Shown in pieces: positions 1 to 64,000 of a stretch of DNA of 64,000 bases (its first letter is position 1; the number at the start of each line of letters is the position of its first letter). Where the stretch lies: the NCBI GenBank assembly GCA_030141605.1, contig JAQGDQ010000563.1, forward strand, positions 16,293 to 80,292. Reading direction: 5' to 3'. The position numbers were made by a program, and so were the translations under genes. A model generated the notes under the pieces. The model was given only the letters and a program-made list of their open reading frames with translations. It had not been told where the DNA came from and did no database searches. The stretch is from Tubiluchus corallicola (Eukaryota > Animalia > Priapulida).

Positions 1-469
1 ATGACGTCATTCGTCTTGAAGAAAAGTAGCGCACTGTCAATTTTTGTCAAAAGTGTAATAAATTTTTATAAAAGCATCAGATAGCTGATTTCGTACCATT
101 TTTGTATAAACATTAGGCAAGCTACAGAAGTTTGAATTAATTTAACCAGCGAGCGCTTACGGAAAGTCTCGACGCGCTTATGAAAATTCACGAAGTCTCC
201 CAGTTACGTCATAATTTTCAAGTGAATGGCGGCAACCACCACATCTGAGAATTTCTATTCAGAACTAGTATGTTTTAAATTTATGCTTTATAGGCAGTTC
301 TTTGCAAATTTCTTTGTTATAAGTTTTTAAGTTTAAGTGATAACAGTAAAATAAACATAACATACTGAGTGACTTGTTCTTTCCTTTAATGAAAAACATG
401 TAAGAAACTTGAAAAGAACATTTGCAAACATATAATACATGATTAACACAATATCATTGCGAAACTCAC

Positions 470-578
470 CTAAAATTGACCAACTAATGATGCTGTTGAT
501 AGGCGGTAATCCTTGTTTATTTTTCAAACTTCGTGATGTTGACCAAACAACAATTGTTGCAACCACAATAAGCAATGC
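470..578 (-). CDS. PIGN: PIGN internal exon (ALLIVVAT...LKNKQGLPPINSIISWSIL); gene continues off the left edge
   Basis: tttag acceptor and gtgag donor; 109 nt; resembles human ...SLLRKQGLPLMNQIISW; phase fits the previous exon. Confidence 0.93.
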
Positions 579-767
579 CTAAATTCAACATTCTCACATT
601 TATTATAATTATAAATTAAAATATAATGCTTCCCAATAAAGTTACTTTTCTGGATAAAATGTACGGATAAGAAAGTTTGTAAAAACGACAGACTTTGTTA
701 TAGTTTTGGTTTAGTTTAGTTTATACACACCTATTAGTACATAAAACAACATTCATAAAAAAATAAA

Positions 768-958
768 AATCACTCTATGCACAGACAAATGCATAATTAA
801 GCAAAGTCCACATAAAACAACTGAAGTTACTGAACTGTTGCCGCTGATGGTTTTGCTTTACACACGTCATGTGACGGTTGCAGTTAAGTTGCATTGCATT
901 AAACTTAACCTCTGACCTATAGCAACTGCTCATGCATACAATGAAACTGTGGAAAGGC
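768..958 (+). mobile_element. Harbinger-like MITE copy D (right half only)
   Basis: aatcactcta...aaaacaactgaagttactgaactg...gaaaggc matches copy A. Confidence 0.7.
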
Positions 959-1041
959 TTCATTCCTCCATCGAAGAAAATTTCTTGCATCTGTTACATC
1001 TGTATTAATAAGCTATTACTCATGTGATCACATTTTATTAC

Positions 1042-1105
1042 CTGGATTACATTGAGAACTAGCACCTTCCTTCGCTCATTTCCAGTAATGACCGATGCCG
1101 TGACC
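1042..1105 (-). CDS. PIGN: PIGN exon (VTASVITGNERRKVLVLNVIQ)
   Basis: tttcag/gtaat splice sites; 64 nt; phase 2 to 0 bridges both neighbours without a stop. Confidence 0.82.
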
Positions 1106-1170
1106 CTGAAACAGTTTTAAAGACAATTTCACTAATGCAACTTGGAGGTTAAGAAAATGAAATTCAGCCA

Positions 1171-2514
1171 AAAAACAAACCAGCACCCAAATGCATACAC
1201 AAAGTTTTTTCATTTGTTTAGAAAAAACCAACCAGCACCCAAATGCATACACAAAGTTTTTTCATTTTGTTTAGAAAAAACCAACCAGCACCCAAATGCA
1301 TACACAAAGTTTTTTCATTTTGTTTAGAAAAAAACAAACCAGCACCCAAATGCATACACAAAGTTTTTTCATTTTGTTTAGAAAAAAACCAACCAGCACC
1401 CAAATGCATACACAAAGTTTTTTCATTTTGTTTAGAAAAAAACCAACCAGCACCCAAATGCATACACAAAGTTTTTTCATTTTGTTTAGAAAAAAACAAA
1501 CCAGCACCCAAATGCATACACAAAGTTTCTTCATTTTGTTTAGAAAAAAAACAAACCAGCACCCAAATGCATACACAAAGTTTCTTCATTTTGTTTAGAA
1601 AAAAAACAAACCAGCACCCAAATGCATACACAAAGTTTTTTCATTTTGTTTAGAAAAAACCAACCCAACCAGCACCCAAATGCATACACAAAGTTTTTTC
1701 ATTTTGTTTAGAAAAAAAACAAACCAGCACCCAAATGCATACACAAAGTGTTTTCATTTGTTTAGAAAAAAACAAACCAGCACCCAAATGCATACACAAA
1801 GTTTTTTCATTTTGTTTAGAAAAAAACAAACCAGCACCCAAATGCATACACAAAGTTTCTTCATTTTGTTTAGAAAAAAAACAAACCAGCACCCAAATGC
1901 ATACACAAAGTTTCTTCATTTTGTTTAGAAAAAAAACAAACCAGCACCCAAATGCATACACAAAGTTTTTTCATTTTGTTTAGAAAAAAAACAAACCAGC
2001 ACCCAAATGCATACACAAAGTTTTTTCATTTTGTTTAGAAAAAAAACAAACCAGCACCCAAATGCATGCACAAAGTGTTTTCATTTGTTTAGAAAAAAAC
2101 AAACCAGCACCCAAATGCATACACAAAGTTTTTTCATTTTGTTTAGAAAAAAAACAAACCAGCACCCAAATGCATACACAAAGTGTTTTCATTTGTTTAG
2201 AAAAAAACAAACCAGCACCCAAATGCATACACAAAGTTTTTTCATTTTGTTTAGAAAAAAAACAAACCAGCACCCAAATGCATACACAAAGTGTTTTCAT
2301 TTTGTTTAGAAAAAAAACAAACCAGCACCCAAATGCATGCACAAAGTGTTTTCATTTGTTTAGAAAAAAAACAAACCAGCACCCAAATGCATACACAAAG
2401 TGTTTTCATTTTGTTTAGAAAAAAAACAAACCAGCACCCAAATGCATGCACAAAGTGTTTTCATTTGTTTAGAAAAAAAACAAACCAGCACCCAAATGCA
2501 TACACAAAGTGTTT
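1171..2514. repeat. ~54-55-bp minisatellite, ~25 copies
   Basis: unit aaacaaaccagcacccaaatgcatacacaaagttttttcattttgtttagaaaaa with a variable A-run. Confidence 0.95.
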
Positions 2515-2853
2515 CCGCGTGTTCCAAGGTCACTACTAATCATACCACCAAATGAAAACCCACATATAAGCTCCTATTCGTCTCCAAAAGATGGTCAAGC
2601 ATCTATCTGTGAAGCCTTCAAAATTCAGGACCCTTTCTTGACCCTTTATTGTCCGGGGGGACAGCGGGACAGAATGCAAAATCTTATAAAAATGTCCAAA
2701 ACTCTGTTACACTGACCTAAAGAATCATTCCTGAAAGTTCGGCAGCTGTATCCAGTCAGCCCCGTTTCATCAAAATTTGGCCTTAACAGACTGGGCTATT
2801 TCTTATTTGTTTATAAATCAGACATTATATACCATATAAGAGAAATGGTTTAC

Positions 2854-2904
2854 CTAGTTGTAACGTATGCAGTCAGGATAACAGAGATTACTCCTGTAAG
2901 AACT
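2854..2904 (-). CDS. PIGN: PIGN exon (VLTGVISVILTAYVTT), transmembrane segment
   Basis: tttttag/gtaaac; 51 nt; phase 2-2; hydrophobic segment at the expected position. Confidence 0.82.
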   Translation of the reverse strand, partial: SSYRSNLCYPDCIRYN

Positions 2905-3575
2905 CTAAAAAGAACAAAATTATATTAAAGAACAACATCAAGCTTTATATATAAATGTTGAATGAATTAAGACATTTCTGTAGCATCTTACAGAAAACAT
3001 TAAAGAAAAACAGGATGATTTTTGATATCCTACCCTATTTTCAAGTCCGTATACATAGTAAGTATAGTAAGGATAGTAAGTATACATTTTAACACAATTA
3101 ATACTGCAAAAGCATTTCTGATAATTAAATAATAGATCAAAAACTATCTGTGTCACATGTGTGCCGGACATACATTCAGCTCATAACCATGGAAACCAAT
3201 AACATGGTGATTTAAAGTGTTTTGGCAGTTTTGCAGCATTTTGAGTAACATGGAGCAAAATTATTAGTGCGAATTTACCATAATGAATATTCTGATTGCC
3301 TAAAGTAGTGTTAAGCTAATTTGTTTGACACCTTGCGCAATAGGGTTAGCCTGTTCCGAAGTTGACTCATTGTTAATTAGGTGATACATATTTTCTCACA
3401 ATAGCAAACGATAGAGCTTTTGCATACGGATTCAATCTGCACGGCTTCATGTAAACTCCATAAATAATTCGTCTCAACATCAGTACAGACAGGCCATGCA
3501 CCGTTGTAAAATAAATTACATACTTAGATAACAGTGTTAAACTGACACTGGTGTTAAAACACGTGAAACACTTAC

Positions 3576-3667
3576 ACGAAAACAAAGTTAGAATCTCTTC
3601 CTACGACAGGCAGCAATGGAAATACTGCAGTGACTAGACAAGACACAGTCCAACCCAACACGATCTT
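3576..3667 (-). CDS. PIGN: PIGN exon (KIVLGWTVSCLVTAVFPLLPVVGRDSNFVF)
   Basis: AVFPLLPVVGR matches PIGN AVFPLMPVVGR; ttgtag/gtaag; 92 nt. Confidence 0.93.
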
Positions 3668-3729
3668 CTACAAAATAAACCAGAACAATCAGCAATACGA
3701 CATATCAAACCATTTCAGACGTATCAGGC

Positions 3730-4226
3730 AGGGATGAGAATGACAAATTGGAAAAAACTCTGAAACGGGCTGGGGGTTTAGGGGCAGTGTAGGCCTCCCA
3801 TGGGGGTTCAAGGGGGGCAAAGCCGCCTTGGAGCCAGCAACAAATTGCAATTTTGTGACCATAGAGAGCCTCTAAGTGGAATTAAAATATCAGTTACCTT
3901 GTTTCATGCATAATTTAAAATACCCAACTATCAAGGATACATGATACCTAATTGTCTCAAAAACGCCTAAGTACTGGCCGCTCCTATGCAAAAGTATATA
4001 AAAACTGTCTGTAATTGACTCAAATAACTCTACACAATTGATTCTATATTTTTATACATAGAGATATACACGTGGTTACACTGATGTACGTGATGTAAAC
4101 AAAGTGACGGCCTGCCAACTAGCGGTCAGCTTGTGAAACAATGTACCGGGTCTGTAAAAATTTTCTCAACGAATTTATGCGATTTACAAAAATGATACTA
4201 CTGGTCTTCCAAAAACTCGGAATTCC
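3730..4226. mobile_element. Second copy of the same hAT MITE, right end missing
   Basis: starts CAGGGATGAGAA; closely matches 5587-6080 in the same orientation. Confidence 0.82.
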
Positions 4227-4943
4227 GCGTATTCAATTCAACAGTCTGTTAATTTATATTTACACTGTAATTGTATTTTTGTGTTGAAGAAATAAATACA
4301 AATACAAATACAATTATATAAATACAAATTTCATAATGACTTCTGGTATTTCTTTTTAAATTATGAAGTGTTTAGAGGAAAACCGGATGATCGAGTAGAC
4401 ATTAATTCAAAATGAAGTATGCTCTCTAAAAATATTCAAAACTAGAACAGGTTTTTTTGAAATCAAACTTAGGGATTGAATAATAATTACCTTGGATACT
4501 TAAATTTGGTTAAAATTTCAAATTTTAGCAAATCTACTAAGACTGGCAATGGTGCCTTTTTGTCAAATTTGTGTGACCGATAAATAGGTGCAGTACAGTG
4601 ATAAGCATGATCAGGAACTGCAGTGTTCGTCTGTGATGTCAGTGTAACGTAGAGCTCATTTTTGTGACATCATTTCAGCATCTTATAGAAACCTTCACTT
4701 ATGCAAACCTGCTTGACGCTCAGGGAAGATATCTATCATTGCACAAACTGTGGTTAGTTTGTGATGTAAGCAATAGCTGTGTTCGGTTGCCATTAATTAA
4801 CTTTCCAAGGTAATTATTTAAATATTACAAACAAATGCAAACTTTTATAGGCAACAAAATGTATTTTCCGGACAGTAAATTAAAATTAAAATCAGATTGA
4901 GTCTAATCAATCAGCCGGTTTCCTTTAAATTATGAAAAATTAC

Positions 4944-5036
4944 CAGATATTGTTCTTGAGAATAAGAGACCAATGGCCACAGTCCAATACAAACAAGCCC
5001 TATAGACAATATGTGTCGATAGAAAAATGATAAAAC
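4944..5036 (-). CDS. PIGN: PIGN exon (VLSFFYRHILSIGLVCIGLWPLV...)
   Basis: VLSFFYR motif as in PIGN; ttgtag/gtaat; 93 nt. Confidence 0.93.
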
Positions 5037-5383
5037 CTACAAAACAAAACAAACTTCGAGTTACAAAACGATTTTAGAATTGAAATTAATAAAATCATAA
5101 AACACCATATTAATTCCCTTCATAGATATAAATTATTGCATAATGAATTAAACACAATTCAAAACTGCATCAAGCACATATAATGATTATGAATCTTACT
5201 AATGTGGCTAAGTAGCCAAAGTTGTCAAGCAGATTTAGGGAATGCTCGAATGGTAAGGGGCAGTGCACATTCGACTGTGTTAACACTTGTGTGCAAACAA
5301 TATGAAAGAAAGTTTCTGGGTGTTTGAATTCTGTTAATCCAGTGAAATTTCTTCACATCGACAGAGCGGCACTGCAGTTCTGT

Positions 5384-6574
5384 CAGGGGCAGCTCTAGGT
5401 AGTTTCACGTTCTAGGCAAAAAGTATTTTTAGCACCCCCCTCCTCAATGGTCAACCCCTTCCCCCCACAGTCCGAACCACACCCTCAATGTTAAATTTTT
5501 CTCGTATAATATTATAACAAAGTGTGATGGTACCTGTGTGTTAGGCTTATACATGTATATAGTGCACTGACTAAGTGTAGTTAATTCAGAGATGAGAACA
5601 ACAAATTGCAAAAAACTCTGAAACAGGCCGGGGGTTTTGGGGCCGCCTAAGCCCCCCAATGGGGTTAAGAGGCAAAGCCCCCTTGGAGCCAGTAACAAAT
5701 TGCAATTTTGTGACCATAGAGAGCCTCTCAGTAGACTTAAAATATCAGTTACCTTGTTTCGTGCATAATTTAAAATACCCAACTATCAAGGATACATGAT
5801 ACCTGATTGTCTCAAAAACGCCTAAGTACTGGCCGCTCCTATGCAAAAGTGTATAAAAACTGTCTGCAATTGCCTCAAATAACTCTGCACAATTGATTCT
5901 ATATTTTTATACATAGAGATCTACACGTGGTTACACTGATGTACGTGATGTAAACAAAGTGACGGCCTGCCAACAAGCGGTCAGCTTGTGAAATAATGTA
6001 CTGTATCCGTAAAATTTTCTCAACGAATTTATGCGATTTACAAAAATGGCACTACTGGTCTTCCAAAAACTCGGAATTCCGAGGAAAATTCTCATCCCCG
6101 AGTTAATTACCTTCTATAACTTGTGCTGATCGAATTTGAAATTGAATTTATGACACCACTGCATTCTGTATGACTCACCAGCTTTTTTACCTTTCATTTC
6201 CTCTATTCGGTTTATATGAGTTAGATATATCAGACCAAAGTTAGATAACTACTATTGTAAAATTTGTTTTTTTAAAACTCATAATAGAAACTGGAGCCGA
6301 AAGCAGAGCAATGAGTCTTTAATATCATTAAGTAATGCCTGTGCGAAATGACGTAATCTCTGAAAACCAGAAAAAGGCAAAGTGTTTTGCTACGGTAAGA
6401 CATGTGCTGCCATCTATGAAAACCAGAAATAGGCAAAGTGTTTTGCTACGGTAAGACATATGCTGCCATCTATGAAGTACACATTTCGACAAGAAAAGTG
6501 TCCTTTCAATTAATTAGTATTGTGTACATAAGGAAAGCAAGTGCCTAGTTTGCCTAGAGATAGAGCCGGCATTG
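5384..6574. mobile_element. Older hAT-like element hosting the 5587-6100 MITE
   Basis: imperfect TIRs CAGGGGCAGCTCTA / TAGAGCCGGCATTG; flanks AGTTCTGT / AGTTCTGG (7 of 8 match). Confidence 0.65.
5587..6100. mobile_element. hAT-type MITE
   Basis: TIRs CAGAGATGAGAA / TTCTCATCCCCG; perfect 8-bp TSD AGTTAATT (5579-5586 and 6101-6108). Confidence 0.88.
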
Positions 6575-6736
6575 AGTTCTGGTGTTAACTTGAAGAACTA
6601 ACCCTGTTCCATTACTCGTATTTGTCTTACTTATTGTACTATGAGTAAGTGATGATACTAATAAAAGAAAAAAGTCTTTATATGCAAAGTACTGTCCACT
6701 TTTCTGAAGTTAAAATAACGTTAAAAAGCCACTTAC

Positions 6737-6839
6737 TAAAGTTTGTACAGCTAATATGGTGAGTATCACAATTAATGCAGCCTTGATAGCAAGTTGATTT
6801 AATGCTATGTATTTCATTGCATCAACAAATATACATTTC
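6737..6839 (-). CDS. PIGN: PIGN exon (KCIFVDAMKYIALNQLAIKAALIVILTILAVQTL)
   Basis: ttttcag/gtaagt; 103 nt; phase 2 to 0 fits both neighbours. Confidence 0.85.
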
Positions 6840-7613
6840 CTGAAAAGAAAACAAACAGCTATTTAAACTTTTTACTGATAGTAGAAAATCTCGCAATAAC
6901 AGTTGAAAATCGAATCATTTATTGCGGCTAAAATCACTTCTAATTCAGTGACTTGACTACTAGAATTCTTGCTTTAAGGAAAAAAAGTTTTTTTTATCAT
7001 ATGCTGACCTACTTTCAAAGTATACACAGGAAAGTATACATTTTAGCATTTACAGAAACTCCAGTGTTTCTGATAATTAAACATTAACTTGAAAACTTAA
7101 TTTAAACTTAATTTAACTAAACTGATGTCAACATAGCACAATCTATTATCTTTCTTCCTACCATTTCTACTAACACATCCTTCTACCCTTCCTGTGTGAT
7201 CTAACCTTTCTCCTAGTTCTTTTTTGTTCACTCATCCATTTTTTTTATCGGGTTCACATGACAGTGGGCTTATACAAGCCTTTGCTTCTCTAGCCCACTG
7301 CAGTACAATTATTCTTTTATGATAACGATAGTGTATGAAACATAACAATTTGATACAGTATGATGTAATAATTTTGATGTCAGTGTGAGCTTAATGTTAT
7401 TATATTGTACTGAATGTGATAATAATTATAAATAAAAAGAAAATAATTAGCAACTGGCGAAATGATGCGATGAGGAATGAAAAAAAGTTTTACGGAACAG
7501 AAACATTCCATCAGCATTTCGTTGCAACAGCGAAAATTGAAATTCAGTGTTGTACGTACAACGTTGACCGCGATACACTAAGATAATTTGTGTTTAAAAA
7601 TTTGAATTTTATG

Positions 7614-8253
7614 AGGCGTATCAAGGTGGAGGTACAGGGAGCAACCGCACAGGGGCACAAGGGTGAGAGGCCGCAAAATTCTTGTAGAGTTCAATGACTG
7701 TTAATTATTAATTATAGATCCTACATTAACGAAACAATTATCAAAAATTTTCAAACTTCAGCAAAATTGCCTAGTCAGAGATCATTGTAGCTTAATTACT
7801 ACATACATCTTACAAAAAAGACTAAAGTTGTTACTTAATGGTATGTATTGGGTGTCGTGTGGCTTAGCAGATTGATAATTTTGGGAGAAACAGTGACGTT
7901 TCTCTAAATGCAGATTGTATTATTGTGAAAACCTGCAGTGTTCTGTATCTTTCATAATCTTTGCATGTTTTAATGCTGGAGCTGAATGTTTAATGACTGT
8001 CGTGTTATGAGCAACTAATGCATAGAAAAGAGTTACTCTGCTGCAGTACCACAAGTCAAACTCAGGGTCATTCTTAGAGAAAATTCATTTATCTTTATCC
8101 CATCACGCCGAGAAAGGAAAGTAGGGCTCAGAGACGCATAAGACGTGCAAAATTTGTGGCTTCACCCAGGAAACAAATGATCAAAACATTAAAGGGGTAG
8201 GGCGCTAGAAGTCTTTTTGCCCCCAGGAACCACAACTACTCGCTACACCAATG
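7614..8253. mobile_element. Dispersed non-autonomous DNA element with an inverted partial copy at ~41000-41350
   Basis: 7890-8110 is reverse-complement similar to 41140-41347; related CA(G/T)TGG.GTAGC ends. Confidence 0.55.
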
Positions 8254-8865
8254 GTTTACCACTGCGGCAACACAAAAGTTTGCAAATGTTTCAATGCTTC
8301 TGTGCAATGTGTTTCCGAGATACAACGTTAGTGTCCATGTAACTGGAATGGCAGATATATGCAGGAAACCAGCGATGCGAATGCAAAATTATGTTTCTGC
8401 AGTAATAATTCTTTCAGATAAGTAGCAGTGTCCTAGCTAATAGGACAGCGGGGGGGGGGGGGGGGGGGAGTAACCTAACCTCCCCCTGAACACATTTTTC
8501 AAAATTGGTGCCTTTCCGACAGTTTTTTAACGTTTCAGTTAATTTGTGTGACAACAGTCAAATCTTTTCTTTTATTTTGTAATCGCACGGCCTTGGAAGA
8601 ATTTTCTGGAATCAATTTGACCAACCTGCTTCCCCTGCTTTTAAAACGAGCGTGCATTTACATGACTCATTTGTCAAGGTTGAGTGACTGGACCAAGAGT
8701 GACGGAACCCTAAATCTAATTATTATAACATATTCTTGTCACATGCTGATACTGTATGTTGCTGCATAGACAAACATGTAATTGCTTCACGTGTCACGGT
8801 GCCTTTTTATGTGCTTGCTCCCCTTTATTTTACAACCTGGATACGCCCCTAATAAGTAGTTCTTA

Positions 8866-9485
8866 AAATACAAATTCGGTTTCAATATTTTATGCCTTAG
8901 ATTATTTTGAGCTACAGTTTAAAATTATGTACTGTTTTCCTTTAATAGCAAACAAATACAAGTTCGGTTTCAATATTTTATGCCTTAGATTATTTTGAGC
9001 TATAGTTTAAAATTATGTACTGTTTTCCTTTAATAGCAAACAAATACAAGTTCGGTTTCAATATTTTATGCCTTAGATTATTTTGAGCTATAGTTTAAAA
9101 TTACGTACTGTTTTCCTTTAATAGCAAACAAATACAAGTTTGGTTTCAATATTTTATGCCTTAGATTATTTTGAGCTATAGTTTAAAATTATGTACTGTT
9201 TTCCTTTAATAGCAAACAAATACAAATTCGGTTTCAATATTCTATGCCTTAGATTATTTTGAGCTATAGTTTAAAATTACGTACTGTTTTCCTTTAATAG
9301 CAAACAAATACAAGTTCGGTTTCAATATTTTATGCCTTAGATTGTTTTTAGATATAGTTTAAAATTATGTGCTGTTTTCCTTTAATAGCAAACAAATACA
9401 AGTTCGGTTTCAATATTTTATGCCTTAGATTATTTTGAGCTATAGTTTAAAATTATGTACTGTTTTCCTTTAATAGCAAACAAAT
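8866..9485. repeat. 88-bp tandem repeat, ~7 copies
   Basis: aaatacaa(a/g)ttcggtttc recurs at 8866, 8954, 9042 and onward. Confidence 0.95.
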
Positions 9486-9531
9486 TAGAAATGAGAAGAT
9501 TATATTTTACAAATGAATAAATATGACTTAC

Positions 9532-9604
9532 TGTTGCCAAACTTGACTCCATAGAAACAGCGGCAGTAAGCAATAGATGTAATACATAACCGGGCTAGAT
9601 TGAA
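9532..9604 (-). CDS. PIGN: PIGN exon (QSSPVMYYIYCLLPLFLWSQVWQ)
   Basis: matches PIGN QACPWTYYVYGLLPLPIW; ttgcag/gtaagt; 73 nt. Confidence 0.92.
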
Positions 9605-10116
9605 CTGCAAGAAAAACATTCAATTTTTATTCATAACGAATGTGAAACAACAAATTCATCATCATCATCATCGTCATACGCCCGTCACGTCTATTGTAGA
9701 CATTGGGCAGGCAGAATTCTAAAATAAAAGAAATCTGCCTTCAGACAGGTAAACGCAGTAGTAATCCAGCAAAAAAACTAGACACTGCTACGTCAGTGGC
9801 TTGTCAGCACCACTTCCGAAAGAAACAACAAATTACTAGTGTTGTGTGTCAGTGGCGTAGCTGATGGGGGGAGGGGGGAGCAAAGAAAACAGCCACTCGC
9901 TCTGAACACATGTTTGAAAATTGGCAACTTTTTGTTAATGGAGACGTTACTTTATTTGACCAACCTGTCTTCCGTGTTTTTGAAACGAGCGTACATTTAC
10001 ACAACTCATTTGTCAAGGTCGTCTGATTAAATCAACGATCAAATTTCTACCCAAAGTCTCTTTAATAAAAGTTATGAGTAACATTAAAAATGCGGAAAGT
10101 TAAGTTATGTTCATCA

Positions 10117-10710
10117 GCCTTTTCAAAGTTTCAGCAATTGATGACGATTGTGAAAAGGTCAAAGGTTAAGTGTACCAGACATGGCATTTGTGTACACTTG
10201 ACAACGCCTCGCAGCCCATGCTGTTGTAATAGTAACACTTTTAACAGCTAGAACCTTACCTAGTTCATTTTTTCGTTGCCAAGTGAGATCCTGCTAGTAA
10301 ATCACTCTAGGCACAGAATAATGCATGATTAATCAAAGTCCAGGTAAAACAACTGAAGTTACTGAACTGATGTGCCAGTCGGCTTTTCTTTAAAAACACG
10401 TGTCATGTAACGATCATAGATAACATGTGTTGCTGTGGTACACTTAACCTTTGACCTACAGCAGCTGCACGTGTGCACAGCGAAACTGTGAAAGCCAAGC
10501 AAGATCCTGCTAATAAATCACCGTACGCACAGGCTAAAACAAATTTAATAAGGTCCACGTAAAACAGCTGAAGTTACTGAACTGATGCGGCAGACAGCTT
10601 TGCTTTACATAGACGGCACGAGACGGTTGTAGTTAACACGCATTGCTTTGGTACACTTAACCTTTGACCTACAGCAACTGCGCGTATGAACAGAGAAACT
10701 GTGAAAAGGC
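10117..10710 (+). mobile_element. Harbinger-like MITE copy A, with an internally duplicated right half
   Basis: termini GCCTTTTCA / TGAAAAGGC; subterminal inverted AGGTCAAAGGTTAAGTGTACCA; TCA/TTA flanks. Confidence 0.75.
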
Positions 10711-10820
10711 TTATTTATTCGAAGTGAACATTAAATTTACCAGTTAAATTTATCAGGTTAAAATGCAACTCAACTTGAAACAACAAGCAGATGTGTGAAA
10801 ACAGCAAAACTTCAACTTAC

Positions 10821-11516
10821 CAAACAGTAAAAAACAGATGATTAAAACTACGCCACTTAAAGACTTCACATTGTTTCTATCCCAGAATGCCCTGTCTAAT
10901 TGTTGCCCTCTGTGTGGAACAATGTCCGTGTGATTCTGGATGAGAAGCACGAAAACGTAAACGATCCAACCACAAAATATTGAGATTATGCACAAGCTGA
11001 GAAACGGCCTGTCGTAAGTCTGATAAAACTTTAACCCTTCCAAGGTCAACGAGATTAACTCTTTACTGGCATTATTGGCTTCGTCATGACTCTTGTTTCT
11101 CATGAGATTTTCTATTCTTCGTTGTTTCTCTTGTATCCTCGTTTTCGTCAGCATCGCAAACGGACGAAATAATAAAGAAATCGTGGTGAGCCTTTTCTCC
11201 TCTTCTTTTACTTTGTACTGTTCTGCCATCTGACGAGCATTCGTGAGCAACGCAGAGGACTTGAACTCGTCCGACGTACCTAGATAATCAATTGGGAGAA
11301 CTCCGACGGAATTCACGGGAAAAGGGATTCCGATTAAAGTCGCCATAAGTGGAGTTATGTCGGCCTGTTCTACGTCCGAGCGATGAAGATGATGGAGACC
11401 CCAGGAGATGCTAAGATCGTCCGCTTCGTTTGTCCTCAAGATAGGGCCACGAGTACCTGACCCCCATGCGACCAGTGGTGTTAATGTCTCCTGAGGGTGA
11501 CCCGTTCCATGTGACC
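10821..11516 (-). CDS. PIGN: PIGN large exon (GSHGTGHPQETLTPLVAWG...QADITPLMATLIGIPFPVNSVG...YQTYDR...)
   Basis: core of ORF 10753..11550; strong Mcd4/PIGN motifs; tttag/gtaagt; 696 nt; phase 1-1. Confidence 0.97.
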
Positions 11517-11609
11517 CTAAATAATGACAAATATTCAAATGATTAGACAATGCTTTTTCTAAATTTTGTTAAAAATTATTTACATTTCACTTGTATCTGA
11601 TCATAAGAA

Positions 11610-11996
11610 GTCTTTTCACAGTTTCGTTGTGCACATGTGCAGCTGCTGTAGGTCAAAGGTTAAGTGTATCACAGCAACACATGTTACCTACGATCGTGTC
11701 ATAACACGTGTTTTTAATGCAAAGCCGACTGGCACATTAGTTCAGTAACTTCAGTTGTTTTACGTAGACTTTACTTAATTATCCATTGGTCTGAGTGTAG
11801 ACTGATTTACTAGCAGGATTTTGCTTGGGAACAACAAAAAATGAACTAGGTAAGGTTCTGGCTAGCTGTTAAAACTGTTACTATTACAATAGCTTGGGTT
11901 GAGAGGCGTTGTAAAGTGTACACAAATGCGTTGTTAGGTACACTTAACCTTTGACCTTTTCACGATCATAATCAATCGCTGGAACTGCGAAAAGGC
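11610..11996 (-). mobile_element. Harbinger-like MITE copy B, inverted relative to A
   Basis: reverse complement of 10117-10495 along its length. Confidence 0.78.
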
Positions 11997-12076
11997 TTAC
12001 TTCCCAATTATTTTAAATATTCTAACAGCATTTCAAGCTTTAATGTGATCTAGAATTTGCGAGATTTTAAATTTAC

Positions 12077-12207
12077 CCCAGTCAGTCATGCCGTGGTCGG
12101 ATGTGAAGATGAAACTCGTCAGATTGTCGTCATCGTAGAAATTGCTAATTAGTGTAACGATCTCTTGTATTTTCTCATCCACTAATCTGATGTTGTCATT
12201 GTACTCC
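12077..12207 (-). CDS. PIGN: PIGN exon (EYNDNIRLVDEKIQ...FIFTSDHGMTDWG)
   Basis: alkaline-phosphatase-superfamily TSDHGM metal-binding motif; ttttaag/gtaaat; 131 nt. Confidence 0.96.
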
Positions 12208-12744
12208 CTTAAAAAAGAAATTTTAGAAATGTGACAATCAAAAAAAATATCATTTTAAAACAATGTTGAATACAAAAAAAAACTGATATCATTTCGAGAA
12301 AAATTTCAAAGATTCCATACTAACCTTTTAAGACATTATATTGGGTAAAAAGCACCCAAATGATTTATAAATTTAATAACAGTGTTAGGGTGTTTCATAA
12401 TCCCAAAATTCATTCAGGGCTGGACTGTCCTATAAGCTAGTATAGGCTACAGCTTAGGTCCCTCCCTCAAACTTTTGTAACATTTAATACAAACACTTAA
12501 GTCAAATTGTTTATTGCAGGCACTTGAAAACATTTATAGTTAAAACACTATAAGTTCATTATATAGCTTTTAATTTACAAAGCAGTTCAATTTGTTTAAG
12601 TTTATTTTCAAACACTTAGCTATTTGTTATTGTATCAATTTCTTTTCTATTGGTAAGCTATGTAAATATCGCTAAATAAGATAATAAGATATTTTATTAG
12701 GTAATCACAATTACAAATCACACAATACACACACCGATTATAAA

Positions 12745-13785
12745 GACACAATTACACACACATACAGTACTACAAAAAAACCTAAACCAGGTTAACAAGA
12801 ACACACTTACACACATATACAGCGCTACAAAAAACCTATACCACGTTAACAAGAACACACTTACACACATATACAGCGCTATGAAAAACCTATACCACGT
12901 TAACAAGAACACAATTACACACATATACAGCGCTATGAAAAACCTATACCACGTTAACAAGAACACACTTACACACATACACAGCACTACAAAAAACCTA
13001 TATCATGTTATCAAGAACACAATTACACACATATAGAACGCTACAAAAAACCTACACCACGTTATCAAGAACACAATTACACACATATACAGCGCTACAA
13101 AAAACCTATACCACGTTAACAAGAACACAATTACACACATATACAGCGCTACAAAAAACCTATATCATGTTATCAAGAACACAATTACACACACATACAG
13201 CGCTACAAAAAACCTACACCACGTTATCAAGAACACAATTACACACACATACAGCGCTACAAAAAACCTATACCACGTTAACAAGAACACACTTACACAC
13301 ATATACAGCGCTATGAAAAACCTATACCACGTTATCAAGAACACAATTACACACATATACAGCGCTACAAAAAACCTACACCACGTTATCAAGAACACAA
13401 TTACACACATATACAGCGCTACAAAAAACCTATACCACGTTAACAAGAACACAATTACACACATATACAGCGCTACAAAAAACCTATATCACGTTAACAA
13501 GAACACAATTACACACATATACAGCGCTACAAAAAACCTATAGCACGTTAACAAGAACACAATTACACACATATACAGCGCTACAAAAAACCTATATCAT
13601 GTTATCAAGAACACAATTACACACATATAGAACGCTACAAAAAACCTATACCACGTTAACAAGAACACACTTACACACATATACAGCGCTACAAAAAACC
13701 TATAGCACGTTAACAAGAACACAATTACACACATATACAGCGCTATAAAAAACCTATACCATGTTATCAAGAACACAATTACACA
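12745..13785. repeat. 54-bp minisatellite, ~19 copies
   Basis: unit caagaacacaattacacacatatacagcgctacaaaaaacctataccacgttaa. Confidence 0.95.
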
Positions 13786-14077
13786 AGTCAAACTCAACAA
13801 TTTAAACCAAAGACACTACACTTTTAAACCAATAATAATGTTTTTAAATAAATACATAGCAAAGTGATTGGAAAATGTCTAACCCATTTCCCTAAAAGAT
13901 CAGTTGTAATGGTAATCATTTTCGTTATACAGTAAAGCACAGTTTATTAGACTCACAGTTAATAGAATCAGTCACTTAATTGACTCAAAAATGTCTGGTT
14001 CCCAGATCCTATTAATGGGCCGTTCCTATTAATTATTTTATTAATTCACGTATGTAAATTAGTATTCTTAAATAATT

Positions 14078-14441
14078 GTGTTGGCATCCTTCTGTCTCGG
14101 AAGACAATGGAATGTGCGCCAAGAGAGTCAGTTATTGATCACATTGATGGAGCTGCAGTATCGACTGTGGCTGAGCAGTGCGATCCTTGAACGTCTCCAG
14201 GGCGCACGCATGGGCAAGGGGTATGGAGATACTGAGTTGCCCAGACAACAGGAACCCCCTCTCTTCGTCTTTGGTGTAGTCCAAAGGAAAGCGGAGCGAT
14301 ACGTTTGGCACCAGGTTGGCTGCAGGAGCTGCCGGAGTCAGTGAGCATGCTGCACTGGTCGGGGCTCCACTCCTGATTTAGAAGGTTTACTCCTCTACAC
14401 ATGGCCGTTGGGTCACATGACCTCTAGTCGTTGGCTGCAAA
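14078..14441 (-). mobile_element. RTE-derived bipartite non-autonomous retroelement (SINE-like)
   Basis: 11-bp TSD CTTAAATAATT (14067-14077 and 14442-14452); minus strand reads RSRIALLSHSRYCS then CCATTGTCTTCCGAGACAGAAGGATGCCAAC, recalled as an RTE 3' end; GC-rich 5' part. Confidence 0.72.
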
Positions 14442-14687
14442 CTTAAATAATTACTTATAGGAATTTTGACATTAATTTGTTTCTAAAATTCATTTAAAAG
14501 CCTTTGCAATGCATAGTAAGGTGATGACTCATACTGGTACAGTAGTAATATACTAAACCCTTCGGCTAATCGATTCAGTCGGTTAACTGGGTCAAAATAT
14601 TTCCATCCCAAAGTGAGTCTATTAAGTGGTGCCTACTGTAGTGTTACTATCTAAGCATTCTAAGCATTACCCCCCCCCCCCCCCAGT

Positions 14688-15380
14688 ATGCACCAGTTCA
14701 GTTTTGGATCTATTACTGTAGCTACTAGCGTAATTCGTTCGTGCGAAACGGAGACGTATCTTGGCCACATAATTTCTAGAGATAATAAGAATGACATAGA
14801 CATTATTAGGCGAAGAAATATTTACTATGTTAGAGCAAACAGTATCTTGAGAAAATTTTATCATTGTACAAATAGCGTTAAAACTTGTTTGTTCAATTCG
14901 TAATTCATTCTATGGTATGGCAATGTGGCGGCATTTTTATAACTACAGTTTAACTAAACTTAAAGTAGTTCATAACATCTCTAAACGGAAACTTTTCACT
15001 TATTCATACGATGAGAATGCTAGAATATTTTCAGTAAATCATAATGTTACAAACTTTGATGTTATACACAGGAAAATGGCTTACAGTTTGTACATGAGAG
15101 TATTGTGTAGTACAAATTTATTAATTAAAGCTTTAACTGAAAGTGGCTTACACTTCTGACATTAGAAGACAGTGGAGGATCTTGTTATATTGTAATTATA
15201 GTTAGGCACTTTCTGGTGCTAAGCATCACTGGATAATTTATCTTTATCTTTTGTGTATGTAGTATGTAATGTTGTAGATATCGTATAATTGTGGTGCATG
15301 TATTTTTTATGTTTGTTTTTTATTTTGTGAGTGTAAATATGAATTTTGATTCAAAATAAAGCGTTAAATGAAATAAAATA
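14688..15380 (+). mobile_element. 5'-truncated non-LTR retrotransposon (RT C-terminus plus 3' UTR)
   Basis: YLGHIIS..NDIDI.RR...Y.RAN.ILRKF..C...VK..LF; broken frame; AATAAA and A-rich tail. Confidence 0.8.
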
Positions 15381-15833
15381 TAAAAGATGTTTAGTTACAT
15401 GGTTTTGCCTAACGTGACATGGATCTATGAGAATGAATAGAATGAAAGGTTTTATTGTTATTGTGAATTTGAAGTTGAAGCTAGGACAGTTATTCTCACT
15501 GGTGCTGTAAGTGAACTTTTATGCTTGAAGTAAAATGCTCTTCAGTATAAACAATCTGGTTATTGCTTAACGTATGTGAGCACAATTCTGTCTTCCATTC
15601 ATTTTAGGAAGACTCAGAACTCAGCAGGGATGAAAAAACCTTGTCAAGAATTTGGAAGAATTTTTGCTAAAGCTTTTGTTTTTAAAAGCGAATATTTAAA
15701 ACGATTTAACCGAGATAGCTTGAGCTTGACCAGCATTCAGGTAGTAGCCATTGGTGTGAGACAAGACCATCAACCTGTTATTGTTTTGTTGATCTTTACT
15801 ATGGTTCTATTTAAAATCATTTACATTATATCA

Positions 15834-15857
15834 TGTGTGTGTGTGTGCGTGTGTGTG

Positions 15858-15894
<37 letters not shown>

Positions 15895-16810
15895 TGTATG
15901 TGTGTTGTGTGTGTGTGTAGTGTGTGTGTGTGTGTAGTGTGTGTGTGTGCGTGTGTGTGTGTGTGTGTGTGTAGTGTGTGTGTGTGTGTGTGTGTTGTGT
16001 GTGTGTGTAGTGTGTGTGTGTTGTGTGTGTGTGTGTTGTGTGTGTGTGTTGTGTGTGTGTAGTGTGTGTGTGTTCTGTGTGTGTGTGTAGTGTGTGTGTG
16101 TTGTGTGTGTGTGTAGTGTGTGTGTGTGTGTGTGTTCTGTGTGTGTGTGTTCTGTGTGTGTGTAGTGTGTGTGTGTGTAGTGTGTGTGTGTGTTCTGTGT
16201 GTGTGTGTAGTGTGTGTGTGTTGTGTGTGTGTGTGTTGTGTGTGTGTGTTGTGTGTGTGTAGTGTGTGTGTGTTCTGTGTGTGTGTGTAGTGTGTGTGTG
16301 TTGTGTGTGTGTGTAGTGTGTGTGTGTGTGTGTGTTCTGTGTGTGTGTGTTCTGTGTGTGTGTAGTGTGTGTGTGTGTAGTGTGTGTGTGTGTTCTGTGT
16401 GTGTGTGTAGTGTGTGTGTGTTGTGTGTGTGTGTGTTGTGTGTGTGTGTTGTGTGTGTGTAGTGTGTGTGTGTTCTGTGTGTGTGTGTAGTGTGTGTGTG
16501 TTGTGTGTGTGTGTAGTGTGTGTGTGTGTGTGTGTTCTGTGTGTGTGTGTTCTGTGTGTGTGTAGTGTGTGTGTGTGTAGTGTGTGTGTGTGTTCTGTGT
16601 GTGTGTGTAGTGTGTGTGTGTTGTGTGTGTGTGTGTTGTGTGTGTGTGTTGTGTGTGTGTAGTGTGTGTGTGTTCTGTGTGTGTGTGTAGTGTGTGTGTG
16701 TTGTGTGTGTGTGTAGTGTGTGTGTGTGTGTGTGTAGTGTGTGTGTGTAGTGTGTGTGTATGTGAGTGTGTGTGTGTGTGTGTGTGCGCGCGAGCGAGTG
16801 AGTGTGTGAG
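15834..16810. repeat. Interrupted (TG)n tract with 200-bp higher-order periodicity
   Basis: TG runs broken by TA/TT/TTC; matching ORFs start at 16014, 16214, 16414 and 16614. Confidence 0.93.
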
Positions 16811-16954
16811 TGTATGTATAGCAATAATATACTAAACCCTTCGGCTAATTGATTCAGTCGGTTAATTGGGTCAAAATACTTCCATCCCAAAGTGAGTCTA
16901 TTAAGTGGTGCCTACTGTAGTATTAAAGAAGTTTAATTACACAGGTTTGCCTAC

Positions 16955-17079
16955 CGTGACATGGGTCTATGAGAATGACCTTGTGTGTCCAGTCCCAGCA
17001 AATGTAAGAAGAAAACAACTTTATCCTGGCTTATCTTCTCAGCTAATTCTTCATCTTTTTTAGCTTTCTCAAAAAATTC
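16955..17079 (-). CDS. PIGN: PIGN exon (EFFEKAK...VVFFLHLLGLDTQGHSHRPMS)
   Basis: FFLHLLGxDTxGH motif; ctcag/gtagg; 125 nt. Confidence 0.96.
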
Positions 17080-17189
17080 CTGAGCACAAAAATAGTCAAA
17101 ATGTCGCATTAATTTAAATGAATCTATTATAACAAAATAGTCAGAAAATACCAGCAGTTAAAAGTTCACCGAAATTCCACATACAGTAA

Positions 17190-17696
17190 ACCTTTTCACA
17201 GTTCCCACGATTGATGATGATCGTGAAGAGGTCAAAGGTTAAGTGTACCAGACAACACATTAGTGTACACTTGACAAAGCCTCACAGCCTATGCTGTTGT
17301 AATAGTAAGTTTTGACAGCCAACTAGAACCTTACCTAGTTCATCCCAAGCAACATCCTGCTAGTAAATCACTCTACGCACAGACTAGTGCATAATTATGT
17401 AAAGTCCACAAAAAACAACTGAAGTTACTAAACTGATGTGGCAGACTGCTTTGCTTTACCCACACATCATGTGACAGTTGAAGTTGAGATGCGTTGCTGT
17501 GGTACACTTAACCTTACTAAACTGATGTAGCAGACTGCTTTGCTTTACGCACACATCATGTGACGGTTAAAGTTAAGATGCGTTGCTGTGATACACTTAA
17601 CCTTACTAAACTGATGTGGCAGACTACATTGCTTTACCCACACGTCATGTGACGGTTAAAGTTAAGACGCATTGCTGTGATACCCTTAAGCTTTGA
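17190..17696 (+). mobile_element. Harbinger-like MITE copy C with an internal 90-bp triplication
   Basis: same left end as copy A; ttactaaactgatgt... occurs three times. Confidence 0.75.
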
Positions 17697-17706
17697 ATAC
17701 ACTCAC

Positions 17707-17813
17707 TTTGACTTTGTCAAAAACCCAGACGTCTAACTTTGATGCGTCTTCGGAGGCAAAATCCTCAAATTCAGCTTCGTACATGTGAGTGAAGATGTGG
17801 GATCCACTCGCTC
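17707..17813 (-). CDS. PIGN: PIGN exon ([36 protein letters not shown])
   Basis: EDF...KLDxWVFD motif; ctacag/gtgag; 107 nt. Confidence 0.96.
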
Positions 17814-17879
17814 CTGTAGATTACAACATGAGATAATAATTATAATTAATTATGACTGTGATTTGTCAGAAGTTTTTTA

Positions 17880-18012
17880 TGAACCATTACGGTTTATTTT
17901 ACCAATTATTACCTACTGCGGGTAATGAGTTGGAGAATTAGACAGTGAAAAATTGTTGACCAGTCAGGATTTGAACCAGTGACCTGGGATTAGTACTTCC
18001 ATGCTCTATGAC
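17880..18012 (-). mobile_element. tRNA-derived SINE fragment
   Basis: minus strand TAGAGCATGG...CAGGTCACTGGTTCAAATCCTG (B box); cut off at the Kolobok-like TTAA. Confidence 0.5.
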
Positions 18013-18689
18013 TTAAAGGATAAGAAAAGAGGTTCCTGAAGTTGGTTTCAGAAAAATCGCCTTAAAAAATTATAATACTTTATAACAATTTTATGTGTAT
18101 ATCGTACTCGCACTGAAAGGAATTTTTTGTTTTCATTTTAAATCTCCCGCAATACTGTTCCGAAGTCGCCATTACATGACGCCATGCACCAAACGTAAAT
18201 CAGGGGAAGAAAAGGCAATGTTAAATTATGTCTCAAAAGACTTTCCGTGCAAATCTATATTGCTTAAATTTTCGCTTACCTGCTAGAAAGACTTATGTAA
18301 CTAGAAAAGAAAATTATTAATTATTCAAAATGTTTTCGCCAATTGGTAAAATGTCGCTGACTCACCCTACAGGGTGCACTACTTACTAAGCGAAAAACGT
18401 ATTTTTAATCTTATTGACAAGATACAGTTATATTAAATTTTATTCAGTTGGTGACTTGTGCTCTGATTATTTTTTCAAACTTTACAAAATGTTACCTAAA
18501 CTTGTTTCAAATGACCTGTCGTGAAAATGGCTGCATCTAACGGTCATCGTAGGAGTTTAAATTTACATGTTTTAGACAACGTTACTGCTGACTGAAGTCC
18601 TGCATGTAAAAAGGCAGTATGTAAGTGATATAATATATCAAAACAAATTTTTCAAGCTTTATGTTTATGAAGGGTTTTCTTGTGCTTTA
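18013..18689. mobile_element. Non-autonomous TTAA-inserting DNA transposon (Kolobok-like)
   Basis: ttaaAGGATAAGAA...TTCTTGTGCTtta termini; homologous to 31605-32205. Confidence 0.65.
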
Positions 18690-19444
18690 GGTTACCAGCC
18701 CAGCATGACAGAGCAGACCTAAGATTTCCTCCTTCTAGCTCAGACTCCAACATCGCCACCTGTACCTGTAACAGTCTGGAATAGGTCTTATAAGACCTAT
18801 GACGTTTCTGCTACTGTATGAGCACAGACATAACTAAATGATTACAAATTAGGTATTGTTCTATTCAGCAGGATCTCGGCTGTCCAATCGTGCTGTTTGT
18901 TTAAACATTTATAAGTGATTTAACTCCAAGAAAATGTGCCTTATTCAGGCACTCCAACTTAGCCTATCGAGTAGCTTAGTCTGGTGTACACTTGCGTGAT
19001 CGTACACACAATTTTATTGATTACCTGCTTGCTACAACTCAAGAGAAGTGTCTGGTGTACAGAGTTCCAGGAAAAACCAACCAATCAGCCAAAGAGAAAT
19101 TAAGGTAATTTCATCTTTTAATAGGATTTCCTTCTTAAAAATAGAGTAGACTTGAGGCCAAAGTTTATCAGAGTGTTGTGTCTGGATAGTTGAAATTTTC
19201 TACATTAGCTGATTTCACACAACACAAGTGATACTGTACATTGTTACAGTGCAAACACTGCAGTTACTGAAAGTTTTCAATTTTCCGGTCAAAAATCGAA
19301 TTTTAATTTATTTAGGTAAGCAAATGTATTTCATATATAATTATGCACGAAAGTCCATTGTGTGGGGAATAGAAACCTACAATAATTGTCACATATAACC
19401 TAATCGCTGCTTAGTGAGAGCAGTTTTTTACGAAACCATTCAAA

Positions 19445-19893
19445 ATGCAACAAACGCTTACGGTCCTGAAGAAGTTAAGTGTGGGATGTTACTGTATTTA
19501 TTTTTTTACTAACACACAGCAAACACTTACAGTCCTGAAGAAGTTAAGTTTGGGATGTTACTGTATTTATTTTTTTACTAACACACAGCAAACACTTATG
19601 GTCCTGAAGAAGTTAAGTTTGGGATGTTACTGTATTTATTTTTTTTACTAACATACAGCAAACACTTACAGTCCTGAAGAAGTTAAGTTTGGGATTTTAC
19701 TGTATTTATTTTTTTACTAACACACAGCAAACACTTATGGTCCTGAAGAAGTTAAGTTTGGGATGTTACTGTATTTATTTTTTTACTAACACACAGCAAA
19801 CACTTACAGTCCTGAAGAAGTTAAGTTTGGGATGTTACTGTATTTATTTTTTTACTAACACACAGCAAACACTTACAGTCCTGAAGAAGTTAA
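19445..19893. repeat. 69-bp tandem repeat, ~6.5 copies
   Basis: cagcaaacactta...gtcctgaagaagttaag recurs at 19517, 19586 and onward. Confidence 0.95.
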
Positions 19894-19944
19894 AGCATTA
19901 CTGTGAACTGAAATAGAGTTCAGAAACTTGTTCAGCATGCTTAC

Positions 19945-20043
19945 CTTTTGCAAACATTGGCAAGATGTCTGGGCTGCCCCAACACCAAGTGTAACGACTT
20001 TCATTAAACAATGAGTCGAATTCAACAGGGTTTTCTTTCCAGC
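19945..20043 (-). CDS. PIGN: PIGN exon ([33 protein letters not shown])
   Basis: near-identical to the human PIGN segment; aacag/gtaag; 99 nt. Confidence 0.97.
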
Positions 20044-21178
20044 CTGTTACAAGATAAAAACTGTATCAATATAAAATAAGCTTAGAATTATCCATATTTG
20101 GAAGAACAAATGTAACTACGTCAAAATAGAGTTCATTGCCGACAGACTTCGAACAAACTGTTCATTATCAAGGCATCTAAGAGATAGAAATTTACCAAAA
20201 TTTAGAAACAACATTGAAATGCAATTCAGTAGTTAATAACTAAGACAGATAGTATAGAACTGACAGTTTTGTTACAACTGACATATTTGTTAGTTTGTGG
20301 AGTGTTAAATAGTTTCGTACCAATCAAGATATGTAATTTGTTAAATTATCTATCTAATATTATATCATATATCTTTTGGCTATTAACTACTGAATTGTAT
20401 TTCGATGTTGTTTCTAAATTCTGGAAAATTTCTTTCTTTTGGAAGCTCTTGATAATGAACAGTTTTGTTTGAAGCCGGTCAGCAATAAATTCCATTTTGA
20501 TGTAAAATAAGTTTAGTATAATATCAGGTGATTATAAAATATTATTGCTACGTTGTTATGGAACAAGTTATAAACCCCAATATCGTAACACGAGAAACGG
20601 AAAACTAGAATTTGTTTGGCACATGAGATAATGCCAGCGCTGCCTCCTGTCCTTGACAGATCAGATACGTTTGTCTTTCTTGGTCACTACACGACTTCGC
20701 AGTCTTCTTAAAGGAAAAACCGGACCCAATCTTATAAACTTGTAGCTCAAAACGTCTATCCGACAAAACCTGCTCATTTTTCAAGAAAGACTTATGCGAA
20801 CGAACCGCAGAAACGTAACCTCGCATTCGGTGCATCTAGTTCTTCGCTGTTACATGCACTTCATCATTCGCGGTTAGACGTGCAGTAGCAGCTGCATGCC
20901 GGAAACACATTGCACAAAAAGCAGGTGCCGTACCTCTGAGTTCAAATATATTCAATTGAGATCACAGAGGTGAAGCAGAATTTTGGACTTTTAAACTTAA
21001 AATTTGAGGACTTTTCGTATATCACGCTGCATGTTGAACTACATTTTCATTTAGCATATCACAACATCAGAAAGAATATAATATACGAACTATGAACCAA
21101 TGTAGCTAGACAAATAACGATAAACCACGAGGAGTTTATGCTTACAAACAATTACCTTTAGTTACTGAAGCCACATAC

Positions 21179-21300
21179 CTTTAGTTACCGAAGCCACATC
21201 CTCATAGAAGCCAGCAATAACTGCAACATTACCTGGTCTAGATTCAGTAGGAACACGTGTGTGAGAAACACCCCAGGATCCAACTTCGTCAATGATATGC
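21179..21300 (-). CDS. PIGN: PIGN exon ([40 protein letters not shown]); 5'-most exon found
   Basis: [12 protein letters not shown] catalytic motif; ttacag/gtatgt; 122 nt; starts in phase 2. Confidence 0.96.
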
Positions 21301-24300
21301 CTGTAAGAAACACAGTGATGATATGAGGCACACAATTATATGCCTGTAAGAAACACAGTGATGATGAGATGATATGAGGCACACAATGATATGCCTGTAA
21401 GAAACAAAGTGATGATATGAGGCACACAATGATATGCCCGTAAGAAACACAATGATGATATGAGACACACAATGATACGCCTGTAAGAAACACAATGATG
21501 ATATGAGACACACAATGATATGCCTGTAAGAAACACAGTGATGATATGAGGCACACAATGATACGCCTGTAAGAAACAGAGTGATGATATGAGACACACA
21601 ATGATATGCCTGTAAGAAACACAGTGATGATATGAGGCACACAATGATACGCCTGTAAGAAACACAATGATGATATGAGACACACAATGATACGCCTGTA
21701 AGAAACACAATGATGATATGAGACACACAATGATACGCCTGTAAGAAACACAATGATGATATGAGACACACAATGATATGCCTGTAAGAAACACAATGAT
21801 GATATGAGGCACACAATGATACGCCTGTAAGAAACACAGTGATGATGATATGATATGAGGCACACAATGATACGCCTGTAAGAAACACAATGATGATATG
21901 AGGCACACAATGATACGCCTGTAAGAAACACAATGATGATATGAGGCACACAATGATATGCCTGTAAGAAACACAATGATGATATGAGACACACAATGAT
22001 ATGCCTGTAAGAAACACAGTGATGATATGAGGCACACAATGATACGCCTGTAAGAAACACAGTGATGATATGAGGCACACAATGATATGCCTGTAAGAAA
22101 CACAGTGATGATATGAGGCACACAATGATATGCCTGTAAGAAACACAGTGATGATATGAGGCACACAATGATATGCCTGTAAGAAACACAATGATGATGA
22201 TATGATATGAGGCACACAATGATACCCCTGTAAGAAACACAATGATGATGAGATGATATGAGGCACACAATGATATGCCTGTAAGAAACACAGTGATGAT
22301 ATGAGGCACACAATGATACGCCTGTAAGAAACACAATGATGATATGAGACACACAATGATACGCCTGTAAGAAACACAATGATGATATGAGACACACAAT
22401 GATACGCCTGTAAGAAACACAATGATGATATGAGACACACAATGATACGCCTGTAAGAAACACAATGATGATATGAGACACACAATGATATGCCTGTAAG
22501 AAACACAATGATGATATGAGACACACAATGATATGCCTGTAAGAAACACAATGATGATATGAGACACACAATGATACGTCTGTAAGAAACAGAGTGATGA
22601 TGATATGATATGAGGCACACAATGATACGCCTGTAAGAAACAAATGAACACACAATGATACGCCTGTAAGAAACACATGATGATATGAGACACACAATGA
22701 TAGCCTGTAAGAAACACAATGATGATATGAGACACACAATGATATGCCTGTAAGAAACACAGTGATGATATGAGGCACACAATGATACGCCTGTAAGAAA
22801 CAGAGTGATGATGATATGATATGAGGCACACAATGATACGCCTGTAAGAAACACAATGATGATATGAGACACACAATGATATGCCTGTAAGAAACACAGA
22901 TGATGATATGAGGCACACAATGATACGCCTGTAAGAAACACAATGATGATATGAGACACACAATGATACGCCTGTAAGAAACACAATGATGATATGAGAC
23001 ACACAATGATATGCCTGTAAGAAACACAGTGATGATATGAGGCACACAATGATACGCCTGTAAGAAACAGAGTGATGATGATATGATATGAGGCACACAA
23101 TGATACGCCTGTAAGAAACACAATGATGATATGAGACACACAATGATATGCCTGTAAGAAACACAGTGATGATATGAGGCACACAATGATACGCCTGTAA
23201 GAAACACAATGATGATATGAGACACACAATGATATGCCTGTAAGAAACACAGTGATGATATGAGGCACACAATGATATGCCTGTAAGAAACACAGTGATG
23301 ATATGAGGCAAATGTGTGCCTGTAATAAACACAGTGATGATGAGATGATATGAGGCACACAATGATACGCCTGTAAGAAACACAATGATGATATGAGACA
23401 CACAATGATACGTCTGTAATAAACACAGTGATGATGAGATGATATGAGGCACACAATGATATGCCTGTAAGAAACACAATGATGATATGAGACACACAAT
23501 GATACGTCTGTAAGAAACAGAGTGATGATGATATGATATGAGGCACACAATGATACGCCTGTAATAAACACAGTGATGATGAGATGATATGAGGCACACA
23601 ATGATACGCCTGTAAGAAACACAATGGTGATATGAGACACACAATGATACGCCTGTAAGAAACACAATGATGATGAGATGCTATGAGGCACACAATGATA
23701 TGCCTGTAAGAAACAGAGTGATGATGATATGATATGAGGCACACGATGATATGCCTGTAAGAAACACAATGATGATATGAGGCACACAATGATACGCCTG
23801 TAAGAAACACAGTGATGATGAGATGATATGAGGCACACAATGATACGCCTGTAAGAAACACAATTATGATATGAGACACACAATGATACGCCTGTAAGAA
23901 ACACTATGATGATGAGATGATATGAGGCACACAATGATATGCCTGTAAGAAACACAGTGATGATGAGATGATATGAGGCACACAATGATATGCCTGTAAG
24001 AAACACAGTGATGATGAGATGATATGAGGCACACAATGATACGCTTGTAAAAAACACAATGATGATATGAGGCACACAATGATATGCCCGTAAGAAACAC
24101 AGTGAAGATATGAGGCACACAATGATATGCCTGTAAAAAACACAATGATGATATGAGACACACAATGATACGTCTGTAATAAATACAGTGATGATGAGAT
24201 GATATGAGGCACACAATGATATGCCTGTAAGAAACACAATGATGATATGAGACACACAATGATACGTCTGTAAGAAACAGAGTGATGATGATATGATATG

Positions 24301-25291
24301 AGGCACACAATGATACGCCTGTAATAAACACAGTGATGATGAGATGATATGAGGCACACAATGATACGCCTGTAAGAAACACAATGATGATATGAGACAC
24401 ACAATGATACGCCTGTAAGAAACACAATGATGATATGAGGCACACAATGATATGCCTGTAAGAAACACAGTGATGATATGATATGAGGCACACAATGATA
24501 TGCCTGTAAGAAACAGAGTGATGATGATATGATATGAGGCACACAATGATACGCCTGTAAGAAACAGAGTGATGATGATATGATATGAGGCACACAATGA
24601 TATGCCTGTAAGAAACACGATGATGATATGAGGCACACAATGATACGCCTGCAAGAAACACAGTGACGATGCAATGATATGAGACACACAATGATACGCC
24701 TGTAAGAAACACAATGATGATGAGATGATATGAGGCACACAATGATACGCCTGTAAGAAACACAGTGATGATATGAGGCACACAATGATATGCCTGTAAG
24801 AAACACAGTGATGATATGAGGCACACAATGATATGCCTGTAAGAAACACAATGATGATATGAGGCACACAATGATATGCCTGTAAGAAACACAATGATGA
24901 TATGAGGCACACAATGATACGCCTGTAAGAAACACAGTGATGATATGAGGCACACAATGATACGGCTGTAAGAAACACAGTGATGATATGAGGCACACAA
25001 TGATATGCCTGTAAGAAACACAGTGATGATATGAGGCACACAATGATATGCCTGTAAGAAACACAATGATGATATGAGGCACACAATGATACGCCTGTAA
25101 TAAACACAGTGATGATGAGATGATATGAGGCACACAATGATATGCCTGTAAGAAACACAGTGATGATATGAGACACACAATGATACGTCTGTAAGAAACA
25201 CAATGATGATATGAGACACACAATGATACGCCTGTAAGAAACACAATGATGATATGAGACACACAATGATACACCTGTAAGAAACACAATG
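21291..25291. repeat. ~4-kb satellite of 43-bp units (51-bp variants), ~90 copies, derived from a PIGN 3' splice site
   Basis: unit aatgat(a/c)gcctgtaagaaacaca(a/g)tgatgatatgag(a/g)cacac; the first copy overlaps exon 21179-21300. Confidence 0.97.
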
Positions 25292-25724
25292 TGAAAGTTA
25301 TAACTGTATATTTAGGTGCTGCCATCTATTGATTCGTTACTTGTTTATTCGAAACATTTACTAGTTGAATTCACCCCTTAATGCAATTGTATGTTCCAAT
25401 GAATATTCAAACTCACTGTATCTCCCCTATTTTTCTGTAATGGGATATGTGAAGCCCAGTTCTTGCATACTTCTCTACATATATAAACTGGCTAGATTTC
25501 ACTGCTAGTCACTCTCTGTCTCAGGCAGTGCAGTCATGTTACACACTGTCTCTCTGTCACACACTCAGTGCTGTGCAGCAGTTGTGATCATCATTCTACT
25601 TGTGCATTTTACTCATGTGTATTTAGTGCAATAAAAGTGTTTCAGTTCTTGTGCAAATATTTAATCTTGTGTTTAGTTGTTTATACCAGTGTTCAATTTC
25701 GTCTTCACAAATATCTTTCACATA

Positions 25725-25745
25725 TGGTCCTTCGAGCCGGATTCG
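25725..25745 (+). promoter_or_regulatory. Primer-binding site complementary to the tRNA-Tyr 3' end
   Basis: TGGTCCTTCGAGCCGGATTCG, 2 nt after the 5' LTR. Confidence 0.9.
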
Positions 25746-25799
25746 AGCCCAGACAGCGCACAGGGATAACCACACAGGACTTCTACTTCTGTCGTCAAC

Positions 25800-28700
25800 A
25801 TGACGGAGCAAGTGGAGAAAACTAAACGAGTTCGTCGAGCTCTGAGATCTTCACTCACTAAGGCTGACGAGCTAAATCAAGAGATTCCGAGGAAAGAAGA
25901 GGTAAGCCTTCTCTTATCAATTGTTACTGAAAGGGCAGAACGCCTGTTTGAAGCAGACAACAACATCTTGTCACAGTTGTTAGACGCTGACGCCGAACAG
26001 GTATCACTCGATGAGGAAGTCGAATCTGCTGATGAGTACAAATGGCGAATTACACGTGAAGTACATCGTGCCAATCAATTTCTTGGCCCTGCTTCCGCAG
26101 CTGACCATCCTACCACTGGTCCTGCCGCAGGTGTCAGCCGAGCTGACACTCTCTCTGACAATTCACTTGCTCGTTCAACAGCTTTTACTCGCTTACCTAA
26201 GCTAATACTGCCGAAATTTGATGGCCAGATTCTGGAATGGCTGGCGTTCTGGGAGCAGTTCGATGCTGCTGTTCATTCTCATGAGCATTTAGCACCTGTG
26301 CAGAAGTTCACTTACTTGAAAGGTCAACTATGCGGTGAGCCTGCCACAGCCATTGCCGGGTTGCCTCTTTCTTCAGCTAATTATGCAACCGCCATTCATC
26401 TACTTGAGCGTCGGTTCGGACGCAAAGAAGCACTAATAAGTGCGCATATGTCAGCACTTCTTCGATTGCAACCATGCACCTCTCTCGATGCGAAGCCACT
26501 TCGTAAAGTGCTCGATCAACTTGAGACAAACGTACGGGGTCTCGAAGCCCTCCATGCCACTTCGGATTCTTATGGTCGGTTACTAATACCGGTCCTGTTG
26601 TCTCGTATTCCTTCACATCTTCGTCTCCAATGGGCAAAGAAGGATGCGGACGAAGAAGGTACAGTCACGGAACTTATGGAGTTTCTCAGAGATGACATCC
26701 AAGCTCGTGAGCGTGTCAGAGAAGTCAACTACTTCGTCGAGAAGCCTCCTCAACCAACTGTGAAACAGTGTTCTAGTAAACGTTCTACATTTCTGACAAG
26801 GGGCACCAATAACAGTCAGTCATGTTTATTGTGTGGCGATTCGTGCAGAACCCCTTTCCATTGTCAGAAGTTCTTAAGCTTGTCCGTTGATGCTCGACAG
26901 CAGCTCATCAGGGACAGACACTTGTGTTTCAATTGTTTATGGTCACATCGATTACAACAGTGCACATCCAAGAATGTGTGTCAAGAATGTGGTTCCTTGC
27001 ATCATACACTGCTGCATCGTGTTTCTTCAAACAGTGCATTCAGCGGAAGTTCTCCTAGTGTTGTTTGTGATCCGCCTTCTTCTAAACTCAACTGCATGGT
27101 GAAAACTACCAGCAATGGTCACCGCACCGTTCTACAGACAGTTCTTGTCCACATGGATGGAATTGATCGTCCGGTTCGTCTACTCCTGGATAGTGGATCG
27201 GAAGAGACTTACATCAGCGAAGCTCTCAGTCAACAAATTCAACGCAAACGGGCTACTCAATGTAAGTTGTTTCAAGTTCAAACTTTTGGTGGGACGAATA
27301 CTTCCTCAATTAACAGACAGAAATATGAGTTCAAACTGCGTAGTATGTATGATGATCAATGGTATTTTATGAATTGTTGGGTTGTTCCCTTCATATGTTC
27401 ACCCCTTCAGGGTGTTGAATTGTCGTGCTTAACTATGTTACCACAAGGTTTAGATTATGCTGATGATTACAGTCAATTACAATTGCCTATTGATGTATTG
27501 GTTGGTAATGATGCCCTTCCTCACATCTTTACCCCTAATGCTCCCATCTTCCACTCCAATCTTATGCTGATTCCTACCATCTTTGGTTGGACCTTGAGTG
27601 GTTGCGTTCCTAACTCCCTGTCACAACATTCCTCCTTGGTTCCTCTTGTACGCACTCTGTACTCTAGGAATGCAGATGCCAATATCTGTGAATCTTGGTG
27701 GCAGTTGGAGTCCATGAACATTCATCCTGACACGGAAAAGGACGAGTTTCCTTTATCCATCAAACACATTGATGGTCGATACGAGACTACTTTGCCATGG
27801 GCTGGGTTCGAACGTCCACAGTTCACTAAACAACAAGCCTTGGCACATAGTCGATCTTTCTACAGGTTGCCTCCAGAACGGCAACATCGATACAGAGACT
27901 CTTTAAAAGAGTGGCAAACCCTTGGAATCATTGAAGACGCACCTAACACAGATGGTGGCAATTTCCTACCCCATCATAGTCTCATCCAAGGAACAAAGTT
28001 GCGAGTTGTTTTCAACGGCTCAGCAAAGCCTACCATTGGCCTCAGCATCAACGATTGTCTGGTAACCGGTCCCAACATGCTCAGCGACCTTTTAGCCATT
28101 CTGGTACGTTTCCGCAGTCACCAAATTGGTCTAATTGCTGATATCGAGAAAGCCTTCCTGATGATTGGAATCTCGCCTCCAGATCGAGAATTTCTCAAAT
28201 TCATTTGGGACTTGGACGGCAAACAGCACGTCAGCAGATTTGTTCTGCAAGCCCCGCCATTCTTCATGCCATCATTGCGATGCATCTAGACAGCCTACCG
28301 GCGACTTCAACAGTCACCTCTCTTAGGCACAATATGTATGTCGACAATCTCGTATCCGGTTGCGACTACGAAACCGACATCGATTCATTCAAATCCGAAG
28401 CTATTCAAGCCTTCGCCAGTGCCGGCATGAACCTTCGTGCTTGGCAGACTTCTTCCTCTTCTACAAGAGAACGGTGGGAGTGCAACACTGATGACTTTAC
28501 CAAAGTTCTTGGCCTCAGCTGGTGCCATCAATCTGATACCATAGCCGCCAGCCTGAAGCTTTCATCTGAACCTCCCATCACTAAGCGTCAAATGCTAGCC
28601 GAAATCTCCAAGATTTTCGATCCTCTGGGATTTATTTCCCCCTTCACCATACGTCTCAGGATTCTCTTTCAGTCACTCTGGAGAGAGTCACTCAACTGGG

Positions 28701-30724
28701 AAGATGAACTACCTTCCAGTACTGCAGTACAATGGGGTCGTTTCATTGAGGAAACACAGCAACACGAATCCAGGATACACTTTCCTCGATACGTACCAAT
28801 GACTTCACACTCTGAACTTCACATCCTTTGTGATTCTAGTGAGGCAGCTTATGCAGCTGTTGCGTACATCAAGACAGACACCAATGTCGACTTACTCATT
28901 TCGAAGAGCAAACTAGCCCCACTTAAACCACAGACTCTGACTCTTCCACGTTTAGAGCTGATGGCTGCTCTTCTTGGGGCTCGTCTAGGGACTTACATCC
29001 AGCAGCATGTACCAGTCCTATCATCATGTCTCAGACATTTCTACTCGGACTCAATGGTAACACTCGGATGGATACGCAGTATGCCAAAAGACGTGTTCGT
29101 GAGGAATCGAGTTCGTGAGATCCACACACTCTCGCAAGCATGCGAGTGGTCTCACGTACCTAGTTCGCAGAATCCCGCAGATCTGCCAACTCGAGGTTGC
29201 AAGCTACTCTACTTGCAACACCTGGACCTTTGGAGACATGGTCCACCTTTTCTCACACTCAGGGAGGAGTCGAACTACTCTGTCTGCGAACAGAAGTCCT
29301 CCACTTTGCTCACTGTAACAACTCCTCTTACAGACTCAGAGAAGACACCACTTTTTCCTGTGGACCGATGGTCTTCCTTACAACGAGCTATAAACATAAC
29401 CTCTTATGTGCTCAGATTCGTTCATAATTCACGACTCCTCAAGTCAACTCGCGTCGGCGGACCACTTACGCCACACGAGAGAGTCAAGGCGATAAACGCT
29501 CTTCTCAGAGACAGTCAGTATGTTTACAACTCTGCAGACATACTTAACTTGCAAAAAGATGGTGATGTAACTCCCTCTTCTTCACTTTGGAATGCTCGTC
29601 CGCAGTGGTCCAAATCTCTTCAACTCATTATGTGTACACCGAGAAATGGTGAGCAGATGATACCTTGGTTACACCCAGGCTCGCCACTTACATCACTTAT
29701 CATCATGGATTGTCATCACAAACTTTATCATCAAGGCGTTTCCACAACAGCTACAGAAGTTAGCAAATGCTACTGGCTCCCAAAGCCTCACAGGACTGTC
29801 AAGAAGATTCTCCAGAAGTGCGTTTCCTGCAAGAAGCTTCAAGGACGACCATACACTTCTACTGAAGGCAGTCTTCCACCATTCAGAGTCACAGAAGCGC
29901 GACCATTTGCGCATACTGGACTTGATCACTTCGGCCCATTGTATCTTGGCGACCAGACCAAATCATGGGTTCTTCTGTTCACATGTGCCGTCACTAGAGC
30001 CATACACATGGAAGTTGTCACCTCACTCAATGAGAAGGACACTGGACTAGCTATTCGTCGGTTCTTAGCACGCCGTGGACCCGCACAATTCTACAGCGAC
30101 AACGCTCGATCATTCGTCAGCTTGGCGAAACACATGCAGAGGAGTCTAACCTGGACCTTCATCCCTGAAGCTGCACCCTGGTGGGGAGGTTACTGGGAAA
30201 GACTCATCGGAACTATCAAACGTTCTTGTCGCCAGACACTTGGCAGCACATCTTTATCTCTGACTGAACTCACCACAGTGGTCACAGAGTTAGAGGAACG
30301 CATCAATCGGTGCCCTCTCGTTTTGTCCGGAGATGAACCTTTGACTCCAGGACACTTCATCTTTGGAGCTACTCCACCAGCACTTTTGGACATAGGCATC
30401 CACGATTCACCACCTCCTGAAGATCTACAGAGGAGATGGAAACATCGTCTCACCATCAGCACACATCTTTGGTCCAGATGGAGGAACGAGTACCTTCTAT
30501 CCTTATGACAATGGAGAACCAAGACAAGATCTCCAGCTACTCCGAAGGAAGGAGACATCGTTCTCGTCCATTCCAAGCCTCTACCTCGATGGCGTTGGCC
30601 ACTAGGGAGGATCGAATCACTGATTCCCGGTCGAGACGGAAATCCACGAGCCGCCTACATCAGGAGTCACGGACGCCTTACTCGCCGTCCCCTTTGTCTC
30701 CTCTACCCCTTAGAATGCACCTGA
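25800..30724 (+). pseudogene. BEL/Pao gag-pol polyprotein broken by a frameshift (~28240) and a TGA (30506-30508)
   Basis: LPKL.LPKFDG gag, three Cys/His knuckles, LLDSGS protease, ADIEKAF and YVDN RT, LPRLEL RNase H, GLDHFGP/SDN/WERL integrase; frame reopens after the TGA (GDIVLV...WPLGRI...LYPLE). Confidence 0.93.
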
Positions 30725-31604
30725 TCTTTAATGACATACCTCCTAATTTGCATTGTTTCATTTATTTGACATTTTGTATTGTATTGACATGTATTGACAC
30801 TCTAATTATTTTCGTTTCAAGGTGGGAGGATGTGAAAGTTATAACTGTATATTTAGGTGCTGCCATCTATTGATTCGTTACTTTAAACATTTACTAGTTG
30901 AATTCACCCCTTAATGCAATTGTATGTTCCAATGAATATTCAAACTCACTGTATCTCCCCTATTTTTCTGTAATGGGATATGTGAAGCCATGTTCTTGCA
31001 TACTTCTCTACATATATAAACTGGCTAGATTTCACTGCTAGTCACTCTCTGTCTCAGGCAGTGCAGTCATGTTACACACTGTCTCTCTGTCACACACTCA
31101 GTGCTGTGCAGCAGTTGTGATCATCATTCTACTTGTGCATTTTACTCATGTGTATTTAGTGCAATAAAAGTGTTTCAGTTCTTGTGCAAATATTTAATCT
31201 TGTGTTTAGTTGTTTATACCAGTATTCAATTTCGTCTTCACAAATATCTTTCACAGGCACTGCTGTTGCTAACGATACTGCTGCTTTACTTTGCTGCTGC
31301 AGTAGCCGTTCTTGCTGCCGTGTTTTAAGTAGTACAATGAAGAGTAAATAAAAAATCATGAATCGACTGTAACGTAAACTGAATTAAATTTAGAGTTAAT
31401 TAAGTTAAAAACTATTTCAAGATGAAAAAGCTCGTTATTTTTCAGTTCAAACGTTTCACGAGATGTTGTGTTAACAGTCTAGAAGTTTAGGGGGAAGTAT
31501 GGAAGCAGTATATATAAGCATTAGAACATGTTAATAGCTATATCTCCGAAATCATTTAAAGAAGTTGTTCAACTCGGTAGTTCACTAATAAATGTCAGAC
31601 TTTT

Positions 31605-32205
31605 TTAAAGGACAAGAATAGGGGCACCTAAAGTTGGTTTCAAAAAAATCGCCTTAAAACTTATACTACTTCACAGCAATTTTACGAACATATCGTACAC
31701 GCGTTGAAACGAATTTTTACTTGATACATTTTAAATCTCCCACAATACTGTTCCGACGTCGCCATTACATGACGTCACTACGCAAACATAAATCAGGGAA
31801 AGAAAAGGAGATGTTAAATTACGTCCCCAAAGCTTTCCAGTCAAAACTATATTGCTTAGCATTTCGCTTACCTGCTGGAAAGACTTATTTAACTAGATGT
31901 AATAATAATTTAAAATGTTCGTGCCAATTGGTAAAATGTTACTGGCATTCAAGAATGTATGTTTAATCTTATTTACAACATGCAGTAATTGACAGTGTAT
32001 GCTACGAATGCTCTGATTATTTTTTCAAACGTTACTCAGTGTGATCTAAACTTGTTTCAGTCATCAGGGATGTTTAAACTTGCACATTTTATACAGAATT
32101 AGGGCCGATACAAGTACTACATGCGAAAAGGCATTATGTAAGTTGTATCAAATTTCAAGACACATTTTTAAGCTAAAAGTTATTTGAGGATTTCTTGTGC
32201 TTGAA
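31605..32205. mobile_element. Second Kolobok-like copy
   Basis: ttaaAGGACAAGAA...TTCTTGTGCT termini; colinear with 18013-18689. Confidence 0.65.
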
Positions 32206-32333
32206 GAAAGCTTTCACAATCTACGTTGTGTTACAGGTAATTAGCTGTTAACTACTAACTACCACTGTTAACTATTAACAATTGTGGCGATGAAAAGGAC
32301 ATCCTTAGTAGAAAATATTTAATTAAGATATAC

Positions 32334-32542
32334 CAGTTTGGAGCCACCAGAGAGAAAAAATTTCTTCTTTTTTACAGATTTCGTTAAGTCCTCACAGTTC
32401 AGCCATTTTGAACAGTTTTGCATCCCTTGCAAGTGGAAAAATCCAACAGGACATCTGGAAGATGGTAACACTGAGTGCAACGGCGACGATGACAATGATG
32501 ACGATGTTAATGATTTTTTTGATGATAGTAGTGATAAGTAAC
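32334..32542 (-). CDS. POMK: POMK/SGK196-like protein O-mannose kinase, exon 2 (...RCPVGFFHLQGMQNCSKWLNCEDLTKSVKKKKFFLSGGSKL)
   Basis: CPxGxF..G.M.NCS.WL.CE resembles human POMK [23 protein letters not shown]; tttttgcag acceptor and gtatat donor; not in the ORF track. Confidence 0.78.
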
Positions 32543-34296
32543 CTGCAAAAACGAGGCTGTGTTAAGTTACACCACTTTCTATCTAGAAAAGCAATCAAAT
32601 GGAACAGTATTTGAATATGTAAGAGAAAAAATAACAGCACTTGTAACGTAGCTTCTTAATTGTTTTCTACTTTATGTTTTTCTACTTTGTTTAGTGGTTA
32701 GAGGTTAGTGGTTAGAAGAGTCGCTCTTGTTGTGGTGTTAGAAACAGCAGGGTGGACCACTAACCACTGGTCAAGGGGCAGGGCAATAGACGTCAGCTAG
32801 TTTTACTTTTAGGTCGCATCTCCTCATAGGGCTTTTCGTTTCTTCAATTTTGTTTCGCAAACATTTTGTGTTCTGTAGGGCAGATGTGCACCTGGGTTTT
32901 AAAAAGCTGACAAGCTTTAAACACTCGAGGGAGTGGTCAAAACGCAAAATATGGGGTCCCCAGTTGGTGACCTTTTACATGCTGAAGGCTAGAGACACAA
33001 AACTCACAGGGTACGCCATCTTGGCAAAGTTGCCTATATACAGATGTAGCAAGTAGTAGTAGTAGCAGCACTAAATTTATTGACTGATGACAGTCCATTC
33101 AAATCCATTTAAAATTGCATGTTAAGTTAGTTGTAACAAAAAATTTGATCGTTTGAAAATACTAAATCTCTCATAAGCAAAATGCATTAGATTATGTTGG
33201 CCCAAGCTAATACATAATGACTGTATATTAGTAAAGTCCAAATTGCTATACAGTTCTCTAAAATGTTCACTTTCCCACACTGGCACTGTATGTGTTGTTC
33301 TGCAAACACAAAGGGAATCTTTCCTGGATATCCTATTCCATCTCGCTCCATGATCCTGTAAACTCAAGTCTTTCACTTCAGGTACATTATCACTGAATTC
33401 CTGGTTTACGTAGACTTTATGGACTCCTAACTGAGGATTGATTGTAGATTATGTACTTAGATCCAGATGAGTTAAAGATTTTATTTTGCAATATTTTGCC
33501 CTTCCACATCTATAGGATTTTCTTCACATTAGAAACGTATTTAGCTGCAAGCAGTACAAGTTTCATGATCATGATTTTAGACACCAAAAAGTCTTGATAC
33601 CCGAAAGTGTACACTGTACGTCCAATTTTGGAGTTCCTTCATAGGTCTCAATGCATTTCTTATGTTTTTAAGATTTTTGGAGTTTATATTCTGTGAATTA
33701 AAGCTAGAAGAAGAATTTTTGCACTCGATTACTTGCATCTGTAGCAAAAGTTGGCGAGAAATGTAGCCGGCTTTAAAAGATGAAGCCATTTAACCTTTTA
33801 AACTTAATATAAAAAGTTTACTATTCTACTTAAGAGAGAATTCTCTGTTTTTAGCTTAATCCTTAACATATCAATGGAATGCAAGATGTATTTCCGTTTT
33901 TTCCATTTAAATTTCAATGGTCGAAAACAGGAGATTTCAGAATTTTTCAAAAATCGTTCCGAACTGCGGATGTATATCTGAAATTCTTCTGGAGACTCCT
34001 GACCAAATCAGTACTGGTTCATGTACATTTATGAACTCATTCATTCATAAAATGAGACTCATTCTCATTTTAATTTACTGTCCAAAATATACATTTTCTT
34101 GGCTAAAAAGTTAACAATTGTTCTCTTATATTTGAACCTTAAAAGCCAATTAACGGCAACCGAACATGGCTATTGCTTACAGCAGAAACTAACCACAGTT
34201 TCTGCAATGGCAGGCATCTTTCCTTGCGCGTCAAGCACATTTGCGTAGGTGTTACAGTACTGCTTAAATATTCCTGGTCTTTTTTACAATAGACTA

Positions 34297-34506
34297 TACT
34301 TTTACTATTAGAAGATCAGTACTTGCAACTTTTACTATTACAAGATCAGTACGTGCAACTTTTACAATTAGAAGCTCAGTACGTGCAACGTTTACTATTA
34401 GAAGATCAGTACGTGCAACGTTTACTATTAGAAAATTAGTACGTGCAACTTTTACTATTAGAAGATCACTACGTGCAACGTTTACTATTGGAAAATCAGT
34501 ACGTAC
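34297..34506. repeat. 30-bp minisatellite, ~7 copies
   Basis: unit tttactattagaagatcagtacgtgcaac(t/g). Confidence 0.9.
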
Positions 34507-34638
34507 TACCAATATGCTCACCAATAACAACAATTTGTAGCATCGAAAGGATAACCCAAAACTAAACGTTTATTCAAAACAACTAAGCTATTTGAACTTG
34601 ACAAATAATTCGTACCATAAAATTTTTATTATATTTAC

Positions 34639-34732
34639 CTGTTGCAAACATAGTATCGATGATAAGCTCACATGAATATATAAACATCACAACAAAAAAA
34701 GCAATCTGCCATTCCCTAGTACACCGAACCAT
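34639..34732 (-). CDS. POMK: POMK-like exon 1 (MVRCTREWQIAFFVVMFIYSCELIIDTMFAT), type II signal anchor
   Basis: ATG at 34732; hydrophobic stretch; CAG|gtaaat donor in phase 1 matching exon 32334-32542. Confidence 0.65.
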
Positions 34733-37700
34733 TACTGTTGGAACGTTGCTTTGGCGTTGGCGTTGGTCTTTTTCAAACGTCTGGCGTTGGTGTTTAGATT
34801 GAAATTAACAGAAATGATAAATTCAAAGTGGTGATACAAATTCGGAAGTTCCTTGAATACTATCTTGCAAAACCTAGAAAATTAACGTACACATCATTTT
34901 GTAAAGAAATTTTTATATAATTAACCTTAGATCGACTATATGATCAACTTAATATAATTCATTATAACTAATAATAATATATATATATAACTAATCAATA
35001 TATTATAATAACACAAAATGTCTATGATCAATTTAAAATTATACTGCAATGTGTTTTAACTCGAAGATTAAACTTACTTATGCGTTCTGTATTTATTTTC
35101 ACAAATGCAAAAAAATATATATACCTACACTCCAGTACTGGAAGCTGCCGTGGCTCTGATTACTTGTACCTTGTTAATATTAAAAAAGTTGCTTGTATAA
35201 ATTGGAGCTGTCCAAGAACTAACAACGTCTACAATGGTATTAAGATTGAAAAAGCTTTCGTGTAAATCACTCATGTTAGAAAGCTTAAAAACTGGGTTAT
35301 TTGAATGATTACCGAGACGTTCAGAGAAGCAAGATTAATTTAATAAATATGAGAAATTTTGTGCTAAATTGAAATCAAAGATTTCAAGAAATTCCCTATA
35401 ATCTCATAGCTACCAAAAAAGCTTCTCGTGGTTTGCATAAAGTATACGGCAGAAGAAAAAGGCAAATACACAAGTAAATACGTGCGTAATGGACTTTACA
35501 GCAGTCATGCCACTTAGGGGAGTTGATAAGAGCAAAAATTGCTCAATTTTTGATAAAATTTGTACAGCTGTAGCATTTGACAAATCCTTTTAGTTAAATT
35601 ATAGTTCTACGAATTGCTCTAGCTATCTCCATAAAATATTTCTGATCGTAAATAGTGCCACACTAATTAATAAGTTTTGCACATTTTAAAAGGCATATTG
35701 GTGCAATTGCAACAGCTCACTGTGCAACGCTTGTACAAACTTTTCACAATGCCAGATAACACGTGGCAACTACACGTTTTAATATTGTATTGGTCCGACA
35801 TTTGCAAAAACAATGTGACATCATTAGTTCAACATTGTCGTGCAACGTGGAATAATTATGGAATACTGGTTGCTTCTGTAACCTCCCCTTATTAAATTAA
35901 AATAAGTTTATACCCGATTCTTCGATTATCTTACATGTTAATATAAATTTACTAATCAATCAACAGGCTCAGCCCGCCATAAGCTTCACTTGGGTTGCTT
36001 GATACACGTGGTGTGAATTTTTTCCTAGTCTTTTAGACACTAAGACTGCTGGTAATAAATCTAGTAGAGCCAATAGTAGCCAAGCTGCTTGTTTTATTAA
36101 TAGAACGTAATACGAGGTAATTACATATGTTTTCTAATGTAAAAATCATACGAAACTAGTGGCCAAAGTTTCTGAGGCGGTCAGGAACTGAAGATTTTAC
36201 AAACAATAATTACAGAATTACAATGTTGAAAATCATGATTTTATTGAATTCTAGTTGCTTGATTACCTGGTGGGCCTTGGCAGGTAATACTAGCACTAAA
36301 ATATCGATCTGTGGGAGTTTATTGGAACACAAATGTTTTTTCTGAATCAGTAAGTATGTTATGTAGTATTCTAGAATCCCCTGTGGATTGACCTTTGGGA
36401 AATTTTTTTTGGGTCGGCTGAATTTAGGCCCAGATGAGCCTGAAAATGTAGAAATTTGTGCACGGCAAGAATGAGGTCATACAAGCTTTGAGAGGCTACA
36501 ATTTTTTAGCATTATGCTCAAGTATGATTATCTAGATAGTTGCAGAAAAAATTTGAATGGTCCGTCATGACTCACCAACCTAAAAACTGTCCCGTCTCAG
36601 AAGAGTCCATTAATGTATTGAAGATACACGATGTTCATTTTTCTCAAGCTACTTTTATTACAACTGTAAAATTTTTGCCTATACAGTGTTCTGTTCTTAC
36701 ACACGGTTAGATAAAGTTCCAGCGTCATGCTTACATAAAATATTACAAAAAAGTGATAAGCACATAGCTTTAGATGCATATTTTTCATTTTACCACCTTA
36801 AATCATTTAAGTTTATGATGAATGATCCTCATTATATTTAAAGAATATTTCTCATTGTATCTCATTGGAACAAATTGTCAAAAGTCTATCCTCGTGTGAC
36901 ACAGGAACTTGACTCGAGTCATGTAACCATCCCATCAAGATTAGCCTTAGCAGTAATATCAATTAGTTACAATGGTTACTATTTAAATTAGTAACAGCCT
37001 TGGTAAGAAGGTTAGATTGGATTTTGAGCTGTTTGTAGTGTTTAGGAGTAGGGTGAGTTACACAATTACATTAAAAAAATGTGTTAAGAAGCGAGGTAAT
37101 TCGGTAGTTTTTTTTTTACTTAAGTTTCAAACATTTCATAATTGCGGCCATGCAAAAACGAAACCACGATAATCAGGCATCGTATTAGCTGTTTCACATA
37201 AAAAAACTATTATAAAAACAAAAAGAAATTATTTTTGTCATTTTAGCTTTGTTTAATCTAGAAACTACTAGACCCAAAAAATTTAAAAAAGAAGGAAAAT
37301 AATAAGCAAAAAAGTTGTGAAATTTTGATAATGCACCTGGGAGATTAATTGTTACGGGGTCAGTCGAAAATTCTGCAATAATGTCACCATTTTCAAGGTG
37401 ACCAACAAGATTTTTGTCGCTAGTTCTTAAAAAATATCACTGAAAAAGCAATGGGCACTGCAAACTGATCAAACTTTGTTATAATTGGTTTGGCCTGTAT
37501 GGTAGTAATTATTATTATTATTATTCAGTTAAACTTTAACAATATCAACAATACAATACAATCCACATCACTTGTTAAATGCAAAGTCTGTCTGACAAAT
37601 CACTGTGCTGCACGAAACAAACTGTTCAATACAGAATCTATAAATCATAAAATATGGTGATGTAAATTGTAACAGTGACTGTAACAAATTTCTGTTATCG

Positions 37701-40509
37701 TAACGCCCAGAGTGTCTTAAAGACATACGACTGAAGTAATGGATATTGCCAAAGAATCAACTCTGTCAGCCAACACTTTTGTCAACACTGATTTGGTATA
37801 CAAGGTAGTAATTATTATTATCATTCAGTTAAACTGTAAAAATATAAACAATAGCATGTATGTCATGCATGTTGGACATGCAAAGCATTGTGCCGTAAGA
37901 AACAAACTGTCCAATACAGAATTTATAAAATGATTTGGTGATACAAATAACATTAAATCTAAAACAATCTCTCCCATTCAATGCATCTGCCCAGAGCTGT
38001 TCAAGCAAAACAAGTATGAAGAATACGGCAGGCATGGGAAAAATTGTCGGAATTTCTATTTTGTTGTGAAAAGAATGGGAGGGCGGGAAATCATAGAAAA
38101 CTGTAAATTGAGAAAAAAGAAGCCATATTAATGTGATGACTACACATCTACCTGACTCGTTAACTTATTACACACACAATGATATCTCAAAGATTGTATG
38201 CAAACATGCAGTAATAATAAGATGATCTAAATAATACTTCAAAACGTTGTATTAGTAATATGGCAAAACGTATAGAGTTTACTAATAACACTGAAATGTG
38301 TGTAGGCAACTTGAGTTTCAAAAATAACCAGTCAAACATTATGCTGTGTTCGGTACACAAATATTAGTTATGAAAAAACATGTAACATTTATGTACAAAA
38401 TTAGACGTAAAACAAATAGCCAAACACCCAGCTCAAGATCTATAGTGTGATCACTATTCATTTTAATAATTTTTTATACAATAGTAAAATACTTAAGTAA
38501 AAAGGTATATTCAGGTTGTTTTCAACTTGTTTTGTGCAAAACTTCTTTCAGTAGCATGACGTCACCAATGCACAAAACTCTTCTGCCTGCTTCAAAATGA
38601 TTTCTTCTGTGACGGCTTGAACAGTCAGACAGCTTGGAGAATAGTCAGGTGAAAGTGCGAAAAGGAATAAGTCACATCATCTGCTTCCTTTTGGATTTTA
38701 GCAAAGCTCAATGATGGGTCTAAAAATCTTCAGCTGGTCAGCTGTGGAAGCAATTAAAGCACAATGTTCATTTTTTGCTGTCAATCTTGCTAAACAACTT
38801 CTGGAAGTTTTCCTTATTAATTATTGGAGCCTTTGTTCTGGTATGCCAAACGAGAACCTGAAACAGAAAAGCATTTGTATAAAACAGGCTGTCTTGGCCT
38901 TCTACAAATTTCTTTGCTTTATCACATAAAAAACAAGACATCGAGATTACTAAAAATGGCGTAACTTCTATACATTAGAAAAATAAGCTATAGTCTCCTG
39001 GGAATTTAGTAGTGTTGTACTAATAATATAACATTGTGTTTATTACTAATGACAACGCAGAGTTTTTTAAGTTTTCAATGAATGGTCATTACATGTATCA
39101 TATTATAATTATTATTTGATCTGTTTTTCATTATTGATGCATGCAATTGATGTTTGAACATATTTTCCATTGATTTCATTGATGATTAGATCACTAACAA
39201 AAAAGAAGAAAGGCACGTTTAGGTACTTTGTTATTTTAGGTACAAATTTAAAATTTCCTTAACAAATGAACAAAGAGACATTTATAACTGATGTTGCCTT
39301 TTGCAACATATTGTTTGTTTTAGTATAAAAGGTATTTACGTTTTCAAAACTTTTGTGAGTGCCGTGTAACATTCTTAATGCAGCACTTTATTAATTATAT
39401 GACAACGTATTTTATTGTTTCTGTTGTTAAAATTACATGCATCAAAACTGTTGCATCCTGCTTTTTAGTATTGCTTGTTAAATTTTACATTGTTTCTGTT
39501 TTTGTGAATGTACGAGCATTTTTATAACATGTATGTATGTAACATGTATTTTTTTGCCTGAAATTGGGAGCTTTTGCAACTTTAATAGTTCATTATTGGT
39601 TTGTTAGCTTACCTGAAAATTACCTGTAGATATGGTAAATACAGACTCCAAGTTCTTATGTGTACTTTTTATAACTTATAAAAACTTGATGAACATAGGC
39701 ATAGTGTCACTTTGATTCATTTGTGATTTTCAAACAAGTCTATTGTTTGTTTACTAATCTATTCCAAACAACAAAACATTTTGGCAAATACCTTATGTGA
39801 TGTGTTTACATTGTATTTTTGCTGAATTCTAATTTTTTCTCCACAATCAATTTTTTGGCAAGACATGTAGTGTTGAAAAAGATGAATTCTTTTTTGTTGT
39901 TGTTTGTCTTGTTAAAAACTTTTGCTAAGCCCATAGGACAGTAACGTGCCATATTTGTGCAAGAACTTTAATCACTGGCTAATCTGCAGATATAGATTTT
40001 CCGAACAATTAATGAGACGTTAATTAATTAATTAACGTTAAAATCTTTCGACACTTTAACGGTTTTTTTGGGGCATCTTTTCCGGGCCATCTGTCCAGAT
40101 TTTTAATGAGATAGAGGTGCTGTACTTAGCAAATATACTCAGCTGCTTCAAGAGACTGTAACAGTCTATTAACTGAATCACTCCTGTTGAAAGCTATAAC
40201 TGTTAAGGTCAAGTGAAAATCTTTCACATTTAGAGAATGTGGGTCCATTTGTATGAGGTAGACAGTCTTGGTCGTAAATTTATCTTTTCATGCGGTTTAA
40301 CAGATTCTCAAATAAATGTTAGAATGATTAGTAAACAACACAAAATGGTCATATACGCCTTTAATAATATTTTGAATGTGTATACAAGTTTTTTAGCGAA
40401 ATATGCGCCAGGGACACGCATGTACATTTTTACAACATGAAATTATGTGTTCGGTTCTTATGCAGACAAGATTTACCGACAATATTTTCGCTGGGGGAAA
40501 CAGTCTTCA

Positions 40510-40549
40510 TTCTCTCTCTCTCCGTCTCTCTCTCTCTATACACACACAA

Positions 40550-40640
<91 letters not shown>
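40510..40640. repeat. (CT)n then (CA)n microsatellite
   Basis: read directly. Confidence 0.97.
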
Positions 40641-40644
<4 letters not shown>

Positions 40645-43600
40645 AATACATATCACAAAATTTAGCGGATATTAGATATTCTTACTTGCTGTTTTTCATA
40701 AAATATTTTTGTATTTATTAACTTTTAATGAGACAGGCTCCTGTCTCTTTTTCATGTTTTGCGATGACTTTTTGTCCAGTGATACTTTGAATAAAAGTGC
40801 TGCATTTTTAGTTATAAGATTTTCATAGTAATTTGGTGAATGTCTGACTGATCAGAAGACAAAATTTATGACCTAATACTTGCATTGCAAGTTGCTAACT
40901 ACCATGTCACTTGAGTATGTAAGTATGCTGAATAGGTAAAAATATGCAAATAAACTGAATAAAACATTAGAAAGTTTAAATTCTGGGCAATAAGTGATCA
41001 GTGGAGTAGCAAGTGCTGGTGGCATCGTGGGGCAAAAAAAATTCTGGCGTCCTGCACTGTTAAACTTTTTAAGATAAGTGGTGAATCCACAAATTGTGCG
41101 CGTTTTATTGTGTCCCTGAGCCACACTCTCCCATCCTTATGATGGGATAAAGATAAACTATTTTTTTCTAAAAATCACCTTGAGTTGTATTTGCGGTACT
41201 GCGCCAGAATAAGTCTTTTCTAAGCATTAGTTGTTCATAACACGACATTCCTTAAACATTCAGCTGCAACATTAAAACATGCAAAGTTTATGAAAGATAC
41301 AGAATTCTACAGGTTTTCACAATAATAAAATCGGCACTTAGAGAAACAGTGGAGTTTGTTTAAATGCTGGTCGTATCATTATGAAAACCTGTAGAATTCT
41401 GTATCTTTGACTTAGGCAATTTTGCTGTATCTTGAAAACCTTTATTAATTGTTTTGTTAATGTCAGATAATTGTGTGCTTGCATTGTAAAATCGTCCAAG
41501 CCCATCACTCATAACTAAGCTGAGATAATCCACGTTGAAGTTGAGCTGCTGGCTACGCACTGAAAAACGTAATCTTGAGAAAATCACTGTTAAAATAAGC
41601 CATCGTTTTTTGTTGCATTTGTACAAAACACTTATCAATCGCATAAATGTTGGTTGCTACGGATTTTGCAAGAACACGTTGAGATTACGTTTAAATCCAG
41701 CTAAAAGCTCTTTCTGACAAAGATCTGGGCTTGGCAATAGAAAAATTTGAAACAAAATGATTACTTCCATGAGCCACTATTGGAGTTTGAAAATAAAAGT
41801 TTTTCTCATTGCATCACTTGCTTCTAGCCAGAAAATTGGTTTAAGAATTAGATTTCTAGTATTTTCTGGATAATTTGTTGCTAGAATATTAAAGTCCAAC
41901 ATATTTAGCTTTTGTTTTTATAACTTTGAAACACTCTCCACTTTGAAACATCATAACACAGTTTTAACTATGTCGACTTATGGCCGATTTTGGTTTGCAA
42001 GCACACAGTTAATAATTAACAGTTATTGAAGAGGTTACAGAGGTTTTCAATTCCTAATATTTTTTAATTTCTTTTGGCGGTATATGTAAGAGGAAACCAG
42101 ATGTGAATCTGCTATTTTCCAAAGAAACTTTGTAACTTGATTTTGCTGGTTTGTTTTGCTTGTTAGATGATGTCAGCAAAATCGAAACAAAGCAAGATGT
42201 AATTCGTCATCGTTTATGGAGAAACTTGTTTAGATAAAGTGTCGAACATTGTGCGGTTGTGAAGGAGTTATGTAACTTTTAAATGTCAGTTTCTAAACTA
42301 AAACCTCAACAACATGGCAATTTGTGGCTTCCACTATTATTAAAATAAATTCAGGCCAGTCTCTAACAATTTCACGTTTTTTTTTAAATTGCCATTCTAT
42401 CTTGCGTGAACAGCTTTGGACTCTCATTGGTATCCACCCAGAATTGATCTCGTAAGAGCGTCCGATTTCAAAGTACCGTTGTTATGATTGTTTCTGCTCG
42501 AATACTGATGTGGCAAAGTCAAAAAGCCTAAAGCAGCGTTCACTCTTTAAAAAAAATTATTAAGTGATAAGAGCAACAGAGCTATAAAGTATTATAGCAC
42601 GTTTTCTGACGTGTGAATGCAAATTTAGATGTTCAAAAAAGGAGTGGTGTAATTTTCTTAATTACTTACATCATAGCAGCATATAGTTGGCTCAAAGAGG
42701 AAATACATGTAGCACCAAGGCAAGAAAATATACAAATATTGAGCAACACAATAACAAAAATTAGCGCCTTAATTCACACATTAGGCTTTGCACATCAGTG
42801 ACTACGCTCACACCTTTTACTTGCCTTATACTACTGACACCTGGTGTTTGAAATTCACGAAAAATCCTCACACTAACAATATCTCAATAATTTGAAGCCA
42901 AACACAATCACTGAATCTGAATAAGCTGCTTAAGTTTAAACTATTATGTAATGAAATTTTAATACTGCTGATTAGTGAAGCTTGGAAAATTAGCTGCGCT
43001 GTTGCAAAAATCAATATAAATTATTTTATCTTTACAGCATGAAACCTATTTTTAGATGGCTACATGACAGTTCAGTTACTATATAGTTATTATGCACATA
43101 CATCACACACCTCCACATTGTGTTGCTGCCAAATTTTTGAGTATGATGCAACGTACTCATGCAGATACACAGAAAAAGTAATACCAAAAGTAACGATCGG
43201 TGAGTTCTAAAACGTGAAAGTTTTTTACTAACAAAGAGAATAAAAACATCTAAACTTTCCATCTAAGCAACTAAACAACTACCGTACTATGCCTTTGTTA
43301 TCAATAACCGTTGTTGAACGCTCAAATCTAGAGTAAGATGCACTATTCGGTATGATTCTTGTTTTAGTCTCTTTAGCCTGTTTATATTCCTCAGTGATGC
43401 CTGAGAAGCAAATCTAGGCTGGCGAAACAGTATTACCAACTCCTCCTTTTTTCCCAACCAGTGTTAAACGATTCATAAAATTGCTGTTTATATTTTTCAA
43501 CATATTCAATATAAAAAGGCTTTGTTTTACTATTTTCAGGCAGTTTATCCAACTCATAACGAACTTTTGTAGCTCGGTCATGATCGATTTAATAGTGCCT

Positions 43601-44199
43601 TTACGTGTTAGTATGGCAATAGATGTTTTTGCATATGTAGCGAATACCCTTGTGCTACAATCTCTTGTGCTGCACAACAAACCTGTGTCATGATCCGTTT
43701 CTAGCCCGGCCTCCATTTGGGACTGATAATGCCGTAGCACACACGAATCTGTGTTTACACATTGGATTTGAGCTATTTTGCACAAATGTTAAAATCCTTC
43801 ATGTTACTTTCAGTCTTTTAATAAACTTTTCCGCATTTTTCAAAATTTATTTTCTTGCTCTTGTTCTGGCACCTCTCCCTGTGGGCTCTCAATGATAAGA
43901 CATGATAATGATTTAACATGATTAGCACTCTTTTAGACTTTAGCAAAGGAGATTAAATTTTGGTAATTTCAGTTAATAATCTGTTAGTGCCTAGTGGCAC
44001 AGCTCATTTGAAGCATGTTGTTCATAGGAATAGCTATAACTTTCAATACTTCACATCATAAACATGATCCTGCTCGGATCATTTGTGATTACAATCCGGT
44101 ACTTTTAACTCAATTGAAGTATTTTGCCATTCTTTCAATGGTGCTCCAGGGTGGTGATTTAATTTAAAAAATCTTTATATTCTGTAGACATTCTTGTTG

Positions 44200-44765
44200 C
44201 TTTTCATCTCTTCTTACCATTCACTGGGGATCTCGAGGTTAGCTAAACAAAAGCTTCTATTGACATTCCTGTCTCTCTACTTGCTAAACGTCTCTTCTTA
44301 ACAATTTCCCAGTGAGTTCCACGTTGGTGGTTTAACTGAATAAAAAGCGTCTGCATTCTATTGACATTCCTGTCTATATTTGCTGAGCGTCTCTTCTCAA
44401 CTCTTTCACCGGGACTTCCAGGGTGGCGGTTTAACTGAACAAAAAACTTCTGCATTCTATTGACATTCCGATCTCTATTTGCTAAGCGGCTCTTCTTAAC
44501 TCTTTCCCTGGGAGTTCCAGGGAGGCAGCTTAACCAAACAAAAACTCTTCTGTAGACTATTGATATTCCTGTCCCTATTTGCTAAGCGGCTCTTCTTAAC
44601 TCTTTCCCTGGGAGTTCCAGGGAGGCGGTTTAACTGAACAAAAAGCTTCTGCAGACTATTGACATTCCTGTCTCTATTTGCTTAGCATCTTTTCTTAACT
44701 CTTTCACCGGGAGTTCCAGGGAAGCGGCTTAACCAAACAAAAAATTCTACAGACTATTGATAATA
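44200..44765. repeat. Diverged ~99-bp tandem repeat, ~6 copies
   Basis: ctattga(c/t)a anchor recurs at 44257, 44358, 44457, 44557, 44656 and 44754. Confidence 0.88.
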
Positions 44766-45117
44766 TTCTCTGTCTTTCAGCTCATTCTTTCCGGTATTTA
44801 AACAGTAACTAGGGTGTGACTAGTATTTGTCTACAATTGCTAAGGTGGGTTATAATTTGTCCACGTGTTTTGTCTCGATTAGTTATCAAAGAATTTAAAA
44901 GAATGTAGGCATTTTGGAGTTTAAAGTTTCTCCTGTGCAGAAAGTGGTACTAAGACATACGCAATAGTTATTGAGGTAATAATGGTTATTGACGCAATAA
45001 TGAGAAATGGCTATTGCTTCACGCTTCTTTGTAGAAAAGATTTTGTCAATTTTAGTGGAATGTTGTACGTAGACTATTATCAGTCTTGTCTGTATTTGCT
45101 CTGCTTTCTTTGTTAAA

Positions 45118-45325
45118 TCTTTCACAGGTGTGGAATGCAGCCTTTGAAATTGAAGTGTGTAATCACTCTTCTTTATTTGCTTAACTCTTTCCGAGGTGTG
45201 GAATGCAGCCTTTGAAATTCAAGTGTGTAATAACTCTTCTTTATTTGCTTAACTCTTTCACAGGTGTGGAATGCAGCCTTTGAAATTCAAGTGTGTAATC
45301 ACTCTGCTTTATTTGCTTAACTGTT
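45118..45325. repeat. 68-bp tandem repeat, 3 copies
   Basis: ggtgtggaatgcagcctttgaaatt at 45127, 45195 and 45263. Confidence 0.92.
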
Positions 45326-47144
45326 TTGCCGGCGCCATTTTCCAGATTACCCAGGTTAATTTATTGACACAAGAAGATTTTAATTCTGTTTCGGAATTTT
45401 GCACTTCTTTAACATGAATGAAATGAGTTCTAAGATAAATATTGCGGCATCTTGGATTGAAAAGCTCTTTGTAGGAAAGCCTTTGAAGAATATTAAGTAT
45501 TTGTGAAATCTCTCAGGTTGTTCAATGTAAAATGCATTGATGAATCCATGTTTACACAGTCAGATATTTCTTCCTGCCTCTTCCTTGGTGTTTTTAGGTT
45601 TGGTTGATTTATACACGAATTTTACGATGTGAGAAAATATTGTCAAAAGAGCTCAGAAAAAGCCATTTAGACACGTTTAAAGTCAATATTAAACCCGAAT
45701 TTAAAAATTTCTACCGTCGTTCAAGTTAATAATGTTAATGAAATGGCTGTTGATGTCTGTTACATCAGAATAGAAGGCTTGTCTTAATAGTTGTAATGAA
45801 AAAGCTGGCAGGTTTAATGAACAGTTCAATAAGGGTATCGAACCATCTTGAACAGTTTTGAAGGAATGTTAAATATTGGTGAAATCTCTCTACTTGTTCA
45901 AAAGTTTCTTGGATGATGAATCCATGTTTACACAATCTGATATTTCTTCTTTCACAAGATCTGAACTATAAACTTAATCGTTCAAGCAATGCTACACAAT
46001 AATTTGTTTCTGAAATTATAATATATTGAAAACATAATTATGATGTTGAAATAAATGTGTCATAAAGCACAGATTGTTATGTGACGAAATCTCTGGCTCA
46101 TTATGAAGGGCAACCCTGTAAAATGAGCTACTGAACTGTCAGAAGCGACTAAGTCGCATTATGCCAGCTAGTGAATTGTCGTTTGAAACATCCTCCATCC
46201 ACAAGGTAAACAGTCAGGATCGCATGGTAAATGAAGCCAAATAAAAAATCAAAACCATGCTCGAAATCATAAGCTACACTAGAGTATTATAATAATCCTG
46301 AGATTTAGTAGACTTCTCTTTGTGCTGAGTTTCAATGTGGATGGTTAAAAATTTCCAAATTACTAATTGAATGATTAGGTATAACGCTTTTCATCTTCCT
46401 GTTTAGATCACTATTAAATCTTAAGTTGTGTACTTTAAAATTATTATTTTTTGTACGCAAATAGTAGCAAATAGCCAAGCCCCACAAAAGATTTTTGCAC
46501 ATAAATCCACAACTACAACCTACACACCACTCACACCTCAATTGACGTCACATCACCCACACCATACCACCCACATCATAAAACATCCACCTCGCCACCC
46601 AAACGGCAACATGTAAACTACACCACATGACCCACATCGTGCCCTACCCATCACAACTGCCATTCCACAACAGCCACTCCATGCCATTCCCACCAAGCCA
46701 CGCACATGATATCACGCCATGCATTGCAGATGATGATAACAATTTTGATGACCATGATGATGCTGACAATGTTGATGATAGTGACATCTGACGACCAACA
46801 ATAACAACACAACAGCACAACTGTGAAACATTTTGCACAAATTTTTAGCTGTGTGCTAAGAAAAATGCTAGTACCTCCTTAAGGACCACAAGACCTTACA
46901 AAGCCTATGGCCTTTTACAATTGTATGAGCACAGACAAAGCTAAATAATTATAAATTAGGCACTGTTCCTATTTGGGAGAACATTAGCTATTCAATCGCG
47001 CTATTTGTTTAAGCATCTATTTGTGATTTAATTGGATCATATTAAGAATAACACGCCCTAACATTTCAGGCACTCCATGTTAGCCCTTTGAGTTGCTAAT
47101 TGTGGGTTACACTTGCGACATTGTACAAACTACTTTGTTATGAC

Positions 47145-47412
47145 CTGCTTGCTACAGCACAAGAACACAGATTTCTACTGCTTGCTACAGCCCAAGAACA
47201 CAGATTTCTACTGCTTGCTACAGCACAAGAACACAGATTTCTACAGCTTGCTACAGCCCAAGAACACAGAGTTCTACAGCTTGCTGCAGCCCAAGAACAC
47301 AGATTTCTGCTGCTTGCTACAGCCCAAGAACACAGATTTCTACTGCTTGCTGCAGCCCAAGAACACAGATTTCTGCTGCTTGCTACAGCCCAAGAACACA
47401 GAGTTCTACAGC
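47145..47412. repeat. 33-bp minisatellite, ~8 copies, inside a dispersed repeat
   Basis: unit ctgcttgctacagcccaagaacacagatttcta; host 46895-47460 resembles 18787-19107. Confidence 0.92.
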
Positions 47413-47589
47413 ATTTACAGGAGAATTTCTATCCCATTAGCCAATAACAAATTAAGGTTGACCGGCACAAGTGCGCTGAGTGGCGGAAAAAAACAAAATG
47501 TCTCTCCTACAAAATCGTAAATTTCAACGTTTGAAAAAATTAAAGTGGAGTTTGCTATATATTTGTAAAAAAATTTCTTTTTAAATCAA

Positions 47590-48120
47590 GTAAGCAACGT
47601 CAACCAAAATTTTACGTTCTGGAGACGAAACAATAGAGGTAAGCTGGAATTTGGAACAATATCTACTGAAATTATGTGGCCATGTTTTGCAGGAATTTTC
47701 CCGACAACGCACATCTGACAAAATTTTACGTTCTGGAGACGAAACAATAGAGGTAAGCTGGAATTTGGAACAATATCTACTGAAATTATGTGGCCATGTT
47801 TTGCAGGAATTTTCCCGACAACGCACATCTGGTAGCACGATTGTAAACAAATTCTGCCGACAGTTTAGTGGATGGTTTCCTGCATTACTCTTCTGTGCAA
47901 TTTGCTTACCATGACGAAATAGTAAAGCAAAACGAGAAACTCTTGCCACTCTTGAGCAAGAAAACACAATTTTGAAAACAACTGTAGCCAAATTAGAAGT
48001 ACAGTTACGTAATACCGAAAAAATGTAGATGCTTTAGAACAGTATGATAGGAGAGACATGCTAGAAATTACTGGGATACCTCATGTACAACAAGAATGTA
48101 CCAACGACATTGTCCAATGA
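47590..48120 (+). mobile_element. Decayed CR1/L2-type LINE ORF1 fragment with a 114-bp tandem duplication (47605-47831)
   Basis: LEQENTILKTTVAKLE coiled coil, then after a frameshift DALEQYDRRDMLEITGIP..QQEC. Confidence 0.7.
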
Positions 48121-48602
48121 CATTGTGAACAGTGAAATGTACATCTTGGTCAAGGAGCTATAGCAACTTTTCATTGCCTGCAAAGGCCAAGGTCTTTAAG
48201 TAATAATAGTAAATAGCTGTGCCCAGCAAAAGATTTTTACTAGTAAATATACAACTACAACCCTCACCCACGCTACACCACCCATCACAAAACCCACTCC
48301 ATGCCATCACCCACCACCCAAACTATGTCACTCACATCATGCCACACCAATCACACAATCCACACACTACATCACACACATCACACCATGCCATCCATAA
48401 CATCACCTGCGCCACCCAAATCACCTATTCAATACCAGTCACGTCATACCTCCCACGCAATGCCCCACACCATCTCATCAAGTTATCCAGAAAACACTAA
48501 ACAAACCCACACTCACAACAACAACCCACACGACACTTACCACACTCTCTACCATAAACCACACCACTGCACCATTATGTTGATCTTGATGATAGTGATG
48601 AT

Positions 48603-48633
<31 letters not shown>

Positions 48634-51600
48634 CTGACTATGATAATGACAATGACACCAACAACACTAATATCAACAAGACAGTATCATAGAGAAACCA
48701 AACGCAAACAAAATCATGTGACCCTATGCAATTAGATTTATCAATGGTCAATAATGCACCAGCATTCAACATACTGTCATTTTACTGTTCCTGTGATCGC
48801 ATTTATTAATGCAAAGCCAGCAGAAAGTTTTACTGCATCAAAATTATAAGAAAAGTACAACGGAATGACACGCAAACGTCACTGTAGCTTCAAAGCGAGA
48901 ACCGCCCAAAATGGAACTTTCAGTCAACTCGTCGCCATTCTTTTTGGTGGAGCGTCCTAAAAAGTTACCTCTTTTGTCGTGTGGCTATCTTTTGCCTGTA
49001 GCCCACTTTTTGTGTAAAATCATATTTTTTGTGATTGATTTTACAGGAAAACTTAATTTGATGTGTATGAAAATCGCAAAAAATTGGAATTATTTGTCAA
49101 GTTAGCTGCATGTCCCAGCAACTCCAAATGATTCACTAATCAAAATTCATAAATTTTGCATATTTAACTTATGAAAAGATCTCATGTGGTTCAACTTGTT
49201 AATCTAATAAAAATTCAAAAACTACAAAGAGTGAATTTATTATTCAAAAATGACCTAAACGTGTAACAGTCTCTAAAGCACATTACCTTGGTAGTAAAAT
49301 TCTTAGGTTAGAAGACCTTTTTTATTACTAGCTCTATATGTATGAACAAGATTCATTTTCTGTTATTTCCAAACTTTCTCAAAATTTAAGCTAAACCTTG
49401 TATAAAACGTTATAACACCAGATACAATGGCCTTATAATTTAGGATAAAATACCTGAATGCATTTTAACTCTTTGCGCAGTATAAAATACTGTAAATGTA
49501 CTAGACTATGATAGAAGCCAGTTGAATTACGAATTCACAGGCCATTAAGTCTAATTAGCTAGAAGTTACGAAACATGTTTACAGACATATACTATAATCA
49601 TGTTACGTAAGTTTACTGTGAACTTTGTAGGAGCCATCTTAGTAATATTAAATTAAAGAAAATTTTATTTCTAAGATGACTGCCTAAAAAGCAAAAATTT
49701 TATGAATCTAAAATCACAAAACAAAATTAATTGCATGAATAATTTTTGGTAGAAAAGAACATTAAAATCATGCTTTGTAGGTATTTGACAGTCATCTTGG
49801 ACATGTTTCAGCTATTTTTCATATAGGTGCCACAGAAAATTTTGTATATGTTACCGGTAAATATCAAATAAGGCATTCTATAGCATCTCTTTTCTATGTA
49901 AGGGCAATTATAGTTAGACACCATGGAAGTGGAATTACCATCTTATCGGGTGCTATTAAGCACTATTAAGGACAGATTTGAGTCTAAATAGAAAAGAAGT
50001 TGCAATTTATTTCCTTAATTCTTTCACAAGATAATTATTGCGGCAGATTGGATTTGATTGATAGTGCTGAACGATTTTGAAGAAATATTAAATCTTTGTG
50101 AAATCTCTCAAGTTGCTCAAAACGTCATGCGATGTTGAATCTATTCGTACACAGTAAGATATTTTTTGCAGAAGATCTTAGCTTTAAACTTTATTGTACA
50201 CAATACTCCATAACAACTTGCTTCTGAAATTATGATGTACTAAGAACATACATATATATGACGTTGAAGTAGCGGTGTCAGAAAACTTTATGTCTGTAGT
50301 TTGTCAGGAGCATGACTATCAATGGCCACCCTCTCAGATGAGCCACTAAACCGTCAAATGTGGCTCAGCCACGTTCGGTTGTGAAACAGACAAATCAGTA
50401 CCAGTATGTCAAAAGAAATTACCCAAATTACCAAATAATTCATGCAATGCACGCGCATTTTTTCACTCGGCATGATCCCGCCTGCAACTTATTTATTTAA
50501 AAAGAAATCTGTTTAATGTTATTAGGGCTGTGTATATGTATGTATACCATATTGTTGCTTGTCTTTTTTCACAAATGGCTTATTGATTAATTATTCAATT
50601 AATCGAATGACTCATTCACACTCTTAAATGCTTAAAGACAATTAATTTCGTATCAGATTAATTGCCCGACTCCGAGAGCTTAGGTCAAGCTGATAGGGCG
50701 ATGATAATGTCCCACACAACTGAAACCACAAAATATTGCGTTGTGAGTATAAATCTTTGTCTCTCGAGTTATCAAGCTGACTTCCGCAATAAGCCTTTCA
50801 GTGTGAGTATACCAGGTTCTTTTAAGCAATTAGTGTCTTTAACGAGTATGTTCTTTTTGTAACTCTTTGAATATTAAAGCAACTCGATATTAAGTTAAAG
50901 TGATGAAAGTTTTATTGTAACAAGGTTCACAATTTAGTTCAGGTTTATACGATACTTTAACAAAACTTTAACTTATACGCTTGTGGGCCCTTATAACTAA
51001 ATGGTTAATTCCGAAGAGATAATCCTGATCATCAAATGAGTTACAAGTTGCAATGTTCGCACTTATGGTGCCAAAGTTACAAAGCTATTACAACTAAAAT
51101 CAGCCGTTACAGTAACAGAAAATAACAGTAAAACGACTCAACTTGTGGCCTGGCCAACCTAACAATCGTAACAACCTAACAATCTGCAGATGACATCCAT
51201 GACTCTCCCAGTACTTTGAGTTACCGAACGTTGCAATTCTATCGTCTCGGACCTTAAAATATCGCCTGGGAGGTTAAATTAACCATCAGTAGATGACTTG
51301 TTCTGACCCTAACAATGTGACATCCTAACAGACCATCTGCAAATTGCCAGCCTGTAGCGCATTTTATGTGCGTTAATTGACATTTGAATTCTTTTAACTA
51401 GTCGGCAATTCGTTTAATCTTCCACTTTTCCCATGCACCAACCCTAACTCAACTCATTAAACTCAAGGTACAAGCTGAGTGAGTCAGTTATAATCAAATT
51501 GTACGGTCTTTGCCATCCAACCAAGGAGGAGTATATTATCTCCGAAATCCTATAATTTAATTCTTCCAATTAATTTTCTAATTAATTTCTTATTCTAAAT

Positions 51601-53309
51601 TTGATTCACAACAATATATGTATAGTATAATATGTATATCTATAACTTTTCATTCATTGAATGAGATTTTTTACTTATTTGAAAAAAATTAGAACATCAA
51701 TATATGTATTTAGAAAATCATTATATCACTGAGACAGTAGCATTTCCAAAAAGTATAATAAAATATCTAACATTTGACGAACCTTAACTCGAACATTTTT
51801 AGGCTAAATGGTTTATTGTTAACGTTTCAAGGTTTGTTACTACCCACAATTCTTCACGCTGACAAAGTTGTCTTGATACTTGCTGAATCAATTTAAAAAT
51901 GGAGATTATTAGGCTGTTGTCTGCGTTTTTAGTCATTACATTATAATCTAATAAGTAGTACGTGTTACTTGCATGGCATAAACTGCGTTTCAGCTTAATA
52001 CTTTATAAGATTTCAGTTATTATTAAATTTCACTGTGTTTTTGTACATTTGAGTTTCTTAATTAATAAATGTTATTGTTCCATTCCAAGGACGACCCTTA
52101 TATCGACTGCCAGAGTTACATATGCCCGCAATAGCATATTTCAATCATGACCATAACCTGAGGAATAGTGTAAAATTAGCTAAAATGACGTTGACATATA
52201 ATATAAAATTTAACAATTTTGGAATTAATTTTGTCCGTGAAGATATCGTTGAGCTTTTTAAAAGCTTGCCAGAAAATAAAACATTTTGTTTGAAAATTCG
52301 TGAAAACACTTTGCTTAAATATGGGGTTTGTACGAGTGTGCTCGCTTACTGATAGTCTGGACAGTTGTTACAGTTTCCTCTACAACCTGCGCAAACCTAC
52401 TTCTAGGTGGGCAAGCTGTAATTTTTACATGCTGGTTAGTTTCGAATAAATTCATACCTGCTAATTCAGATTTCAATGATCTGAAGTTATAAATTTTTTT
52501 TCAACTTTGCTCAGGTAGGCCATTTGACGCTTGTCATATGATCGGCCTTACGTCCTTAAGTAAATTTGTCCTTTTTTTAAAGTTTATCATACAGTTGTTT
52601 TTATCATAACTTGCAATCTCATAAACTAAATCAAACTGTTTATTATACTGATAGCAAAACAGTTTAATCTGCAACTATAGAAGTAAGCGTTGTGCATTTC
52701 TTCCTGTAATAAATGAAGCTATAAAATATATTTCCACTAATTCACTTACAATTTCAATCGACAATAATAATAAATAGAACCCGGCCAATGTTTCTTCTAA
52801 ATAATGAAAAGTTGGTGACAGTATTAGTTGCCCGGCAATACGCAGCTGCAGCTAAATGTCCCGAAAGCACGGGGCATTAAATAAGCTCTGCAGGGATGTG
52901 AAAAATCTTGCAACGAGAATGATAGACTTTATACTTGACATCAATACACCTGCTGCAGTTTCTTAGGCTCTCTGTCTCAGTAGTAGGTCACAGGACAAGC
53001 AATAGGCTTAAACAGTTTTTTTTATTATTATAACGTTGAGACTCAGGTGCCATGATATATTAGCTGATGTATTTACTTTAACATTTGTACAACTGTTGAT
53101 CATGTTTACAATTTTGTTGTATATGTGCATTGACAGTGAGACCATGATTTCGAATACAATACAGATCGCAAAGCTAAACCATGTTTTCATTCAGTGACTT
53201 CTTCTGTTTCTCACAAACATTGCAACTACAAAAACAGTCTGATAAACCTGCCAATGTTAGCTCTCCCCAAAACACCCCAGCGACAACTTTAGCGTCACGG
53301 CATTGAGTT

Positions 53310-53338
53310 TGGTGCCGAAACCCGGGAGCCTTTAGATC
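53310..53338 (+). promoter_or_regulatory. tRNA-Phe-complementary PBS of a relic LTR element
   Basis: TGGTGCCGAAACCCGGGA is the reverse complement of the tRNA-Phe 3' end including CCA. Confidence 0.7.
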
Positions 53339-53499
53339 AAGAGCAAGAAGAACTCTATTCCGCCTGTGGACAATTCGTGCACAATTACGTCTTTCCATTT
53401 AACACGGAGTGCATAATTCCAGTAGATCGATGTTTGGACATTAGCCAAGTAATAAGCACTGATTTGCCATTAAAAGCACAACAAGACTTACTGATCATA

Positions 53500-53960
53500 C
53501 ACATACATCACTGCATCACTACATACATGTCTCTATTCCTACTAACAGTTGTTCGAGAGATAGCTCCAAGGATCTGATTTGCCTTGGCGACTTTGTCATT
53601 GATATATATCAGGAATTTGAGTTGGTCATCCACATCAACAAATTGATATTGGTATTCATGATTGTTCTTCCCAAGATGTGGCAGTTTACATTTTCCGTCT
53701 GCCGTGTTTAAAGTCATTTGACAGCATTTGGCCTACTGGTTTATTTTGTCTAAATTGGCTTGCAAGTCAGCGATGAGACACACCCTGCAAGCTTAATATC
53801 GTCTGAAACTTTGCTCAATTCCGTGATGATAATGCTATTAATGTCGTCAATGAAGATCAAGAACAACAATGGTTATAGTATGCTACCTTGGGGCACTCCA
53901 GAAAGAACTGGAAGTGTCGATAAGTCTAGCGCGTACATCATAGCTTGACAAGTAGACGTT
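53500..53960 (-). mobile_element. Decayed CR1-like reverse transcriptase fragment
   Basis: PVLSGVPQGSIL*PLLFLIFIDDI; KCK..HLGKNN; DDQLKF...KANQILGAI.RT. Confidence 0.82.
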
Positions 53961-54626
53961 GATGAGGTACCCTCTCAAAAGCCGTGACTAGGTCCAAGTA
54001 TATAATATCAGTATATAATATTATTGCCAACAACAAATAATTAACAATTGTGGTATGAGTGTGCTTCACGAGACTAGAAAGAGCAACATTAGGATGACAC
54101 GAGAAGAAACAACAGATACATATTAAAACTACTTATAGTCCAAGATCGGAATAATCTCCTCATCGGGAATAATATTCTCGACCATCGTCTATCGAGTGTG
54201 GATCTCCACAAATGACTACTCATTTGTCATGAGAGCGGGGCTTTCAAAATGATTTGTGCACAGGACTCTAAATATCTCTATGCATAAAATAATTTCAAGT
54301 AATTATCAGCGGCAGACTGATAGTGCAAAAATAGCATTTGTTTTTTTGATAACAAAGATAAACGACAGTTGAGGTCTTAACATATTCACGGTTCGTTTGA
54401 AGTGCATAAGCTGCCCTATAAGCCGGAAAGATATACAAGTGAGATTTTTCTGTTTGGCAGGTAAATGTGTTCAATCTTGCATCACACGTACAATAAGAAG
54501 GTTTGACGAAGCACGGAATTAGGTCTATATATAGCCATGCTTATGCGTATTTTTGTACAAAATTTGATTTGCGTTTTCAGGAATGTGATAAATTCAAAAT
54601 ATTGATTACTATCATTTTCGCAGAAA

Positions 54627-54765
54627 ATGCAGTTAAGATTATGTAATAGGAAGTTCATATCAAATAAAATCATGTTTACCCCAGTTTGTGGTGTATTTTG
54701 CAGTGTTGTTGTTTTAGTCATCCACTTTGCAAATTTGCCAACTGACAGCGACTGCTACAAACAAG
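54627..54765 (+). CDS. Carbohydrate sulfotransferase first coding exon (MQLRLCNRKF...VCGVFCSVVVLVIHFANL...), signal anchor
   Basis: ATG just after a ttttcgcag acceptor; hydrophobic segment; AAG|gtaact donor in phase 1 joins in frame to 56671. Confidence 0.72.
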
Positions 54766-55088
54766 GTAACTGTAACTAACTATTTATATGGAGTTGAAAT
54801 TAGTGAAAGCTAGTGAACTGATGCACAAGCGTGAAACGGATATTCTAAACAAAATTAAAGCACAAGAAAGCTCTTCATAGATAAGCTTAAAAATTGTTGT
54901 GTAAAATTTTGTATTGGCCACTAGCATGCTGTCTTGTTGCATATAGAGCTTGTATCAGTAGCTTGTAAATTTAAACTACCGCGATGACCTGTAACCTCAG
55001 CCATTATGACAGCAGGTGTTTGAAACAAGTTTAGATTGCATAAATTGCCACATTGAGTAAGGCTTGAAAATAATCAAAGCTTTCGTTG

Positions 55089-55506
55089 TGTGAAAGTCAT
55101 TTTTGAAGTTGTTGTTCAGTCGCTTTGTTATGATTGAGTTTAGGCACAGAGAAGTATGAATAGGAATAAAAAATCTATAATAAATATTTGCACTGCAGAC
55201 AACAGAAAAGTGTTTATTAAACTACAGACACATGAGTAGCACGACTGCTGCACCGAACATTGAACAAACTAGAAAGCAAAAACAGTCAGTAAAACCTGTT
55301 TCACAGTCAGTATATACAGGTACAGAACTTGACCTATGCAGAGTTGCACAGGCTTCACAACAACCATTAATTTTAGATAGGGAGAGGACCAGTGTGTATT
55401 CACTGGACCATACAGTTATACTGAAGGTAAGTCAGCTGGTAGAGTGTAACAGGATTGGCACATAGATGGCAGCACCTAATTACAATATACAATTCCAACT
55501 TCCACA
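55089..55506 (-). mobile_element. Solo LTR related to the BEL/Pao LTRs, in the sulfotransferase intron
   Basis: TGTG...CACA termini; perfect 5-bp TSD CGTTG (55084-55088 and 55507-55511); shares TTAGGTGCTGCCATCTA and terminal blocks with the 25290 LTR. Confidence 0.85.
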
Positions 55507-56670
55507 CGTTGCATATTCTTCACTAACTAAATAACTTGATACTGTCACTAAGAACACTAACGTGCTTTTTTGGTAAATTAGACTACCCTGGGAGGGAGCT
55601 TCGATGCTGTTTTACCAGGAGAAGCGAACATTACTAAGAAAATCATAAAGAAATGTCAAATTACATAAGTTTTTCAAGCAGGTAACGTAACTTTGTTGGA
55701 CAGTTGTTTGAACAATACATTCGTTTCTGTTTAATTTTAGTTTAGTCGCAGGCCTACATGTAATAATTCAGAAATTAAAGAAATATGTTAGGAGAGATGT
55801 TAGGAAAATCTCATTTATATTCAAAAATAAGAAGGAAATATTGGGAGAGCGGAATGAGCAGAGGGTACCGTTCTTATTAATAACACTGAAGATAAATGGA
55901 ACTAATTGTGTGGCAAAGTAGGCAATAACAATATGTGACGTCACAGTTGTCCTCTTCCTTATTAAATATGCAGCTAGGAGTTCATTTTGTATTCCATTTA
56001 ACGTTTAGCATAATAAAATGTTCACTTTTGTTTTGTGATGGTATTGGGACCCTGTCCATCCCTCAATACCTCTTCTCATTTTTGATACCAATAATCCGCT
56101 GCATCCCACGACCTCAATGGTAAATGTTCGCGCCTCTGGGATTCATTGAATCATGACATATAGCTAAAAATTCCCAACTTAATCCAAAATGTAAATGTAT
56201 ATATATATACATATATTTTTTATTTTTTATTATCATAAAAACCAACAATAATACTTTAAATTCAAGCCAAAAGCTGGCTGAGTTCCATATTCAAATTATA
56301 TGAATTTCCTTAACAAAATCGGGGAGGAGCGAGTTTATCATCTGAATCTGATTCACCTGACAAACTCAATTAATATCTACTGAAATTCATATTCCGAAAT
56401 TTATTCATAACAATATAACATACAACTAACGAATTGGCCAGTGTGTTTTTTCAACGTGTGCTAATCACAGAAGGCTATTCAGTGTTAATGGGTCGTATTA
56501 TGAATTTGGAGAGTCATGTAAAGCTATGTAGAATTACAAAGTATGTCAAAATACAGTAATCACCCTAAGCAGTAGATTTTAGTATGGAAGAGATTTTAAC
56601 ACCTTGTTGCAGTAATCTTGTATCAGTTTTTAAGCTTAGTTGATTCAAATCATATTAATTCTCTTTTCAG

Positions 56671-57617
56671 CAGATGTGAGAAGAGATGCTTTTAATCACG
56701 ATGTGAAACAAGGAAACTTGGGCGATTTCAGTAATGGGCCATTTCTATGCAAGAATTGCTCATTCTGTGATGAGATTGTTGCTGATACCTATCAAACAAG
56801 AATAGCACTGGTAGAAAGAGCATGCACAAGACAATATGCAGACGAAGTTTTTGGTGGAAAATTTAATTTGTGGACACAAACATACGTTGATGACATTCAT
56901 CGCCTGGCTTATTGCTCAATACCAAAGGCAGCCACCACAAATTGGAAAAGAATTTTCATTAGTTTAATGGCTGCTGATGCAAGTCTTAGTAATGATTCAT
57001 TAATTCAACCGAGTGATTTAGATGAATTACCAGGATACACACCTCATCAACGTGCCCTGAAAGGTGATCTAATAAAACAAATATCAAGATATTCTGTCTA
57101 CTTGCAGTCATTTGTATTAAAAAAGTATAAAAAGTTCATGTTTGTTCGACACCCGTTTGAACGTCTTCTAAGTGCTTTCAAAAATAAAATCGAAAGTAAG
57201 AACTTCTCTGATGAAATTTCCCGCATGGCGCATGTTCTTCGAAAACAAAACATAAAAACTTCAAATCACATTGTAAGTTTTACAGATTTTGTCAGGTACT
57301 TGGTTGTTACTCATCCAAGATTGTATAACGAACACTGGGCTAGAATGAGTGACCTATGTGATCCTTGCACTGTTAAGTATGACTTTATTGGAAAGTACGA
57401 GCATATTGAAGAAGAAAGCAAAGATTTTTTGAAAATGTTGAATGTTTATCATAGACTAGAGTTAAATAGAAAATATGAATTTCGCAACACTGGCCACATC
57501 ACCAGGTTAATGAAACATTATTACAGTATGCTGCCTATAGAACTTTTAAGAAAACTGTATAAGATTTACAAAGTTGATTTTGTTATTTTTGGATATAAGC
57601 TCCCTGCAGCAATTTGA
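56671..57617 (+). CDS. CHST11/13/14-like (HNK-1ST family, Sulfotransfer_2) catalytic exon
   Basis: 5'-PSB YCSIPKAATTNWKR, 3'-PB FVRHPFERLLSAF, HW...LCDPC..YDFIGKYE and Y..DF..FGY motifs; ctcttttcag acceptor; AATAAA signals just downstream. Confidence 0.93.
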
Positions 57618-58718
57618 GAAATTGAAACTCATTTAATAAAGAGATTGTTAAACAGAATAAAATGTCAAAGTCTGCATAGGCGAAAAATGTCTGATAGAAC
57701 AGCAGGTTTCATTAACATTGACTGTATGATTTTTTAATGCCTCAACTATAGAGGTTTTACTGTGGTTTATAGCAGTGATTATGGACTTAGGTGGACTAGC
57801 GTCCGTGGAATCTCAGACCTTGTTATACAGATACAAAAATATGTATGTCTTAGTAAGACTTTCTGGCAAGTTTAATCTCAAGTTTTTGTTCTCGTCAGCA
57901 CCAGCTGCTACAATGTGGTATTAAAAATTTGCACTGGAACAGCATCTTACCATCTCATAAATGGCCTTTGGTGCAAAATTTAGTAGAATATTATTCTTCT
58001 GTTTTTTCACATCTTCTACTAATGCAGATAAACTGTTGACATCACGTAGACGTTCTCCATTTGAAACAGTGGAATCATGGATAATATTAACAAGATCTTT
58101 TGTGCAAATACATTTTTATATGAGATTTCGCTATCTCAACATACTTTAGCTGGAATATTGTTCAATACTTTGTCAATGGATATTCCAGTCGCCAACATGC
58201 CAGCTGTCTCTTGAATTAAATGACTGATGTCACCCATGACATGTGAGTACTCCAAGTTGTATATTACTTTTATATCTGAAAAAAGTTAATATTAGTTACT
58301 GTTAACCTGAGCTGTCGCGAACGCGGACTAGAATTTATTGGTTTTTATAGTTATTTTATGAATATATTTAATCTTTTACCTTTTAGCTCTTAGTAAAAAG
58401 TTGTAATTTTAAATATATGTGTGAAAGCGATTAATGGGAGACTGAAAACCTTAGAAAATGTGTATTAGAGAGCAAAAACTCGCACGGTTCATACCGTGGG
58501 GTCCAGCTAGTGGTCAAGTAGCTCTTGCTCGTAAATCACCATATGTACAATCAACTCATAAAGTTAGTAGGCTCATGCTAGCTAATCATACTAGCATTTC
58601 AACTGCAAGTTGAACTTTATACATATTTGTAAGATAATTGCCTTATAGTATTATGTAGAGAGTGTTATGCAGAATGCTGCTTATTTTGCCATGACTGTGT
58701 TTAAATAAATTGTGATAC

Positions 58719-58804
<86 letters not shown>
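58719..58804. repeat. (TAA)n microsatellite
   Basis: read directly. Confidence 0.97.
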
Positions 58805-58806
<2 letters not shown>

Positions 58807-60851
58807 AAATGTCTAATGACTACTCCACTGCTTTTGTGCAGTAGCAGTTTTTTTCACGAAATTAAAATTTCAAGTAGCTAAGCGATAGGATGTTTTGCCA
58901 AGCAGTCCCGTTGTCAAAAGCTATACTTTGATTGATCAAAATATAGTAAAAATTACCTCATGAGTTGGTGCAAGACAGCGTGAGCGATGCTTAACGTTTT
59001 TCTCCTTAATTCTCTATAAATACAATGACCCAAACAACTGGGTTATAATAAGAAAAAACAAGAGATTGTATTTCTTTGATTTCTCACAAAAAACTATGCC
59101 GTCAAATAAAGTTCTTGTGTAAACAAACACATACAAAGGCAATAATGGTTAACGTGACAATATAGAAATGGTTCACATAGTCAATTCGTATGTCTCAAAA
59201 ATTATCTGGATAAATCTGACATATAGAGTTTAACATTTTACTCAACTTGACAAGGGCTGGGCCCAGCAAAATTGTCCTGGGAGATGGATACCATCAGCAA
59301 TGCCCTTACCACGTATCGTACAATGCTTCCAACCACATGCCAACTCCCTACCATTATGGCTTCCATGACACGTCTGCCAAAACCATCAGCTCCTATGTCT
59401 CGAACAAATGATCATTGACTCCTCTAGACGGTTCTGCGCTGGATATTGACATTCAGCAACAAAACTGGAACTCAGTCTCCATAAGGAGAAGAGTTTAAAG
59501 ACAAGCATTCAGTCCCGGAAACAACAGAGATGTTCTATACTGCATGGCTTCCACTGACATTACCATCAAGAAACACAATCGGAGATTTCTTGAATAATCA
59601 AATTTGCTCCAAAGCCTCTCTAACCAATAGCCAAGTAGCCCATTAGGTGGCTTTCACTTTCAAGGCACAAACACATGTTAAAAAACGGAATAAATCAACC
59701 AATTATTAGTAGGGCATCACAATAGACAGCTTAGGTCGTCACATAAGGCCCTCTGGCAACTTTTAACCATGACTATAACTAAAACATAGCCAATAATTAT
59801 ACGAATAATAATAAGAAGGTATTGCGGTGACCTTATTGAGGTTCATAAGATATTGATCAGGAACGAAAAAATTTTGCCTGAAAATTTCATTAATATAGCT
59901 TTTGATTCATAAACTAGAGCATGTTAGGAATTTGCAGCAGACTTTAGTACTATAACAATCAGTATTTTGGGTTTTCCACAATGATGATGATAATGGTCTA
60001 TTACAATGTTATTTAGGTCACCAAGCACATTTAACAAATAGCTGTAAACTGTGACACACTTATGAAATTAATAAAGCGGAATCCGAATTGTCTAGAATAT
60101 CCAATGAAAGCCACGATTTTAACTCCAGTGACTCCAAAAACTGTATAAAGATAAAAAATTAATACGTATTATATGTATATGTACTAAGTGTACTAAGTAT
60201 ATGTAGAGACTGAAATGAAGGCCATAAATATCAATTTTAATAAGCCATCTTTTTAATATGCCATTGTTTATTGAAGGTTTGCTGCATCAATAACTTTCAT
60301 ACGATGCGCGTTTTAGCACAATAAAAGTTTTCCCGTTGCAACTCGTTGTGTTTCAATTTTTGCTATAAGATGGAACCAAAATGCCTATTCGGAAAAGCTA
60401 ATTTAGCGGATCTTGCCAGAATGCATCACAAAGGGGTAATTTAACTTCGCCAACATTAACTAGCATTAGGATGAACATAGGTTTGTACATTACCTATCAC
60501 TAAATTAATTACAATCATAAAAGAACATCTATGAACAATGGGATTTTAAATTTCGATACAGTACATACATCTTTCTTTAATGAAAGAAGTAGCCGCTCTG
60601 AATACGTTTTCTTTTACAATGCCCAATACTGCTCAGTCACTCAACTTTAGTCACTAAGCCTACGCCATGAAACTCTGCTGTTTCTCAGCTTAAGCATATA
60701 TTTTGCTAAGTCTAAAGGCAGTGGTCGATGCTTTCTTGTTTCTTTAATTTACCGTGCAGTTATGTTCATGCACCCGTATAGTAACAGAAAATATCACCTG
60801 TCAGTAAATGTTGTCCGCGTATGAAACGAACAGAAAACTTAATGTTGGAAA

Positions 60852-61943
60852 ATGTGTACACGTGTCGCTGTTTCAAATTTCGCTAAAAGAATAGCGTACT
60901 CTTTGAAAATAACGTTAAAGGCGTGCATGATTTTTTCTTGTTCAATAATCATTTTAAAATTTGTTACCGAGTCTGTTAAACTGAATGGAGACAATAAAAA
61001 TACGACCAAAACGGATTCCCATATACAAGTGGACCCGTACTCTCTAAATGTGATAGATTTTCACTTGACCTTAACAGTTATAGCTTTCAACAGGAGTGAT
61101 TCAGTTAAAAGACTGTTACAGTCTCTTGAAGCAGCTGAGTATATGGGGGATTCTGTTTCATTGGAAATCTGGATAGATGGCCCAGAGATAGCTGCCCAAA
61201 AATCTGTAAAAATGGTGCAAGGTTTTAATTGGAGCCATGGACAGAAGCGATTACACGTGAGAACCAGACATGTAGGAGCTTACACACAGTGGTATGATAC
61301 ATGGACGCCTGATCTTCAGGAAACTGGAGAATATAGTCTTATTCTAGAAGATGATTGTGAGGTTTCTCCTCATTATTACAAATGGCTTAAGTCAGCAATT
61401 TATGTGTATAAAGACTTGGAAGATCTAGGCAGCATTACTTTGTATCGTGGAAGATTTGCAGTAAAACCTGGAGTAGACAGAGATGTTCTCTGCCCAACGT
61501 GTACAGACAGCGTATTTCTTTATCCAAAGTTTAGTACGTGGGCTTGTTTACCTATGCCAAAAGTGTGGGCGGAGTTTAGGCAATGGTACTTGACAGTAAA
61601 ACACGATGAAAAATTTATTCCTCTGATTCCTGGTGATGAGAATCTCGTGATAAATGGATGGATACGTCACTTTCATCCACTGAAGAAAATGAATTCGGCT
61701 TACTTTCATCATTACTGTGGCAAGCATCAGCTTTATACTATATATCCTAATTTGCCAAATAAACTAAGTTTTGTTTGTAATCACAGAGAACTTGGACTTC
61801 ATTATGTCAAAGCGTATAAACGTTTGGGAATTTGTATATATGACTTGGTAAAATCGTGGAACAATAGTTACACAAAATTTCCCAAACATCCAAAACGAAT
61901 TCATTGGGATGGTTACCCAGAAAACAGATTTTTCACTGTTTAA
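60852..61943 (+). CDS. Intronless type II membrane GT-A fold glycosyltransferase (GT2-like), 363 aa
   Basis: N-terminal TM; VIAFNR..S..RLL.SL, IWIDG and ILEDD.EVSP motifs; uninterrupted ORF. Confidence 0.85.
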   Translation: MCTRVAVSNFAKRIAYSLKITLKACMIFSCSIIILKFVTESVKLNGDNKNTTKTDSHIQVDPYSLNVIDFHLTLTVIAFNRSDSVKRLLQSLEAAEYMGDSVSLEIWIDGPEIAAQKSVKMVQGFNWSHGQKRLHVRTRHVGAYTQWYDTWTPDLQETGEYSLILEDDCEVSPHYYKWLKSAIYVYKDLEDLGSITLYRGRFAVKPGVDRDVLCPTCTDSVFLYPKFSTWACLPMPKVWAEFRQWYLTVKHDEKFIPLIPGDENLVINGWIRHFHPLKKMNSAYFHHYCGKHQLYTIYPNLPNKLSFVCNHRELGLHYVKAYKRLGICIYDLVKSWNNSYTKFPKHPKRIHWDGYPENRFFTV

Positions 61944-64000
61944 TTCTTTTGCAATACTGATTGAAATGCTAATGACAATGTTGATCCTGCAAAGAAAATA
62001 AAGATATCTGTGGATAAGGAAAAGATATTTTAAACACATATTTAATCACATTTCAAAATTTACATTTATTAGATGAGGTTTTTCTTATAGTGAATAGTGG
62101 ATATATCGTTCCTGTAATAATTACATGTTGCCCCCTGGAAAGTATTCTGTTCTGTAATTTATTTGCTTACCAATAATATTAATTGTAACCACCTATATTC
62201 TGATGCATGCACTCGGTCGAGTATGTAAAAATCATCATTAAGGTTCCTGTATAGGCTGACAGTACACAGCCATTATAAGATTTGCCCTCTGCCTTTTGAT
62301 TACCTAAAAATTGTTTTTTCCACTTGTTATTCTATTGTTGTCAAAAATTAAGTATTGTTGCCCTGTCTAAAGCGATTGTTCTTGCAATTGCAACGATAAC
62401 ACTAAATGTAGATATTGTTGCCCATTTTGTCATAACCAATGAATTTGTTGACCTCTTCTCGTCATAAACCTTTTTGTAGTGGAAAAAGTTTGAGAGACTG
62501 AGAGAAAAAAGCGCTGACTTTGTAGGCATTAAGATTTCTAGTTTTTTTCAATTAATAGATGGCATATAGTATATAAATTTTGTAACTACGGATGCATCTT
62601 GTATGTTAACATCTTTTATGGAAGAGAGTTCCACAGTTTGATGCATGTATGCTGTAACGTGATGATTCTAGCTTGGCTGTAGTGAAGTCTTGTAGCACAT
62701 CTGTTGCAGAATCTTGTCGAAATAGTTGGTGTACAATTCGGGAGTAGTCTTGTTATTGAAATTATGCATTAGATTGAAACATTTGAATATTGCTCAAAAC
62801 TGTGAAATTTTTACTTTAACCATTACTTCTCGCTCTTTAAACAATTTACAAAGAAAATATAAAAAGCAGCTACTTGATACTTACAGTTTAATAACTAATA
62901 AAATGAATGAAATTCGTTTTTGTAGTCTAAGTTCTCACAAAACCCTATGCTTTTATGATATTAAATATGTTCTGTATCTTTTACCGCTCTCGTTTACTGT
63001 ACATTAATCATAATTATAGTCATAAATTAGAATAACTGTGATAAAATTAAGAGCTAAAAATACTATTAAAATTTTATGTTGTTAATAGAGACAGAAGCAG
63101 TAGGAATGTCTCTTTTCAGTTGCTTCAATTGCCTGTTAATTGGGCAATTAAGTCTCCTACGCCTCTAAATGCAGTGGTCCGGGTTGGAGGTATTTCCTGT
63201 GTTTTTTGGCTAATTGAGGGTAATTTAGGAATTATAGTGGAGCTTCGAATCTCCTCGTGGGGGTGGGACGAATTAGGTACTTGCCCGGGGGTCTGAGGTC
63301 CTAAGGAACTTACTTGGATAGTATTAATTTTCTAAATCCTATAATGTTCTCTAATCATCTTGCATGACAGAACAGGCTAGTATTTGTCAAAGAATGCTCT
63401 CACAAGGCGGAGATGAAAAGAGTCGTTTGAATGTGTGCCGTCAGTCGACAAAAGAATAATTTACATTACAGAGAAACCTCTATTATCTGAGATTAACCAC
63501 TATCAATGGCATCTATCAGTATAATTGTTTTCTACTATCATGGGTTTAGCAAAACATTCAGAAGAGAAAATTACTTAGCGGATTAACAGGTATAATTCAA
63601 ATTTTGTCTGGGCGAGCAGTCATTTATTCAGATATACATAAGGTGCAAAACTTGCTCAAGTCATCTGACTTCTGACACGCACACGGGTGTTCACAGAGTG
63701 TTAATTTTATAACATTAGCGACACTTTTGACGTGGAATTAGGAGCTGATTCGCGCAGAGATAGCGCGCCGATGAAGGGCATTAGGCTTGTGTTGTTTAGG
63801 GATTGCCGACTTATCTAATTGCGCTAAATGACTTGTTTGATTGTAAGTTTTTCTGATTTTGCCGCTCGTGTTTTAACTGTGTGTTTTATTGTAGTTGCTA
63901 AAGGGTAGTGTGTCCACATGTTCGTATATGGCGTCTCACAAGGTGAACTTTTGTCGCCGCTTTATGTTTTTATATCAGGCAGTTATTACTGCTGATTGTT

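What the first reader, a model, noticed from the sequence alone, without database searches (positions are those of the whole stretch)
21291..25291. A satellite built from a working 3' splice site: ~90 tandem acceptors in front of a PIGN exon
Seen: on the sense (minus) strand each 43-bp unit reads GTGTG(T/C)CTCATATCATCA(T/C)TGTGTTTCTTACAG|GC(A/G)TATCATT. That is a yUnAy branch-like CTCAT, a pyrimidine-rich tract, CAG and the first 10 nt of exon 21179-21300. The last copy is the real acceptor, so the pre-mRNA offers ~90 near-identical acceptors over 4 kb. Established: exon definition favours the acceptor nearest the downstream donor. Inference: the array may act as a decoy or splicing-factor sink, making PIGN output copy-number dependent, or it may give a ladder of extended exons (+43, +94 nt and so on).
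Basis: partly seen in the sequence, partly recalled or inferred. Interest (0 to 1): 0.8.

Follow-up and report, generated by a model that had tools for sequence, protein, structure and literature searches.

The report
Giant splice-acceptor repeat in PIGN gene
In an invertebrate's PIGN gene, the end of an intron plus the start of the next exon is repeated 88 times head to tail over 4 kb; every extra splice site is predicted to give a premature stop, so the copies are likely spliced past, as with the "mirage" repeats already known from lancelets.

Summary
Window 21290-25288 (minus strand) has 88 full units (58 of 43 bp, 25 of 51 bp, 5 other) plus a partial one. 86 of 89 unit ends are CAG, and the last is the true acceptor of PIGN exon 21300-21179. 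Seven exons from there join into a stop-free 450-aa frame. Contig depth in two public runs (one sample, possibly the assembled one) is about 40-90 times that of the neighbouring single-copy contigs, so this is not a 1-2-unit artefact. The 'ladder of extended exons' fails as protein: all 85 decoys give a premature stop. It matches the 'mirage' minisatellites of amphioxus, which are reported not to disturb splicing. This scan has noted the same kind before on other DNA (46 notes matched my word search; up to ~286 copies). No RNA covers this exon, so splice choice and copy-number effects are untested. Extras: the same exon's donor is also duplicated, a young Bel/Pao LTR element abuts the array without matching target-site repeats, and the gene's first coding exon is not in the window. 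Verdict: new, large member of a known kind; likely neutral. Interest 0.2.

The parts
21290..25289 (-). Acceptor-spanning minisatellite ('mirage'): 88 full units of mostly 43/51 bp + a partial first unit; each = ~33 nt of intron end + 10-11 nt of exon start; 85 decoy CAG acceptors, 3 dead ends (2 CGG, 1 CAA)
21301..21333 (-). Authentic 3' splice site region (branch-like CTCAT with A at -24, pyrimidine tract, CAG ending at 21301)
   Evidence: the only acceptor that keeps the PIGN frame open through the exon
21179..21300 (-). PIGN coding exon, 122 nt, residues ~76-117 of mollusc PIGN, containing the conserved PTESRPG motif (followed by Asn here, His in 205 of 206 other hits with the motif)
21153..21199 (-). 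Second, small boundary duplication at the donor of the same exon (23 bp x 2 in the window); gives a second donor 23 nt downstream that would shift the frame; reads show at least a third copy
   Evidence: loose end and 6-10x depth in X1, about 1.5x in X2
21336..21338 (-). TAA found at this position only in the last decoy unit; it ends 20 of the 29 in-frame extensions
25290..31255 (+). Bel/Pao-type LTR retrotransposon abutting the array's upstream edge: LTRs 25290-25722 and 30831-31255 (422 matches, 3 mismatches, 8 gap bases), ORFs with DUF1759, Peptidase_A17 and integrase zinc-binding domains; flanks do not form a matching target-site duplication
9532..20043 (-). Six downstream PIGN exons (20043-19945, 17813-17707, 17079-16955, 12207-12077, 11516-10821, 9604-9532), all AG/GT-bounded, in frame with the exon above; further exons by homology near 5036, 3664 and 575

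Best explanation
This is a 'mirage' minisatellite: a 43-bp piece spanning the intron end and exon start of an intact PIGN exon is repeated 88 times, likely by ordinary repeat turnover, and the extra acceptors are likely spliced out with the intron. Shown: the unit anatomy, the intact reading frame from the last acceptor, a premature stop for every other acceptor, and a duplicated 6-unit block. Inferred: an initial short duplication of the junction was amplified by slippage or unequal exchange. The spliceosome likely pairs the exon's donor mainly with the nearest, authentic acceptor. Any leak to the +43 or +94 sites would give frameshifted RNA that nonsense-mediated decay would likely clear. 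The array would then persist because it costs little, not because it does a job.
For: Anatomy matches the definition of mirages in PMC3087553 (passages): tandem duplications of an intron 3' end plus exon 5' part, many but not all keeping AG, with RT-PCR suggesting normal splicing. PMC3902484 (passage) says the same for Adh and troponin C. In human CBS c.844_845ins68 (52 nt intron + 16 nt exon duplicated) the downstream acceptor is used (PMC7490669; PMC1802585). Seven exons give a stop-free 450-aa PIGN frame, 58% identical to scallop PIGN. In run X5, a diverged relative, the 5 exon differences that the tool lists (of 14 in the aligned stretch) are all synonymous third positions (codons read by hand), so the exon is under purifying selection. 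All 85 decoys lead to stops. Turnover signs: units 20-25 and 36-41 are a 282-nt block with 3 differences, 24 rare substitutions lie among the 83 units of 43 or 51 bp, and three acceptors have decayed. Tandem arrays with period of 23 or more fill 15% of this window. X5's single contig runs about 98 nt into the intron behind a near-identical 13-nt acceptor end (12 of 13 bases), and no X5 contig lay on the units. That weakly suggests the array is not conserved.
Against: No RNA covers this exon, so 'spliced past' is inferred from other genes. 12 decoys are identical to the true site from -33 to +11, and the two nearest would give exons of ordinary size. In CBS the choice is attributed to G runs between the sites, and this unit has none. 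In ABCA7 a splice-site VNTR does change splicing with length. Both ends of the same exon are duplicated, while 0 of 14 other PIGN junctions tested had a tandem copy (one chance 18-mer match 1.5 kb away). The first coding exon is not in the window.
Confidence: 0.75

Rival explanations
1. Copy-number rheostat: the decoys draw enough U2AF/U2 snRNP, or are used often enough, that longer alleles lower intact PIGN mRNA through frameshifted or exon-skipped RNA and NMD.
For: ABCA7 precedent: a 25-bp VNTR that includes the exon 18 donor; exon 19 skipping rises 3.2- to 4.1-fold with length, and one-unit retention is seen (PMC5954066 passages). Here 12 perfect decoys exist, and all decoy products are predicted NMD targets. 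Skipping the 122-nt exon would also shift the frame.
Against: Amphioxus mirages are reported not to disturb splicing. In ABCA7 the unit-retention isoform did not change with length. There is no conservation signal, and X5 seems to lack the array (one low-depth contig). No allele sizes or RNA are at hand.
Confidence: 0.14
2. The array does not matter because this PIGN copy is cut off from its 5' end, by a rearrangement or a mis-join at the LTR element, or is a decaying paralogue.
For: An HMM of PIGN N-termini finds no exon for residues 1-75 in the 43 kb upstream. The LTR element's flanks do not form a matching target-site duplication. A His found in 205 of 206 other hits with the motif is Asn here.
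Against: The 450-aa frame is intact with canonical splice sites. The Asn codon is unchanged in the X1 contig and in X5, where the five listed differences are synonymous. One unrelated hit also has Asn (P0183). X1 shows no second, diverged copy of the exon at 85% or more. A long first intron with nested opposite-strand genes is ordinary (my knowledge).
Confidence: 0.06
3. Assembly artefact: the true locus has only one or two units.
For: No laid contig spans the array; the supporting runs are one sample that may be the assembly's source.
Against: 40 distinct unit sequences with regional structure (18 of 26 long units lie in positions 13-42) and a 6-unit block duplication; depth about 39-94x, against under 1x simulated for 2 units.
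Confidence: 0.03
4. Protein ladder: in-frame decoys add Cys/His-rich inserts to the luminal domain of PIGN.
For: The units are nearly free of stop codons on the sense strand (long open frames); 29 of 85 decoys are in frame.
Against: All 29 stop inside the array in this allele: 20 at the TAA at 21338 and 9 earlier. The insert would fall just before the conserved PTESRPG motif. An allele without that TAA is possible and was not checked.
Confidence: 0.02

Closest known systems
'Mirage' minisatellites of amphioxus (globin BflGb6 acceptor-side, BflGb9 donor-side, Adh3, troponin C, PGBD5); PMC3087553 and PMC3902484, passages read; the original Adh paper was not held and is seen only as cited
   Same: Tandem copies of an intron 3' end plus exon 5' part; most but not all keep the AG; unit size within the 10-72 bp given for Adh3; both acceptor and donor boundaries can duplicate.
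   Different: 88 units over 4 kb, against 3-6 units in BflGb6; both boundaries of one exon are duplicated; it abuts an LTR element; the host is not placed by my tree; splicing is not tested here.
Human CBS c.844_845ins68 (PMC7490669 and PMC1802585, passages; PMC2630376 passages, added little)
   Same: Duplication of an intron-end/exon-start junction; the downstream copy serves as acceptor.
   Different: One extra copy, not 85; the choice is attributed to G runs between the sites, and this unit has none.
Human ABCA7 intron 18 VNTR (PMC5954066, passages)
   Same: Kilobase-scale VNTR that includes a splice site; one-unit mis-splicing gives a frameshift.
   Different: Donor side, not acceptor; a length effect on splicing was measured there and is untested here.

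Membership tests
mirage minisatellite (as described in PMC3087553) | Minisatellite-like head-to-tail array | tested here: met
   88 units, period 43/51
mirage minisatellite (as described in PMC3087553) | Unit spans an authentic intron/exon boundary of a protein gene | tested here: met
   ~33 nt intron + 10-11 nt exon; last copy opens a PIGN exon in a stop-free 450-aa frame
mirage minisatellite (as described in PMC3087553) | Many but not all units keep the splice signal | tested here: met
   86 of 89 unit ends are CAG
mirage minisatellite (as described in PMC3087553) | Signs of tandem-repeat turnover within the cluster | tested here: met
   282-nt six-unit block duplicated with 3 differences; shared variants clustered by region. 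The longest exact block is 4 units, reached by 3 of 300 shuffles
mirage minisatellite (as described in PMC3087553) | Length differs between alleles or individuals | tested here: inconclusive
   No allele sizes. X5 shows no unit contigs; the donor-side repeat has at least 3 copies in reads against 2 in the window
mirage minisatellite (as described in PMC3087553) | Normal mRNA is made from the authentic site | not testable with these tools
   No RNA holder listed; the one guessed RNA run laid nothing on this exon
splicing-regulatory VNTR (ABCA7 type) | Isoform share or expression changes with repeat length | not testable with these tools
   Needs alleles and RNA
recursive-splicing (ratchet point) array | AG followed directly by a strong donor (AG|GT consensus recalled) | tested here: not met
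   1 of 88 units starts with GT; no GTAAG, GTGAG, GTATG, GTAGG, GTAAA or GCAAG in the array

The most novel reading that the evidence does not exclude
A young LTR retrotransposon landed about 31 nt upstream of the acceptor, and the repair or instability at that site seeded the amplification. The far flank of the element begins with the same 5-mer that lies within 2-3 nt of the start of the unit's intronic part. The resulting array acts as a length-dependent brake on PIGN splicing, made safe by a stop codon in the last unit that sends in-frame mis-splicing to decay.
Probability: 0.08. Interest if true: 0.6.

Novelty: new member of a known kind. Interest (0 to 1): 0.2.

Why it matters
As it most likely stands, it adds one more large example that animal spliceosomes tolerate dozens of near-perfect decoy acceptors. 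It also gives a ready-made substrate for testing how position and exon context, not local sequence, pick a 3' splice site: 12 decoys are identical to the true site over 44 nt. If array length tuned PIGN, it would be a heritable dial on GPI-anchor synthesis and an acceptor-side counterpart of the ABCA7 VNTR. Nothing here shows that. The scan has noted larger arrays of this kind elsewhere (unchecked notes), so this locus is not uniquely suited.

Tried and rejected
No whole genome is held, so the genome-wide survey of repeats on splice sites could not be run. No RNA holder was listed for the exon region. The guessed RNA run X6 laid nothing on this exon (it has one 88%-identical piece on exon 17813-17707); this is no evidence either way. 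PDB search with the exon: one spurious hit. Host placement: a tree of the 450-aa frame with 22 chosen PIGN hits left the window's protein in no supported group, so 'priapulid' rests on earlier unchecked notes only. Recursive splicing was rejected. Pseudogene reading of the His-to-Asn change is mostly rejected; a paper search on that residue gave nothing of use (listing only). 'Fail-safe stop' as a selected feature is not supported: 30 of 531 single changes in the last 180 nt would make an in-frame stop, and there are about 0.3 rare changes per unit, so roughly 1 in 15-20 by chance, noticed after the fact. Whether reads carry the TAA could not be seen. Order of LTR insertion and array growth: not resolved (LTRs 0.7% apart, units about 5% apart). 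Paper searches returned nothing; others returned no paper on this locus. The 'mirage' search gave 7 papers, 2 relevant, both on amphioxus. Two papers were not held. Supplements were not opened; the BflGb6 alignments there could refine the comparison.

Full report
Observation. Cut at the acceptor motif on the minus strand, it has 88 full units and a partial first one: 58 of 43 bp, 25 of 51 bp, five of other lengths, 40 distinct sequences, the 43-mers about 5% apart. 86 of 89 unit ends are CAG; two are CGG and one is CAA. Each unit is about 33 nt of intron end plus the first 10-11 nt of the exon. Thirteen sites, the true one included, are identical from -33 to +11. The 15-mer acceptor motif is found nowhere else in the window.

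The gene. The exon 21300-21179 matches residues 76-117 of mollusc PIGN at 76% identity. With six downstream exons, all bounded by AG and GT, it gives a stop-free 450-aa frame, 58% identical to scallop PIGN (the first try had four exon boundaries misplaced and was corrected). A His present in 205 of 206 other hits with the PTESRPG motif is Asn here (15 more hits lack the motif). The X1 contig over the exon and a contig from a diverged relative (run X5, depth 3.9, 14 differences in 104 nt) list no change at that codon. The five X5 differences that the tool lists are all synonymous (codons read by hand). The exon therefore looks functional. The exon for residues 1-75 was not found in the 43 kb upstream. 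It is either beyond the window, behind a long intron holding opposite-strand genes, or separated by a rearrangement or mis-join. The protein tree did not place the host; earlier unchecked notes on this genome call it a likely priapulid.

Is it real? Laid on 21060-21480, summed contig depth over the first four units is about 94 times the exon contig's in run X1 and about 39 times the adjacent single-copy contig's in X2. A simulation from the window gave under 1x for two units, at most 6x for ten, 12-51x for forty and 17-175x for all. The tool warns that such depth is no copy number, and X1 and X2 are one sample that may be the assembly's source. With the internal structure (units 20-25 and 36-41 form a 282-nt block with 3 differences; 18 of 26 long units lie in positions 13-42), a 1-2-unit artefact is unlikely. 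No contig spans the array.

What would the decoys give? Assuming the phase-2 intron implied by homology, all 85 decoy CAGs lead to a premature stop. 56 are out of frame. 29 are in frame but stop inside the array, 20 of them at a TAA that only the last decoy unit has at that position. The nearest are +43 and +94 (frameshifts), +137 (dead, CGG) and +180 (in frame, stopped). So in this allele there is no protein ladder. The array holds none of six strong donor motifs tested, and only one unit begins with GT, so recursive splicing or internal mini-exons have no support.

(a) The donor of the same exon is also duplicated (23 bp x 2, 21153-21199). The frame-keeping donor is the first, formed at the unit junction. 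X1 shows a loose end for a third copy and 6-10x depth, X2 only about 1.5x. None of 14 other PIGN junctions tested has a tandem copy. (b) A Bel/Pao-type LTR element (25290-31255; LTRs with 3 mismatches and 8 gap bases; Pfam DUF1759, Peptidase_A17, integrase zinc-binding) starts exactly where the array ends. Its flanks do not match as a target-site duplication. The far flank begins with a 5-mer that lies near the start of the unit's intronic part, which could be a remnant of the target site or chance. (c) Tandem arrays with period of 23 or more cover 15% of the window, so minisatellites are common here. (d) X5 shares 12 of the last 13 intron bases, its contig continues about 98 nt into the intron, and no X5 contig lay on the units: a weak hint, from one low-depth contig, that the array is lineage-specific.

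Mechanism. Shown: anatomy, intact frame from the last acceptor only, turnover signs. Inferred: a short duplication of the junction was amplified by slippage or unequal exchange; the exon's donor is paired mainly with the nearest acceptor; any leak is frameshifted and likely cleared by NMD; the array is tolerated, not selected (0.75). Rivals: length-dependent loss of correct splicing (0.14), a gene copy cut off from its 5' end (0.06), artefact (0.03), protein ladder (0.02). No RNA covers this exon, so the splice choice itself is untested. Against my reading: 12 decoys are locally perfect, the nearest two give ordinary exon sizes, and the G runs credited for the choice in CBS are absent.

Comparison. 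PMC3087553 (passages) describes 'mirages' in amphioxus: minisatellite-like duplications of an intron 3' end plus exon 5' part (BflGb6, 3 or 6 units), also of donors (BflGb9) and in Adh3 (10-72 bp units). Many but not all keep AG/GT, they vary in length, and they apparently do not disturb splicing. PMC3902484 (passage) adds troponin C and PGBD5. Human CBS c.844_845ins68 duplicates 52 nt of intron and 16 nt of exon, and the downstream site is used (PMC7490669, PMC1802585; passages). ABCA7's donor-containing VNTR shows that length can matter (PMC5954066, passages). PMC10078293, a catalogue of human splicing-associated repeats, was seen as a listing only. The Adh and the 2007 PNAS tandem-array papers were not held and are known here only from a reference list. 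Four structural features of mirages were tested and met; length polymorphism is inconclusive; normal splicing could not be tested. My searches found no paper on this locus. The scan's own index returned 46 notes from at least 17 genomes for my words; the 8 shown are all acceptor arrays of this kind, up to about 229 and 286 copies (unchecked).

Verdict. Real and striking to look at, but a new, large member of a known kind and most likely neutral. Interest 0.2. The boldest reading not excluded is an LTR-seeded, length-dependent brake on PIGN with a built-in stop (probability 0.08, interest 0.6 if true).

Noticed in passing
window 21228-21230 (-): PIGN's near-invariant His after PTESRPG is Asn; unchanged in the X1 contig and in a diverged relative (X5) whose listed differences are synonymous, so probably a lineage-specific substitution in the conserved motif. 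One other hit of 206 has it (P0183).
   Followed up: partly
window 21153-21199 (-): Donor-side 23-bp duplication of the same exon; reads suggest more copies than the window's two (6-10x depth in X1, about 1.5x in X2 of the same sample; the disagreement is unexplained).
   Followed up: partly
window 25290-31255 (+): Young Bel/Pao-type LTR retrotransposon directly abutting the array, two overlapping ORFs, LTRs over 99% identical, no matching target-site duplication; the far flank starts with a 5-mer found in the repeat unit.
   Followed up: partly
window 21301-64000: No exon for PIGN residues 1-75 within 43 kb upstream; either a very long intron with nested genes or a break near the LTR element.
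   Followed up: partly
window 56640-57617 (+) and 60843-61943 (+): Two long uninterrupted ORFs on the strand opposite PIGN: a Sulfotransfer_2 family protein and a 366-aa frame with no Pfam hit that looks like a glycosyltransferase by eye (unverified).
   Followed up: partly
window 21288: The X1 contig has another base than the window here (Asp to Glu in the exon); heterozygosity looks high elsewhere too (10 differences in 193 nt at 20608-20800).
   Followed up: no
window 19451-19893 and 17425-17693: Further minisatellites (69 bp x 6.4; 89 bp x 3) begin about 50 and 14 nt after PIGN donors without including them; the 69-bp unit holds an acceptor-like and a donor-like motif on the sense strand, and both lie in or beside dispersed high-copy repeats by read depth.
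   Followed up: no
window 21290-25288, unit structure: The 43-bp unit has internal 20/23-bp self-similarity (TRF sub-periods; the exon-start motif recurs in the intronic part), so it may be a dimer of an older ~23-bp junction duplication.
   Followed up: partly
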